A DNA stretch of 61,803 nucleotides, counting the filler, from Candidatus Woesearchaeota archaeon (GTDB taxonomy: Archaea; Nanobdellota; Nanobdellia; Woesearchaeales; B72-G16): the NCBI GenBank assembly GCA_003650545.1. It is 4 parts of 4 records of this genome, joined end to end, with 100 filler letters (N's around TTAATTAATTAA, not from the genome) between each part and the next. Parts side by side here need not be neighbours in the genome. Positions count along the whole stretch, not along the records: positions 1 to 16,736 come from QMQO01000030.1; 3 more parts are not named here. One strand, 5' to 3'. The translations under genes were made by a program, and so were the position numbers. Shown here piece after piece: positions 1-61,803 of the stretch. The notes below the pieces were generated by a model. The model worked only from the letters and a program-made list of their open reading frames with translations, did no database searches and was not told the DNA's origin. Each line of letters begins with the position of its first letter. Positions within the stretch are counted from its first letter, which is position 1.

Positions 1-318
1 GAAATCAATGCCTTAAGCAGTTTACAGTCAGACATTGCCAACCGCTTTGATCAGAAGTTTGGCTCTGAAACCTTCTCCAATGGCAAGACCTTGACTGGCT
101 TCCTGGATGAAGTTGATGCCTTAATAGATTTACAGTCTAACATTGTCAACCGCATTACCCAGAAGTTCGATATGCAGACCGATGATAATGGTACTCCCGA
201 AGATACCTCGGATGATACTTGGTATTCGAACATCACTTTCTCCAACGGTAAGACCTACAAGGATTTCTTGGCTGATGTAGGAGCTTTAGTTGAGCTAGAG
301 CAGCAAATTATTACAGCT
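1..318 (+). repeat. ~35-aa helical protein repeat in the giant protein
   Basis: ALSSLQSDIANRFDQKF..TFSNGKTLTGFL / ALIDLQSNIVNRITQKF..TFSNGKTYKDFL / ALVELEQQI. Confidence 0.75.
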
Positions 319-3300
319 TATCTTGATTTTGCAGAAGAAGCGCTGGGTAAACCGATTAGCGGTTATCAGATTTCATTCTCTGATACTAATAAAAATGAAG
401 TTTGGGATGAAGGCGAAGAGCCGGTGATTTATTTAGTTCATGATGAAGCCTGGCAGCAGGGTGAACAATGGAGCCAGGCTACTTCGATTAATCAGGATGG
501 TTATATTAGTTGGAGCAGAGAAGAGACAGTATACGGCACAGTTGTAACCGGCAAGATTTATAACGACAGCGGTGAATATCAGGGCAAGCAAGAACTCTTC
601 TATTTAGGAGGCCAGCTTTTAGGTTATACTATTGAATCTGCCGATGGTTTAACCCGTACCCGTTACGATAGTGAAGGTAATGCCGAGTTAACCGTAAGAA
701 CAACAGAAGATGGCTCTCAAGAATTTACCTATTGGCAGACAGAAATAATAGAAGTTGATTTTATCGGAGCGGTTGTAGTGCAGACAGGTAAAGTTTATAA
801 AGACGGCGAATTCCAGGGTATTCAGGAATTTTATTATCGAGCTGGCGAGGATCAACCCTATGGTTACACCATTGAATCCGCAGACGGTTTAAGCCGCACT
901 TATTATGACGCTGATAATAATCCTGTGAGTACTGTGAATGAACTTGCTGATGGCTCTCAGCAGATGATTTCATGGATGTCTACGGAAATAATGAATAGTG
1001 CAGAATTAGGCCAATATTTAGTCCAGACCGGCAGGGTCAGGATAAACGGCCAGGACCAAGGGGTTCAGCAGTTCTTTTACAAAATTGAAAATAATGAGTT
1101 AATACCGGTTGAGGCCCCGGAAGTAGAACCCCAGGTAAAATCCGGTTCTGAGCCAACTGGTGTATGGGGTTGGATGTGTAGGAACATTGGCCGGCCGGTT
1201 AAGAACCACTGGCAAGGTATAGTAGGAGCAGTAGAGATTGTTGTTGGGGTAGTACTTTGCGTTACTGGCGTGGGTGCACCTATAGGTGCAGCTATGATTC
1301 TTAATGGGCTATGGATGATCGCCGGAGAAATTCAAAAATCCATGCCAGATTCTGGTTGGGCTAACAACAAATTCGCCAGACTCTTATTATATGGTGACCC
1401 GAATAATCCGCAATTATGGGAAACAGCCTTAATGGCGATTCCTATCCCCGGGGTGGGCAAACTTGCGCATATAGTTTTGAAACCAGTGCTTTCTGCGGCT
1501 GCTAGAGTAGCCATTAAACCGTTAATCGCAGTAGGCGCAAAAGCAGTTGTGGGATTGGTAAAGGTTGCTGTTCCGGCAATTGCTAAAGCAGTAGCGAAAC
1601 CAATACTCTCCGGAATTACCAAGGTCGCAGTTAAACCAGTAGCTTCTTTAGGCAGTAAATTAATCGCAAGCGTAATCAAACCGGCGGTTTCTACAATAGC
1701 TAAGGTAACTGTTAATCCGGTTACCAGATTCAGCTCTAACGTTATATCAAAATATATTACTCCGGTAGCAAGTAAAATAGCAGTTTCCAGGCCTATTACA
1801 ATGCTATCCAGTATTAGCACAAGGGTTACCTCTACGCAGCTACCTAAGACAGCATTGAGCCTTGGTTGGAAAGGAACTGTAGGTGCAGTTAATTTTAGTC
1901 TTAGAAAGGGGCTTCCGGTTTTAACAGTCGGCCCGATGGGTACAGCCGCCCTTATGGATGCCAAAAACATCGAATTTGATTTAGAAGGAAATGGCCCTTG
2001 GGCGCTCTGGCAGGCAATCGGTGCAGCGCAATGGGCTTCTGTAGCCGAATGGTTCCACACCACCTTTACCCACAATCAGGAGAAAGCGGGTTATTATAAT
2101 TTTATGCGCCAGGTCGCCAGTCAACAACAGGCAGAGATTTTTGCTAACTGGAGAGGCGCAGTCGACGTTCCGGTACTTTCTCAGATACTTCAGATAGGTA
2201 TCGGCGGATTAGAGGCTTTAACCGGATTTGCGCAATTCCCGGCTTCTTATTTACATCATATTGCAAATTACGGAGTTGTAAGAGGAACTTTAGCTATGTC
2301 GGTAGCAGTATTAGGTTATTTTGCCAGTGTTGCCGATATGCTTTTACATACTTTTGAGTCTTTGCCTCAAGGGACAGTTAATGCCGATGAGGGTATATTC
2401 TATCAGGGCTGGTTTATGGATCATACCGTAAGAAAAGTTTTTGGAGAGAGCGCCTGGCAATACTTAAATCCCGAGGGCTATTCAGTTTTACCTAATAAAG
2501 AATATAGAGGTTTATGGGAATTTTTACCTAATGCTGCCCTGCTGCTTGTTCCGCACATTGAAGCAGGTAGGGCGAGGGCAGAGCAGCGCGCAAAACAGCA
2601 GAGCGGCCCTGTTAATCCGATTGATTCTACAATGCGCTTTGAAACCAGAGGAAGATTAGAGCAGGTAGTTGCAGGCGTTAATAGTGTTTTACTTGCTCCG
2701 GTGCATTTATTTACTGCCTTAATAAATCAGCCTTTAAAGATACTGGAAGCCTTAGGATATAAAACAAAAGGATTGTCTTTTCGCGAAGGATTAAAGGATG
2801 CATTTAGTGCTGCTCGCCTGATACAGGATTTCGTACCTATAGTTGGCAGGGAAATGGCTGATGAATATGCTAAAGAGATATACAGGCTTTTACAGGGCAC
2901 AACAGAGATACGCAAGGCTTATGAGATTTTAGGTTTAGATTCCAATCGTACTTATACTGATAAAGAAGTAAGAGATGCATATACAAGGCTTGCGCGTCAA
3001 TATCATCCTGATAAGGGCGGAAGCGTCGAGAAAATGGTAGAGATCAACAAAGTTTTTGAGTTAATAAAAACAGCAGAAGTCAGGCAGATGTATAATAGCG
3101 GCTTAGGGATTAATAGGTTAAACATACGCCAAACCTTAGATGATGCAAAGAACAGGATTACAGATTTCTTTGTTAATCTGTTCAGGTTCGGTAAAAAGCA
3201 AAGTGCCGCCGGTGTAGTATTGTATAATAGCGCAAATGGCTCAAGAACCAACACTGCAACAGTAGACAATCGAGGAACAGAGAATTTAAATATTAAGATA

Positions 3301-6300
3301 GAAAACGCTGGAACAGAAGTAGCTAGAATAAATAACGAGGCCAGAGAAGCTCAGGTCGCAATCCGCCAGCAAGTAGGAGATGTTAGCAGAACCCAACCTA
3401 AAGAAATTATCGTTATTCCGGATATACACGCCCAAGAAGCTAAATTAGAACAAATTTTAGTAGATGCTGGAGTAGTAACAATAGAAGAAGGCAGATGGGT
3501 AGTTACTCCTAGCCTTTTAAGTGGAGAGAAAATAGTTGTAATGCTTGGCGACCTTATTCATGGCGAACGCGCCTACCCTGGGGAGGAGCCTCAGATTGCC
3601 CTCCTAAGAAAAGTTATGGCTCTTGAGAAAGATGCTAACGGAAACTTAATAGTAATTAAAGGTAATCATGAGGAAGCAGAATTAAAGAGGGTAGAATTAA
3701 AGCGTACAGCCATAAGCAAGAGGGCAGGAGGGATTAATATTCATCAAGGGATTGCTCCGGAGGGAGAATATAGATTAGCTGGAGATATAAAGACTTGGAT
3801 CTCTGGATTACCTGAATCTTATCAAATAGACGGATTAGAATTTGCTCATGCTGGCCCTTTTGCAGAAGACCGGCTTTGGGATAGAGGATGGTTTAATAAT
3901 GAAGAGGGAGTCAGAAGAGTTTTTGCAGAAAGAGGAATAAATTTTGGAGTTTACGGACATACACCTGGTGTTGAGCTAGGCATGGTTGGGAATCGCGATC
4001 AAATTAGGCTAGCCGTAGGTAATCAAGCAGCAGTACTTGATATAAATAGATTTGTTACAGGATACGGTAAGTTTATCCTTGAATCTAACCAATGGATATT
4101 CAAAGAGGTTATTTTAGGACAAGGCGAACGCTCATTAACTAGAATTAATGCCAGAAATTCTTTACCAAGCCGAGCGGGAAACAAAGCAGAAGCCGTAGAA
4201 GTTCAACCAGAAGTTCCCCAATCAAGTGTAGTAGATAATAATAGCCTGAATATAGAACCGGTAGCCGTTCCAGAAGTTTTAGATAATTCAGAGGCAGTTA
4301 ATCCTCAAGAAGCAAATATAGGTTCTGTTGGCATCAGGGCGCCTCCGGTTTCAAGTGTTGAAAATTCTCCTGCCGCAGAAAGTTCCCTTCAGCCATCCTT
4401 ATTTGATAATGATCTAGATTTCAGCGCAACCTTACCCCGGTTTGATTATCAGCAGCCCATAGCTTCATCCGAAGTTTCAGAAAGTTCTAACCTGAATGGC
4501 GTTCCTCAAACGATTTTAGATGGTATAAATACCTTAATAAATAATCCAGAAACAGCCATTTCGCTATTTATCACTTCTACGCTAGAGTCATTCTTACGCC
4601 AGCAAGGAGTATCTGCAGAAGAGATTGTTAAATTAACTCCTCAGCAAGCTTGGGCAAAAGCTGCAGAAATTGTTAAAGGAGCTCAAGGAGTAGCAGAGCC
4701 GAAGGCAGAAACCTCAGCTGCGCAAACAGAGCCGAGCCAGTTAACTCTGCCGCTTTTTGTGGGGACCTCAAAAGCAGTAGATTTTGAGGCTAATCCTTCA
4801 GCTGCAGGGTTAGTTTCCCGCGCTTTAAGTTATGAAAGATACCTCGCCAATCAATTCTATGGCAATAGCGATACCTCAGTAATTGAACCAGGTATACTTG
4901 CAAAAGATTTAAATATTAATTGGCAGCAGAGAATTGCTTCTAATCCCAGGCTAAGCCGCCTTACTGATTTAATCAGAGATACCTTAGGAAAGAGGCATTA
5001 TAACCCCGGTCAGATTGCTGTTGTCTATGATCTAGTAGGCGAGCATAAACTTTCGCAGGAGGTATTAGGGCACAGGTTATCCGGAGGTAAGACTGAGGCT
5101 TACCTGATTGCGATTCTATTCAGTGCCCAGGAAAAAGGCAAGGGCATTTACGAGGTAATCGTACCTAGAGAACACAATATTACTAGCGTACTGCAGCAGA
5201 AAGCAGCGGGATTAATGCTGGAAAATCCTGATATTTTGGTCAGGGTCTTAACCAGTCCGGAAGAAGGCCTTAAGATTGACGCACAAGGACAGAAGTTATA
5301 TAACCCCTTAAAAGACGTGGGATCCGGCGCAACCGCAGAAATCTTAAGCTCTCAGGCCTTATCGCAGAATCCAAAAATAGAAATACATTTCTTAGATTAT
5401 AAAGCTGCCTTACACCGCGCAAGTGAAGTCACCCATGAAAGAGGCGGCAAAGAAGATATAGAGGCGATTACGAATGCGACAGTAGATGATCCTACAGCAA
5501 TGTATCCTCAGCCTGCCTTAGAGTTAGCTGAAAGCCATTATTACGAGTCAATGGTAGAGAAAGATGCTTCTATGGCTGCGGCATTACATCGCGCCACAGA
5601 GGCTATGGAGGGTATCTATAGGCGTTTAGAAGAGGCTTACAAAAACGGCAGCATTAAGTTAATTAACCCGGTAGACCCAGAATTAAATAAGCCCAATCCC
5701 GGCTTTTACCTTGTCGATAAGGATAATTCATCTCAATTCGTAATCGGAAAGATTGCTGAAGAATTCTTAGGAAATTCTGATTTAACAGTCGTAAGAGAGC
5801 ACCTTGAGAAGAAATTGAATTTACAAGGAGAAGATTTATTTAAAGCCTTAACCAATGCCTGGGCCCAAGCAGCTTACGGGCTTAAAGCAGGAAGAGAATA
5901 TACAAACTTGTTCTATGAATTAGCCAGGCCAGGAACTGACGTAGAAGCAGTTAAAGAATCTTTTAAAGGTATACCTTATAATATGAACGATCTTCAAGGA
6001 GAAAGAGAAGAAGGCACTTTTAACGGAGACCGCCTGATTAGCGCAATATTGGCAGTAAAGACTGTTTTGGAGGCACGGGAAAAAGGAATTGAAGTTTCCG
6101 CAGAACAGGCTGCTGAGGGCTTCATTAATAGCATATTCCATGAAACCCTTGAGTCTACTTCTTATGCTGATGTGTTTGGAAAAGGTAAAGGCGCAATCAG
6201 CCTTAAAAAGACCACCTTATTTTCAGGAACAACTGAACGAGACCTGCCCGCATATAAAGTTCAGAAATACCCTGTATCATTAATAACAAAAGAGCCGCTC

Positions 6301-9300
6301 TTAGAACTAGGTAAGGATTTAGATATTGTAGTGGTGAATACAGCTGAAGATCCTCTGGCTTTAGTCAAGGCAGTAGAGAGGTTATCCCGCCAGACTAATG
6401 CAGACCATGTTTTTATCACTAGTAAAGATGCAGAGAATTTAGATTTAGTCAGCAACCAATTAGATTCTAAGGTAGTAGGCAGCGTCAGGGGTGCTGACCG
6501 CCAGCAGGCTTTAAGTCAGATGGAAGAGTTGGCAGCGAGCGTAGGCGCAGGCAAGTCCGGGATCAGGACTATCCAAAAAGAAATTACCGGCAGTAACTTT
6601 GCTGCCCAGACTTTACAAAACCAGGGTCAGACCGCAAAGATATTTGAAACCAACCTCTTTGGTTTAACAGAGTTAACCCAGAGAGGCGGCCGCATTGATA
6701 AGACAAACAGATTACCTGCTCCCGAAGGAGAAACCCCGGTGACATTAGTAGTGGATATTGCCACAGACGGCGGATTAACCATACAGCAGAGAGAATGGTT
6801 AAAAATTCTGACTCCCGAACAGCAGAGAACAGCGATATTCGATATCTTAATGCAACTGGATGTCTGGGAGGCTTTACGCAGTACTGAGAATGCCACGCGC
6901 TCTATGACTAAAAACGTAAAAATACGCGCTGCAGTAAGGCCGAATCAAGAAGCTGTGGCAGAACTGATTAATAGATTTAAAGAAGCAAGCGAAAGAAATG
7001 CTAGCGCTCCTTTGAAAGTTGAGCAGCCAAGAGTTACAGCAGAGACACCTGCCACGGTAGAAGGCTTAATAAATAAATTTTCTCTTAGCCAAGAAGCAGA
7101 AGGATTTTTAAGGAATCCTGAATATGGTTTATCCACTGGAGAAAACTTAACTACCTTGGGTAAATTCATGGCTGAGAAAGTGTTGGCCTTGACCCGGATA
7201 GAAGGGGTTCGCAGTGCTTTACTCAAGATGGGATTATTACCCCAGGCAGAAGTTGTTTCACCTATAGAAGTTGACTTGCAGGCAGCCTTGGCGACACAGG
7301 AGGCTTTTGGCATAGTAAGGGCAGCAGTGGAAGCAGGTATGTATATAAATAATGCTGTTGATTTAGTGGTAAATATAGCTAAGCTGATTGAGGCAGATAC
7401 CCAAGGAATAATCAATACTCCTGCCTTAGCTGAATTAAAAGATTTGCAGCTTCAGATGCGCCAGGATCCTTTAGTAGCCCTGCCCGGCTTTATTTTAAAT
7501 AAAATCAATCCGGATAGTAGCGAAACCAGAGAGGCTTTAGAAGCAGTTATTAATCCCATAAATAAGGCAAAAGATAAAGCAGAATCAATAGAAAATAAAA
7601 TAAAAGGATTTTTCTATAGCCATCCTAGTTTAGTTACGTCTTACATGAATGTAGAGAAGAGACTTAAAAACGCAGATTCTTATAATTCACCTGAACAATT
7701 AAATTCTGTTCCCGCCTTGAATAATCTTGTAAATAACCCCAGCTTACAACGCTTACAGGAGTCTACTTATTCCATCTGGAAGAAAATTAAGGCTGTAGCA
7801 CCGGAATTATTTAATCCAAAAGTTATCTTGCATCTTCCGCAGATTGCCTATTATGGCCTTAAAGTATATTCTGCGCAAAAAGCAGGAGAAAAGGCCCAGA
7901 TTAACGCCGCAGGAACAGCCGAACTTGGCAGACTCGCTGGTTTTGAAAGGCCTTTTGAATTCAGCAGGGTTTTCGGTTTAAGTGATGGGGCCATTGAAAT
8001 CTATAATAAATTAAGCGATCAGAGAGAAATAAATGCGTTAAAAGTAGAACCCGCGATTTTAAATAAAGTAGGGCTTTTTGAGCTGGAGAGCTTGGCCGGC
8101 GATCAGAGTGAGCTTCATAATAAGCTTTTTGAATTCCTTAAATACAAGGCCAACTTATCTGCAGAGGCTTTTAGACTTATATTAACTATTGAGAGTATCC
8201 TTGAAGTTGTAAGGTACGTAGCAATGCTTGGGCTTATTAAGCAATTGGGCGGCAAGGAGCAAGCCAAAGGATTCGATCAGCTTATTGAGAATATCCAGGA
8301 TAATATTAACTATATAAGCGAGAACTTACCTGATTGGGCAGATAATCCTAAGTCTTACATCGGTATGCAGGAAATCACAGATATAGCTACGGCTTTTGAG
8401 GTAGAAGAGGATGTAGTTTATTCGCTGGTTCTTGGCTTGACCAACAATGCCCAGACAATGGCAAGAATTAATACAAATTATAATTATTGGCAACCGCGCC
8501 TAGAGTTAATGAGAAGGGCAGGAGAGCAGATTTCTGATAGCACTTTTGATGTGAGAAATCTTGCCAGTTTTGATATGCGCGGTAGCAGTACAGGCTTGAA
8601 AGATACTTATCACCGGGCAGTTGCAGAGTTAATAGTTAGAGATTTGCTGCCTCAGGAATTAGAGCTATTCGTTAATGGCCAGACAACAGAAGCTATTGAT
8701 ACTAAGATCGCTTCTGCCTTGGATGTTGGCCTAAACAATAATCTTTACGAGCAGATTAGCGTAACGGATATCAAGGCCATCGTTACTGGAATCAAAGCAG
8801 CGCAGGAAAGATACGAAACAAAAATTAATGCCGCTATAGAGGGAATTCAGGATGAGATTGAATCCAAACAGCAGCGTTTGGCAGCTATTAAGAATCCCAG
8901 CGTTGACTCTAGAAACGATTATAATAGATTGACCGAATTAAGCGAAGATTATTTAGAGAGAGAAGAATTAAAGAGCGGGATCGCCAAATTAGAAAAAGCC
9001 CTTACTTATGCTGAAGAGATTGCTGATGATCAAGATTTAACTTTAGCAGAGAAGCTCGGCTATATTAATTTAACCGCAAGCGATGATGTCCTGGTGCCGT
9101 ATAGTGCAGTAATTCGGGCTACCAGGAGTACGGTTGGGACGAGTGAGTTTGCTAATATTTTGGAATATGAATTAACTCAACCGAGCAGTAAAACAGGCGT
9201 AACAGAAGTATTAGTCATCCCTGTAAGTTTAAAAGAAATTGTATTGTCTGTTAGAGAATCTATAATGGCGAATATTGAAGCAGATCAGGACGTTGAGCTC

Positions 9301-12300
9301 CTGATTGATCGCGCACTGGTAAGAGCTATGTCCAGAATTGCCGGTGAAGGATTAGCTAGCAGGATTCAAGGATTATTTGCCCAAATAGATTGGGATATCG
9401 AAGTTACCTATGCTAACTCCAGTGAAGAAGCTGTTAGTGTAGACGTATTTGCGGAAATGATCGCCAATGGTCATGCCGAGAATATTATCAAAGCTGACTT
9501 AGTTATACCGGTTGACCAGAAGAGCAAAGATTTGATTGGCGAAGTAGCTGCGAATTTGGTTTTAGCAACAGCTGGCGATAGAATAGATGCTTCCGGATTT
9601 GTTCCTATAGAGCAGGCTATATCTGTCAAAGTACAGGGGCAAGAAGGTAATAACCAGGCAGCTAATAAATATATCCGTGTTCGACTTTATGGGCCAAAGA
9701 ACCCGCAAGTAAATTTACCAACCAACGATATGAATCAGGTTTTAAGCATAATTACCCTTATCCAAAATGGCATTGGTGCAATTTGGGGCGCAAGAGGCGG
9801 ACCTTCGGGTACATTCTCAGCAAGCGCGACCCAGGCGCAGGTCGCTAGCTTGCTATTGGTAGAAATATTCAGAGCGCTAAATGAAGTTATAAGAGAAACA
9901 AAAGAAATAAATCCCACCGTTCCTACCGAATCACAAACCAACCCCAATCAAATAAACCAAAAAACCAAAGTTATATTGGAAAACTGCTTAGTCATAGCCT
10001 TAGCTTCTAAATATCCGGAATTAGATTTGACAAGCCCAGAGCGGAATAAGGAAAGATGGGCAGAGGTTATTGCCATAGCTATCAATGGTAATACCGAAGA
10101 GCGAGACGGAAAAACCGCATTCATCTTAACCGAAACATTATTAGAAGCAATTAATGACATTGTAACTAACCTTGGCCATTACCAACCATTACAATTATTT
10201 AGCGGTAAAGATGAAAATGGCAACGCCTGCTATGTATTGGCAGAGAGTGAAAACGATGAGAATCGCATAGTAATCACTGAGAATGCACTCCTCTACCATG
10301 CGCAGCTGAAGGCACAGCAAGTGGTTACTTCCTTAGTGCCGGTTGATTGGGCAGTTGCGCCGCTGTTGATGGTCGCCGGACTGCCTGGGATTGTTAAGGC
10401 AGAAGAAAGCCTCAGCGCGGCTGTCAAAGAAGAACAGATAGCCAGGGTTACAAGGTCTGCTAGGGAGGTTATGGGGGCTATAGAAAGATCATCAGAAAGC
10501 AGCCAATTTAATATAAAAGGCATTATTAAATACTTAAGAGGAATAAAGTATAGCGTGCTCGAAAACCATAATCACCTGGCCTCGATTGACCTTCGGCAGT
10601 TACCCATTGAAGTTACTTTTGATTTAGGCAATTTAATTAGACTAAGCGAAAATGCGATCAAGGTTGTATTAGCCCATGAGTCCGCGGAGGTCTTCTATAG
10701 AACTTGGTGGGCAGCAGTTAATCATCTAAGGCACAACTTAAACTTAATAAACGAAGAAGAATACATAACTTTAAGCAAAACCCGTCACAATATAGTAGAC
10801 CTCCTGGGTATGATTTGGGCAAAAGAAGCTGGTTGCGATGTCTATGCGGGCCGTAAGGGAGCTACCAGCTTAAATGAAATCAGATACACAGCGCAAGGAA
10901 ATCGTAAACCCAAGGATACCGTTGAATTCACAGAAAATGAAGCAGAAATTATTATTCAGGCATTAAGCAGGAATAATGAGGCTGCACTTGAGGAACTCAG
11001 AGCATTATTGGCGCAGAAGACCACGGCCTTTAAGGCCCAGCTTCTTCAGGTAATCACTACGCGCAGCGAACTAAAGAAATTTGCCTGGTTAGATCAACCT
11101 TGGGTTAATTTATATGAAGTAGTAATGCCTGCCCCGCTTTCAAAATTAAAAGTACCTATTAATAAACGATTAGCCCGCCTCTTCGGCGTAAAATTAGAAA
11201 ACGCTGGTACTGATACCGGAATTGCTACTATTTCCGATGTTGATCTTTCACCTGTTAATTATGGCACAGAAAACTATACAGTAAATTATACTGAAGAAGA
11301 AGGTCTTAATGTATCCGTAGCAAATAGCGGCGAAGTTACCAGATCAAGCACAGATGCAGTAGCTGTAGATTTCAGTTGGGTAGAAGCCAATGCTAGCGAC
11401 CAAAAACCGATTTGGATAGCTTTAGATAAGAAGAATATCGCAGAAGGCATAATTAAGCTTGGCAGGCAAGTCGGCTTAAAAGTCATATTTGCCGGCGGCA
11501 CAGCGCGCAGAATGCTCTGGGGCCAGAATCCTATAACAAATTTTGCGGACAAGGAGACAGATGTAGATATTATGATTCAGATCATAGGCAATAAACCGGT
11601 TACTGCCTCTGAGTTAAAATCTATGGTAGATGCCTTTGGAGCTAAAATTAAAGAAAATTACCTTGGCCTGGTCATTGATATAATGAATTACGATGAGAAT
11701 TCTATGAAGGGATATTTGCATGAGGGTTACGCATTATTTAACGAAAAATCACAGGCAGCTACTATTAACCAGACACTAATTACTATAGAAGAAGGCGGGT
11801 GGGTAGTCTGGGATGAAAAAGGCGGCGCATATATTCAGGATGCGCGCAATAATATTCTGCGTTTAGCGCCAAGATCAGGCACAAACGGCGAACTTCTCAT
11901 TTCTTCTGTATTGGCATTTGTTCGCCTGATGGCTGAATTTCCGCAGAAACAGATTGATGCCGATTCATTAGCCCAGATAAGAGGCTTTGTAGAAAATTGG
12001 GATTATGAAAGTGATTCGGCTTATCGCATAAATACTTCCTTACCTGATCAGCGTTTCTTAAAAATATATAAATACGCACAAAAGCCTTCTGAGGTAAATA
12101 ACTTATTAAAGCAGGTAGGGAGAGAAAGCAAGAATCTCTTTACAATATACAGCAAGGTGCTTGATTTGGAACGCATTGCCAGTGTTGCTGCGCAATGGAA
12201 GGGTGGATCAGATTTTAGAGTAGCGGTCATATCAGGTCTTTCCTTGCAAGAGGATCAACCTATCCAGGCGAATATGGTTACAGTAAACCAGGATGATAGC

Positions 12301-15300
12301 TTAACCGCGGAAGTATTATTTACTTGCGAAAATCAGGGCACTGAAAGCCAGGAATGCGCTGATGAGGAAGAATCAGGAGTCAAAGATGAAGAAGCGGAAT
12401 CCGAAGGTAATAAGGATAACAAAAATAAATCTATAACTAAGAATAAGCCTGAAAATATCGAAGCGCTAGAAAAGATTGGTCTTAGTGGTAGCTTAGACGG
12501 AAAGATTATTACTATTAATGGAAAGAGCAGAAAATTATACCTCTGGCTGGCAGAGCGCGGGATATTTCATTCAAAAGAATTAGAAGAGCTAGAGGGAGAG
12601 CTTGATAGATTTTGGGGTTTGGTTAAACGGGATGACCGCAGTTACAATCTTGAGTGGGTTGAGCAGTATATCGTAGAACAAGCCAAAAAGATTGGTGAAG
12701 ATGATAGCGAAATTAGAAGGCGCATAAGTAGTATTGAGAAAAAAGCAGAAGAAGCAGTGAGAAACAAAGCAGGAATGGCAGCTCTTAAGATTAAGCATCC
12801 CCGGGTATATAAAGCAAAGATTAAGAGATGGAAGAAGTTTTATTTAATTGGTTCCAAGCCGTCTGACAAGAAATTAGTTAGCGAAGAATCTCTTCTTATT
12901 TGGGCAAAGAAGGTTGAGTTATACGGCTATCTAAACTTGGGAGATTTACTCATGCCGGTAAATGAGGATGGCAATATTATTAGAGAATTAATTGAATGGA
13001 TACCAATGGGGCAAGTAGCGCCTGCTGAATATCATTCTGCTAAAAAAGTGCCCCTTTATCAGCTTGTTAGCGTTCTTGCCAATACTCAGATAAAGCTATT
13101 CACATATTTAGGAATTGTTTTACCTGCGGCATTAGCGCTTGGCACGGTTTTACCGTTTAGCGCCACAGTGCTCGGCGCAGCTAAGAATCAGGGCATTGCA
13201 GAAGCAATTGTATTAATTTCTGAACAGGTAGAGAGGTTAGAGGAAGTTTATTTTGAGATCGGCGCCAATGAATACGAAGATATTTTACTATTATACGTTC
13301 AGCCCGGTGTATTAGTGAACCAGGGCGGCGCAGCAGTAATAAGATTAGCAGATGGGAGGGTCGCCGTAGCAGTAGAAAAAGATAAGGCTTATCTCTTACG
13401 CCATGAATTAGCCGAATACGCTTATTTTAAAGATAACCATATCAGCAAAGCTGATCAAAAAGTTGCAGGATGGGCGCATAATTTCGCACTCAGCGTGCAA
13501 GATCAGGTTATTATTCCTGATCGGTACACAGGAGAATTTGAGCAGACAGCCTTGCCCGTTACTGTTATGAGCATAAAAGAAGACGGTGTAGCCTCAGAAG
13601 ATATCACGGATAAGGAGAGATTAATTCAATTAGCCAGGATTGCCGCATTCGAATTACCTAACACCATGGAATTTGCAAAACGTCCTGCAAACAGCAGAAC
13701 GCTTTCTATTAATTTATCGAAATCATTTTATTCCGGAGTCTTATCATTCAAAACAGACGTTGATAATAATAAATTTGGTATTATTAGTGCAGCACAGACC
13801 GCTGCGGTTGTTTATTTAGGAGAAGGCAAGGAGGAAGTAGTTTTAATTGCCGGCGGAATCTGGGGTTGTTCATCAGTTGCACTTATCGGAGAAAAAGACA
13901 AAGAGGTAGTTATAGCTTTAGCCCACAATATGCCTTATGAAGTCAAGCAGGTAAAGGTAGCAGATGTTAAAGGAACCACAATTAAAGAAGCCTTGTTCTT
14001 GCCGCAAACAAGAGCAGCCATAAAGGAATTGCGCGCAGAAGGCGTGGTTAATCTTAGGGCTTTTGTACACGGTTATTCAGTTGCTCTTTACATGCAAGAG
14101 AGAAATATTACCCTTAAAGTTTTAGAGCAGGATTTGGGTATTCCTGTTGAGGGTTTTGATAGCAAAGACGGATATAGAAACGGATATGATATAGAGAATT
14201 TACCGCCCACTATGGTGGTAGCTAATAGAAAGGGTGTAGCGGTATTTTATCCAGGCATACGGCACAGTGAAAAAGTAAGAGTGCACCTTTGGAGAGCCGA
14301 AAGGTCAGGCGAAGAGAAAGACCAAAGAGAAGAAGATAGCAAGAAAGAAAAAGATAGCAGTCAAGGTAAGGGCGAAAAGCAGAATAAGGCAACCCAAGAA
14401 AAAGCAGCAAAACCTGCTTTACCTGAAGATAAGAAAGAAAATGCCGGACTAAGTACTAATTTAACCAGCGCAATAAAAAATAAGCTTTTATTAAGTAAGA
14501 TATTTAACAGAACTATACATTATGTTTCCGGGTTAAAGGTAGACTTAAAATATAAATTGCAGGCAGCTTTTGCAGCCGCCTCAAGAATCGTATTGCTTTT
14601 ACCTGATATTCTTGGCCCGCCCCTAGCAGCATTTAGACAATTTATTAAATTCCTTATTGCTTACTTAGTTCCGCTGAAGACAGGCCCACCGCAAGAATTA
14701 TCAATAAAATCTACAAATAATTTCAATCCTTTCTTTATAACCGTCTTAATAAATAAATTTAATAATAAGCCGTCACTTCCAACTATAAACAATTTACTTA
14801 ACCGTGGCCGGTTAGTAAAAGTTGTGGTGGCGGCTTTTGTATCTGTTAGCCTCGGCATAGCTTATATGTCTGTTTCACCTTCCGTGGCTGGTGGGGGAGA
14901 GGCATTATTCCAAGCTGCCGGGGCTATAAATTATACGCCGCAGAATGTCCTAATATCTACCGTGGCAGGTGTTTTAGGGCTGGCGGCAATTGTTGTATTC
15001 AGAGGCCACAGGGCCTTGGGCCTCCCCAAGATTGACCCCTCTGTGGCTTCTGATACAACTAATAAGATTAGGAGATTAACAGATAGAATTTACAGATTAT
15101 TAACGCAGCTGCAATTCCTACTTACCGTGGCAGGTATGGGAGTAGCAGCAATTGTTGTATCCAGAGCCCGCAGAGCCCCGGGCCTCCCCGGGAATGACCC
15201 CTCTGCGGCCTCTGATACAACTATCGGATTTATTTATTTCTCTAATTTTGAAGAAGAAGTTGTCCAACCGCAATCTCTTGGTACGAAAAATTCCTCTGCG

Positions 15301-16736
15301 GCCCTTGATGCAGCTGGAGGCAATACGAATGCGGTCGAGGTTATAGAGCAGCATAATTGGGCGTATTTGAGCTGGTGGAAAGGATATCTCGCAGGCAGAA
15401 TAGCTTTCGGTTCTATTTTAATCAATATAGACTACCATGCCGATTTATTCCCCGGATGGTTTAGGTTGACTCCCAAGGACGGCTCCGCCTGGGCAAAATT
15501 AAAGGATGCCGAAAAATTAGCCTTAATAAAAGAATACGCCGGCAAGATAGATTGCGCTCGATATGTCGGCCCGGCTGTTTATGACGGACTTTTCGATGAA
15601 ATATACTGGGTTGTGCCGGGATGGGTCAGAGACAGCAAAGGCAGAGGCTATGTAGATTATAGCAGCGGCCACGGCAGATATTATCTGGCCAGGGTTTCGG
15701 CGGTTAACAGAGAGGACCCCGAAGACACTATTTCCTTATTCTATTTCGGCCCAGGCAAACAGCTGCTTTTAGAGGGCTCAGAGTATCATTTGGGAGATAA
15801 GACATACCTCATCTCCGCATTGCAGGAGAATCAGATAAGGCAGATAGCTATTCATGCGGTTACGCCGGAAGAGCTCCCTGATTTCAAAGATGAGAAATGT
15901 GCCAGGGTTTTAACCTGGGATGTGGATAGCGTCCCCGGAGCAGGCAGCTATGAATTTATCAAGGATACAATAGAGATTTTAAGACAGAGGAGCGTTAACC
16001 CGGCTGACATAAGCATTGCCCAATCCCTGGGAATCAATCCCGAAGGAAGCATACCCCAGGAGAAGATAGCAGAGATTACCAAGAGCTTAGTCTCCAATCT
16101 CGCCTCCGCTGCTTCGCAGAGAGGCAGTGTTAATGGTTTAGGCTCAATAGTTGCCGGCGTGGTTTCCCTGGTTGCCGGCTTTGCCGCCTGGAAGCTGATT
16201 CCGGCAGCCATCCTGGCGAACATCTCCGGAGCCGGATTAGGCCTGATAGGCCTATTCTTCATTGCTCAGGCAATGGCAATTATTCATACCTTTATAAAGC
16301 AGGGCGGAATCAGGGGTTCTCCTTGGGCTACTTCTATTGCTCAGGCAGAAAGAAATCAAATCAGACAACACCCCGCATTCAAATATTTACCTAAGCTCTC
16401 CCAGGTTTCCATCCTCAGGCATGAACAGGCCCACCTTGAAGGCAAAGGCGAAATAAGAGCATATCTAACTCAGGCGTTATATCTGGTCCACGACATAGTC
16501 AAATCGATTATGTTCAAGCCGCAATCTCCTATTGTGCCTGCACGCCGAACTGCCGGATCCAACCGGGGTGGTTCGGCGTTACGGCACGCAGGCGTGGCAG
16601 GAAGAGAAGTGCTAGAAATTGCACAAAAGGGCCTCGGGTTTGAAGGAGTCCGTGGCCTCCTTAATAGGCTTGGGGCCCTTAGTGTAATGCTCAAAGGAGG
16701 TGTAGTAAGATGGGTAAGATTAATTTCCAAGATTTA
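1..16736 (+). CDS. Giant multidomain protein, partial at both ends (>5578 aa), probably secreted or membrane-associated
   Basis: Frame 1 has no stop from nt 1 (EINALSSLQSDIANRF...) to the spacer at 16737. The TTG start at 91 in the ORF track falls inside a repeat and is not a real start. Multiple recognisable domains and TM segments are present. Confidence 0.95.
541..1090 (+). repeat. ~80-aa beta-rich protein repeat, about 2.3 copies
   Basis: TGKIY..QGKQELFY..GYTIESADGLTRTRYD..DGSQ / TGKVY..QGIQEFYY..GYTIESADGLSRTYYD..DGSQ / TGRVR..QGVQQFFY; units start about 547, 784 and 1027. Confidence 0.85.
2917..3070 (+). other. J-domain (DnaJ-like) within the giant protein
   Basis: AYEILGL...EVRDAYTRLARQYHPDKGG...INKVFELI; HPD at 3004-3012. 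Confidence 0.92.
3406..4110 (+). other. Calcineurin-like/PPP metallophosphatase domain within the giant protein
   Basis: Ordered motifs DIH (3421), GDLIHG, GNHE (3661), HAG, LWDR, GHT (3955). Confidence 0.9.
4996..6720 (+). other. SecA-like SF2 ATPase domain within the giant protein
   Basis: SecA-ordered motifs: RHYNPGQ, SGGKT (5080), ATVDD (Walker B-like, 5485), ISAILAVK (~LHQAIEAKE), TLESTSYADVF (~TLASITFQNYF), FSGT (6220), QRGGR (6679, ~QLRGR). Confidence 0.75.
11479..11940 (+). other. Class II CCA-adding/poly(A) polymerase-like nucleotidyltransferase domain
   Basis: FAGGTARRMLWG...DVDI, ATINQ (~DFTINA), QDARNNILR, LAFVRLMAEF (~LRAxRFAA). Confidence 0.7.
13840..14100 (+). other. CheD/CNF1/YfiH-like Cys-His domain (putative deamidase)
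   Basis: GGIWGCSSVALIG...IALAHNMP, with Cys at 13867 and His at 13924; spacing resembles CheD LGSCVxV...MAHIMLP. Confidence 0.5.
14992..15059. repeat. 68-nt palindromic hairpin element, copy 1 (inside the CDS)
   Basis: GTTGTAT-T-CAGAGGCCACAGGG-C-CTTGGG-CCTC-CCCAAG-ATTGACCC-CTCTGTGGCTTCTG-ATACAAC; long stem plus inner 6-bp stem. Confidence 0.85.
15154..15221. repeat. 68-nt palindromic hairpin element, copy 2 (inside the CDS, 162 nt after copy 1)
   Basis: 57/68 identical to copy 1, with differences mostly compensatory; ~30 nt of upstream flank is also duplicated (ACCGTGGCAGGT at 14959 and 15124). Confidence 0.85.
15331..16030 (+). other. UPF0489-like (arginase/deacetylase-fold) metal-binding domain
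   Basis: VIEQHNWAYLSW...LINIDYHADL...IDCARYV...IYWV...LTWDVD...ISIAQS. Confidence 0.6.
16408..16465 (+). other. Zincin metallopeptidase-like motif
   Basis: ILRHEQAHLEGKGEIRAY: canonical HExxH (16420-16434) plus a downstream Glu. Confidence 0.6.
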
Positions 16737-16836
16737 NNNNNNNNNNNNNNNNNNNNNNNNNNNNNNNNNNNNNNNNNNNNTTAATTAATTAANNNNNNNN
16801 NNNNNNNNNNNNNNNNNNNNNNNNNNNNNNNNNNNN
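16737..16836. other. Artificial contig spacer
   Basis: N44-TTAATTAATTAA-N44 (stops in all six frames). Confidence 0.99.
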
Positions 16837-16971
16837 GCGCTTTGATGGCATATAAGCCTTTGCATCGGACTTGGGAAGGGTTATCACCTCTATTCTCGGA
16901 TCATTGTCAGGATCAAAATCTGCTTTTTTGCTCTTCCGAGACTTGCGCTTACTAGACTTGCGTTTCTTCAT
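16837..16971 (-). CDS. Small basic hypothetical protein, 3' truncated
   Basis: ATG at 16971 preceded by AGGAGGTG RBS; runs into the spacer. Confidence 0.6.
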
Positions 16972-16985
16972 GTCTTCTTCACCTC

Positions 16986-17927
16986 CTACTCAATCAGGAA
17001 TTCTGTAAGACCTAACTTTTCGGCCATTCTTCTCATCTTTTTTATAGCTCTTAGTTCAACTATCCTGACCCATTCCCTGCTCACAGGCGGATCGAACATC
17101 TTGCCTATTTCATCGAGCGTATAAATCTTATCTTGTTTGCCTTTTCTCAGTGCCAGCACCATTAACTCTTTCGGGTCCAATGTATCGGCCATTTCTTTCA
17201 GCCGCTTCTTGAGATCTTTATGCAGCGTATAATCCATAGGATTTAGTGCGTTTTTGTCTTCAACAGCATCTGCAACCAAAACAGGACTTTCCGAATCATA
17301 TGAAACAACATCATCAAGCGATACGATGGTGAAGTCAGCAGTCAGCAGTCCAATTGCCTTCTCTTTACTGATTTCCATTGCTTCTGCTATTTCTTCATAT
17401 GTTGCTTCTCTTGAAAGCTGAAGCCGAAGATCATTTTGAATGTATCTTGCAAAGTTGACATGTTCGGCAACATGTTCGGGAAGCCGAACAAGTTTTTCGC
17501 GTTTTATGATCAGCCTTCTGATAAAACTGCGAATGTGCCATGTAGCATACGTAGAAAATCTGAAGTTCTTCCGATAGTCGAATTTTTCGGCTGCCCTTAT
17601 TAGACCGAGATTGCCGCTCTGTATAAGATCAGCATATTCAAGATTTGTGTGATTACGAATGTATTTTTTGGCTATATTTACGACAAGTTTGAGATTTCTC
17701 TCTACAAGAACATTTCTCAGACTGACTATTTCTTTTTCAAGCTCTGCAGTCTTCTGCTCAATTTCCCCGGCCATTTCCGGTGAATTTCTGGCGCTTTCCT
17801 CTAATTCCCTTATTTCCTCTTTTATTTCATATATCCGTTTTGAATACTCCTTTTCCTCATCCGGACTCATAAGAGGAATATTTCTTATGGATTCAAGGTA
17901 TGCTTCAAGCGAAGAACTACTCTGCAT
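16986..17927 (-). CDS. RNA polymerase sigma-70 factor (RpoD/RpoS-like, lacking region 1.1)
   Basis: Region 1.2 [11 protein letters not shown]; region 2 [41 protein letters not shown]; region 4 TLDEIG..VSREWVR. Confidence 0.95.
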
Positions 17928-17941
17928 AGTTTGTGCTCCTA

Positions 17942-18262
17942 TTATACTTCTGCGTGATCTTCTATTCTGTACTTGGGAAAAGGAATACCCAGAATGCTTC
18001 CCTTTTCCAGTACGATTCTTGCGTAGCCATAGGTTCTCTTTAATACATACAGAAGAATACTCACGGTCACACAGACGAATCCTGCTGCTATCATGCTGGT
18101 TACTGCCCCGCCGAGGAAGATATATGTTGCAATCGTTGTAATTAAATCAGTAAAAAGCGGATGCCCCAGCATCAGTCGTCTGAGTAACGGGCGTATCTTC
18201 ATAATCAGAAAGAAAAACGCCCCGAAAGTCAGGGCGCCGAGAGTTAATGCTGTAACTATCAT
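17942..18262 (-). CDS. Small membrane protein (~3 TM)
   Basis: Hydrophobic helices; translationally coupled to the upstream ORF. Confidence 0.7.
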
Positions 18263-18702
18263 TTTAGATCTCCTCCTTCCTCTTTCTCCATAAGGACTGC
18301 TTCTATCATCCCCAGGGGAAAAGTGTACATCCTGTGAAACTGGTCTGCCACAGCAGATATTACATCTGATGGAGGCAACTTGCCTCCGAGTATCCCGGAA
18401 AGAGCAACCGATGCAGCAACTATGAGCGAATATACTTCTGCATCAATAAGTCTAGCGGCGAACGGGATTATGCCCTTGTTTTCTATTCTTGATGCTCTCC
18501 CTATTAATTCTTTTACAGTATCACTTCCTACTGATTTCCCAAGATAGTAAAGAGTTTCATCCAGTTCTTCCTCAAGTGCAGATCTGAGTGCCACAAGATC
18601 GTCCGCGGCAAGCAGACTGAGCTTTCTGTAAAGAGCAGGATCTTTGTCCTTTACTATTTCGGCATATATATTCAGATCGGGATCGTGCTCAAACAGTCTC
18701 AT
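18259..18702 (-). CDS. Hypothetical protein
   Basis: ORF in a tightly packed minus-strand operon; GAGGTG RBS. Confidence 0.7.
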   Translation of the reverse strand: MRLFEHDPDLNIYAEIVKDKDPALYRKLSLLAADDLVALRSALEEELDETLYYLGKSVGSDTVKELIGRASRIENKGIIPFAARLIDAEVYSLIVAASVALSGILGGKLPPSDVISAVADQFHRMYTFPLGMIEAVLMEKEEGGDLK

Positions 18703-19018
18703 TTTTCACCTCTTCTTCAGATGTCGCGTTGCTATCAACATTGAAGTCTGTTTCTATCGTTTCTCTGTCCTTTTCGTGATAACCCTCATCTATAGCTCTG
18801 ATTATCCGCTTAATTGGACTATTATCGCTGGAAGCTGTTCCTTTGTAGGCAGCCACTACCTCTTTAGTGAAATCAACTACATCTCTCCACCTTCTTCCAG
18901 CACCTCTTGCTATATGTTCATATGACTCAAGCTGTGTCACTTTTTTCATAAGTCTCCGCCCCCTTCCTGCATTGGCTGCTATTTCTATTGCTGCTGATCT
19001 AAATTTCTTGTTCGGCAT
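18689..19018 (-). CDS. Hypothetical protein (start probably MPNKK)
   Basis: ATG at 19018 with GGAGG RBS; the ORF track extends it to 19084. Confidence 0.65.
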   Translation of the reverse strand: MPNKKFRSAAIEIAANAGRGRRLMKKVTQLESYEHIARGAGRRWRDVVDFTKEVVAAYKGTASSDNSPIKRIIRAIDEGYHEKDRETIETDFNVDSNATSEEEVKNETV

Positions 19019-19128
19019 TGTGTTATCCTCCCTTCTCTGTCCAAAAAAGGTAAATTTATGGACATGTTTTTGTGTTCTGTCCACAGTATGGACATGTTAA
19101 ATCGTAATAACGTTCATCCTTCCCCTGT

Positions 19129-19153
19129 AACACCCTCTCAGACGCACGAGAAT
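19129..19153. repeat. 25-bp exact intergenic repeat, copy 1
   Basis: AACACCCTCTCAGACGCACGAGAAT, identical to 29936-29960. Confidence 0.9.
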
Positions 19154-19245
19154 GCCCCAGAATCGATTTTAATTAGCGTACCCATATCTTATCCTACCTG
19201 AACCATAAAAACGCAATACAGCGCAAATTTGGAGCTCTGACGGCA

Positions 19246-19428
19246 TTATGGCAGCTCAACTATCACATAGTCGAATGCTATATTTTCGTCTGCATACTCT
19301 CTAGCTTCTTTTTCACTCTCGAAAACTGCCAGTCTCTCGTCTTCCATAACTATCGCTATATAGTCTGCAGTATTGTACTCCACTATTATATACATAATTA
19401 TTTTCCTCCTTACTTTATACTTTGCCAA
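19246..19428 (-). CDS. Small hypothetical protein
   Basis: Short ORF directly after the ligase; the true start may be the internal MYIIV with an AGGAGG RBS. Confidence 0.55.
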   Translation of the reverse strand: MAKYKVRRKIIMYIIVEYNTADYIAIVMEDERLAVFESEKEAREYADENIAFDYVIVELP

Positions 19429-20072
19429 TCTGGAACAACTAGCGTCACATACGGAGAAGCAATGTAAAAACTGGCTTTTCGTTTTATTACTATACCCTCT
19501 TCGCCTATAAGTTTAATGAAATCAAAGTATTCTCTCAATGCATCATAGTCCATATCACTGAAGAACTTCAGAAACTTCAGAGAAGCAATGCCACCTGTTA
19601 CTGATTCAGCTGCTTTACAAATTCTTGCTAAATCGTGTTTCCTCCAGATCAGTGGCATGGATGGAGTTTCGAATCTCACAAGATCGAATGCATAGTAGTA
19701 TCCAGGACTACCTTTCTTTATAGATGGTATGCTTTCTCTTCCATTTTCACCGCATAACTCACCGTCTACCACGAAGTCATCATCATCTAACTTCTGGACG
19801 GATTCTATGATGTACTGTATTCCCTTCCATGATGTGATATCTTTGAGAGATTTCCGCAGGTATGCATTTACTGCACCGTGATCCTTAACTATTATTACTC
19901 TCCAGCCATCTTTCTTTGGTTCTGCTATCCAGTTCTCTTTGATGTCTTTTGGAACTGTTTTACATGGTGCAGGCTTGGGGGGGTAGAACGGCCATCTAAC
20001 GATGTTACTCGATTCCATAAAACCTTTTTTCCCTTGTATAGTCTCTAATGTCTTCATACAATCTGTATGCAA
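19410..20072 (-). CDS. Minimal ATP-dependent DNA ligase (adenylation domain only)
   Basis: Motif I EPKKDGWR, III VDGEL, IIIa YAFDL, IV EGIVIK, V WQSIK then stop; start may be ATG 20018. Confidence 0.85.
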   Translation of the reverse strand: MHTDCMKTLETIQGKKGFMESSNIVRWPFYPPKPAPCKTVPKDIKENWIAEPKKDGWRVIIVKDHGAVNAYLRKSLKDITSWKGIQYIIESVQKLDDDDFVVDGELCGENGRESIPSIKKGSPGYYYAFDLVRFETPSMPLIWRKHDLARICKAAESVTGGIASLKFLKFFSDMDYDALREYFDFIKLIGEEGIVIKRKASFYIASPYVTLVVPDWQSIK

Positions 20073-20517
20073 GATGGCTGTTTATTTCTTCTTTCTTGTA
20101 TGATTCCATTATCTTCTCAAACTCACTCATCAGTCTGTCCCACGCTTCCGGGCTTATATTAGCAAACTTGTTTTTGACTCTCTTATCAAACATTTCGGCT
20201 GTCTGAAGTTTCCCGCCGAATATAGCAAGCCCGCTTTTGACATCTATGTGGGACTCCAACCCAGCGAAGTTCACGACCTCTATTTCCAACGTGGGTTCAT
20301 TGGAGCTATCTGGAGGGAAAGTACTGGCTTTCCCCGGTCTGGAATTTCCACCCCATTTTCCCTGTTTAGCTCTGGCAAAGAAAGTTGCTCTCGCGAGCCC
20401 CAGCGACTTCGCTGTCTCATCATCGAAACCGAGATATCTTGCTGTCTTATAGTACCATGCAGCACATATTGGAAAACGGTTTATAGCTTCGTTAGCTCTT
20501 AGTCTTGCATGTCCCAT
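20005..20517 (-). CDS. Hypothetical protein between PolX and ligase
   Basis: Coupled ORF; N-terminal INRFPICAAWYYKTARYLGFDDETAKSLG. Confidence 0.75.
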   Translation of the reverse strand: MGHARLRANEAINRFPICAAWYYKTARYLGFDDETAKSLGLARATFFARAKQGKWGGNSRPGKASTFPPDSSNEPTLEIEVVNFAGLESHIDVKSGLAIFGGKLQTAEMFDKRVKNKFANISPEAWDRLMSEFEKIMESYKKEEINSHLAYRLYEDIRDYTREKRFYGIE

Positions 20518-21091
20518 TTTTCTTTGCCCCCTTATCTTTATGATCTTGCTTTATGGCTTTCCATGCAGCAGTTTTCTCTCTGTCTTTCGGATCCACAAAA
20601 TCCATATTGAGTGCCTCAAATATTTCCTCTTCTGTAACAGATGCAACAAGCTCACCCGTATCTCTCTTGAAGAGTCCATATTCATTAAGAAGGAATCCCA
20701 TTCTCTTCGCTATGGTTCTCATATCTATATTGAACTCTGCGGATCCTGTAAGATAGAGTAAACGGGCACCCCACTCTCCCTCCCTCGCAAAGTGAAGATC
20801 GAACTGTATCCCGTTAAACTTCCGTCTTACCCTGTCCCTTCCTATTACTCCCTTCTCGAAGTCTTCAGACATTTCGCATATCTTCCGTATGATATCTTCA
20901 GTATTTTCATTGGTCTCTATTTTGGCCACTATATCCATATCCTTTATTATTTCTTTTCCTCGTCTGTACGATCCGGCAATCTGATATACCTCTATTGAAG
21001 GGTGTGCTTCAAGGACATAAAGGATGGGCTTGATTTTATGATATGCTTCTCCCACTTTCACCTTCTTTACAGACTTAGCCACTTTAGACAT
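20492..21091 (-). CDS. polX: Minimal family X DNA polymerase (palm+thumb only)
   Basis: AGSYRRGK..DMDI, QFDL, LLYLTGSAEFNIDMR, LNEYGL, EEEIFEALNM..PKDRE. Confidence 0.92.
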   Translation of the reverse strand: MSKVAKSVKKVKVGEAYHKIKPILYVLEAHPSIEVYQIAGSYRRGKEIIKDMDIVAKIETNENTEDIIRKICEMSEDFEKGVIGRDRVRRKFNGIQFDLHFAREGEWGARLLYLTGSAEFNIDMRTIAKRMGFLLNEYGLFKRDTGELVASVTEEEIFEALNMDFVDPKDREKTAAWKAIKQDHKDKGAKKNGTCKTKS

Positions 21092-21125
21092 TTGTGATTG
21101 GTACCTCCTTGGTTTTTCCTTCTCC

Positions 21126-23381
21126 CTATGCTTTTCTGTAGGATAGTTGAAGCTTTGGCTGCATTATATCATCCAGCTCGAATATTTCCAGGACGTCTTT
21201 TATTTCTTTGGCATAATATGCAAAATCTATATATCTCATGTCGTTCACCAGGTATGTCAGTTTGTATCCATCCGGCGTTATAACTTTTACATATTCGAGC
21301 TGCGTTCCGGGTGTTATCTCTTCCTTGAGCTCATGTATCACCTGATTGGCCAATCTGACCTGTATGGCATTCGGCATAGCATAAGCATCAACATCCATGC
21401 TCAATTTGGTTCTCAATATAAAGTCGTCTATGTTCTTGCCTTTAAGGTCGAAAAGCTCTCGTACCACTTTTCTCATGTCAGCGTTCTGATCCAACACAGC
21501 GATGGCACATTTATTTAATGCGTCATCGAACAGCTTTGACTTGCTGCTTCCCTTGAGACCGGACCCGCTTTTCTTTATCTCGCCGTTGGTTTTCCTTAAT
21601 ATATAGTTTTTTGCCTTGTAGAAGTAGCCTTCATTATATTCTTCTTCTTCAACAAACATATACGAATCAACATTGAACGTTCCCTTGATCCATTTGCGTA
21701 TTTGTTCATTTATTGTATCTACACTCAATCGCCTGTTCGTGTATATACCATCAGTATCAACTTCTATTACACAGTCTTCGTACTCTTCCGTTACCATCCT
21801 TATTATATAACGGCAGAGTCCTACTATGGCTATCCCAACCGCCATATCACCCACGGAAAGGTGGGGATTCCCCATTACACCGTAGATAGAGTTCATCAGA
21901 ACTTTTATTGACCACTGATACGAATGAAGCGCCTGTGCTTCTGATTTATTTCCCTTTGTCTCCGCATCTTTCATCTTCTGCTTGATGATTTTTCTCTGCC
22001 TGAAAAATTCAACCATTTCTTTTTTGAGAAATCCTTCATCCTTTAGATTTATTTTTATAACCACATCTTTGTTGAAATTTCTGTCAGGTATGTTAAGCCA
22101 CATAACATTACCCTTTCGGCAGAACCTGTATTCTCCTGTATACTCTCTGAACTCTTTTATCTTCGTTGTTTCGGGAGAAAGATTGAACGTTCGGATGGAT
22201 GACGGATACATCGACATAAAATCGTACTTAAATACCTTCTTATGGAAACCTTTCTTTTTCTCATCTATGGTAACATATGCTGCTTCATACCTTGTTCCGG
22301 TATCTTCATATCTTACCATATTTGACTCAAATGGGTATATATTTCTTTTTACCAGCTCCCGTCCTATAAAGATCCTGGGGATCAGACTTGGTGTGCCATT
22401 GACGGCCATATCCAGAGGTATTTTCATAAATTCAGCAAGAGATATGAATCTGGGAAGGTATATTTTGCATAACTCTCTTGTAAGATTTACGTCGCTGACG
22501 AGATATTCTGTTACCTCATCCCGCTCATTCATGTATGCTGAAAGCATATTAGTTTTCTTTTCGGCGGGCAGATCCTTTATGTTTGGTATATTGAAGTATT
22601 TTCCCACAGTTTTCATCTGCATATTCTTGATCTCGCCAACAAGAACCTGGTCTCTCTCGACTGCGCTGAATATGTCAAAATGTACTCTTTTGTGAGTCTG
22701 ATAGAACGGAACGTTTTTTCCGAACTTTGATGATCTCTTCGAAATTATCTTTCTTCTAGTCCTGCTTAATGCCAATCCTATATCCTTTAACTCATATTTC
22801 ATACATCTTTCATAGATGAAGGGTATATCAAATCCCATGCTGTTGTATCCGACTATTATATCAGGATCTATGGCAATAATGTACTCTATAAACTCTGCCA
22901 GCATGGATTTCTCGCTCTCATCGTGACTGAAACAGATTATTGGATCGTCGTTGAGCGCAGTTCCGATCATCATTATCGGCAGCCTGTCGGGACCGGGAAA
23001 TATCCCCTTTCCATCGGTTGCAACTTCTATATCCATATACAGTATATCATACTCTTCTGTAGGATAATCTACGAAGAAATCAGGCATATCCATACACAAT
23101 GCCTCTATATATGGCTTGTAATATACGCCGCCTTCCCTGCCTGCATTCGTATTGGATTTCCAGAAATTCAATGCTGCACCTTCAATGTAAAAATCAATCT
23201 TCTCTGCACAGATTTCCTTGCCGGTATGAAGATCCCGGCATTTGAAATTTCCGGTGGGAGCATGTCTGATGCAATATGGCTTGAACGGCGGAGACATCTC
23301 AACAGTTTCCTTGCCGGTTGTGATTTCCAGTATATCCCTGCCTGATTTGTTGATCAATTCTGCTTTCAATGGTATTTTCAT
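21126..23381 (-). CDS. polB: Family B DNA polymerase with 3'-5' exonuclease
   Basis: ExoI DIE, ExoII YNSMGFDIPF, ExoIII YLVSD, DFMSMYPS, KVLMNSIYG, DTDG. Confidence 0.96.
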   Translation of the reverse strand: MKIPLKAELINKSGRDILEITTGKETVEMSPPFKPYCIRHAPTGNFKCRDLHTGKEICAEKIDFYIEGAALNFWKSNTNAGREGGVYYKPYIEALCMDMPDFFVDYPTEEYDILYMDIEVATDGKGIFPGPDRLPIMMIGTALNDDPIICFSHDESEKSMLAEFIEYIIAIDPDIIVGYNSMGFDIPFIYERCMKYELKDIGLALSRTRRKIISKRSSKFGKNVPFYQTHKRVHFDIFSAVERDQVLVGEIKNMQMKTVGKYFNIPNIKDLPAEKKTNMLSAYMNERDEVTEYLVSDVNLTRELCKIYLPRFISLAEFMKIPLDMAVNGTPSLIPRIFIGRELVKRNIYPFESNMVRYEDTGTRYEAAYVTIDEKKKGFHKKVFKYDFMSMYPSSIRTFNLSPETTKIKEFREYTGEYRFCRKGNVMWLNIPDRNFNKDVVIKINLKDEGFLKKEMVEFFRQRKIIKQKMKDAETKGNKSEAQALHSYQWSIKVLMNSIYGVMGNPHLSVGDMAVGIAIVGLCRYIIRMVTEEYEDCVIEVDTDGIYTNRRLSVDTINEQIRKWIKGTFNVDSYMFVEEEEYNEGYFYKAKNYILRKTNGEIKKSGSGLKGSSKSKLFDDALNKCAIAVLDQNADMRKVVRELFDLKGKNIDDFILRTKLSMDVDAYAMPNAIQVRLANQVIHELKEEITPGTQLEYVKVITPDGYKLTYLVNDMRYIDFAYYAKEIKDVLEIFELDDIMQPKLQLSYRKA

Positions 23382-23396
23382 GGAAACTCCACATGT

Positions 23397-24581
23397 TTAT
23401 TCGATCATTCCCATTATCAGTCCGCGGTAATTCTTATGCTTCGGCGACTCTATTACTACAGGCAGTGCAGGATGATCAGGTAAAGATATTGTTACGGTCG
23501 AGTCCTTTTGGTCACCGAGAACACTGATCATATCTTTGATAATTCCTGCATTGACCTTTACTTCGCTTGAATATAGTCTCTCATTATGCTGTTCCACTCC
23601 ACTTTTAGTATCAGTTTTCCCTGTAACGGTAACAGCATCAATTGACTCAGTCATTTTGGACCGCGAGTATTCGTTCTTTGCTTCAACAGTTAAGGATGAC
23701 TGGCCGTCCGGATTGTGCATTATATTGATAACAGCTCCAGGATCAACACTGTCTCTGAGTATATTTTCTGCCTGGTTTAATGAAGATATTATTTCATTTA
23801 CGGAAACAGTTCCGGAAACAGAAAACGTTTTCGGAACAAGTTTTCCGATATCAAGGAATCTGTCTTTCTCTATTAATTTGGCCAGTATAAAGTGAGGATA
23901 TGCCACAAAGAGAAGATATCGTTTTCCTATTGTAAAATGAACAACCGCATCTTTGCCTTTCTTTGATGCGTCTTTGCAGAACTTCTCTATCAGCTTTGCA
24001 GCAGAAAGTGATATTGTGCCCGCTCCTCTATTCTCACCGGCTGCTTCCGTCCACTCATATGCCACTCTAACTGCATCAGTGGCACAGAATTCTATGAACT
24101 CATTTCCTATGTGTATCATAACACCATGCAGCTCTGGCTTTGTCGGCTTGGGAAGAGCACAGATTTTTACTCTTTTCAGGATTCCTTCCGCTATTCCAGC
24201 GTTTGCCGTTACAGACCCTTTCGTAGTCAGCTTCGGAATGTCGGGAAAAATGTCTATGCTGTTTATTACATATTCGCTTCTTGAGCTTTTAATAGAAACT
24301 TCATTATATCTTTTTACTATACTTATTTCGCCCGGCAGTCGGGATACTATATTTTTGAATTGTGTAGCCTTTACAATAAATTCAAATGGTTTGTCTGCTG
24401 TGCAGCCTATTCTTGTTGTTATTATTATATCTGCAGACGCACCATAAAGATCGACGGTATGATCACTGTTGACTACAACCCTGACAAAATCACTCTCTAT
24501 TTTTTCATCATGTGGAGCTTTAGAGACTGCAGGTCCTATCGTATCGAGCGCTTTTTTAAGGTCTTTTGCAGAACACCTCAT
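23397..24581 (-). CDS. dnaN: DNA polymerase III beta sliding clamp-like protein
   Basis: 394 aa; FPDIP, PELHGV, CATDAVRVA (~VATDGHRLA), C-terminal GLIMGM (~YVVMPM). Confidence 0.8.
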   Translation of the reverse strand: MRCSAKDLKKALDTIGPAVSKAPHDEKIESDFVRVVVNSDHTVDLYGASADIIITTRIGCTADKPFEFIVKATQFKNIVSRLPGEISIVKRYNEVSIKSSRSEYVINSIDIFPDIPKLTTKGSVTANAGIAEGILKRVKICALPKPTKPELHGVMIHIGNEFIEFCATDAVRVAYEWTEAAGENRGAGTISLSAAKLIEKFCKDASKKGKDAVVHFTIGKRYLLFVAYPHFILAKLIEKDRFLDIGKLVPKTFSVSGTVSVNEIISSLNQAENILRDSVDPGAVINIMHNPDGQSSLTVEAKNEYSRSKMTESIDAVTVTGKTDTKSGVEQHNERLYSSEVKVNAGIIKDMISVLGDQKDSTVTISLPDHPALPVVIESPKHKNYRGLIMGMIE

Positions 24582-24610
24582 AGATTATATCCTCCAACTT
24601 AAATTTTTGG

Positions 24611-25102
24611 CTAAATTTTGTTCATATTATTTATAAGATACCCAAGCTGCTGAAGTCTTTCTCCCACAAATCTAAGGTTTTCCATTATATGTTTCCATAT
24701 CTTGATCTCTCTGGTCAGTCTGTTCACCTCTTCCGCTGCTTTTTTTAAGTCTTCATCTGAAGATGATGCAGTTATCGTCCGTGCCGCAGACTCTTTCTCC
24801 GCCACGGAAAGACGGTCAGACTTCGGTCTTGAAAGCTGTTCTTTTGCAATGGCAAGCAGCGCTTTATGATAGTCTATTTCCATGTCGGAGTTGACGGCGT
24901 TATAGAGTTCCTCTGCTTTACTAAGCTCAGACTCTGCAAGAGCAAGTTCAAAATTTGCCTCCTGGATCAATGATGTCAGTTCAGCATTGAGTCTGACCAG
25001 AACTACGCTGTTGGCATCCGGGGGTATATTTATAGTAAACTTTTTCCGAAGTTCTTCAAGTGTGTATTCATTTCCTCCTCGTCCAAACACCAGGTTATCC
25101 AT
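24611..25102 (-). CDS. Coiled-coil protein, possibly a UvsY-like recombination mediator
   Basis: All-helical heptad pattern, 163 aa, near RecA genes; UvsY similarity is inference only. Confidence 0.45.
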   Translation of the reverse strand: MDNLVFGRGGNEYTLEELRKKFTINIPPDANSVVLVRLNAELTSLIQEANFELALAESELSKAEELYNAVNSDMEIDYHKALLAIAKEQLSRPKSDRLSVAEKESAARTITASSSDEDLKKAAEEVNRLTREIKIWKHIMENLRFVGERLQQLGYLINNMNKI

Positions 25103-25736
25103 TTTTTATCACTCCTCTTCTATCTTTCAGAGTGTCAAATACTGCTGTTATTAGTTTCCAGTCTTTCCATGTAATACGCTTTTTATATCTTATCTCTTCT
25201 TCTGTTCCTCTCAGCAAGGCAGCAGGATGAAGCGTTGGTATTACAACAGTGCCATCCCCGGACTTCATCACTTTCCCTCTCACTTCACTGATCCTTTTAA
25301 CGTTAGGGAGCATATACTTTGCCGATGTGAGTCCGGTTACAACTATAAGCTTTGGCTTTACAACATCTATCTCTGTATCTATAAATTCTCTGCACGCTTT
25401 CAGCTCAGTGGCAGTCGGTGTCCTGTTATGCGGAGGTCTGTGTTTTACAACATTAGTTATGTAAATATCTCTTCTGTCGAATCCTGCAGCATTCAGTATC
25501 TTATCTAGAAGTTTTCCTGCTTTGCCAACGAACGGCACTCCGGTTTTCGACTCATGGAATCCCGGAGCTTCACCTATTATCATCAGGTCAGCATCCAGCG
25601 ATCCGCATCCCCAGACGTACTTTCCATTGTTCCAGAATGTACATCTTTTGCACCTTGCGCATCTCTCCTTTGCTGAATTGAGAGCATTGACTTTTAATTC
25701 TCCGTTACCTATGTCATAAACAGTTAGTTGTCTCAT
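25095..25736 (-). CDS. udg: Uracil-DNA glycosylase family 4 (Fe-S)
   Basis: CxxC..C, IGEAPG..E..G.PFVGKAG, TNVVKHRPP.NR.P, C, HPAALLR. Confidence 0.93.
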   Translation of the reverse strand: MRQLTVYDIGNGELKVNALNSAKERCARCKRCTFWNNGKYVWGCGSLDADLMIIGEAPGFHESKTGVPFVGKAGKLLDKILNAAGFDRRDIYITNVVKHRPPHNRTPTATELKACREFIDTEIDVVKPKLIVVTGLTSAKYMLPNVKRISEVRGKVMKSGDGTVVIPTLHPAALLRGTEEEIRYKKRITWKDWKLITAVFDTLKDRRGVIKNG

Positions 25737-26245
25737 AGAACGAAACTATCCTCGATTACGTCTATTTCATTTTCATTCTGGTGAAAACTAGGGTTATCAT
25801 TGCTGGACAGTTCTTCAGCGTACGACTGTATGTCTTCACGGTGTTTTGATATCAGAAGATTGTGACAGCCGTCAATGCCCGATGAAAAGTCTATATAAAT
25901 ACCAAAGTATAAGTGCTTATTAAAAAATGTTCGGCATGATGCAGCAAGACTTCTGATAGAATCATAAATAAAAGAATTAACTTTTCGTTTTATCATGCGA
26001 GACTCGTTTGTATCACAGACGAAAATATCATCAAGCAAGTCGAAATAGTATTTTAGTGTGCCACCCAGAGAGAATAAATACGGCCAATCTTTATTATTTT
26101 TCTCATTCTCCTTAACGAAATTCACTATTTCTGTATTAATGGCAGAACAGATCAGATCTGCGAAAGCTACAATGAAATTACCTGCAATCTCTCTGTCCCG
26201 GCTGTTACGCATCAGAGTAAGCAATACATATCGCCTGTTGTCCAT
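25733..26245 (-). CDS. Hypothetical protein
   Basis: Coupled ORF with GGAGA RBS. Confidence 0.7.
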   Translation of the reverse strand: MDNRRYVLLTLMRNSRDREIAGNFIVAFADLICSAINTEIVNFVKENEKNNKDWPYLFSLGGTLKYYFDLLDDIFVCDTNESRMIKRKVNSFIYDSIRSLAASCRTFFNKHLYFGIYIDFSSGIDGCHNLLISKHREDIQSYAEELSSNDNPSFHQNENEIDVIEDSFVL

Positions 26246-26261
26246 TCTTTTCTCCTTTATA

Positions 26262-26558
26262 CTACGGTATCCACCGCTCTATCAGAGTCTGTGCGATGTT
26301 TCCGCCTCTTTTGGCTGTCAGAGCATCTATTTGGCTGTAAACTTCTCTTTCAACTTCATTAACTACATCAAGAAGCAGGGAACGAAGTCTATGGTACACA
26401 AAGAGACATCTTATGCAGACAGGCTTGCCGTGTATTACATCACCAAGTCTTGCCGGCGGTCTGGCCTGTAAACATACAGCACAAGTGAATCTTTCGGCAC
26501 GATCTTTATCTGTTCGTCTATCACAATATTTGCCGGTTCTTGCTTTTCCCTGTGCCAT
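26262..26558 (-). CDS. Zinc-finger hypothetical protein
   Basis: CAVC...CIRC; AGGTG RBS. Confidence 0.65.
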   Translation of the reverse strand: MAQGKARTGKYCDRRTDKDRAERFTCAVCLQARPPARLGDVIHGKPVCIRCLFVYHRLRSLLLDVVNEVEREVYSQIDALTAKRGGNIAQTLIERWIP

Positions 26559-26578
26559 GGCGGAACACCTTTCTACAG

Positions 26579-27535
26579 CTATTTATTGGTATCAGGAGAC
26601 TGTATCCAGTCTTTTACATCAGGATTTTCTTCAATGTATCTGATGGCTGCATTTACACCTCTTACCTTTGTCTCACCAATTTCGTATGTCCCAGATGCGG
26701 GATTTCCTATAATTCCTGTCTTTAAACCATATAAAAATAGGTCATGTGACTCATTTATCCCGCCAGTGTAACTGAAATCTATTTTAATTTCTTCATTGCT
26801 GAAGGTGCATATCTTGCTCTTAATTGCCATGCTTACAGTAAATAGGTACCCTCTATCTCTTTCCTTTCTCTCGGAATAATTGCTTCTCCTGACTTTCATT
26901 ATAATGGATGCATAATGAAGCAGGGCCTGGCCGCTGGTTGGACCCTCTGGTGCACCGTATGTATTTATATCGGTTCTAACCTGTGATGTAAATATAACAG
27001 GTATCCCCGACTTGTCTAATCTGTCAGTATACATTCGAAGGAATTGACTCAGCTTTCGCGCCTGAAGTGCTATACTTTCGTCATCAATACTGCGATCTCT
27101 TTCCGCTCTAGTGAGCATTCCGGTTACACTGTCTATTATAACAAGATCCACAAGCCTGCTGTCTATGGCTTCCATAAGAATGGAAAGTCCTTCCTCGCAC
27201 GTAGACGGTTTACACCATAGAAGTTCATCAGTGTCAACCCCCTGGATTTTCATCCACTCGGTAGTCTGTCCCCTTTCATAGTCTATGAAGAGTACACTGC
27301 CTCCTTCTTTCTGGAGTGATCCGACCGTCTTGAGAAGAAACGTAGTTTTTCCTCCTCCTCTCGGTCCGTAGACCATACTCCAGCGTCCCCTGGGCCAGCC
27401 TCCTCCTATAAGATAGTCAACCGAAAATAAACCAGTAGATATGCGCTCATCCTTCAGGTCGCTTGCGGTCATTATAGTATTTTCACCGTACTTCTTGGCT
27501 ATTTCTTCCATAAATCTGGTCTGAGCTTTGTTCAT
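26579..27535 (-). CDS. recA: RecA-like recombinase, canonical Walker A
   Basis: ISTGLFSVDYLIGGGWPRGR, GPRGGGKTT, FIDYE, IIDSV, LQARKLSQFLR, SQVR, SGQALLHYAS. Confidence 0.92.
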   Translation of the reverse strand: MNKAQTRFMEEIAKKYGENTIMTASDLKDERISTGLFSVDYLIGGGWPRGRWSMVYGPRGGGKTTFLLKTVGSLQKEGGSVLFIDYERGQTTEWMKIQGVDTDELLWCKPSTCEEGLSILMEAIDSRLVDLVIIDSVTGMLTRAERDRSIDDESIALQARKLSQFLRMYTDRLDKSGIPVIFTSQVRTDINTYGAPEGPTSGQALLHYASIIMKVRRSNYSERKERDRGYLFTVSMAIKSKICTFSNEEIKIDFSYTGGINESHDLFLYGLKTGIIGNPASGTYEIGETKVRGVNAAIRYIEENPDVKDWIQSPDTNK

Positions 27536-28436
27536 GAGTATCCTCCAGAGATTTTATGAAATTTATACCATTATTATATATTTTATCCATAACTGTCAGC
27601 TTGAGTGCTTCGAAGCTGTCTGAATTGATAAAATCTGTATATCTGTAAGGTGTATCATTATAGTATATGATACCACCCCGCTTTTTCAGAAGGCCCATCT
27701 GATGGCCAATATAAAATATCTCAAAGGCTGAATCGAATCCTTTCTCCCAGAGAAGATCCATCAGTCCTCTCTTTGATGGAAGACATATCTTGCTTGATTC
27801 TATTGTAGCCATTACTCTGTGGCCAATCCTCCTTCCCGAGACATCACGAATTACACCATATTTCCGCATGCTGATCCGCATGGATGCATATTCCTTGAGT
27901 GCTCTGCCTCCCGGAGTAACTTTTACGCCGGGTTTTCCCGGATCATACCTGTACTGGTTCATTAACACAATTGCAACATTGCTTCCATCTACCGCTTCCA
28001 GCAGCGGCGGCATGTTCAAGGAAAGATATTTGGCCTGCATTGTGTTTTCTGATTCATTAATGTCGTGTGTGTGCAGTGCAGCTATCGTATCAACTACGAT
28101 TACACCGCGATTCTTTTCTTCAACGTACTTTACAATTATCTCGAAAACATTTTCGAATCTGCCTGTTCTGACTACAGTTACCGGTCTGCCTGCAATGTTA
28201 AGAACTCTCTCTCTTGTTACACCATGATCAGCATCTATGAAGATGCCTTCATTTTCTCTGAGTGCAGTGAGACCGAGAGTCGTCCTTCCCACCCCAGGAT
28301 CAGATGCTATCTCTGTTATCCTTCCTGCAGGATATCCGCCAGTCATCCAGTCCATTACAGCAGATCCCGTCCTGCAACGTCCTTCAGGTATGGAATTTTT
28401 AATTTTTGCGAAAGCTGTTATCAGTCTTGAAACCAT
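27483..28436 (-). CDS. Second RecA paralogue with Walker A K->R
   Basis: TGSAVMDWMTGGYPAGRITEI, SDPGVGRTT, FIDAD, VVDTIAAL, MNQYR, TPGGRALKEYASMR. Confidence 0.88.
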   Translation of the reverse strand: MVSRLITAFAKIKNSIPEGRCRTGSAVMDWMTGGYPAGRITEIASDPGVGRTTLGLTALRENEGIFIDADHGVTRERVLNIAGRPVTVVRTGRFENVFEIIVKYVEEKNRGVIVVDTIAALHTHDINESENTMQAKYLSLNMPPLLEAVDGSNVAIVLMNQYRYDPGKPGVKVTPGGRALKEYASMRISMRKYGVIRDVSGRRIGHRVMATIESSKICLPSKRGLMDLLWEKGFDSAFEIFYIGHQMGLLKKRGGIIYYNDTPYRYTDFINSDSFEALKLTVMDKIYNNGINFIKSLEDTHEQSSDQIYGRNSQEVR

Positions 28437-28439
28437 AGA

Positions 28440-28805
28440 TCAAACTCCATGGGATTTGGTATATCTGATAGTATTGAGAATATCCATAAAATCATCCATT
28501 CGCATTGTTATATAATTAATACCGTTAAACTTGCATTTTTTGATCACAGCAGGAATCATAAAAAGCTCCAGGGCCTGTCTTTCGATTTTTTCGATTACGT
28601 CCCTGGAGATAGATATGCCCCGGGATGAGGAAGAGTCCATAGCAGTTGTTTTTACTTCTACCAGGAATCCGAAATCTCGCAAAACTTCTATAGTCAAGTC
28701 ACCGTCGTCGTTCAGTGCACCAGAATTAGCGTTTCGCCTTCCTCCTGATATCTTCCGGAGATCTTTTTCTGCTGAATCCCCAGCTCTTCTCGGTGTGTGT
28801 TTCAT
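28440..28805 (-). CDS. Holliday junction resolvase-like PD-(D/E)xK nuclease
   Basis: G..AE..L, NSGA, GD, VEVKTT in 121 aa. Confidence 0.8.
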   Translation of the reverse strand: MKHTPRRAGDSAEKDLRKISGGRRNANSGALNDDGDLTIEVLRDFGFLVEVKTTAMDSSSSRGISISRDVIEKIERQALELFMIPAVIKKCKFNGINYITMRMDDFMDILNTIRYTKSHGV

Positions 28806-28941
28806 TACCTGGCATTCCCCTTTTTCTTCTTATATGGTCAAAAACCAAATCAAGTAAAGGGAGCCCAACAGTTCCTATTACAGTTCCTATAGTCTGCAGC
28901 GTTCTTTTATTCAATGCAAATGCCCCCTTTCCTATCCCCAT
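28726..28941 (-). CDS. Small hypothetical protein
   Basis: GAGG RBS; overlaps the next gene by 80 nt. Confidence 0.45.
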   Translation of the reverse strand: MGIGKGAFALNKRTLQTIGTVIGTVGLPLLDLVFDHIRRKRGMPGNETHTEKSWGFSRKRSPEDIRRKAKR

Positions 28942-28953
28942 CCCGGAACCTCT

Positions 28954-29352
28954 CTAATACAGATCTTTCAGCAAAGACTTAAACTTTCCTAATTTTATCT
29001 TTGTATCATTTGAATATTTGTGATGTTTAAGCCTGGCAAGGCCGGTAATCTCCAGCCACTCACCCAAAGTTTTATGCTCTCTCGGGCTTATTTCTCCTGC
29101 TTCTTTCATGGCACTCAAAATTTCAACAGCATTAATTAGTCTTTCCCTGATTATTCGGCTTTCATTTGCCGCCATTAAATGTGTGCAGCGGAAGCATGAG
29201 ACTTCTACTGCATCTTCATCTGCTTTTACCAGATTTTCACAGCAGATATTTAACGGATCACAGCATCTCATAAGTTTCATATCTTCACCCGCCTCTGCAT
29301 CTTTTATGTCTCTCTGGATGTTTGACTGACTTGCCGCAGTTTTTGCAGACAT
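28954..29352 (-). CDS. Cys-rich hypothetical protein
   Basis: CC..CC..CxxC; start may be the internal MKLMR. Confidence 0.65.
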   Translation of the reverse strand: MSAKTAASQSNIQRDIKDAEAGEDMKLMRCCDPLNICCENLVKADEDAVEVSCFRCTHLMAANESRIIRERLINAVEILSAMKEAGEISPREHKTLGEWLEITGLARLKHHKYSNDTKIKLGKFKSLLKDLY

Positions 29353-29935
29353 ATACCGTTAAGTCATTATTAATCTTTACCATTTCAAATCCTTCAGGTG
29401 GAGAAGCATCTGTATTTGAGTTTTCTTCTTCTGAACCTTCGTCAGGAAGAATATCGTCAATCTTTCCCGAACTTCCGTGAAGAGGAGAAACATTGTTAAG
29501 ATACCTCTTGTACACATCTTCTTTCCCGCTCAGGATCCCCGCAAATTCCGGGAACATATCGCGGAAGATCGTTGATAAGCCATGATAGCATATCAGAAAT
29601 CCTTCAAGCTTCCCTTGCATTGTAAAGCTCTTGAGAAGCCCGGATATCTTGTCCGGTGACATGTCAAATAGCCTCCTTGCAAGTTCAGATCCGTCATCTT
29701 CAGATGCTTTGGTTGCCCATTCGAAGAATATGGGCTCGGCTGCTGCAAGAAGTCTGGTTGTTGCAAGTGCCATTTCATGGTTGGACAGACAGTTGATAAC
29801 ATTATTGATAACATCATCTGTCACTATAGAATCTATTAGATTTACTGAGTGTTCTGCTGATGGTGTAGTCACTTCTTCACCTCCTGGGTTTCTATTGAAA
29901 TCTGCAAATATTCCTTGCATCGTTATCTGCCTCAC
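29285..29935 (-). CDS. Hypothetical protein with C-terminal zinc finger
   Basis: YVCKNCG...HPERHKRC. Confidence 0.7.
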   Translation of the reverse strand: MRQITMQGIFADFNRNPGGEEVTTPSAEHSVNLIDSIVTDDVINNVINCLSNHEMALATTRLLAAAEPIFFEWATKASEDDGSELARRLFDMSPDKISGLLKSFTMQGKLEGFLICYHGLSTIFRDMFPEFAGILSGKEDVYKRYLNNVSPLHGSSGKIDDILPDEGSEEENSNTDASPPEGFEMVKINNDLTVYVCKNCGKSVKHPERHKRCRGG

Positions 29936-29973
29936 AACACCCTCTCAGACGCACGAGAATCGTTTCTGAGAGG
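29936..29973. repeat. 25-bp exact repeat copy 2, extended into a 9-bp perfect hairpin
   Basis: AACACCCTCTCAGACGCACGAGAAT (29936-29960); CCTCTCAGA(29941)...TCTGAGAGG(29973). Confidence 0.9.
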
Positions 29974-29984
29974 ACTTTTCTAAC

Positions 29985-30920
29985 TCACCTATGTCTTATA
30001 CCGCTTTTTAGAATTATAGAGAATGCATCATCACTCTCAAAGGTTCTCAAAGTATTTGATGGATGTTCTAGAATTACTGATATTGTTTTACTTAGAGGCA
30101 CATCCTTATATATAGCTTTTACTTTTCTGAGCTTCTTTGTCCATTTTAGAACAGAATATATGTTTTCCATTCCTATGGTTCCCTCTCCGATGAATGTGTG
30201 TCTGTGTTTATTCGAGCCCATAGGATGTGCAGTATCACTCACATGTATTACATTCAGGGCGCCATTTTCAGCCATCTTTAACAGTACCGGAAAAAGATTT
30301 CCCGTGAATTCTTCCCACGATTTTGCCGGTCTGGTATACATGTATACGTGTGTAATATCTGCACAGGTTGTAATATATGAAGATGGCAGCCCGACCCGCT
30401 CCAGTTCATCCTTTGCTTCCATTACAAGCTCATATAACTCATCTATTTTATCGTTTTGGTTCTCAAATGCAAGGATAACCCTCTCTCCCGGCTTTCGTTT
30501 CAGCTCATGTTCAGTATATGCAATAGCAAATGCCTTAACAGTGTGTATCCTCTTTTCGCGATCCATAGTTCTGTTCTCATGCATAACTGCAATCCCTATA
30601 TTCATTTCCGAACACACAGAAGAATGGTGCATTATTGCGCTCCATGAGCTGCTTCTGATATCAGCATCTTTGCTGAAGATGTTCATTGCATAGGGTGCAT
30701 GAGCTATCACACAGATATTCTTTTCGGCTATTAACTCCTTTATAGCTGTCTTGATGTCTTCTCTGATATCCCGCACAAACATTCTTTGGGGACCTCCAAG
30801 AAATATCTGAACTGTATCAAAACCTAGTTCCCGAGCTCTGTGCATGGCAGCAGTCTTGGGGCCATAAATGTGCGCCCCGTAAAGAACTTTTAAGTATTTC
30901 GACGAAGCCGGTATATACAT
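29985..30920 (-). CDS. nfo: Endonuclease IV (AP endonuclease 2 family, TIM barrel)
   Basis: GAH, QIFLGGPQ, HAPYAMN, FEN, CADITH, IHVSD, HRH..IGEG.IG, ILE. Confidence 0.8.
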   Translation of the reverse strand: MYIPASSKYLKVLYGAHIYGPKTAAMHRARELGFDTVQIFLGGPQRMFVRDIREDIKTAIKELIAEKNICVIAHAPYAMNIFSKDADIRSSSWSAIMHHSSVCSEMNIGIAVMHENRTMDREKRIHTVKAFAIAYTEHELKRKPGERVILAFENQNDKIDELYELVMEAKDELERVGLPSSYITTCADITHVYMYTRPAKSWEEFTGNLFPVLLKMAENGALNVIHVSDTAHPMGSNKHRHTFIGEGTIGMENIYSVLKWTKKLRKVKAIYKDVPLSKTISVILEHPSNTLRTFESDDAFSIILKSGIRHR

Positions 30921-30934
30921 TGAATACCTCGTAT

Positions 30935-32005
30935 TTACATCGTATTGTCTATTATGTCCTGATTTTTCAGGGATATTCCACAGTGATAATATCCGGAAAT
31001 ATTCTGTATTGTGTTGCCCTTTCTATCCTGATAAATTACTGCGTATCCAAGATCCATCGGAGCATACCTTGGTTTTCCTGTTCTTGCATAATCGAGTGTA
31101 TGACACATAGATCCCTGCTCTATTACAGTTCTACCTCCGATAGCGAGCTTGGCCTGGTGGTGGTTATGAGCAACAACGATACAGTCGAATTCTATGAGCT
31201 GGTCTCTGAAGTAGTTATGTGCCCATTCACCGGTCCTTCCGTAAACTTTACTGTAAAACTTGGGATGGCAGAATATAGTTTTTCCTATCCTTACCCACCA
31301 TTTTTCCTCGCTGCCGACAGTTATAACATTTTTAAAATTGTGTTCGGCTATTTTTCGGCCGTCATCATCGTATACTTCACCTTTTGCAATATGGTTCAGT
31401 ATTTCATAATCGAAGAGCCATGACAAATTCTGGGTAAGGTGAGTATTCATGTACGTATTTATTCTTTCCTCATGATTTCCCTTCGTCAGCACAACCTTTG
31501 GAAATATCCCGGCAAACTTCTCTATATAGCCTAGAACCTTCCTGTATTCATAAAGCAGTGCTATCTCCTTATCCTTGACGAATTTGCTTACAGCATATCC
31601 ATCAAATAGATCACCGTTTATAACCAGTATATCTGCATCGGAATGATCTGAAATTGCTTTCTTGATGAAATCTTCATTCTCAAAAGGAACATGGAAGTCA
31701 CTCATACAAAGTATCTTTCTATGCGGCTTCGCTGTTGATGGTGTTCCTATTAGAGACATCTGACGTTTCAGAAGATCTATGGTTCTAAGCATCTCCTGTG
31801 TTGCTTCGCTTCTGGATTTCTTGTTTCCTTTGGATGTTCTGGTTTCGGAAGTGACCTGTGATTTGGATTTTCTGTTGAGATTGGCAAGCACAGCAGAAAC
31901 TGTTGTCCGGGGAACATTCAGTAACCGGGCAACATCCAAAGTAGAATAATTTTCGTCTGATTGGAGAAGTCTTACAATTTCATCTCTGGTATCTTTATTT
32001 AACAA
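30935..32005 (-). CDS. HTH plus calcineurin-like metallophosphoesterase
   Basis: N-terminal STLDVARLLNVPRTTVS; SDFHVPF, NGDLFD, GNHE, CHP, AHNH. Confidence 0.85.
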   Translation of the reverse strand: MLNKDTRDEIVRLLQSDENYSTLDVARLLNVPRTTVSAVLANLNRKSKSQVTSETRTSKGNKKSRSEATQEMLRTIDLLKRQMSLIGTPSTAKPHRKILCMSDFHVPFENEDFIKKAISDHSDADILVINGDLFDGYAVSKFVKDKEIALLYEYRKVLGYIEKFAGIFPKVVLTKGNHEERINTYMNTHLTQNLSWLFDYEILNHIAKGEVYDDDGRKIAEHNFKNVITVGSEEKWWVRIGKTIFCHPKFYSKVYGRTGEWAHNYFRDQLIEFDCIVVAHNHHQAKLAIGGRTVIEQGSMCHTLDYARTGKPRYAPMDLGYAVIYQDRKGNTIQNISGYYHCGISLKNQDIIDNTM

Positions 32006-32088
32006 AATTTACCACCACCCTTTCTACTCCCATTATATCACAGAACCGGGTGGATTTCAAGTGATTTTTAGTGAATAATTGGTGATAT

Positions 32089-32253
32089 TCACTGGCGAAA
32101 ATTCTTTACGGTCCTTCTGATGGATGACAAACTTCTCGGCACCATACATGATATTTCTTTTTCTGTATATCCTATTTCATAGAGAGCCTTAATTGTATTT
32201 CTATATATATTTCTCCGGCTTTTAGGAATAGATTTTATTATTCTGATATTCAT
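32089..32253 (-). CDS. Small HTH protein
   Basis: MNIRII...LYEIGYTEKEISCMVPRSLSSIRR; GGAGG RBS before ATG 32253. Confidence 0.55.
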   Translation of the reverse strand: MNIRIIKSIPKSRRNIYRNTIKALYEIGYTEKEISCMVPRSLSSIRRTVKNFRQ

Positions 32254-32852
32254 TATCTGCCTCCATAACTGCACGAAAACCAACACAATAACCCCAGCAG
32301 TCTCTAGTGCGGTAGTTGCGGGTGGAACTGCGCGCGTAAAATGCGGAGAGGAACCAGCAGCCGCCTCGAAGCGCGCAACACGAGCCAGACGACGGGCCCG
32401 CAGGATCTATCTCTGGACTGCTTGAATAATAACTGCTGCTATACCAGTCCTCACACCATTCGTACACGTTCCCAAGCATGTCATATAGTCCCCATGCATT
32501 TGGCAGCTTCTCTCCGACGGGATGCGTCCGATTGCCTGAATTGCCGTCATGCCACAAGTAAGCTTCATCAGGCCTGTCTCCCCAGTAATATTCTGTCGTT
32601 GTCCCCGCTCTGCACGCATACTCCCATTCTGCCTCTGTCGGCAGTCTATACGTTCTGCCCTCCTTTTCTGACAGCTTTCTGCAGAATTCCTTCGCGTCAT
32701 CCCAAGTAACCATCTCAACAGGTCTGTCGTCTCCCCTGAAATTCGACGGATTCGTCCTCATTATTGCTTTATACTGCGACTGTGTTACCTCGTAAATCCC
32801 GATGTAGAACGGTTTAGTTATCGTTACTTTATGCACGGGAGCTTCCCACATA
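32222..32852 (-). CDS. FGE-sulfatase/C-type-lectin-fold protein, 5' truncated; probable DGR target
   Basis: YEVTQ.QY, PVE.VTW.DA..FC, RLPTEAEWEYACRAG, PNAWGLYDMLGNVYEW, RGG.W...GFR. Confidence 0.9.
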
Positions 32853-32952
32853 NNNNNNNNNNNNNNNNNNNNNNNNNNNNNNNNNNNNNNNNNNNNTTAA
32901 TTAATTAANNNNNNNNNNNNNNNNNNNNNNNNNNNNNNNNNNNNNNNNNNNN
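32853..32952. other. Artificial contig spacer
   Basis: N44-TTAATTAATTAA-N44. Confidence 0.99.
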
Positions 32953-33132
32953 AACAAAAAGAGGACGCATATAAAAATTATGGCGATGATTGCCTTATTT
33001 ATAGAATACCAACTAAAAGACCTCATACAAGCAATAGAAAAAGACCAACAACCACCAATAACAGGACAAGACGGATTGAGAACAATAGAAATGATAGAAG
33101 AATGTGAAGAAATAGCCTGTTTCTTAATTTAG
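32953..33132 (+). CDS. C-terminal fragment resembling a Gfo/Idh/MocA oxidoreductase
   Basis: QLKDLIQAIEKDQQPPITGQDGLRTIEMIE, stop TAG 33130-33132; not in the ORF track. Confidence 0.5.
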   Translation, partial: NKKRTHIKIMAMIALFIEYQLKDLIQAIEKDQQPPITGQDGLRTIEMIEECEEIACFLI

Positions 33133-33283
33133 ATCGAGAGCAGGAATAAGGATCATAAATTTCATATAATAATAAGTTCCTATTTTGAACATAACGATAT
33201 AGAATAGATTATGAATAGAAAAGAGTTTGATACACTTCCAGAAGACTTTTAAGCAAGAAAGCTCATAGAAATTATTTGAAAAA

Positions 33284-34171
33284 TTACTTCTGCAATAACT
33301 TTGTATTATAGTAAATGGAGTTAGTTTTATCTGTTTTCCCTAAATACTGGAATCCTAATTTTTTTAGAATCTTATGAGAAAAATCTCGAAGCACTGGGAA
33401 TGTAGTTTCAATTATTACATACTTAGTCTTAGTCAAAGTATTTTTTGCACCAAGTAACACTAACGGTTCCGCTCCTTCTACATCGATCTTTATAACGTCT
33501 ATATTATCTTCACTATATAATATGTCATCCAGAGTTATGCTTGGAACTTCTATGTATCTAGAACGTAGCTCAACGATACTATGTCTGCCATGGAATTCTG
33601 ATAGTGTTAGCAGTACTTTGCCTTTTTTTTGTGAAACAGCATATCTGTATGCATAAACCTTTGAGTACAAATTGTTAAGCTTTAAGTTATATTTCAAAAG
33701 TCGAAAGTTTCTAGGATGTGGTTCAAACGAGTATACTCTTCTGGCTTTACTAGCAAGCCTAATAGTGTAGCCGCCAATATTTGCCCCTACATCTACAAAA
33801 ACTCCTCCGGGACTTAAGAGACGCTTAGCAAGTTTTAGGGTATCCTTCTCGTAACATAGGGTAGAATGATATAGATCCTCAAGATCTTCAATATAGAACA
33901 GGGCATTATCTAATAGGATTATAGTAGGTTTACCCGCTAGAAGTTTTCTTAAGAGCGATTTATTAATATAGTAATTGCAGTCCTTAATAAGTAACCGAAG
34001 CATTTCGATATCACGATACCTGATATTTAAGCCGAGTTCAAATAAGATTGCTAAAAGAAAGCTTGGAGTCTTGATATAGGATATGAGGTTACGAGTACGT
34101 TTCTTAGAACTTAAGGTTATCATCATAAATAATGCTGATCTTAAAAAACGAAAGTTATAACAACTACACAT
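33284..34171 (-). CDS. FkbM family methyltransferase
   Basis: FVDVGANIG, SFEP.P.N, IKIDVEGAE; exact start uncertain. Confidence 0.92.
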   Translation of the reverse strand: MCSCYNFRFLRSALFMMITLSSKKRTRNLISYIKTPSFLLAILFELGLNIRYRDIEMLRLLIKDCNYYINKSLLRKLLAGKPTIILLDNALFYIEDLEDLYHSTLCYEKDTLKLAKRLLSPGGVFVDVGANIGGYTIRLASKARRVYSFEPHPRNFRLLKYNLKLNNLYSKVYAYRYAVSQKKGKVLLTLSEFHGRHSIVELRSRYIEVPSITLDDILYSEDNIDVIKIDVEGAEPLVLLGAKNTLTKTKYVIIETTFPVLRDFSHKILKKLGFQYLGKTDKTNSIYYNTKLLQK

Positions 34172-34341
34172 GTAATAACACCTGTGTATGTTTTATACTT
34201 AATAAAGTCCATATACTTTTCGTCATTAGAATCAACGTTAACTCATAGTTAAGTACAATGAGTTTATATCTTCTTTAATAATGCATGTAAGGCCTAATCT
34301 AACTGTTCAGAATCTACATTAATGCTTAGAAAAAGAAAAAA

Positions 34342-35787
34342 TTAATTACATAGGCTTTTCCTTAATCTTAATCTAAGAGAAAGTACATTCTCAACGAATT
34401 TCTTAAGCTTATTAATATTGTCTAAATGCAGATTAATTAGTCTTATTAAGTCGTTAGCTACATCTTTATGCTCTTCAAATAAGTTATGCTTCTCATTAGG
34501 ATCCTTTGCTAAATCGTAGAGCTCAAACATTGGAACACTTGAATGAATTAAGTCTAATATTAATTTCCACCTACCAAGAACAACGGAAACTATATATCTT
34601 GATGTATCATACTTCAGGTTTATCAGATCAGGTATGGCACTCTCTGAAAAAATGGGATAAAGATTTGTTTCACTACCTTCATATAACACCCTTGCTAGAC
34701 TCTTACCCTTAAATACAATGGGTTTTTTAGCACGTATTAAGTCAATTATAGTCGGTGCAAGATCCATTAATTGTATGGGTCTATCATATATTTGTCTCTT
34801 TGAATTAATGAATGTACCTCCAATAATTAAGGGAACTCTTAAAACTTCATTATATAGTATATCATATGCGTGACCAAACTTCCCGTGCTCTAAAAAAGCT
34901 TCACCATGATCACTTGTTATTATTACGAGTGAATCATCTAAAAGACTATACCTACTTAATTCCTCAAGTAAATGGGCTATGTTATCAGCGACATATCTAA
35001 CAGATGCCTCATAAAGTTTCTTTAATCTACTTACAATCTCAGGATTTGGGTTCTCAAAATTTAGTCTATAGTTATAGAAGAAAGCTTCTCTCCTATTAGA
35101 AAAACCGGTACCACTTAGATATTCATCAGGAGGAGCGAAGGGGAAATGTACATCCATGTAGTGAATCCATAAAAATACACGTTTAAGTTTGTTATTGTTC
35201 TTCCTAATCCATTCCAATACATAGTTATTCAGCTCTCGAGCCTCTATATAAGGTAAATTAAATCCTTTAATCCTATAATATACTCTATTGACTATACTCC
35301 ATAGTTTTTTGCTACTACCCTCTAGTAGTTTACCTAAAACATTAATAAGAAAACGTTTCCAACCGCTACTCGATACAACCAGACCAGCTGGACTACGATA
35401 CCGTCCAAGAAAATCATAAAACTCCATGAAACCACGATCCCAACCAAAGCGTCTAGACAAAAACGGATTACTATGAAAACCGATCGTGTAGAAACCGTTC
35501 TGAGATAAAACTTCAGCGAGTGTAGGTATACCATCCTTAAGTCTTAAATCCCCGTGTACGAGAAAAGGAGTAGAGGACATGATACTAGGGAAACTCTGAG
35601 AAGTACCAGGACCATTACTATAAACTACTTTAAAAGTTAGTAAACTGCCTACATTTTCGAAAAGGACATCCCGTACATTATCAAGCATGTCATAATCGGC
35701 ACGAAGAGAGTCAACAGTTATTAGTATAACTCTGTTAATCTTGATTTTATTAATAATCTCGTCACTCATAAGCATCACTAAATTCAA
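34342..35787 (-). CDS. Sulfatase-like hydrolase/transferase (alkaline phosphatase superfamily)
   Basis: ITVDSLRAD, GPGTSQSFPS, HYMDVH.P, TSDHGE, GH, ELYDL..DP.E..NL. Confidence 0.88.
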   Translation of the reverse strand: MNLVMLMSDEIINKIKINRVILITVDSLRADYDMLDNVRDVLFENVGSLLTFKVVYSNGPGTSQSFPSIMSSTPFLVHGDLRLKDGIPTLAEVLSQNGFYTIGFHSNPFLSRRFGWDRGFMEFYDFLGRYRSPAGLVVSSSGWKRFLINVLGKLLEGSSKKLWSIVNRVYYRIKGFNLPYIEARELNNYVLEWIRKNNNKLKRVFLWIHYMDVHFPFAPPDEYLSGTGFSNRREAFFYNYRLNFENPNPEIVSRLKKLYEASVRYVADNIAHLLEELSRYSLLDDSLVIITSDHGEAFLEHGKFGHAYDILYNEVLRVPLIIGGTFINSKRQIYDRPIQLMDLAPTIIDLIRAKKPIVFKGKSLARVLYEGSETNLYPIFSESAIPDLINLKYDTSRYIVSVVLGRWKLILDLIHSSVPMFELYDLAKDPNEKHNLFEEHKDVANDLIRLINLHLDNINKLKKFVENVLSLRLRLRKSLCN

Positions 35788-36716
35788 TTTAAGTTGAGAA
35801 CTTTGAGATAACGTGCCAATCCCTCTCTTAGATCTATGGGCTCAATTTCAAGTATCTGCTTCATTAAGGTTATATCAGCCTGTGTTTTCTCTAAGTATTT
35901 AGGAGGTTTAGGCACGTAAAGTGGTTTAATGTTCTTGCCAAGCATATCATTAATTATTTTAATTACTTCATTAAATGTATACGATCTACCACTTCCAACG
36001 TTTATTATAGGCGGTGTTTCTCTCACAGCAGACCTTATTATAGCTTCCACTATATCATCTATATAAACAAAATCTCTGCTTTGCGTACCATCACCATATA
36101 CTATTGGTCTTTTGTCACTTAATATGGACTTTAAGAATAAGGTAACAGGACTAGCTATTCGACCTTTATGATCCTCACCAGGTCCATAACCAGCGAAAAT
36201 TCTGAGTCCTACACTTTTTACTTCATCTCTATAGTAATTAGCTATTATTTCACAAGTTAGTTTTGCGATACCATATAGGTTTACTGGCCTTGGTATATCG
36301 AACTCAGAATTCGGGGGAGGCGATTTTCCATAAACACTTCCTGAAGATGCATATATTACCTTTTGCACATTAATTTCTCTTGATAGTTCCATAATGTTTA
36401 TAAAACCGGATACGGTTTCGCGAAACTTCTCTTCAGGAGCTTCATTAAATAATATTACCGATGATGGACTACCAAAGTGAAAGATAAAATCTATGTCCCC
36501 CTTAGTATATTCGATAATGCGTTTAATGAAGTCTTTACTATCAACAGCTATATTCAATATATTCACTTCTAAGTTTTTAAGATTTTCCTTCACACCAGTT
36601 GAGAAATTGTCAGCCACTATTATATCACAATTATACTTTATGAGTTTGCGTATTATATGAGAACCTATAAAGCCAGCCCCGCCTGTTACCAATACTCGCT
36701 TATTCCTTAAGCTCAT
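35784..36716 (-). CDS. NAD-dependent NDP-sugar epimerase/dehydratase
   Basis: TGGAGFIGSH, ASSGSVYG, YGIAK, GDGTQSRDFVY. Confidence 0.93.
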   Translation of the reverse strand: MSLRNKRVLVTGGAGFIGSHIIRKLIKYNCDIIVADNFSTGVKENLKNLEVNILNIAVDSKDFIKRIIEYTKGDIDFIFHFGSPSSVILFNEAPEEKFRETVSGFINIMELSREINVQKVIYASSGSVYGKSPPPNSEFDIPRPVNLYGIAKLTCEIIANYYRDEVKSVGLRIFAGYGPGEDHKGRIASPVTLFLKSILSDKRPIVYGDGTQSRDFVYIDDIVEAIIRSAVRETPPIINVGSGRSYTFNEVIKIINDMLGKNIKPLYVPKPPKYLEKTQADITLMKQILEIEPIDLREGLARYLKVLNLN

Positions 36717-36722
36717 TTTTGC

Positions 36723-37862
36723 TCACCTTAAGAGTACTTCATATACATTCTTGATAAGTTTTTCGACATGACGTTCGAGAGAGTATTTAGCTTTAACAAT
36801 CTCTCGAGACTCTCTGCCCATTCTTTTACATAGGGTGGGGTCAGATATTAACAAGTATAATTTTTGTGCTATATGTTCTGGTGACTTAGGGGGGACAATA
36901 AAACCGCATCTTCCATGCATTACAATTTCATTAAGTGGAACAATGTTAGATACTATGACAGGAAGACCTGATGCCATAGCTTCAAGAACAACTAACCCGA
37001 AAACTTCTTCAAGAGAAGGATAGACGAAGATATCAAGCTTTTGTAAGAAAGAGGGAGGATGTACTGGACCGCAGAAAGTGACAAAATCCTGTAGGTTTTT
37101 GCGATACACATATTCCCTTAATGTATTGAAATACTTAATGTCATTTATAGGACCAGCTATATACACTTTTATGGGCATAGTTATCTTAAACTCCTTAAGA
37201 AGGATGTAGATACCTCTTAAAAGGTATAACACCCCTTTCTTCTTGCATATTCTCCCAAGGAATCCTATGTTTACATGAGATTTGTATGACTTCTTAGGAT
37301 TAGGCTTGAATTCTTCTATGTTAACACCATGAGGTATTATCACAACATTATCTTCGGGAATCCCTAGCGTTATCAGGAAGTTTTTATCTCTTTTAGAGAA
37401 AACATGAAACATATTAGAGGAGTTAATGAGTATCCTCCTTGCCAAAGGATTATATCTGTAATATTTAATCCAATATGATAAGGAATGACAAGATAAAACT
37501 TTAGGTCTTTTCACTTTACGAGTAAAGAGGGGAAATGTTAAGTCTACATCATCATGAAAATGTATAATGTCAAATAAAGATACGTATTCCTTTAGTTTAT
37601 TAAGGTGAAGGGGTAAATAGTGTACTCTGAATGGGATTCGTAATAGCCCAATATACTTCGAAGGCCATACGTTTTTCTTAACACTATTTATGTATTCGCT
37701 TTTTAGGAAATTCAGGGTACATTGCCTACTAGTATCTGTTAGAGAAATAACCTCGGTCACTATTCCTAATTTCTTGAGTGCAGTAGATAGATTAAATATG
37801 TAATATTCGGTTCCTCCAATTACTGGTAGGAAACTCGGAGTTAAATGTACTACCTTAAGCAT
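36723..37862 (-). CDS. Glycosyltransferase family 4
   Basis: GG.E, IPHGV, GRI..KKG, PSLEEVFGLVVLEAMASG. Confidence 0.93.
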   Translation of the reverse strand: MLKVVHLTPSFLPVIGGTEYYIFNLSTALKKLGIVTEVISLTDTSRQCTLNFLKSEYINSVKKNVWPSKYIGLLRIPFRVHYLPLHLNKLKEYVSLFDIIHFHDDVDLTFPLFTRKVKRPKVLSCHSLSYWIKYYRYNPLARRILINSSNMFHVFSKRDKNFLITLGIPEDNVVIIPHGVNIEEFKPNPKKSYKSHVNIGFLGRICKKKGVLYLLRGIYILLKEFKITMPIKVYIAGPINDIKYFNTLREYVYRKNLQDFVTFCGPVHPPSFLQKLDIFVYPSLEEVFGLVVLEAMASGLPVIVSNIVPLNEIVMHGRCGFIVPPKSPEHIAQKLYLLISDPTLCKRMGRESREIVKAKYSLERHVEKLIKNVYEVLLR

Positions 37863-37877
37863 CTTATTGTTTTACCA

Positions 37878-39095
37878 TTACTCTAATTTAAGGAGTTCTC
37901 TATATAGATTCCACAATTTGTTTTTTACAGCATTCAAATTATATTCTCTATGAACCCTTTCTCTGCCTTTCTGACCTAATTTCTTGCGTAATTTCTCGTT
38001 CCATATTAGTTCGAGAATCCGATCCGCGAAAGCTTGAGCTTTTCTTTCGCACAAAAGTGAGACTTCATTATTAGGTGCTATTTCACTTATAGGTGGGATA
38101 TTAGTCGCTATAATGGGAAGGCCAGCAGCCATAGCTTCTAAAAGAACTAATGGCATAGCTTCTATCTTTGATGGAAGAGCGAAAATATCGCTACTCAGAT
38201 AAAGGTACAATAAGTCCTCCCTTGGAGGGTCTATTATTACCTTTACTACATTATATAAGTCATATTTTGCTATTCTTTGAATTATGTTTTCGTATAGATA
38301 ATCTCGTTGTTGCTTTGTGAAAACTCTACCTACAAGAACTAAACTTAATCTATTTTTTAAATGAGGAGCCTTTTCTACAATTAATTTAAGAGCATCTATT
38401 AGAATATGCTGTCCTTTAAGTTCCATAAAATTAGCTACGCATAGAATGTTTAACTCCTTGAGGTTGTATTTATCTCTAATTTTTTCGAGATAATCCTCAT
38501 TTTGATTTTTAAATATGTTTGGATCTATACCATGAGGTATTATCACTAGATTTTCGCTATTTATATACCTTGCATAAAGATTGGCTTGAAAACGCGTAAA
38601 TACGTGAAAACGTGATAATTCGTATTCCCCAAATTTAAGACATTTATTAATCAAGTGACTGCCTAATTTTTTAACTATATTAGTGTATAACTCAGGCCAA
38701 TGAATATAGTGTGAAGTAAAGACAAGAGGAATCTTATACTTACGGAGTATGAGAAAGGCTATTATGTTCTCAATAAAGAGTAAGGAATGCATATGTACTA
38801 ATGTGCACTCTCTACACATTCTAGTTAAGTACTTTATTAAATATTTAGTAAAGTGATTGATAAAGTCTACGTTCATACTCTGATTAATCCTAAAGGTAGC
38901 AGGGAATTTTATTATTCTTAATCCTTCGTAGTTATACGCAAATGGAACTTTGCTTAACTTGGCACCCTTAGATAATATTATGACATCAAACCCCTTCTCA
39001 AGCATCATTTTTGCAGGGTAATAAAAGAAGTGCGGACTAAGTTGCTTCTTTATTATATATTCATCCCACCATTCGGTTATTTCAACAAATAACAT
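37878..39095 (-). CDS. Glycosyltransferase family 4
   Basis: IPHGID, KG...LI.A, PSKIEAMPLVLLEAMAAG. Confidence 0.93.
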   Translation of the reverse strand: MLFVEITEWWDEYIIKKQLSPHFFYYPAKMMLEKGFDVIILSKGAKLSKVPFAYNYEGLRIIKFPATFRINQSMNVDFINHFTKYLIKYLTRMCRECTLVHMHSLLFIENIIAFLILRKYKIPLVFTSHYIHWPELYTNIVKKLGSHLINKCLKFGEYELSRFHVFTRFQANLYARYINSENLVIIPHGIDPNIFKNQNEDYLEKIRDKYNLKELNILCVANFMELKGQHILIDALKLIVEKAPHLKNRLSLVLVGRVFTKQQRDYLYENIIQRIAKYDLYNVVKVIIDPPREDLLYLYLSSDIFALPSKIEAMPLVLLEAMAAGLPIIATNIPPISEIAPNNEVSLLCERKAQAFADRILELIWNEKLRKKLGQKGRERVHREYNLNAVKNKLWNLYRELLKLE

Positions 39096-39110
39096 AACAA
39101 ATTCGCCTAA

Positions 39111-41699
39111 TCATATTGGGGGAATGCTCGCTATAAACATGTACATGATTAGAAACTCAGAGGTTGAAGTACTACCTTGAATTTTCAAGAACTTAAGATT
39201 AGTAATATTGTTAAGCTCTATGATTGCTAAATGCGAAGTAGCTTCACGACTACTGAGTAGTAATTTAGAATGATATGTAGAATTTATAGCATAAATATCC
39301 ATAAGACCGTGATTCACCTTATATTTTATTACAAGATATAGATTTTTTGTATTAAATGGTGGAGTGAAGGTGAATATAATACCTTTATATAAACGATTAC
39401 TTCGAACCAGAATATAGTCCTTATGAATGGCTACATATACGTCTTCTTCTTTAACGAAAGATGTTGAAGGAATTAAAATATATTTAACATCTAGGAATGG
39501 GAATGTAGACATGAATGTTATGGTATAGTTTGTTGTTACGTCACTTTCTATATGCATAATGTTATTACTATAAGTGAGAATTAATGGGCTAGGAGTTATA
39601 GATGAGGGAATTAAATATCGAGGTATATCTACTAGGTTTACCTCTTTTGCATATACTGTCACACTAAAGTATGGAAAGTCACTGAATTCTAAGTAATTTA
39701 AGTGAAGTACTACTTGAGTATGATTGGGAAAAACGGCCATTATCTTTGTCTCCTTCAAAAGCTTATCAAAGAGCAGACTAATTTTAGTTACATTGTACAT
39801 AAATATGAGGATATCATTACTCTCATATACATTAAGGAAATACCATCGTCTTCTCATAATATTAGTTAACAGATCCTTGCCTTCAGAATAAGAGGGATCT
39901 ATTAGAAAGTAAACTATACGTATACCGCACTTATTGAGGAATAAAGTAGAATTAATTATGTCTTTAGATACAATATCCCGTATTATAGTTAGATAATTCT
40001 TGGGAACAAACATGGGTATACTATAAGTTATTTCTTGAGTGAAATTAAGATTAAGGATAAGTGAAGTATATGTGCATAATCTTCCGGTAGTTACGAATAA
40101 CGTAAAGTTTCTAGAGACACTTTTTAGGGTTGAATTAAGAAATAGTAGTCCTAGGTATTGACTTTCTGTTAGAATTGGTTCGCCGATTTTTGAGTGATGA
40201 AGAACGACTTGCGGGGAAACTTTTCTCCTTAAAGGATAAAAAGAAGTTACATCGAAAGGTGCAAATGAGTTACTCATTACAACTATGAGCGTAAGTAACA
40301 ACATCACTCTTGTATGCTTATGTACATATTCAGAGTATGTAAGACATGTGGTACCTATTAATAGATAGGGAATACTTACTAAAAGAGTAGATTTTAGTAG
40401 ATAACCAAATAAGCCGTAGTAGTAAAATATTCTTAAAGTAGCTTTCGATGCATATAGTCCGAAGTGAGGCATACAAGATACGAGAAATAATATTACGGTA
40501 ATTATTATCCACCATAGACCGTATATTTTGTTAAGTCTTATTAGAAAAATACTCCCAAGCAATATGTAAAATAATTCCTTTTTAAGTACATGTTTGGGAA
40601 TAGCGTTAGTTAGGATTTGGGGATTAAGTTCCGCTCTTAAAGCGTATTTATAACCTCCATATATCCGGTCTAACACTGAATAACTACTTGTTAACTGTAA
40701 ATAGATTTGATATAAGCTAATGGTAATGATTAAGGGCACCAAGCTGATAAGGAAGCTCTTAATCACATCGACTACAAGGCGCCTCTTAAATAAGAATATC
40801 ACAATAATGAGGATATATGAATACAATACCCACCTATAAATAACATCAGTATGAGAAAGAAAGGCCAGAGCGAGAGAGAGGCCAGAGAATAACGAATAAC
40901 TATAGCGGAAGTAGGGACTGTAGTTCGCTACTCCTTTAATTATAAGAGCTAACGAGATGATGAGGAAGGTGTTTGCTAATACATCTCGATAAAGGTCGGA
41001 GAAAAATCTAAATGCAAAAAAGGAGGTTGAATACATTAAGGATCCTAATAAGGCTATATGCTTGTTTTTCGAAACATGCTTATACATCAAATAAACAGGA
41101 TAGACTGAAAAGCTATCGATAGTAGCAATAAGGATCTCTACGATATGATGATTTTTAAACATAACGATAAAAAGAGCAGCAATGAAGTATAAGAGAGAGT
41201 GATTGAAGGGTACACTACTTGGGTAATAATTAGGTACTTCATAAATGTGTTGGATGGAATATCTTATGTAGTTAGGAGTATCCCAGCCTATGAATAGTGG
41301 ATATGCTTTAGCTATATAATATATTCTAAATCCTAAGTTTGTCAGAAATGTAAAGAAAAGACATAGCTCATGAATATTGTATTTAAAGAAGGATATCGGT
41401 TTCAATATATGGATTACGTGGTTTAACTTAAAATGTGATATACATAGATATGAGTATAAAGCCAGTAGAATAGTAAGAGTTGCTTCCAGTAATACCATCC
41501 TAGAGAGTTTTATTAGAATGATTTTCAAAAAGATATATTCAAGCGTTAGTATAAGTACACCAATAATAAAGGCTAAGACGAGTCTTTCTGTAGACTCAAT
41601 ATTTTTATATTGTTTTGATGCCAGTAGTGCTACAGGAAAACCTAGAAGTATTATTATTAGGAATATAATAAGAGCTTGCAGTAAAAATACAAGAAACAT
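39111..41699 (-). CDS. Polytopic membrane protein, possible GT-C fold glycosyltransferase with soluble C-terminal domain
   Basis: >10 TM segments; loop motif GWDTPNY after an N-terminal TM ending in R; lies in the glycan cluster. Confidence 0.65.
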   Translation of the reverse strand: MFLVFLLQALIIFLIIILLGFPVALLASKQYKNIESTERLVLAFIIGVLILTLEYIFLKIILIKLSRMVLLEATLTILLALYSYLCISHFKLNHVIHILKPISFFKYNIHELCLFFTFLTNLGFRIYYIAKAYPLFIGWDTPNYIRYSIQHIYEVPNYYPSSVPFNHSLLYFIAALFIVMFKNHHIVEILIATIDSFSVYPVYLMYKHVSKNKHIALLGSLMYSTSFFAFRFFSDLYRDVLANTFLIISLALIIKGVANYSPYFRYSYSLFSGLSLALAFLSHTDVIYRWVLYSYILIIVIFLFKRRLVVDVIKSFLISLVPLIITISLYQIYLQLTSSYSVLDRIYGGYKYALRAELNPQILTNAIPKHVLKKELFYILLGSIFLIRLNKIYGLWWIIITVILFLVSCMPHFGLYASKATLRIFYYYGLFGYLLKSTLLVSIPYLLIGTTCLTYSEYVHKHTRVMLLLTLIVVMSNSFAPFDVTSFYPLRRKVSPQVVLHHSKIGEPILTESQYLGLLFLNSTLKSVSRNFTLFVTTGRLCTYTSLILNLNFTQEITYSIPMFVPKNYLTIIRDIVSKDIINSTLFLNKCGIRIVYFLIDPSYSEGKDLLTNIMRRRWYFLNVYESNDILIFMYNVTKISLLFDKLLKETKIMAVFPNHTQVVLHLNYLEFSDFPYFSVTVYAKEVNLVDIPRYLIPSSITPSPLILTYSNNIMHIESDVTTNYTITFMSTFPFLDVKYILIPSTSFVKEEDVYVAIHKDYILVRSNRLYKGIIFTFTPPFNTKNLYLVIKYKVNHGLMDIYAINSTYHSKLLLSSREATSHLAIIELNNITNLKFLKIQGSTSTSEFLIMYMFIASIPPI

Positions 41700-41701
41700 A
41701 A

Positions 41702-42973
41702 CTAGGTAAGAAGTAACCCTTTAATAGTGCTTATGTATTTCCTAGTAACCTTATCCCAAGAGTAATTTTCAAGTATGAACGCTCTTCCGTTTTGAGCTAT
41801 GTTAATATACTTTAGAGGATTTTCAAGTATTGCTTTTAGTTTAGAGATCATTTCGTCTTTTGAGGATACGGCAATGCAATGAACATTAGCCTTTAAACCA
41901 GAAAAGCCTATTAGATCATCTATAGAGGAGACTACTAAGAGACCCCAAGCAAAATACTCCAGAGCCTTAATCCTTTGACTACTATGAGCAGCTTTTCCAA
42001 AGTAGGGTAATATGCCTATACCGGCCCGCTCATATAGTTCCTTTAATTTACTGTAAGGTACTACGCCAAAAACTTTTATACGTCTACGGACAATATTGTC
42101 AGGATATTTGTCTTTCATAATCTTCTGGAGATAGAGGCCTGCTTTACCGACCACCCAAAATTGTACGTCCCGATATTTTTGTTCGTTACTAAAAGCCTTA
42201 GCTATCTCCAAAAGAGTGTTTAGAGCCAAAACATTTTGTTCTCCTAATGTCGAAGAGATAAATATTATCTTTCTAAAGTCTTTTTTACCATAATCTATGG
42301 AGGAAGGATAATCTTCAGTATTAATACCATTCGGAACAAAAAGCGTAGGTCTTCCTTTACGAATATCCTTCATCAGGTAATAGCATAATTTGAAAGACGT
42401 TGTTATGATATCAGTGTATCTTACTAGGAATATTTCGTAAAGTTTAACTATATAACTTAGAGGTCTTTTGAGTAACCTATACCGCAAGGTTATATCATCA
42501 CCCACTATGATCACGTTAAAACCAAACATCCTTGAAAGTACTTTACTCAAGAAGGCGGGAAGAAATGCTCGCTCATCCATGTACTGTATTATAATTCTTT
42601 TGTTCTTAGAGAGGATACCTTTTGACTGCAGAATGTGCCTAAATAGTGTGAAAAAGACAACAAACGCTAGTAATGGCAAAGAACTTCTTTGTACACTAAG
42701 GCTTAATCGTTGAATAAGTCTTTGTATATAATTCCTCTTACTTCTCGAAATTATTTTAAATGGATCAGACTTTATGTAGTTCAACTCCTCAATGTTATGA
42801 AATTCCTTAAAAAGCAGAGGACTAATTAATCTTAGGTTAATACCATGCTTTATTAATTGTCTTATTAAATTATTAGTCCGATTAGTTAATCCTCCCGGTA
42901 AAGGGTAAGATGATAGAGTTACGAAATATAATAACGACATATTCGAGCCTAGTTTATCTCTTAAGATTGCCAT
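41702..42973 (-). CDS. Glycosyltransferase family 4
   Basis: VPNGIN, KALEYFAWG, YSWD. Confidence 0.85.
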   Translation of the reverse strand: MAILRDKLGSNMSLLYFVTLSSYPLPGGLTNRTNNLIRQLIKHGINLRLISPLLFKEFHNIEELNYIKSDPFKIISRSKRNYIQRLIQRLSLSVQRSSLPLLAFVVFFTLFRHILQSKGILSKNKRIIIQYMDERAFLPAFLSKVLSRMFGFNVIIVGDDITLRYRLLKRPLSYIVKLYEIFLVRYTDIITTSFKLCYYLMKDIRKGRPTLFVPNGINTEDYPSSIDYGKKDFRKIIFISSTLGEQNVLALNTLLEIAKAFSNEQKYRDVQFWVVGKAGLYLQKIMKDKYPDNIVRRRIKVFGVVPYSKLKELYERAGIGILPYFGKAAHSSQRIKALEYFAWGLLVVSSIDDLIGFSGLKANVHCIAVSSKDEMISKLKAILENPLKYINIAQNGRAFILENYSWDKVTRKYISTIKGLLLT

Positions 42974-44177
42974 ATAGTATTGCTACAAGGAGAGCAGTTA
43001 AATAAGATCCCAGTCTATCTATTGAAACGTTCTTTTCCACATATCCTCTTCCATTCACACCCATTTTATCACACAATTTTGGATTGTTCTTTAGGTTAAG
43101 TATGGCTTCAGCGAGTGCACGATAATCATGAGGCGCTACTACGACGCCTGATCCAGTTTCCTTTATGTATTTTGCTGGCTGTCCTTCTGCGCAACATATT
43201 ATTGGTTTTCCTACTGCTTGGTATTCGTATAGTTTTGATGATATTCCTAGGTATGGTCTTCCGAAGTCTCGTAATGGCAATAACAGGGCGTCGGCTGTGT
43301 TTAGGAGTTTTGCTACTTCTTCTCGGCTTAATATCTTGTCTATTATTTTCACGTTCTTTAGCCCTAGTTCTTTCACTTTCTTTTTTATTTCTGGTAGGAG
43401 TTCGCCTCCGCCTTGTAGGACTATTTCTATGTCTTTGTGTTTTTCTAGTAGTTTTGCGGCTTTGAGTACTTGGTCGAAGTCGTATGCTACTGAGAAGGCT
43501 CCGCTGTATAGTACTATGAATTTGTTCTTTTCTTTTAGTACTTTCATTGGTTTGAATTTGTTTGTGTCTACTCCGGCGCGTACTACGTGTACTTTGTTGG
43601 GATTAGCTCCATATCTTTTGACTATTACTGGCACATACCCTGGGCTTATTGGTGTTATTGCTTTTGCTTTGTGGTATGCTATTCTTGCCATTTGTTCTCC
43701 TATTTTGAATAGTAGGGAGTCCTTGCTGGTTAGTCCGAAGAAGTAGAGGTCTTCCGGCCATAGGTCGTCTACGTTCATGGTTACTGGTCTTCTGAATATG
43801 GTTCCATATATCATTGCGGGGAAGAAGGAGATTATGTTTGGGTTTGCTGCCCATATTACGTCTATTTTTCCTACGATGGGTATTGCGAATAGTGAGGTGA
43901 TCATAAAGGTTATGAATAGTATGAGCCGGTTTATTAGGCCTTTTGATTCGAGGGGTAAGATCAAGGTTCTGATTACCCTTATTCCATCCATGTGTTCTAT
44001 GACTAAGGGCTTCCATCTGTATTTTTGCGGTATCTTTCCGTGTGGGTAATGTGGGAAGGCTGTTATGACTGTTACTTTTACTCCGTTTAGTACTAGCCCC
44101 TTTGCTACGTTGTATGCTCTTGTTGCTCCTCCGCCCATGTCTGGTGGGAAGTACTGGGCTATTATCAGTACGTGCAT
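42954..44177 (-). CDS. Glycosyltransferase family 4 (WbuB-like)
   Basis: QYFPPDMGG, FPHYP.G, DLWPE, SKLYEY.A.GKPI. Confidence 0.92.
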   Translation of the reverse strand: MHVLIIAQYFPPDMGGGATRAYNVAKGLVLNGVKVTVITAFPHYPHGKIPQKYRWKPLVIEHMDGIRVIRTLILPLESKGLINRLILFITFMITSLFAIPIVGKIDVIWAANPNIISFFPAMIYGTIFRRPVTMNVDDLWPEDLYFFGLTSKDSLLFKIGEQMARIAYHKAKAITPISPGYVPVIVKRYGANPNKVHVVRAGVDTNKFKPMKVLKEKNKFIVLYSGAFSVAYDFDQVLKAAKLLEKHKDIEIVLQGGGELLPEIKKKVKELGLKNVKIIDKILSREEVAKLLNTADALLLPLRDFGRPYLGISSKLYEYQAVGKPIICCAEGQPAKYIKETGSGVVVAPHDYRALAEAILNLKNNPKLCDKMGVNGRGYVEKNVSIDRLGSYLTALLVAILYGNLKR

Positions 44178-45185
44178 TTAGAACCTGACGCTCTTTTCTA
44201 TGTTTTCCCAGTTTTCTTTGAACCACTGGTACACTTTTGTGAGGCCTGTTCTCATGTCGGTCTTTGGCTCATAGCCCAGTATTTTCCTTGCTTTTTCTAT
44301 TGATGCTCTTCTTCTGATTGCTCTGTCCCAGCTTCTCCTTGGTTTGAATACTACTCCTGCTCTGTTTCCTGTTATTTCATTTATCATCCTTGCGAGGTCT
44401 ATTATTCTTGTCTCGGTTCCTGACGCTAGGTTAAAGGCTTCTCCTACGGCTTCTTCGATTACTCCTAGTCTTAATGTGCCGTCTACTATGTCGCCTACGT
44501 ATGTGAAGTCTCTTGTTTCGTTTCCTGTTCCTGTTATTGGTAGTGGTTGTCCGTGTATTGCCCACCACATGAAGTTTGGTATTACGTTTCTATATCTTCC
44601 TGGTACCTCTCCTGGTCCGTATACGTTGAAGTATCTGGCTATTGCTACTGGTAGTCCGTAGTAATCGTGGAAGTAATTGCAGTATAACTCTCCTAATAAC
44701 TTATGTATTTGATAGGGTGTGTCTAGGTGTAGTGATGGGGGCATGTCTTCCTTAAATGGTAATGGGGCATCGCTTCCATATATTGAGCAACCTGAGGAGG
44801 CGTAGACTACTCTTTCTACCTTTGCTAGATGGGAGTATTGTAGTACTTTTAGTGTTCCTAGTCCGTTTACGAGCAGGTCCGTCTGTGGGTGTTCTACGCT
44901 GTTTTGGTTTGCGAAGTGTGCTGCTAGGTGGAATACTATGTGTGGTTTGAAGCTGAATGCGTGCATCATTTTCTCATCGTCCAATATGCTTCCCTTGATG
45001 AGATGTATCTTGGGGTCTTTTGGCAATAACCATTCGAAGCCTGAGGATAGGTCATCGATTATTATTATTCTCTCGGGCTCTGCCTTCAATAGTGTTCTGA
45101 CTAGGTTGCTCCCTATGAAGCCTGCTCCTCCAGTTATCAGTATTCTCTTTCCCGTATAATGCGAGAGTACTTCTTCAAACTTCAT
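44178..45185 (-). CDS. NAD-dependent NDP-sugar epimerase/dehydratase
   Basis: TGGAGFIGSN, HLAA, YQIHK, RYFNVYGP, ETRDFTY. Confidence 0.94.
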   Translation of the reverse strand: MKFEEVLSHYTGKRILITGGAGFIGSNLVRTLLKAEPERIIIIDDLSSGFEWLLPKDPKIHLIKGSILDDEKMMHAFSFKPHIVFHLAAHFANQNSVEHPQTDLLVNGLGTLKVLQYSHLAKVERVVYASSGCSIYGSDAPLPFKEDMPPSLHLDTPYQIHKLLGELYCNYFHDYYGLPVAIARYFNVYGPGEVPGRYRNVIPNFMWWAIHGQPLPITGTGNETRDFTYVGDIVDGTLRLGVIEEAVGEAFNLASGTETRIIDLARMINEITGNRAGVVFKPRRSWDRAIRRRASIEKARKILGYEPKTDMRTGLTKVYQWFKENWENIEKSVRF

Positions 45186-45195
45186 GCTATCCCCC

Positions 45196-46131
45196 TTACT
45201 TCTTTTCCTTACTCTTAAAGCCGTAGACTTCCTTGAACCATTCTATTGTTCTTGGTATACCTTCCTCTGGTTCTACTGTAATCCTGAAGCCTAAGTCTCT
45301 CTTAGCTTTGGTTGAGTCAGGTTTCTTGACTTTAGTCGTAAATGGCTCGTATTCCTTGTAGGTTACGAGGGAGTCATCTTTTCCTAGGTAGTTCAATATG
45401 AGGTCGGATATGTACTTTATATCGTATAACTTATCTCCACCTAGGTTATATATTTCGCCTGGTTTGAAGTTATCTACGATATTAGCTAGAGCGTGAACAA
45501 CATCATCTATATATTCTAATGTCCTCTTATGACCTTTATAAACTACATATGGTATGTCATGTAGAGCGCAATAGATGAACTTCGGTATAAAGCCTCTATA
45601 GGGATGGTAGTGCTCGCCAGGTCCGTATACGTTGAAGGGCCTTACTATAACGTATTCCGTTCCGAATTGCATTGCGGAGTTCTTTATCATCATTTCGCCT
45701 ACCCACTTAGTCATAGCGTAATCATTTAAGAGGTGTATATGTATTTTCTCAGGGATGTCTTCTCTCATTACTCCTTGATAGTCTCCATAAACTTCAGCAC
45801 TACTGAAGAATATCAACCTGAACTTATATTTCTCCTGCATTCTTAATATATTCTTGGTTCCTACGACGTTTGTTAGCCAGAGGTTTTCATAATAGTCTTC
45901 ACCATTCTTTCTGCCATATTCAGCAGCCGCATGATAGACGTATTCGAAGTCGGGGTGTTGTTCAAATATTCTCTCTACCTGTCTGTACTTACTGACATCA
46001 CATCTAATGGACTTTGGATCGTCTGTATGAAATAGATCGCAGAACCATACTTCGTGTCCTCTTCTTCTAAGCTCCTTAACTAGATGAGAGCCTATAAAAC
46101 CTGCTCCACCTGTTACTAATATCTTAGCCAA
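45196..46131 (-). CDS. NAD-dependent NDP-sugar epimerase/dehydratase
   Basis: TGGAGFIGSH, SSAEVYG, YAMTK, RPFNVYGP; TTG start with GGTGA RBS. Confidence 0.93.
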   Translation of the reverse strand: MAKILVTGGAGFIGSHLVKELRRRGHEVWFCDLFHTDDPKSIRCDVSKYRQVERIFEQHPDFEYVYHAAAEYGRKNGEDYYENLWLTNVVGTKNILRMQEKYKFRLIFFSSAEVYGDYQGVMREDIPEKIHIHLLNDYAMTKWVGEMMIKNSAMQFGTEYVIVRPFNVYGPGEHYHPYRGFIPKFIYCALHDIPYVVYKGHKRTLEYIDDVVHALANIVDNFKPGEIYNLGGDKLYDIKYISDLILNYLGKDDSLVTYKEYEPFTTKVKKPDSTKAKRDLGFRITVEPEEGIPRTIEWFKEVYGFKSKEKK

Positions 46132-46153
46132 CTTTTCACCGGTTCTAGTTGTT

Positions 46154-47230
46154 TTATAGAGTTCTATTAATAATGTTTACTATTCTTTGCGCGGCCTTTC
46201 CATCTCCGAAGGGATTTTTCCAGTTCCTCTCTTTGTTTATCATTTCTCTTGCTTTTTTGAGGATTGTTTGTGGTTCTGCTCCTGCTAGTGTGTTTGCTCC
46301 TACTTCTATTGTTTCTGGTCTTTCTGTGTTGTATCGTAGTGTTACGCATGGTACTTTTAGTATGCAGGCTTCTTCTTGTACTCCTCCTGAGTCTGTTAGG
46401 ATTAGTTGTGCGTTTGCTTCTAGTTTTAGGAAGCTTAGGTAGTCTAGTGGTGGTGTTAGGTGTATTTCCTTTGGTACTTCTATTTTGAATTCTTTTATTC
46501 TTTTTTGGGTTCTTGGGTGTATTGGGTATATTATCTTTGTTTCGAATTCTTTGGCGACTAGTTCTATGCCTTTGAGTATGCTTTTTAGTCTTTGTTTTCT
46601 GTCTACGTTTTCTTGTCTGTGGAGTGTTAGTAGCATATACTCATTTGGCTTTACATTAAGTCTTTCTAGGATGTTGTTATTCTTTGCTAGTTCTAGGTGT
46701 TGGTATACTGCGTCTACTATGGTGTTTCCTGTTACGTGGATTTTCTCTTCGGGTATGCCTTCGTTGAGTAGGTTTTGTTTTGCTTTTTCTGTGGGGGCGA
46801 ATAGGTAGTCTGATAGGTGGTCTGTTAGTATTCTGTTTATTTCTTCGGGCATTTCTCTGTCGAAGCTTCTTAGTCCTGCTTCTACGTGTCCTACTGGTAT
46901 GTGGATTTTTGCTGCAGCTAGTGCTCCTGCTAGTGTTGTGTTTGTGTCTCCTTGTACTAGTACTATGTCTGGCTTTTCTTTCATGAGGACTTTCTCTATT
47001 CCTATTAGCATTTTTCCTGTTTGTTCTGCGTGTGTTCCTGAGCCTACTCTTAGGTTGTACTTTGGTTGTGGTAGTTTTAGTTGTTCGAAGAATATGCGAT
47101 CCATGTTGTATGAGTAGTGCTGTCCGGTGTGTAGTATGAAGTAATCTATTGTTCTGCGTTCTAGCTCTCTTATTATTGGTGCCATTTTTATTATTTCTGG
47201 TCTTGTTCCCAGTATGATTGCTATTTTCAT
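46154..47230 (-). CDS. wecB: UDP-N-acetylglucosamine 2-epimerase (non-hydrolysing)
   Basis: GTRPEIIKMAP, HTGQH, QGDT, HVEAGLRS, MPEE.NR, TDSGGVQEEA, TERPE, FGDG. Confidence 0.97.
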   Translation of the reverse strand: MKIAIILGTRPEIIKMAPIIRELERRTIDYFILHTGQHYSYNMDRIFFEQLKLPQPKYNLRVGSGTHAEQTGKMLIGIEKVLMKEKPDIVLVQGDTNTTLAGALAAAKIHIPVGHVEAGLRSFDREMPEEINRILTDHLSDYLFAPTEKAKQNLLNEGIPEEKIHVTGNTIVDAVYQHLELAKNNNILERLNVKPNEYMLLTLHRQENVDRKQRLKSILKGIELVAKEFETKIIYPIHPRTQKRIKEFKIEVPKEIHLTPPLDYLSFLKLEANAQLILTDSGGVQEEACILKVPCVTLRYNTERPETIEVGANTLAGAEPQTILKKAREMINKERNWKNPFGDGKAAQRIVNIINRTL

Positions 47231-47245
47231 TTTGTTACGTTGGCG

Positions 47246-47365
47246 TTATTCTTCTAGTAGTATGCTCATCATGAATGATGAGAATATTATCTGTAGTCCT
47301 ATTACTATGAGTGTGAATCCTAGCATGTATTCTCCTTTTAGTGGTAGTTTTTGGTAGCCTTGTGT
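47246..47365 (-). CDS. C-terminal TM fragment, probably of a GT2 glycosyltransferase
   Basis: ...YMLGFTLIVIGLQIIFSSFMMSILLEE*; truncated by the spacer. Confidence 0.5.
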   Translation of the reverse strand, partial: TQGYQKLPLKGEYMLGFTLIVIGLQIIFSSFMMSILLEE

Positions 47366-47367
47366 TA

Positions 47368-47467
47368 NNNNNNNNNNNNNNNNNNNNNNNNNNNNNNNNN
47401 NNNNNNNNNNNTTAATTAATTAANNNNNNNNNNNNNNNNNNNNNNNNNNNNNNNNNNNNNNNNNNNN
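47368..47467. other. Artificial contig spacer
   Basis: N44-TTAATTAATTAA-N44. Confidence 0.99.
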
Positions 47468-47672
47468 ATAATATAAAAATTAAATTTATTTGATTATAAA
47501 AAATAAAAAAAAGAATATAAAAAAATTAAAAAATAAATTTATCTAAATAATAAAAATAAAAAAAAAGCAAATAAAAAAAATTAAAAATAATAAATTAAAA
47601 AAATATGATTAAAAATATGAAAATAATAAAATTTAAATTGAAAAAATAAAATGCTTGGTTAAGAGGTGAAGA

Positions 47673-48026
47673 ATGGCAAAGAAAGGTTTATCACCTATTA
47701 TATTTCTTTTTGTGGGTGTGCTTGTAATACTTGGATCTTATTATTTTATTCTGAATGGTAACAAGGCATTCTGGATATTTATGATTTCTGGCTTTGGAAT
47801 TGTTGGTTATGGTGTTTTTAAGATGTTTTTTGTTAGGGTAGCTATATCTGGTGCAAAAAAAATGCAAAAAATAGCACAGGGACAATATCCCCAACAACCT
47901 CAGTATCGACAACAGTCTCAACAATATCCGCCACAGCCGCAGGCGCCTGTATATTGCCCTTATTGCAAGAATCCAATTGCACCAGGAAGTATTAGTTGTC
48001 CCTACTGCGGAGCAAGGTTCAGATAA
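47673..48026 (+). CDS. Small 2-TM protein with Q/P-rich linker and zinc ribbon
   Basis: GAGGTGA RBS; CPYC...CPYCG. Confidence 0.85.
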   Translation: MAKKGLSPIIFLFVGVLVILGSYYFILNGNKAFWIFMISGFGIVGYGVFKMFFVRVAISGAKKMQKIAQGQYPQQPQYRQQSQQYPPQPQAPVYCPYCKNPIAPGSISCPYCGARFR

Positions 48027-48172
48027 TCAAACATGAAATCAGTAACTTGTTAGCCTGAGTGAGAAAAAATCATGTCAAGAAATAAAATCTTAGGATACAT
48101 TTTTTAAAGAGGTTGGCCTGAAAAAATCAAAGTTGTCGGCGCACAAAAATAAGAATAGGGGCTGGCGAACGT

Positions 48173-49432
48173 TTATTTAGTAGGATCACTAACTCTCCCT
48201 AAGAATAAAATATTTCCAGTGTCTTTTTGTTGAATAATAAAGATAAATGGGTGATCTGCTCGGAATACAGGAGTTATTTGCACTGATTCTCTTCCTACAA
48301 TAACAGCGGTTGCGGCAGCTATTTCAGTTCCTTCTTCGTTTACTTCAACAAATGCTTGATGTATTACGTTTTGAATTTTAAGATTTTTTGTTCCATCCAT
48401 TCCTGAGAAATCAGCAGGCGGTGCATTAAATGCAGATACCATACCCATTTTTTTCAATGTATCAACCATAAAATATTTAGTTTCAAATTTGAATTTTGGA
48501 ATGAAAATATCTACTCTTTGTTTCTTGAGAATATTTTTCCATTCTGATAATTTTTCAGGAGTAATAGACTCTTCTATTTTTTCTAAATTATTTTCTTTTG
48601 GAAGAATTATTAGCATAGATAAATCTTCACCTTCATAAGGCATTTCAAGAATCTGCACTTCATCAGTTTCAACATAATTAAATTCTGCATCTTCACCAGT
48701 TAATCTCATCATAGGAACCTTTACAGTTTGCCCAGCACTCGTTGTAAAATCTTCATCTCGAGTATCTTTTGGATCAAATTGCAAAACCCATGTTCCTTTG
48801 AAATAAATAGCATTTGTTAGAACTAAAACAGTATCTGGGTTTAGTATACCGGGTGGTATCAGGTCTTTGATTTTATCTTCAGTTTTATCTTCAACCCAAC
48901 TGTTAATAATCTGTCTTGACTTTTCAGCTTCTCTTGCATAATCTAAACGAGTAACTTTGCCTCCATAATATGTATCTATTGTGTTCTGATATTCTTCTAA
49001 TAATCGAAAATCTATTCTTGGCCATAGAGCATTTGCTGTATGAAGTTTGTATTTTTTGTCTTCTTTGTTTATCTCATTTATTATTTTTGCAAAATTTGCT
49101 CTTCTCAAGTTTGCATTTTCAGGAATATGAAGAACGGATTGCATTTCTTCTGCGGTTTTTCCTCTTGCACCTTCATAAGTCATGGTTAAGGCAACCGAGA
49201 TGCTATAAGGTGAAAAGAAAATATTCTCATCTTTAGATTCTTCTTTAAATTGTGAATAAAGATCAAAAGCAAATTGATTATTAGCATTCACAACAGTATT
49301 AACTCCTTCTAGAGTCCACCCAGTATCATCAACTTTTACTGCAGGTTCTTTTACACAGCTAGAAATGAATACGACTAAAGCAATTATAATTACAATTATT
49401 CCGCTTGTTAAAATTTTTCTGTTCATACTCAT
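48173..49432 (-). CDS. Serpin, probable lipoprotein
   Basis: NIFFSPYSI, IN.WV..KT..KI.DL, NAIYFKG.W, EVNEEGTE, F.ADHPF.F.I; signal peptide ending ISSC. Confidence 0.96.
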   Translation of the reverse strand: MSMNRKILTSGIIVIIIALVVFISSCVKEPAVKVDDTGWTLEGVNTVVNANNQFAFDLYSQFKEESKDENIFFSPYSISVALTMTYEGARGKTAEEMQSVLHIPENANLRRANFAKIINEINKEDKKYKLHTANALWPRIDFRLLEEYQNTIDTYYGGKVTRLDYAREAEKSRQIINSWVEDKTEDKIKDLIPPGILNPDTVLVLTNAIYFKGTWVLQFDPKDTRDEDFTTSAGQTVKVPMMRLTGEDAEFNYVETDEVQILEMPYEGEDLSMLIILPKENNLEKIEESITPEKLSEWKNILKKQRVDIFIPKFKFETKYFMVDTLKKMGMVSAFNAPPADFSGMDGTKNLKIQNVIHQAFVEVNEEGTEIAAATAVIVGRESVQITPVFRADHPFIFIIQQKDTGNILFLGRVSDPTK

Positions 49433-49639
49433 AAAGTATTTTGGATATATATAAATATATCGAAAGTATTGAATTAATTAGGGTGGGTCCAACCTTAAAG
49501 CGCCGTAGTTAAGTTTAACATATGCGATTTAGGCGAGCCGAACGAATGTGAGGATTGAATTTTAGTAATTGGTCTAAGCGAAAAACTTGAAAAACCTAAT
49601 ACGAATTATTTAAATATCATTCACACTTGCTCATTTATA

Positions 49640-49723
49640 ATGGATAAAATAAATAAAATAAAGCTTAATTTAGGATGTGGTCAAGTATATAAACCAAGTT
49701 ATCTTAAATATATTCCTTTATAA
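49640..49723 (+). pseudogene. Methyltransferase N-terminal remnant
   Basis: MDKINKIKLNLGCGQVYKPSYLK* matches the KLNLGCG SAM-binding start, then stops after 27 aa. Confidence 0.55.
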
Positions 49724-49732
49724 ACCACTTTC

Positions 49733-49794
49733 GAAAGATTTATATAGAAGTAATGAATATATATTCATAAAAAAAGGTTGTGAATATTAATTCA
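49733..49794 (+). promoter_or_regulatory. Archaeal BRE/TATA followed by two palindromic operator-like sites
   Basis: GAAAGA-TTTATATA (TATA 49739-49746); ATGAATATATATTCAT (49753-49768, perfect palindrome); TGAATATTAATTCA (49781-49794). Confidence 0.6.
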
Positions 49795-49844
49795 AAAATA
49801 AAATAGTTGGTCTTTATTCAAATTAAAACTAACGAGGTGAAAAA

Positions 49845-50099
49845 ATGCCTGGTGGAGATGGAACAGGACCGTTGGGACAAGGACCAAGGACTGGAGGAGC
49901 TATGGGGCGTAGAGCTGGCATGGGCCAAGGCAGAGCAAGAGGTATTGGGAGAGGTGGTGGCCTTGCCCAAGGTGGTTGGGGGCAACCAACCAAATGTAAA
50001 TGCCCTGTGTGTGGTACCGAAGTGCCAAAAAGTAGAATGTTGCCATGCAATCAAACACAATGCCCTAAATGTGGTGTTCCAATGGTTAGGGGTGACTGA
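49845..50099 (+). CDS. DUF5320-like Gly/Arg-rich protein with zinc ribbon
   Basis: MPGGDGTGP.G.GPRTG; CKCPVCG..PC...CPKCG. Confidence 0.85.
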   Translation: MPGGDGTGPLGQGPRTGGAMGRRAGMGQGRARGIGRGGGLAQGGWGQPTKCKCPVCGTEVPKSRMLPCNQTQCPKCGVPMVRGD

Positions 50100-50125
50100 T
50101 ATAAAAAATTTTTGGAGGTGGAAAA

Positions 50126-50503
50126 ATGCCTGGTGGAGATGGAACAGGACCATTAGGACTTGGGCCAAGAACTGGTCGTGGCCTAGGTTTTTGCTCAGGA
50201 TATAGTACGCCAGGATTTATGAATCCTGGATTTGGTACAGGAAGAAGATTTTTTAGAGGTTTTTTTAGAGCTCGAGGATTTAGACGTGGATTAGGAAGAG
50301 GTTTTGGCTGGAGAAGGTTTATTCCCATACAAACCAGATATTGGGAACCGACTTATGAACCAGTATATGAATCTGCTCAGCCAACAAAAGAAGACGAAAT
50401 TAGAATGTTGGAAGAAGATGCTAGGTCTATTGAAGAAGAACAAAATTCACTAAAGCAAGAATTAGAAGAAATAAAGAGAAGAATAGAAGAACTTAAAAAG
50501 TAA
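50126..50503 (+). CDS. DUF5320 family protein
   Basis: MPGGDGTGPLGLGPRTGRGLGFC; C-terminal coiled coil. Confidence 0.88.
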   Translation: MPGGDGTGPLGLGPRTGRGLGFCSGYSTPGFMNPGFGTGRRFFRGFFRARGFRRGLGRGFGWRRFIPIQTRYWEPTYEPVYESAQPTKEDEIRMLEEDARSIEEEQNSLKQELEEIKRRIEELKK

Positions 50504-50530
50504 TAAAAAAATAGAGCATTAGGTGATAGT

Positions 50531-50932
50531 ATGAAAATTGCAATAAGTTCGACAGGAAGAGATTTAGAGAGTACAGTGGACATTAGATTTGGCAGATGCC
50601 CTTTTTTTGTTATTGTTGAAATTGAAGACAACGAAATAAAGAGTACAAAATTTATAGAAAATCCAGCAGGTAAGTTAGCAGGTGGTGCTGGACCAACAGC
50701 TGCAGAAGCTGTTGCTAACGAAGGAGTTGAGAAAATCATAACAGTGAATGTTGGGCCAAGAGCGTTTGGTGTATTGCAACAATTAGGCATAGAAATTTAT
50801 CAAGGCAATGGCAAGATTAAGGATGTGGTACAGCTATTTATAGAAGGAAAACTGGTGAAAATTAGCGGGGCTACTGGACCAATGCATTTGGGGCTTGGTG
50901 CTGGTAGAAGACATGGTAGAGGCGGACCCTAA
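50531..50932 (+). CDS. NifB/NifX family Fe-Mo cluster-binding-like protein
   Basis: KIAISS, RFGRCPFF, EN, GAG, GPRAF. Confidence 0.9.
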   Translation: MKIAISSTGRDLESTVDIRFGRCPFFVIVEIEDNEIKSTKFIENPAGKLAGGAGPTAAEAVANEGVEKIITVNVGPRAFGVLQQLGIEIYQGNGKIKDVVQLFIEGKLVKISGATGPMHLGLGAGRRHGRGGP

Positions 50933-51100
50933 AAACTTTTGGCTAAGTTGTATTTAGAGGTGTTAGTTTGTAAATCTATGTGGACATTGGATAGACTCTA
51001 ATATAAAAAATAGTTTTAATTAATTATAATGAAAAAACTGATAAACACTAACAGACATTTTCAGATTGGAAAACATAAATAAGATTAAAGAATATGAATA

Positions 51101-51937
51101 TTGAAAATGATAATAGCAATAACAGGTGGAAAGGGAGGAACTGGAAAATCAACAATAGCTGTTGCGTTAGCTACAGAATTAGCAAAAGACAAGAATGTTC
51201 TTCTAGTTGATGCAGATGTTGACTGCCCAAACGATTACCTGCTTTTATCTGTTAAAAAAAAGAAAATTAAAGATGTAACATCAATGTTGCCCAAGTTTGA
51301 TTTTGATAAGTGTATTAAATGCGGTAGCTGCGCAAATGTGTGTAGAGAACATGCAATTTTATTTGTAAAAGAAAAATATCCGATACTTGTGCCTGAACAA
51401 TGCATAGGTTGCAAAGCCTGTATGACCGTATGCCCAACTGGGGCAATATTAGAAGAAAAACAAGTCATAGGATATATATATGGGTCAGAAAAAGATAATA
51501 TAAAATTGGTTACAGGCGAATTAAAAGAAGGTTTTGAAGAATCTTCACCAATCGTCAATGCTGTGAAAACACACATCTATAATGAGAAAGAAAAATATGA
51601 TTATGTAATAATAGATACTGCTGCAGGCACTCATTGTAGTGTTATCTCTGCATTACGGGATGTGGACTACGCAATTGCTGTAACTGAACCTACTCCACTT
51701 GGAGAACATGATTTAGCACTAATATTAAGATTGGCTAAAACCTTGGGTATAAAAACTGATGTTGTTATTAACAGAGCAACTATCGCAAATAACAAAAATA
51801 GCGAGAATGTTGCAAAAAAATTTGGTGTTGAGATCATTGCAAGAGTCCCTTATAGTGAGGAAATCTTAAGGCAATACTCAAAAGGAGAACCAATAAAACA
51901 CAAAAGCATCGAAACACTTGCTGCTAAATTAAAATAA
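51101..51937 (+). CDS. MinD-superfamily P-loop ATPase with inserted 2x[4Fe-4S] ferredoxin (COG1149-like)
   Basis: GGKGGTGKS, DADVDCPN, two CxxCxxCxxxC, DTAAG, VTEPT. Confidence 0.92.
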   Translation: MKMIIAITGGKGGTGKSTIAVALATELAKDKNVLLVDADVDCPNDYLLLSVKKKKIKDVTSMLPKFDFDKCIKCGSCANVCREHAILFVKEKYPILVPEQCIGCKACMTVCPTGAILEEKQVIGYIYGSEKDNIKLVTGELKEGFEESSPIVNAVKTHIYNEKEKYDYVIIDTAAGTHCSVISALRDVDYAIAVTEPTPLGEHDLALILRLAKTLGIKTDVVINRATIANNKNSENVAKKFGVEIIARVPYSEEILRQYSKGEPIKHKSIETLAAKLK

Positions 51938-51942
51938 TTAAA

Positions 51943-52833
51943 ATGAAATACATCACAATTTTGTCTGGCAAGGGCGGAGTGGGTAAGAGTAGTATTTCTG
52001 CTTCGTTGGCGGTTATGCTTAGCAAGAACTATAAAATTGTTGCTGCAGATTGTGATGTTGATGCGCCAAACCTTGCATTGGTGCTGGGTGTAAAAAAACT
52101 TAAATCAAAGAAAGATATCAGCACAAATGAAAAAGCAAGGCTTATTTTTAAGAAATGTATTTCCTGTAAACAATGCCTTAACACCTGTGTTTTCTCTGCT
52201 ATTAGCTGGGACAAAACAGAAAATATTCCTGTTTTTGATAGATTTCTCTGTGAAGGGTGTGGAAACTGTGCCTTGGTTTGTCCAGAAAAAGCAATTGAAC
52301 TTTATAAAGTTAAAAATGCAACAGTCAGTGAAAGCAAAACTAAATATGGCTTCCCAATAGTTATAGGACAACTTAAGATGGGCGAGAGTGGCTCAGGAAA
52401 AATAGTCACAGAGGTTAAGGATATAGCCGAACAGATAGGTCGTAAAACAAACGCAGATTTTATAGTCGTGGACGCTGCCCCTGGTATCGGCTGTCCTGTG
52501 ATTGCATCCATCAGAGAAAGTGATTATGTGATTGCTGTAACTGAGCCAACACCTTCTGGATTGGCTGATCTTAAAAGAGTTTTACGTGTGGTCGAACATT
52601 TTAAGATTCAATATGCATTAATTATTAACAAATATGACATAAACCCTAAAATAACAAAGAAAATAGAAACATTTGCAAAGAAAAAGAAGATAAATATAAT
52701 TACAAAACTACCGTACGATAAGGCATTTGTTGAGGCATTGGTTAATCTAACACCCATTGTAGAGTATGATAGAAGATTCGAAAACCAGTTTGAGATTATT
52801 AAGAAACATATAGAGGCGTTATTTTATGAATAA
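51943..52833 (+). CDS. MinD-superfamily P-loop ATPase with ferredoxin insert (paralogue)
   Basis: SGKGGVGKS, DCDVDAPN, two CxxCxxCxxxC, DAAPGIGCPV, VTEPT. Confidence 0.92.
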   Translation: MKYITILSGKGGVGKSSISASLAVMLSKNYKIVAADCDVDAPNLALVLGVKKLKSKKDISTNEKARLIFKKCISCKQCLNTCVFSAISWDKTENIPVFDRFLCEGCGNCALVCPEKAIELYKVKNATVSESKTKYGFPIVIGQLKMGESGSGKIVTEVKDIAEQIGRKTNADFIVVDAAPGIGCPVIASIRESDYVIAVTEPTPSGLADLKRVLRVVEHFKIQYALIINKYDINPKITKKIETFAKKKKINIITKLPYDKAFVEALVNLTPIVEYDRRFENQFEIIKKHIEALFYE

Positions 52834-54100
52834 AGAAGAACAAAATAAAAGTTATCTTAAAGATAAGAGTCTTAAAGAAGGTCAAAAAGCTGCGCTTGTC
52901 TCAATAATAGTTTCATTTTTATTAGCCGTAGCCAAAGCTGTTGTTGGTTTTATGTCTGGTGCGCTGGTATTACTAGCAGACGCTCTTGACTCTGCAAGTG
53001 ATGTTTTATCTAGTGTTATTGCTTACCTTGGCTTGGGCATAGCAAAGAGAAAACCTGACGAGAGGTTTCCTTATGGATATTATAAAGCAGAGAACCTCGC
53101 CTCTCTGATTATCTCTTTGTTGATTATGCTTACTGCTGGATTTTTTGGTTATAAAGGCTATCTGAGAATTTTTAATCCTACAGAAATCTCATATCCTTTC
53201 ATCACTATTGGTGTTGCTATTCTAGGTGGGGTTGTGGCTTTTATCATGTCGAACTATCTAATTAAAAAAGGAAATAATATTAATAGTCAAAGCCTAATTG
53301 CAAGCGGTAAAGACAGGCTAAAAGATATTTTTACTTCAGTACTTGTGTTTGTGGCAATTCTATTGTCGTATCTTAAAATTCCTTATGTGGAAGGTATAAT
53401 AACTATTGTTATTGCGGTTTTTATTCTAAAGATTGGTCTAGAGATAATCCGTGATTCAGTATTTGCTTTAATGGATGTAAGCCCTAGTAAGAATATTGAA
53501 AAAAAGGTTGAAGCTGTTCTGAAAAAAACAGCAGGAGCCAAACATTTCCACGATCTTAAGCTACGAAAAGCTGGACCGTTCATATTTGGAGAAGTTAAGG
53601 TTTGTATCAGGAAAAGCCTAGATGTTAGCAGGGCGCATTCGGTTGCAGAACAAATAGAAAATGAAATAAAGAAAAAGGTACCTAATGTGGACTCTATTAC
53701 TATACATATAGAACCTTACAAATCAAAAGTTCAGAATGTTTTGATACCTGTGAAGGAAGATAAAGGTTTGGACTCAAAAGTTGTTGGGCATTTTGGAAGG
53801 GCACCTTATTTTTTAATTGTTAAGATTAAAAATAAAAAAATTCAATCTTACCGCATCATCAGAAATAAATTTATTTCAAAAAAAATAAGAGCGGGTTTAG
53901 CTGTAGCAAAAGCAATGGCAGATGAAGATATAGATGTGGTTATACTACAGAGAATTGGTGAGATTTCATTCCACACATTAAGAGATAAATTTATAGAAGT
54001 TTATATAACTAAAGGTAAAACTGCTAAAGAAGTTATTGATTATTTCACAAATGATAGATTAAAGTTGCTAATTAGGCCAACACACACAAGTGAGAAATAA
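52826..54100 (+). CDS. Cation diffusion facilitator fused to a C-terminal NifX-like domain
   Basis: ADALDS.SD, PD..FPYGY.K.E, IHIEP, then HFGRAPYF NifX-like domain. Confidence 0.9.
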   Translation: MNKEEQNKSYLKDKSLKEGQKAALVSIIVSFLLAVAKAVVGFMSGALVLLADALDSASDVLSSVIAYLGLGIAKRKPDERFPYGYYKAENLASLIISLLIMLTAGFFGYKGYLRIFNPTEISYPFITIGVAILGGVVAFIMSNYLIKKGNNINSQSLIASGKDRLKDIFTSVLVFVAILLSYLKIPYVEGIITIVIAVFILKIGLEIIRDSVFALMDVSPSKNIEKKVEAVLKKTAGAKHFHDLKLRKAGPFIFGEVKVCIRKSLDVSRAHSVAEQIENEIKKKVPNVDSITIHIEPYKSKVQNVLIPVKEDKGLDSKVVGHFGRAPYFLIVKIKNKKIQSYRIIRNKFISKKIRAGLAVAKAMADEDIDVVILQRIGEISFHTLRDKFIEVYITKGKTAKEVIDYFTNDRLKLLIRPTHTSEK

Positions 54101-54101
54101 A

Positions 54102-54479
54102 ATGCCAAGACCAAGAATACTTAGAAGAGTTGGATTCAGACCAGGAATTGTATTTTTCAAACCTGCAGGAATAAGAATGGTTGACCTAGAAGAAGTTGTA
54201 TTAACTGTTGATGAATCTGAAGCCATCAGACTAAAAGACTACCTTAGCCTAGACCAAAAAGAAGCTGCAGAAAAAATGAATGTGTCACAACCAACATTCT
54301 CAAGGTTGGTTGAAGCAGCTAGAAAAAAAATTGCAGATGCTTTGGTAAATGGTAAAGCCATAAGAATTGAAGGAGGGAATTTCGAATATGTTGGCGGATT
54401 CGCTAGAACAGGTAGAGGAGGTAGAGGAGATAGAAGAGGTAGAGGCTTTGGTTGGGGTAGGAGAGGGAGAAATATTTAA
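54102..54479 (+). CDS. DUF134 HTH DNA-binding protein
   Basis: MPRPR..R, E.EAIRLKD, Q.EAA.KM.VSQPTFSR, ARKKIADALVNGKAIRIEGG; the ORF track starts it at GTG 54090. Confidence 0.92.
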   Translation: MPRPRILRRVGFRPGIVFFKPAGIRMVDLEEVVLTVDESEAIRLKDYLSLDQKEAAEKMNVSQPTFSRLVEAARKKIADALVNGKAIRIEGGNFEYVGGFARTGRGGRGDRRGRGFGWGRRGRNI

Positions 54480-54517
54480 ATATGGTGGGTTTTGATTAAA
54501 AAAGAGCAAATGGAAAA

Positions 54518-54934
54518 ATGAAAAAATTGTTATTTATGGTTCTGATTCTAATTTTGATATTTATACTTATAATTGGTTGCCAAAGAGCAAACCTTGACAA
54601 CAAAACTATCAAAATAAATGGGCATCAAATTACAATATTAGGTGACGATTTTAATAACAATACTATAGAAGAAATAATAGACGAGAATAACATCACCAAA
54701 TGTATTGGTGAAAAATCAAAACTTTATATTTCTACAGGGTGTCCTCACTGTAGACATCAGATGAATGTTTTTGGTGAAAATATAAAATATATAAACATTA
54801 TAAACTGTATCGAAAATCCTCGCAAGTGTGTCGAGAACGACATTTACGCTGTGCCAACATGGATTATCAATGGTGAGAAATATTTAGGTTACCATGATTT
54901 GGATGATCTTGCCTCAATAGCAGGGTGTAGATAA
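54518..54934 (+). CDS. Secreted thioredoxin/glutaredoxin-like protein
   Basis: Signal/lipobox IIGC; CPHC; cis-Pro VPTW. Confidence 0.8.
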   Translation: MKKLLFMVLILILIFILIIGCQRANLDNKTIKINGHQITILGDDFNNNTIEEIIDENNITKCIGEKSKLYISTGCPHCRHQMNVFGENIKYINIINCIENPRKCVENDIYAVPTWIINGEKYLGYHDLDDLASIAGCR

Positions 54935-54935
54935 A

Positions 54936-55637
54936 ATGGTTGCAGATCTAACTTTGGGAAAAATATTAAGCTTAGCAGCTGTTGATGCTGTCAACCCTTG
55001 TGCTCTCGCTGTCTTAACATTAGTATTAATTGCGATATTAATAAGGTACCCTAAAAATAGAATAAAAGTCTTGTATATAGGATTAATGTTTAGCTTATCG
55101 GTATATATATTATATCTAATATACGGCTTATTCTTAGTCAAAATATTTGCCAGCATACAGGCATTTGAGGTTATAAGGTTGTATCTTTATTATGCACTTG
55201 CTGTGATTGCTATTGTTCTTGGAACTCTAAATATAAGAGACGCTATTAAATATAAACCTGGAGGCATTGCAACAGAGATGCCTATGAGATTTAGGCCAAG
55301 GGTTAAAAAAATCATTTCTGGCATAACATCGCCAAGGGGTGCTTTTATTCTGGGTGCACTTATAACATTATTCCTACTACCGTGTACAATCGGTCCCTAT
55401 CTTATTGCAACTGGAATTTTATCATATTCTGACTTCTTGAAAACAGTTCCTTGGTTATTGATATACAATGTTGTGTTTGTATCGCCAATGATCGCTATCA
55501 CGTTGATCGTATATGCTGGTTTTACAACTGTTGAGCGTGTTTCTAGTTGGAAGAAAACCAACATCAGATGGCTTCACTTTTTTGCTGGTCTGATATTGCT
55601 TGGGTTAGGAATAGGAATGGCCACAGGAGTAATTTAA
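54936..55637 (+). CDS. CcdA/DsbD-like transmembrane thiol-disulfide protein
   Basis: DAVNPCALAVL and LLPCTIGPY in a ~6-TM protein. Confidence 0.82.
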   Translation: MVADLTLGKILSLAAVDAVNPCALAVLTLVLIAILIRYPKNRIKVLYIGLMFSLSVYILYLIYGLFLVKIFASIQAFEVIRLYLYYALAVIAIVLGTLNIRDAIKYKPGGIATEMPMRFRPRVKKIISGITSPRGAFILGALITLFLLPCTIGPYLIATGILSYSDFLKTVPWLLIYNVVFVSPMIAITLIVYAGFTTVERVSSWKKTNIRWLHFFAGLILLGLGIGMATGVI

Positions 55638-55753
55638 TCTTAACCTGACTCTAACCTTACTTTAGTTCCCTTACTTTAGTTCAGATATTTTGAAACTCAG
55701 TCTTGTCTGAAATTTTGGAGAAAAACATATAAAGTAGCGTTCATTCTTATCTA

Positions 55754-56839
55754 ATGGGGGCGATAAAATTGTCACTGTTTAAAGACATGCTTGGAGCTGA
55801 TGAGACCCTGTTCAAGAACCCTATAGCATTGGATTATGATTATCAACCAAAGTTGGTGCCATATAGAGTTCTTGAGCAAAGGACGATAGTTAATTGTATA
55901 AAACCATTATTTCAGCAGAGGAATGGAAAAAATGCTCTTGTTTATGGTGCTCCTGGTGTTGGTAAAACTGTCGCTACAAAACATATTATTCGCGAATTAG
56001 AAGAAGAAACTGATGAAATTATTCCGGTTTATATTAATTGTTGGCAAAAGAATACCTCATACAAGATAATATTAGAGTTATGTGAAGCTATTGGCTATAG
56101 ATTTATACAAAACAAAAATACTGAGGAATTGTTTAGAATTGTTAAAAATGTACTTAATAAAAAAGCAGCTGTGATTGTGCTAGATGAGATCGATAAGCTA
56201 GACAGCTTGGACATCCTTTATAATTTATTGGAAGATCTTTATAGAAAAACAATTGTGTTGATTACAAATTATAAAGAATGGGCTCTTAACTTAGACGATA
56301 GGATCAAGTCAAGATTGACGCCAGAGATGATTGAGTTTAAGGCTTATAATTTATTTGAAACTCGCGGCATTCTAAAAGAAAGAATTAAGTTTGCCTTCAT
56401 TGATGGGGTTTGGAGTGATGAAGCATTTAATTTGGTTGCTAAAAAAACATTCGAACTTGGTGATATAAGAATTGGCTTGCATTTACTAAGAGAAGCGGGG
56501 CAGACTGCAGAGAACGCAAGCAGTAGAAAAGTTGGGGTTGAGCATGTTTCTATCGCAATCAAGAAAATAGACGAGTTTTCTATTAAAAAGAGTTCTGAGC
56601 TAGAAGACGAAACTAAGTTTATTTTGGCTATTGTTAAGAAGAACTCTGGCGAGAGGATTGGTGAATTATTCAAGATCTATCAAAAAGAAGGTGGAAAGGG
56701 AGTTTATAAGACTTTTCAGAGAAAGATTGGTAAGTTAGCAGAAGGGAAATTTGTTTCGCTTCAGAGGATTGAAGGAGGAGCTGAAGGAAATACAACTTTG
56801 GTTAAATACAGCAGTAATAGGAGTTTGAAGGATTTCTGA
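55754..56839 (+). CDS. cdc6: Orc1/Cdc6 replication initiator
   Basis: L..DY.P..VP.R, GAPGVGKT, YINC, LDEID, RIKSRL, GDIR. Confidence 0.93.
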   Translation: MGAIKLSLFKDMLGADETLFKNPIALDYDYQPKLVPYRVLEQRTIVNCIKPLFQQRNGKNALVYGAPGVGKTVATKHIIRELEEETDEIIPVYINCWQKNTSYKIILELCEAIGYRFIQNKNTEELFRIVKNVLNKKAAVIVLDEIDKLDSLDILYNLLEDLYRKTIVLITNYKEWALNLDDRIKSRLTPEMIEFKAYNLFETRGILKERIKFAFIDGVWSDEAFNLVAKKTFELGDIRIGLHLLREAGQTAENASSRKVGVEHVSIAIKKIDEFSIKKSSELEDETKFILAIVKKNSGERIGELFKIYQKEGGKGVYKTFQRKIGKLAEGKFVSLQRIEGGAEGNTTLVKYSSNRSLKDF

Positions 56840-56842
56840 AAA

Positions 56843-57571
56843 ATGCAACCAATTGGTTTTACAACAGGAATAACACGTAAATTCAAACAATCCTTTGCTA
56901 AAAGTATCAATCTGATTGCAAAAACAAAAGCAACATCTATAGAGATCTCAGCTAGAACGCTACGCGAACTTAGAAAACTATATGCATTAATTAATTCAGA
57001 CAGATTTTATGGTGTTGAAAAAAATCTAGCCCAGTTCCATTATATATCATTTCATTCACCATGGAGTGGATTTGTTTTCAATTTTCAAAATCTAGATCTG
57101 TTAGAACGAATAAATGAGATTGCAAATAAAATAAATGCAAAAAATATAGTTTTCCATCCTGATATAATTAGAGATTGCAGGTTTTATAATTACATTGATG
57201 AACGTGCATCTTTTGAAAATATGGGTAAAGGAAAAGATGATTACAATGATGCAAAAAGTCTAGAGCAACTACATGAAAGTTATGGTAACAAACTTGTTTT
57301 GGACCTACAGCATCTCTGGGAAACATTTTCGCTTGATGATGGACAGAAATTCATAACAGAAACAAGAGAATATATCTCAGAGATACATGTTTCTGGCTAT
57401 AATGAATCGTCTATACATTGTTTATTCTCTGACTCAATTAATAAAAAAGAGATACTTGATCTGCTTAAAAAATGTCCTAAAAAACCAATAATTCTAAAAG
57501 GTGCGCCAAACTCTCTTAACATAGATGAATTAAACAATGAATTGGAACTTATTTTAGAATACACAGCTTGA
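56843..57571 (+). CDS. TIM-barrel (xylose isomerase/AP endonuclease-like) hypothetical protein
   Basis: SFHSP, VFHPD, FENM, LDLQH, EIHVSG, H. Confidence 0.7.
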   Translation: MQPIGFTTGITRKFKQSFAKSINLIAKTKATSIEISARTLRELRKLYALINSDRFYGVEKNLAQFHYISFHSPWSGFVFNFQNLDLLERINEIANKINAKNIVFHPDIIRDCRFYNYIDERASFENMGKGKDDYNDAKSLEQLHESYGNKLVLDLQHLWETFSLDDGQKFITETREYISEIHVSGYNESSIHCLFSDSINKKEILDLLKKCPKKPIILKGAPNSLNIDELNNELELILEYTA

Positions 57572-57738
57572 AATTCTTAAAACATTTAAGCGAATTGTCA
57601 CTGGACACTGGACATGTGCAGACAGGATTTATAAAGAACTGTTGTTTAGTCATTCTTAGACAAAATGGTCGGAACGGTTTTCACCCTTTTTCCGTTCCCA
57701 ATTAACCATTTTTAATAGTTTTAATTGAGGTGATGAGA

Positions 57739-57864
57739 ATGGCGGTTGATTGTAGTGTGACCACAATAGAGAAGCTGTTTCAAGAACAAATCAGCAAGCT
57801 AACAAAGAAAGCAAATAAGATAGCAACGTTTGACATGCAGTTTAGTGAATGGTGGTTGAGATGA
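57739..57864 (+). CDS. Unannotated 41-aa protein
   Basis: GAGGTGA RBS; MAVDCSVTTIEKLF...FSEWWLR*; ATGA overlap with the next ORF. Confidence 0.55.
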   Translation: MAVDCSVTTIEKLFQEQISKLTKKANKIATFDMQFSEWWLR

Positions 57865-58007
57865 AGCGAATGATTCCTGTGATTAAATGGATTGAGGAAG
57901 ACTTCGAGGATGATATTTATAATACAGAATCATTTGATGATCTTGAGGAAGAGGATTCTTATGACCCATTGGATCTCGCATTTATGATTGGCTATCTGTC
58001 AAGCTAG
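57861..58007 (+). CDS. Unannotated 48-aa acidic protein
   Basis: MKRMIPVIKWIEEDFEDDIYNTESFDDLEEEDSYDPLDLAFMIGYLSS*. Confidence 0.65.
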   Translation: MKRMIPVIKWIEEDFEDDIYNTESFDDLEEEDSYDPLDLAFMIGYLSS

Positions 58008-58032
58008 TTCTTCATTACTCCACACTCTAAGC

Positions 58033-58067
58033 ACCTCTTTCCTATTTGGGAAGAGGTTCTTTTTCTT
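58033..58067 (+). terminator. Hairpin plus T-rich tract, terminator-like
   Basis: ACCTCTTTCC-TATTT-GGGAAGAGGT followed by TCTTTTTCTT. Confidence 0.55.
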
Positions 58068-58162
58068 CCAAAATATTTGAGGAAAATTATCTAAAATCGT
58101 CTTTGGTTTCTAATAATCCTAATAAGAAAAAATTTATATAATTCAAAATAATAATAACAGCA

Positions 58163-58780
58163 ATGATAACTGATAGAGAAGACTTTATTGCCCACCCAGA
58201 GGTTTACTGGAGTAAGGTTAAAAAAGGAGCTTTGTTTATCTATCCTACTGATACGATTTATGGCATAGGTTGTGATGCTACAATAAAAATTGCTGTTGAA
58301 AAGCTTAGGAAATTGTTGAAAAAAAAACATCCATTGTCTGTGATAGTTCCAAATAAAAAGTGGATAAGGCAGAACTGTGTGATGAGTCGGCTGTTGAAGG
58401 AGAATCTATCTAAGCTACCAGGAGCATACACCTTCATTGTAAAGTTGCGGAATAAAAAAGCTGTTGCTAACAATGTTGGCTTTAAGGATACACTCGGTAT
58501 TAGAATGCCTGACAATTGGTTTACTAGTATGGTTCGTTATTATGGCAAACCAATTATTACTACCAGCGTAAATATTTCAGGTAAACAGTACATGACTTCT
58601 TTAAAGGATCTAGACCCTAAGATCCAAAAGAGTGTTGAATTTATTATTGAAGAAGGGGTATTAGATTGGCCACCTTCTAAGGTGATCGACTTAACTAAAA
58701 AGAAAGCTGAAATCGTAAGAAAAAAAGCTTCTAGAAAGAGAATAACAATATACACAAGACCTGAAGGGCATATTTATTAA
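58163..58780 (+). CDS. tsaC: L-threonylcarbamoyladenylate synthase (TsaC/YrdC/Sua5 family)
   Basis: YPTDTIYGIGCDA, PG.YT, GIRMP, TTSVN.SG, PS.VID. Confidence 0.9.
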   Translation: MITDREDFIAHPEVYWSKVKKGALFIYPTDTIYGIGCDATIKIAVEKLRKLLKKKHPLSVIVPNKKWIRQNCVMSRLLKENLSKLPGAYTFIVKLRNKKAVANNVGFKDTLGIRMPDNWFTSMVRYYGKPIITTSVNISGKQYMTSLKDLDPKIQKSVEFIIEEGVLDWPPSKVIDLTKKKAEIVRKKASRKRITIYTRPEGHIY

Positions 58781-58851
58781 CTAGTAGTGAAAAATAGAAA
58801 TGTTTTTAAAGGAAAGAAGACTATTTTAAAAAGAACTAAGAGGTTATATCT

Positions 58852-59850
58852 ATGTTGAACAAGGGGCGGGGGAGTTTTAATCCAGCTGACGAAGAGATTC
58901 CTAAGCTAAAAGATTTAAGATGTCTAAAGAAAGAATTTCTAGAGAGTAACCTAGAAGATATTTTTGATATAGAGAAACGTTGGGATAAGGACGTAAATAA
59001 AACTGAACTTGATCTAAGAAGAAAGATTAAAGGAATATTTGAACAACACGGATATACAGAAATTCATGATGTTCCTAACCAGCCGATCTTTCAAGTGACA
59101 GTTCCGCCTGGTTTTCAGTTTCAGAAGTTCAAACTAAATAAAAATAGTTTTTATGTTCTGTTCAAGCCTTTTTCTGAATTGAGCTGGGAAAAAGCGCTAT
59201 CTGAGATTATGCCTGTTCTACAAAGTTATGTTGAATACTGCTTAAATATGGAGAAGTTTGTGCAGCAACTTAATAACCAGCGTTATGAGCACAAAAAAAC
59301 ATTAATCGAAAAATTTGGAAATCTAGAAGCTCTGACATCGTCTGAAAAAATGCTAAACAGAGCAGAACTATATATATCTTCTAACAATAGATTGTACAAA
59401 GCTAGCATTGATTTTTTAAAAAGAGAATGTACAGATGGACTGGAACTAAGAATAGAGCCGGATAAATTAAAAGATGAAGAATTTAGATCTAAACTTATGG
59501 AGGTTAGTCAAGGTTTAGATATTTATTCTGTTGAGAATCCCAGCAAAATTTTAGATGTGGAGGATGTGATCTATCTCTCATTTGAAATTCTTCAAGAGAG
59601 ATATGACAAACAAAATAAAGGATGTTCTGATCTTAGTCTTGTTGAACCTATAGGTCTAGAATTTGAAGCTGAAGAATTATTTGAACGTAAATTTATTAAT
59701 TCTTCAGAGTTACCTCCTTGTGCCTACTCGATTAAGCCAGGAACATTGATGATTTCCAAAGATGTTTATTTTAAAGAATGTCCTAGTTGTCAAGAGAATG
59801 AAAAATGCCTTTATCGCACGCTGGCAGAATCTATGTATGAAGAACTATAA
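58852..59850 (+). CDS. Hypothetical protein with C-terminal Cys cluster
   Basis: 332-aa ORF; PPC...CPSC....C. Confidence 0.75.
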   Translation: MLNKGRGSFNPADEEIPKLKDLRCLKKEFLESNLEDIFDIEKRWDKDVNKTELDLRRKIKGIFEQHGYTEIHDVPNQPIFQVTVPPGFQFQKFKLNKNSFYVLFKPFSELSWEKALSEIMPVLQSYVEYCLNMEKFVQQLNNQRYEHKKTLIEKFGNLEALTSSEKMLNRAELYISSNNRLYKASIDFLKRECTDGLELRIEPDKLKDEEFRSKLMEVSQGLDIYSVENPSKILDVEDVIYLSFEILQERYDKQNKGCSDLSLVEPIGLEFEAEELFERKFINSSELPPCAYSIKPGTLMISKDVYFKECPSCQENEKCLYRTLAESMYEEL

Positions 59851-60071
59851 TGTTTATTTGATAATGCGATTTGAATCAAGATTTCAAAGCTCATTCTTGC
59901 AAATAAATTGTTGGTTATTGCGAAAAACTGAAACAATGAATTCTAAGGAACGGAAGAGTTGTTACCGATAAGTCGCAACCTTTCCGAAACATTTATAGAT
60001 TCTGCATTGTGTGCGTCAGGCTTTCTATTAGCGTAATTCTTGGTTTTCACGAAATGAGGAGGTTGGTATGC

Positions 60072-60461
60072 GTGAAAGAAAGAATTGTGCAGAAAAATTT
60101 TGTAGAGAAACTAGATACAATAAGGAAACTTGTTAGTGTGCGTTTTCCTAAGGTGGACATGCAGGATTTTAAGATGATGAGCAGGATTGCTCATTATCAT
60201 TATAACAAAAAGAAGTTTATGATAACTGGCGAGACAAAAGAATTTTACAATTTTCTTATTGAGAATGGCTACAATCCTTTTACAGTTTATCGTTGGCTTT
60301 TGTTAGAGAGGATTCCAGAGGATATAAGATTTCAGTTAAAGCAGAGGCAAATAAGCCAGAAAAAAGCTATTTCTAAAGCTTTTAGGCGTAGGCATGAGAA
60401 TGATTCAACTTTGGCTATTTCTATTAAGGAATTGGGCTTAAACCTTATTAGGAGGATGTAG
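60072..60461 (+). CDS. Hypothetical protein with a ParB-HTH-like segment
   Basis: GAGGAGG before GTG 60072; TVYRWLLLERIPEDIRFQLKQRQISQKKA; the ORF track starts it at 60009. Confidence 0.6.
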   Translation: MKERIVQKNFVEKLDTIRKLVSVRFPKVDMQDFKMMSRIAHYHYNKKKFMITGETKEFYNFLIENGYNPFTVYRWLLLERIPEDIRFQLKQRQISQKKAISKAFRRRHENDSTLAISIKELGLNLIRRM

Positions 60462-60464
60462 AAA

Positions 60465-60683
60465 ATGGGGAAGAACTATGCAAGACCAAACGCAAATAAA
60501 AGAAGTTTGCCAAATGTTTTTAATAAAAAGCAATTAATTAAGCTTTTTGAAGAAATTGACGACACAACAGTATTCATGGGTTGTATGATAGCTTTATTCT
60601 GTGGATTAAGAATAAGTGAGGTATGCAACCTAAAAAAGCAAGACATTGACCTAGAAACAGAAAAAGTTATAGATACTACCTAA
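60465..60683 (+). pseudogene. Truncated tyrosine recombinase/integrase (Xer-like)
   Basis: LPNVF...L, ALFCGLRISEVCNLKKQDIDL (box I) then stop; no HxxR or Tyr box II downstream. Confidence 0.8.
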
Positions 60684-60690
60684 TAAAAAG

Positions 60691-61353
60691 ATGGCAAATT
60701 TAGACAAATACGTGAAAATTGTAATTCTTTCAACACTAGAAAAGCCCAAAACCCTAGTAGAGATAAGCACGACTTGGTTCAAAAACAAAGGAAGACTATA
60801 TCAACCACAAATAATTAAAGAAATAAAAAAAGCAGTTGAAAGTGGATTACTAATACAGGATAAGAAGTTCTACGAGCCGAACATACCAAAACTATTTGAC
60901 TTATTACTTGCTGATTTAAGTCTGGGAGAACAAAAAAAGATTGTGGAAGAGTACAAAAACCGACTAAAGCAATTCTATGTAAATCTTGGAGATTACACTA
61001 GAAAAACTTACTTAAACTTTGAAATTATCAAAGTCTTTACTAACCTCGACCAAAGAAAAGCAGCAGAACTAGACCTCAAACTGCTAATACAATTACCGCT
61101 TTTGCTTAGATTTTTAGAGTATAAAGATAAAGACACAGCAAACATACTAATACAAATAATGAGCTTAGAAAACTATGTTAAACTAATAGAAAAATTAGAA
61201 ATACAAAACTACCACATCCTAAAAGAAAAAAAGCTAATTTATGATTTTGTAGAAAGCTTTGAATGGTTCTCAAAAATAATTGCTAAAATGCAAAAGAAAG
61301 GATTAACTATTTTCAAAAAAAATGTTCAAGCAATGAAAGATTTAGGAGGCTGA
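60691..61353 (+). CDS. Hypothetical protein, possible N-terminal winged HTH
   Basis: 220-aa ORF; KPKTLVEIS..W...L...GLL. Confidence 0.7.
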   Translation: MANLDKYVKIVILSTLEKPKTLVEISTTWFKNKGRLYQPQIIKEIKKAVESGLLIQDKKFYEPNIPKLFDLLLADLSLGEQKKIVEEYKNRLKQFYVNLGDYTRKTYLNFEIIKVFTNLDQRKAAELDLKLLIQLPLLLRFLEYKDKDTANILIQIMSLENYVKLIEKLEIQNYHILKEKKLIYDFVESFEWFSKIIAKMQKKGLTIFKKNVQAMKDLGG

Positions 61354-61355
61354 AA

Positions 61356-61577
61356 ATGGTAAAAGTACTAGACAAGGCAAAGAAAGAATATTATGGCAGA
61401 AGAGCCAAGCTGGAAATGGCTGGCTGGATTTTAGGATTTATCAGCCTAGCTGTCATTATCGCAGGAATTCTATCACAAATAAAAACAGTTAGTGCTATTG
61501 GAATACTGCTTTTAGCAATTGCTGTATATCTAATAATTATGGGTAGGATAGCTCATCAGACATTGCTAAGGAAATAA
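61356..61577 (+). CDS. Small 2-TM membrane protein
   Basis: GGAGG RBS; two hydrophobic helices. Confidence 0.75.
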   Translation: MVKVLDKAKKEYYGRRAKLEMAGWILGFISLAVIIAGILSQIKTVSAIGILLLAIAVYLIIMGRIAHQTLLRK

Positions 61578-61684
61578 CATTAGAATTAATGATTATAGCT
61601 TCAATCAAAACTGAAGTTATGATTACATTTAAATATAGGTCTTAATTATTTACTTTAGTATATAGAAATCAGAGTATAATTAAA

Positions 61685-61803
61685 GTAAACAACTGTGGGC
61701 TGAAGCCCACAGCATTTCGCTTGGGTAGCGTGGCTATTCAAGCTTAGGCACAAAAACCTACCAATGATTTTTGTGCACGCATACGCTGTTGCTTAAGTCG
61801 AGC
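61685..61803. mobile_element. IS200/IS605-superfamily element end, possible omega-RNA scaffold (truncated)
   Basis: GTAAACAA-CTGTGGGC-TGAA-GCCCACAG perfect hairpin (61693-61712), then further stems at 61719-61743 and 61748-61776. Confidence 0.65.

Follow-up and report, generated by a model that had tools for sequence, protein, structure and literature searches.

A giant open frame in a Woesearchaeota assembly encodes a multi-domain protein with a plausible embedded SecA-like ATPase

Introduction

Most giant genes, as reported by West-Roberts et al., encode proteins with many transmembrane (TM) helices and divergent SecA_DEAD/PPXD domains that lack the scaffold and wing, and these authors propose that the giant protein exports itself and is cleaved by embedded peptidases (10.1101/2023.11.21.568195). 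A further report (10.64898/2026.06.07.730766) likewise describes giant proteins that are rich in TM segments and carry SecA-like domains lacking the wing, and takes up the idea of self-export. Here we analyse a window of 61,803 nucleotides from a Woesearchaeota assembly (GCA_003650545.1), the first contig of which is filled by a giant open frame. An initial annotation had likened this frame to the giant genes of Omnitrophota-type bacteria, naming eight domains along it.

Results

An open frame that fills its contig

Frame +1 is stop-free across 5578 codons (window bases 1 to 16736), for which composition predicts about 361 stops (ln P of no stop = −373), and the other five frames of the 16,736-nt contig contain 200-517 stops each. 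GC content peaks at codon position 1 in nine of nine blocks, the tetranucleotide profiles of all seven 4-kb windows correlate with that of the whole contig at 0.94-0.97, and a search of the contig for tandem DNA repeats able to mislead an assembler found none. The window consists of four contigs connected by an artificial joiner, N44-TTAATTAATTAA-N44, which recurs at 32853-32952 and 47368-47467. The ORF spans the contig from first to last base; the gene is therefore truncated at both ends, and because of the joiners it is without usable neighbours. The single frame of more than 5578 residues that had been described is thus genuinely open, but its apparent end is the joiner (Table 1) and not a natural stop. 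The protein database copy is likewise 5578 aa long, on one 16,736-nt contig. The second contig of the window resembles a phage or mobile-element replication module and has no physical link to the first.

Table 1. Features of the giant frame and its flanking joiner, in window coordinates
Feature	Position	Strand	Basis
Giant ORF fragment, 5578 codons, frame +1	1..16736	+	Stop count; fills contig, both ends open
Three tandem ~77-aa repeats, aa 179-361, predicted strand-type sequence abundant	535..1083	+	Self-comparison
N-terminal membrane region, hydrophobic hairpin aa 403-441	1207..2724	+	Kyte-Doolittle
J domain aa 973-1032, intact HPD aa 1002-1004	2917..3096	+	Pfam DnaJ
Calcineurin-like/PPP-like metallophosphatase aa 1136-1322; PDIHA, GDLIHGE, GNHE	3406..3966	+	Pfam, PHROG
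GIRAPP aa 1444-1449, low-complexity linker, ~215 aa before ATPase module	4330..4347	+	Motif scan
Divergent SecA-like SF2 ATPase module aa ~1594-2297	4780..6891	+	hhalign, Atlas, AF2/Foldseek, six homologues
~1200 aa, mostly helical by composition, aa ~2300-3530	6892..10600	+	No recognisable domain
HESAE aa 3559-3563, not HExxH	10675..10689	+	Motif scan; Pfam without peptidase family
Possible Pol-beta/class II nucleotidyltransferase-like region aa 3740-4110	11218..12330	+	Atlas lead only
Strong TM-like segment aa 4366-4391	13096..13173	+	Kyte-Doolittle
HELAE aa 4468-4472, not HExxH	13402..13416	+	Motif scan; no Pfam family; fold failed
WGCSSVAL...LAHNMP Cys/His motif aa 4621-4645	13861..13935	+	Motif scan
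Three TM-like segments aa 4936-5056	14806..15222	+	Kyte-Doolittle
UPF0489/arginase-deacetylase-like domain aa 5112-5242, NIDYHADL	15334..15726	+	Pfam, PDB
C-terminal TM cluster aa 5377-5433, then HEQAH	16129..16440	+	Kyte-Doolittle, motif scan
Artificial contig joiner N44-TTAATTAATTAA-N44	16737..16836	.	Apparent ORF stop codon falls inside joiner

Membrane segments and repeats

TM-like segments were called as Kyte-Doolittle windows of at least 1.6, topology being read from hydropathy only. Clusters of such segments lie close to both ends of the fragment, bearing out the TM segments of the initial annotation. The N-terminal membrane region additionally contains a degenerate K/P/V/A-rich repeat of ~11 aa (aa ~480-620, read by eye), together with two less pronounced hydrophobic segments (aa 764-782 and aa 889-908). 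Hydropathy then reaches a maximum of 1.83 (KD19) between aa 909 and 4365, a 3450-aa stretch without a strong TM segment that houses the J domain, the PPP-like phosphatase and the ATPase module. The N-terminal tandem repeats (aa 179-250 versus 256-331, 55% identity, E 1e-17; aa 205-280 versus 285-361, 49% identity, E 4e-19) have no match in a Pfam search of aa 179-361. Among the distal segments, a 'TM + basic + GLPxxDPSxASDTT' unit is duplicated (aa 4988-5020 and 5043-5074; 70% identity over 33 aa, E 3e-8). Charged linkers were supposed to separate the domains; just one strongly charged 40-aa window was found, at aa 4771.

Recognisable domains

Three of the proposed domains were recovered by family searches. 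The J domain matches Pfam DnaJ (E 2.9e-12, 47 bits against a cut-off of 27.8) and NCBIfam DnaJ/DjlA models, all 55 of its PDB matches are J-domain proteins, and with its HPD present it is functional-looking as judged from sequence. The PPP phosphatase was confirmed by Pfam Metallophos (E 2.1e-7, 32 bits against 21.5) and a PHROG NinI-like Ser/Thr phosphatase (E 1.2e-4); the phosphatase part of NCBIfam Pnkp also matched (E 1.2e-4), at 20 bits far under its cut-off of 750. The UPF0489-like domain, situated between the distal TM clusters, reached 27.8 bits in a 400-aa window against a Pfam cut-off of 27 (25 bits in a long piece), and its region matched the PDB peptide arginase 8brp_A (E 0.0013) and the NCBIfam peptide arginase, the latter with E 1.5e-7 but 31 bits against a cut-off of 350.

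A divergent ATPase module related to SecA

The ATPase module contains GKRHYNPGQ, a Walker A SGGKTEAY (aa 1694-1701), VDDPTAMYPQP (aa 1828-1838) with DD rather than DE as its Walker B, and further GTFNGDRLISAILAVK, HETLESTSYADVF, FSGTTERD, ITGSNFA and LTQRGGRIDK; these motifs are not followed by a scaffold or wing domain. A search of 1.84 billion representatives turned up only six relatives of the module, including a TM-rich protein of 7503 aa; the module is a conserved unit common to these six proteins and the giant frame. We compared an alignment of these seven module sequences with SecA profiles of increasing depth by hhalign. With 1, 9 and 13 SecA sequences the P value fell from 0.013 to 0.0032 and 0.0012 while the aligned stretch lengthened from 96 to 161 columns, the latter covering E. 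coli SecA 340-506. The real score of 40.3 compares with 16.3 for the reversed alignment and 18.2 ± 3.7 (maximum 30.7) for 70 block shuffles, none of which matched it, and the hhalign probability is only 19%. Restricted searches aligned the Walker A stretch with SecA 50-119 (7 of 229 shuffles equally good) and VDDPTAMYP-QPALELAES with another SecA stretch (8 of 392 shuffles equally good). These two weak alignments, around Walker A and Walker B, are collinear with the SecA order, and the expected motif V/VI alignment to SecA was not recovered in the restricted searches.

Language-model features and fold comparison point the same way. The first ESM Atlas match of the module is a SecA_DEAD (92%)/SecA_PP_bind (34%) cluster (0.87, 174 of 256 features), and the remaining named matches are all SF2 helicases. 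Checking the module by AlphaFold and Foldseek gave a mixed outcome: SecA structures rank 2 and 3 against the PDB, accounting for two of the three matches with E ≤ 0.001, but the AF2 model is weak overall (mean pLDDT 46.9; 519 of 841 residues below 50), with a pLDDT of about 80 in its second RecA-like domain. Among the matches listed, seven rows are SecA or SecA2, four of which share the top TM-score (0.19), and comparable scores go to many DEAD-box and Snf2 helicases, which leaves some probability to a generic SF2 helicase. The SecA-like ATPase of the initial annotation thus emerges from sensitive methods (hhalign, Atlas, Foldseek) but not from Pfam, NCBIfam or PDB sequence and profile searches: Pfam SecA_DEAD, SecA_PP_bind and P-loop_SecA gave no match at E ≤ 1 in 400-aa windows, the module profile, run against PDB sequences, picked up no SecA at E ≤ 10, and hmmsearch between the module and SecA families gave noise-level scores. 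We conclude that this is a two-lobed SF2 ATPase that comes closest to SecA proteins in its sequence profile, in its language-model features and in its fold; its identity as SecA-like is moderately supported.

Putative enzymatic and arrest motifs

Three of the eight named domains remain unverified. The three zincin-like motifs reduce to one canonical HExxH, HEQAH (aa 5474-5478), adjoining the C-terminal TM cluster; HESAE and HELAE are HExxE, and Pfam recognised no peptidase family in the 5578-aa protein. For the CCA/PAP-like nucleotidyltransferase, Atlas offers a lead in NTP_transf_2, PolyA_pol and Gad2 clusters (0.91-0.92, 129-138 of 256 features), and GG (aa 3832-3833) lies 20 residues ahead of DVD (aa 3854-3856). 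Unnamed clusters make up 24 of the 30 Atlas matches listed (best 0.94, commonest phylum Saccharimonadota), Pfam, PDB and plasmid searches gave no match, and a single-sequence fold failed. The Cys/His motif, which the initial annotation compared with CheD/CNF1, likewise had no match in Pfam, PDB or plasmids and its single-sequence fold failed, leaving the CheD/CNF1-like domain without a hit in any search. The helical region that follows the ATPase module has no family at a meaningful E value in Pfam, NCBIfam, PHROGs or PADLOC and no PDB match; after the family searches about 60% of the fragment is left without assignable function.

GIRAPP contains the sole RAPP of the protein (composition expects 0.037 RAPP and 0.005 GIRAxP) and resembles the GIRAGP end of E. 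coli SecM and RAPP-type arrest cores; an RAPG (aa 5058-5061) lies inside the second copy of the duplicated GLPxxDPSxASDTT unit. RAPP, RAGP and RAPG are absent upstream of the module in all four homologues scanned, of which P0004, P0006 and P0008 have upstream sequence and P0005 is given from its first residue. Coupling of pausing, export and cleavage, which had been proposed from such motifs, finds here just one GIRAPP and one RAPG, unconserved in these homologues.

Discussion

The contig probably carries an internal fragment, of at least 5578 aa, of a giant membrane-tethered multi-enzyme protein of the 'giant gene' kind known from Omnitrophota and some other bacteria. That the J domain, ATPase and nucleotide-using domains occupy the 3450-aa TM-poor stretch argues for a cytoplasmic, membrane-tethered site for them. 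The J domain, ATPase and phosphatase would then face the cytoplasm of the producing cell, where the J domain may recruit DnaK to the chain while it is nascent or once it is bound to the membrane. The SecA-like module, predicted to comprise NBD1 with an inserted region and NBD2 without scaffold, wing or C-tail, could spend ATP on helping to thread or insert those parts of the same protein that are extracytoplasmic or TM, as proposed for giant-gene SecA_DEAD domains.

The initial annotation went further, to a possible self-translocating, self-processing delivery system. In that reading, a mobile element or predatory cell would encode a polyprotein of the polyvalent or polymorphic-toxin kind that is exported, with pausing coupled to export, and that cuts itself at zincin-like sites into effectors (phosphatase, nucleotidyltransferase, deamidase, arginase) acting on another cell. 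Several unrelated enzyme domains in a single chain, an HExxH next to a TM cluster, the duplicated 'TM + GLPxxDPSxASDTT' unit, a 7503-aa homologue with five HExxH and four copies of a junction motif, and the phage- or mobile-element-like second contig all fit this reading. So does the GIRAPP upstream of the ATPase, PMC12992588 reporting a strong exclusion of RAPP-like motifs from bacterial proteomes, and there is precedent in phages and plasmids, among whose polyvalent proteins are some in which zincin-like peptidases and Pol-beta nucleotidyltransferases are interspersed (PMC5512222). We nevertheless consider it unlikely, as Pfam matched no peptidase family and only one of the three proposed zincin motifs is an HExxH, the others being HExxE, no toxin, defence or phage family was recognised beyond the J domain and phosphatase (PADLOC, 0 of 27 windows), tblastn searches of 50,697 phage records and 72,556 plasmid records returned J-domain matches only, the arrest-like motifs are missing upstream of the module in the four homologues, and the second contig is unlinked. 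The J domain and ATP/NTP-using domains, moreover, point to the producer's cytoplasm. What stands of that reading is a giant multi-domain protein with a plausible embedded SecA-like ATPase; delivery of effectors is without support, self-processing has a single canonical HExxH and no recognised peptidase family behind it, and the coupling to pausing a single GIRAPP and a single RAPG.

Still less probable, in our estimate, is that an ordinary SF2 helicase works with a Pnkp-like phosphatase and a nucleotidyltransferase of the CCA/poly(A)-polymerase type as a membrane-tethered platform that repairs or modifies RNA and takes no part in protein export. The non-SecA Foldseek and Atlas matches, mostly RNA/DNA helicases or Cas3, would suit it, as would the Pnkp match and the Atlas PolyA_pol/NTP_transf_2 lead. 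However, SecA is the first Atlas match, and the best and longest profile alignment takes in SecA-specific stretches at E. coli SecA 340-395 (GRRWSDGLHQAVEAKE, TLASITFQNYF, MTGTA), which lie between PPXD and NBD2 and are not known from generic helicases; the Pnkp match is far under its cut-off, the nucleotidyltransferase is unconfirmed by Pfam and PDB searches, and the Pfam search found no nucleic-acid-binding domain. A chimeric or mis-assembled contig, or an open frame not translated as a single protein, might be suspected from a short contig with both ends inside the ORF, a fragmented assembly and a protein present on one contig only. Set against the chance of so long an open frame (e^-373), the even composition and codon-position GC, the lack of tandem DNA repeats, the shared frame of recognised domains from aa 973 to aa 5242 and a central module kept in six independent proteins, an artefact is highly improbable.

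The likeness to giant genes of Omnitrophota-type bacteria is apt. Pfam found none of the domains by which the published Omnitrophota types are defined (sugar-active, methyltransferase, NUDIX, C39, S8 and dockerin), and the SecA-like module escapes Pfam, whereas published giant-gene SecA domains were found with it. West-Roberts et al. have already put forward, as hypotheses, both self-export of the giant protein through an embedded SecA-like domain and cleavage of the chain, so the core of the initial inference is not new. The giant protein described here is an unusual new example of the giant genes described in uncultured bacteria and not a new kind of system.

An open frame cut at both ends of its contig

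The giant ORF occupies frame +1 of contig 1 (window 1-16736) without a single stop in 5578 codons, where base composition predicts ~361 (ln P(none) = -373); the other five frames carry 200-517 stops each. Codon position 1 is the richest in GC in nine of nine blocks of ~2 kb, all seven overlapping 4-kb windows correlate in tetranucleotide use with the whole contig at 0.94-0.97, and no tandem DNA repeats were detected in contig 1. The giant ORF is a coding frame, its composition gives no sign of a chimeric join, and on these figures an artefact is scarcely credible.

The joiner that follows at 16737-16836 reads N44-TTAATTAATTAA-N44 and recurs in identical copies at 32853-32952 and 47368-47467; it is an artificial six-frame-stop construct. 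Because the joiners are artificial, the window consists of four contigs placed end to end (1-16736, 16837-32852, 32953-47367 and 47468-61803). The protein collection holds the same sequence as an entry of 5578 aa on a single 16,736-nt contig which, taken with the joiner, means that contig 1 is ORF from its first base to its last and that the gene is cut at both ends. The frame of >5578 aa in the initial annotation therefore stands as a single open frame, but its length is a lower bound imposed by the assembly. The apparent stop at 16786 (16786-16788) was rejected as the natural one since it falls within the joiner. Near the end of contig 1, a stable hairpin in the region 16618-16712 (z -2.7 vs shuffles) is followed by AAAGGAGGTG-N7-ATG at 16696-16712 in frame +3, which is open from 16683 to the end of the contig. 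This element is one of only two GGAGG+ATG patterns in contig 1 and, as read from the sequence, could mark where the next gene begins or could arise by chance; in the former case the giant ORF would end shortly past the end of contig 1.

Contigs 2-4 were rejected as a genomic neighbourhood of the giant ORF since they are unlinked to it, and nothing past 16836 is context. Findings that span the four contigs, or use them as a neighbourhood, are unsafe; the lesson is that neither gene size nor neighbourhood can be read from a window of unlinked contigs. Scans of the entire window for tRNAs and Rfam families gave no match.

The accompanying contigs

Tetranucleotide correlations between the contigs are only 0.65-0.82. 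Contig 2 (16837-32852, minus strand) carries a dense replication and repair set that is bacterial-type but very divergent. It includes a sigma-70 factor whose best NCBIfam model, MzaA/RpoD, scores far under its cut-offs, a family B polymerase (PolB) with 23-27% identity to phage PolBs, an NHEJ-type ATP ligase, a PolX thumb fragment, a DnaN-like clamp, a family 4 UDG (UDG4), two adjacent RecA paralogues, Nfo, a metallophosphatase and an FGE-sulfatase fragment. From this gene content contig 2 looks like part of a phage, a mobile element or a reduced-genome bacterium. Contig 3 holds a glycosyltransferase/epimerase cluster with a sulfatase, inside which an 862-aa ORF (39111-41699, minus strand) has no Pfam or NCBIfam match. 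Contig 4 encodes a full-length serpin (48173-49432; Pfam E 6.5e-128) and an ORC1/Cdc6-type replication initiator (55754-56839; TIGR02928, 185.9 bits against a cut-off of 181.3). Since archaeal-type genes on contig 4 stand beside the bacterial-type contig 2, the record that includes both may mix organisms.

Domains and repeats outside the ATPase

The features recognised along the giant protein outside its ATPase are collected in the table.

Features of the giant protein outside the SecA-like ATPase, numbered along the translation of frame +1 of contig 1
Feature	Position (aa)	Strand	Evidence
Internal repeats, three units of ~77 aa	179-361	+	Self-comparison
TM-like hydrophobic segment clusters	403-441, 764-908, 4366-4391, 4936-5056, 5377-5433	+	Hydropathy
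J domain	973-1032	+	Pfam E 2.9e-12, 47 bits vs cut-off 27.8, 62/63 profile positions
Metallophosphatase, calcineurin-like/PPP-like	1136-1322	+	Pfam Metallophos, 32 bits vs cut-off 21.5
Duplicated 'TM + GLPxxDPSxASDTT' unit	4988-5020 and 5043-5074	+	Self-comparison
UPF0489/arginase-like domain	5112-5242	+	Pfam PF12640, PDB 8brp_A

The J domain, the PPP phosphatase and the TM segments of the initial annotation were all borne out, the last as five clusters along the chain, with a single weak TM-like segment in aa 909-4365. The HPD of the J domain is intact (aa 1002-1004, within YHPDKGG at aa 1001-1007) and all 55 PDB sequence matches at E ≤ 1 are J-domain proteins; DnaJ zinc-finger and C-terminal domains were not found, and full-length DnaJ models of NCBIfam score far under their cut-offs. 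The metallophosphatase passes its Pfam cut-off and also matches the lambda/NinI-like Ser/Thr phosphatase of PHROG (E 1.2e-4) and, weakly, the phosphatase part of Pnkp (NCBIfam). Its motifs PDIHA, GDLIHGE and GNHE keep the PPP signature (GDxHG - GDxVDRG - GNHE) in part only. The claim of a UPF0489-like domain held in part: PF12640, with 127 of 167 profile positions covered, reaches 27.8 bits (cut-off 27) when a 400-aa window is scanned and 25 bits when a long piece is. The peptide arginase 8brp_A matches the same domain at E 0.0013 over 94 residues, and the FlmR/OhkR peptide arginase equivalog of NCBIfam at E 1.5e-7 (31 bits against a cut-off of 350, positions 4-92 of 287).

After the first TM hairpin, at window 1438-1860 (aa ~480-620), a degenerate ~11-residue Lys/Pro/Val/Ala repeat can be read by eye, with units such as AxKPxxSxxxK; it belongs to no assigned family and may form an amphipathic membrane-surface segment. 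No domain could be assigned to some 60% of the fragment, aa ~2300-3530 being part of that share.

Three of the eight domains claimed by the initial annotation could not be verified. Three zincin-like motifs had been proposed; one is an HExxH (HEQAH, aa 5474), but HESAE (aa 3559) and HELAE (aa 4468) are without the second His, and no peptidase family of Pfam matched the giant protein in 400-aa windows. A CCA/PAP nucleotidyltransferase found no backing from PF01743 or any other Pfam model, nor from NCBIfam, PDB or plasmid searches. The GG...DVD of this region has a 20-residue spacer; in class II nucleotidyltransferases GG and DxD lie about 12 apart. Unnamed clusters account for 24 of the 30 ESM Atlas matches of the region, the best of them at 0.94 and with Saccharimonadota as the commonest phylum; the NTP_transf_2, PolyA_pol and Gad2 clusters share 129-138 of 256 features at scores of 0.91-0.92, values that by the tool's own guide would be compatible with chance or distant kinship. 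The CheD/CNF1-like domain comes down to a Cys...His motif, presumably resembling CheD/CNF1, with no match in Pfam (PF03975), PDB (E ≤ 10) or the plasmid collection (E ≤ 10). A single-sequence AlphaFold2 model of aa 3760-4770 averages a pLDDT of 32.6 and stays below 70 at every residue.

A portable SF2 ATPase module probably related to SecA

The ATPase region (aa ~1594-2297, hereafter the module) escapes standard searches. Across 27 windows of 400 aa, no SecA or helicase family of Pfam matched the giant protein at E ≤ 1, nor did a SecA model match its long pieces at E ≤ 0.1; the curated SecA models PF07517 (SecA_DEAD), PF01043 (SecA_PP_bind) and PF21090 were unmatched by the module, and the NCBIfam SecA models by the giant protein. 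PDB sequences gave no match to the module, a six-sequence profile built from its homologues (alignment A2) retrieved only three designed proteins at E ≥ 0.19, and hmmsearch scores linking the module with the SecA family stayed at noise level.

When all 1.84 billion cluster representatives were searched by HMMER with aa 1560-2400, six relatives emerged, of 185, 295, 544, 852, 1100 and 7503 aa (E 1.5e-33 to 4e-7). Their likeness to the giant protein is limited to aa ~1594-2309, so the module is a unit both conserved and portable. Retained across its alignment are a G-x-x-x-[YF]-x-x-GQI stretch, a GGKT/GTGKT Walker A (SGGKTEAY in the giant protein) and a DD/DE Walker B (VDD) followed by a Pro-containing strand, as well as GTHxGDxxxSxxLxxK, SYxDxL...GTP, GSN and LTQxxGR; only ~60 conserved residues follow the LTQxxGR stretch. 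That the module is an SF2 ATPase, with two RecA-like domains and with Walker A and Walker B motifs, we regard as established.

Comparison with SecA was made against E. coli K-12 secA and 12 SecA, SecA2 or short SecA-like stretches from the plasmid collection. The SecA-specific conserved stretches, listed partly from general knowledge of the family, were checked for position on the E. coli SecA of locus L001. Profile-profile alignment with hhalign gave P 0.013-0.015 when one SecA sequence was used, 0.0032 (129 columns) with nine and 0.0012 with thirteen (probability 19%, 161 columns). The thirteen-sequence alignment places aa 1999-2192 of the giant protein on residues 340-506 of E. coli SecA, continuing into NBD2, and pairs GTFNGDRLISAI with GRRWSDGLHQAV, ETLESTSYADVF with QTLASITFQNYF, FSGTTERD with MTGTADTE and ITKEP with PTNRP. 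Its score of 40.3 was reached by none of seventy block shuffles (18.2 +/- 3.7, maximum 30.7), and the reversed alignment scored 16.3. A search restricted to the N-terminal part aligned LGKRHYNPGQIA...SGGKTEAY with FGMRHFDVQ...TGEGKT of SecA (score 19.1; 7 of 229 shuffles as good), and one restricted to Walker B aligned ITNATVDDPTAMYP-QPALELAES with SecA (16.7; 8 of 392). The three aligned pieces follow the SecA order; the motif V/VI pairing expected with SecA was not recovered in the restricted searches. Some 170 aa, partly conserved in homologues, separate the Walker B stretch (aa 1828) from the GLHQ-like one (aa 2005); they do not align to the SecA PPXD and have a model pLDDT below 50. There is no alignment past SecA residue 506, and nothing in the giant protein aligns with the SecA scaffold, wing or C-tail.

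Embedding and structure searches point the same way. The nearest ESM Atlas cluster to aa 1630-2330 is SecA DEAD-like/PPXD, with PF07517 in 92% of members and PF01043 in 34%, at a score of 0.87 (174 of 256 features shared), which by the tool's own guide, being below 0.9, is a lead only; the remaining named matches, at 0.84-0.86, are all SF2 helicases. AlphaFold2 with a six-row alignment of the module gave a mean pLDDT of 46.9 (519 of 841 residues below 50) and one confident alpha/beta domain, the second, at module residues ~545-725 (pLDDT ~80; block means 63-87, with two blocks at 46 and 51). Foldseek against the PDB returned three matches at E ≤ 0.001, two of them SecA (2fsg_B, 4ys0). Among the matches listed seven are SecA or SecA2, including the four with the highest query TM-score (0.19), and those with a recognised molecule name are SF2 helicases or remodelers, 9cac_A being described only as a TIP60 complex lobe. 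The SecA-like ATPase of the initial annotation is borne out as an SF2 ATPase, finds moderate support in profile comparison, Atlas and Foldseek and draws a blank in Pfam, NCBIfam and PDB sequence searches; a specific kinship to SecA is, in our judgement, probable.

Relatives of the giant chain

Beyond the module, relatives were scarce. A word-indexed search with aa 401-5400 among proteins of 3067-9762 aa returned the query itself only, and aa 3550-4770 had no relative in the word-indexed collection. A collection searched with alignment A2, in which A2's own members are expected, returned nothing, and this blank is taken as uninformative. A 5000-aa query against the genome collection of 185,579 species hit one locus, in a Nitrosopumilales MAG, which was rejected as a relative since it matches the J domain only, at 26% identity. 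With tblastn of both halves against phages and plasmids, J-domain matches alone were obtained (3 and 5 records) and the second half was blank; PADLOC was negative in all 27 windows of the giant protein.

The only long relative, the 7503-aa protein P0005, contains HExxH five times, carries at least 20 TM-like segments, and has in common with the giant protein the ATPase module only. The two share a theme (SecA-like module, many TM segments, scattered HExxH), not a domain order, so comparison of order among homologues did not bear out a common arrangement. Read by eye, P0005 also shows a 'TLSANIFTP + TM + basic' junction motif four times, a long run of HTH-like repeats and parts that could be labelled M48-like, M50-like and radical-SAM-like.

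How the chain may work

We lean towards reading the giant protein as a membrane-tethered chain in which the SecA-like module may power the insertion or translocation of other segments of the chain. The contact with DnaK that a J domain requires, and the ATP that the ATPase consumes, would place the TM-poor middle of 3450 aa in the cytoplasm of the producing cell, with the TM clusters on either flank as its tether. Lacking the segments through which canonical SecA docks on SecY, the module may be kept at the membrane by TM helices of the chain itself.

Two other readings of the domain set were weighed. A delivered, self-cleaving effector chain, as the initial annotation envisaged, could call on the HEQAH motif and on the scattered HExxH of P0005, and is faced with the blank peptidase searches; we consider it unlikely. 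A platform combining a nucleic-acid helicase, a phosphatase and a nucleotidyltransferase would suit the metallophosphatase and the SF2 helicases among the Atlas and Foldseek matches; the nucleotidyltransferase it includes could not be verified and the first Atlas match of the module is a SecA cluster. We consider it decidedly unlikely.

Translation pausing had also been proposed to be coupled to export. GIRAPP (aa 1444-1449, window 4330-4347), the sole RAPP of the protein, lies in a low-complexity linker ~215 aa before the module, and a single RAPG (aa 5058-5061, window 15172-15183) directly follows the second duplicated TM unit; composition predicts 0.037 RAPP, 0.07 RAPG and 0.005 GIRAxP. The C-terminal end of E. 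coli SecM (locus L001) reads ...GIRAGPQRLT. The remaining SecM residues (F, W and I positions) are absent around GIRAPP, the nearest TM-like segment is ~540 aa upstream, and none of the four homologues scanned (P0004, P0005, P0006 and P0008) has RAPP, RAGP or RAPG upstream of the module. RAPP-like motifs are described as stalling ribosomes and as avoided in proteomes (PMC12992588, as far as its text was available). At the level of sequence, GIRAPP is an intriguing lone observation, not evidence of pausing-export coupling.

The boldest reading of this order of elements makes the giant ORF a cis-acting fusion of secM-secA logic, with a membrane-targeted N-terminal region, a DnaK-recruiting J domain, the GIRAPP stall site and then the SecA-like motor. 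With the membrane anchor made, the ribosome would stall until insertion of the upstream part, and that alone, let it continue; a translocation ATPase dedicated to the chain would then be synthesised as part of it beside the membrane and serve to thread the distal TM and exposed domains, with the RAPG at aa 5058, after the duplicated TM unit, as a second checkpoint. The modules of the six other proteins would on this account form a new SecA-like subfamily for self-insertion of giant chains. We judge it highly unlikely, and return to the membrane-tethered chain with a SecA-like module as our preferred reading.

What is new here is a sequence-unique giant chain that joins an unusually divergent SecA-like module to a J domain and an arginase-like domain; the main idea, a giant TM-rich chain with a SecA-like domain and self-export, is already published. 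If the module is a true SecA relative, 'private' SecA-like motors in giants extend beyond the reach of Pfam PF07517, and Pfam-based surveys of giant genes undercount them. The seven-sequence module family, with its 7503-aa member, is a starting alignment for finding more. How cells make, insert and possibly cut chains of many thousand residues is a question raised by 10.1101/2023.11.21.568195 and 10.64898/2026.06.07.730766 in their available parts, and the intact J domain, possibly with a RAPP-type stall site, offers a testable handle on it.

Comparison with known systems

Like secM-secA and the RAPP-type arrest peptides upstream of Sec/YidC genes, as described in the available parts of PMC7897499, PMC10987492, PMC10951233 and PMC12992588, GIRAPP stands upstream of a SecA-like ATPase and follows a membrane-targeted N-terminal region (compare GIRAGP of SecM); unlike the SecM motif, it is internal to the giant ORF and does not close a small ORF lying upstream.

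The polyvalent proteins of phages and conjugative elements (Iyer, Burroughs, Anand, de Souza and Aravind 2017; PMC5512222) likewise carry many unrelated enzymatic domains per polypeptide. According to the text available, autoprocessing by interspersed HExxH metallopeptidases was proposed for them, and Pol-beta nucleotidyltransferases and SF2 ATPases are common among them. The same text does not mention 'transmembrane', 'SecA' or 'DnaJ', whereas the giant protein is TM-rich. Unlike polyvalent proteins, it has no recognised zincin family and no phage or plasmid relatives were found for it; MPTase, ArdC, ParB-like, methyltransferase and ART domains were not detected in it by Pfam or PHROGs.

A mid-chain SecA-like ATPase also occurs in a 2947-aa hypothetical protein of the Legionella geestiana plasmid NZ_CP041715.1 (locus L012), a 13.8-kb replicon made up mostly of this gene (453-9296, minus strand). 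Its SecA-like segment (aa 1142-1664) is 25% identical to E. coli SecA at E 1e-32 and is easily recognised, unlike the module; the plasmid protein as a whole has one TM-like region only and no HExxH, and no detectable similarity to the giant protein (best BLASTP E 6.8). Four alphaproteobacterial plasmid loci (L009, L013, L014 and L015) encode SecA-like proteins of ~600-670 aa, variously annotated as 'prepilin peptidase', 'DEAD/DEAH box helicase' or 'SecA', which cover about the first 650 SecA residues and represent a wing-less free-standing form, like the top Atlas cluster.

As in canonical SecA and SecA2, the Walker A of the module comes after a G-x-R-H-[YF]-x-x-Q stretch, and its acidic Walker B leads into a strand containing Pro; it probably also resembles them in a long insertion at the PPXD position and in GLHQ-, TLASITF- and MTGTA-like stretches, with a second RecA-like domain, all in SecA order. 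It differs in being without helical scaffold, wing and C-terminal tail, in having DD instead of DEVD, in an identity too low for HMM-to-sequence detection, and in being embedded in a giant chain rather than free-standing.

The closest parallels are the published giants. West-Roberts et al. 2023 put forward self-insertion or translocation for the SecA_DEAD/PPXD of giant Omnitrophota and actinobacterial proteins and suggested that embedded C39/S8 peptidases cleave them (10.1101/2023.11.21.568195, available text). Nielsen & Lui 2026, likewise as available, describe a 'multi-enzyme' class and a PF07517 architecture cluster among giant genes, with 80% sequence-singleton clusters and long ORFs often cut at MAG contig ends (10.64898/2026.06.07.730766). 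The giant ORF, multi-enzyme, sequence-unique and truncated by contig ends, fits the latter description. The accessible text of the former mentions neither J domain nor DnaJ, and that of the latter neither DnaJ, J-domain nor UPF0489; our literature search found no paper combining SecA, giant protein and J domain. Unlike the published giants, the module here is undetectable by Pfam PF07517 or PF01043, and 5578 aa are available in this fragment, against >30,000 aa reported for published giant types. No glycosyltransferase, glycoside hydrolase, methyltransferase, NUDIX, C39, S8 or dockerin/TSP3 domain was found by Pfam or NCBIfam and, because none of these defining domains is present, the giant protein is not of the Archaeovorin or Dockerin type. 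As far as the published descriptions available extend, it nonetheless shares with the Archaeovorin-related giants of Omnitrophota and some Actinobacteriota a very long ORF, many TM segments and unrelated enzyme domains, and the Ser/Thr phosphatases listed for actinobacterial giants have a counterpart in its PPP-like phosphatase. Both there and here the SecA-like ATPase is without scaffold and wing and, as in the Omnitrophota giants, at least 5578 aa bring many TM-like segments and such a module together. In its workings the giant protein most resembles these TM-rich giants with wing-less SecA-like domains.
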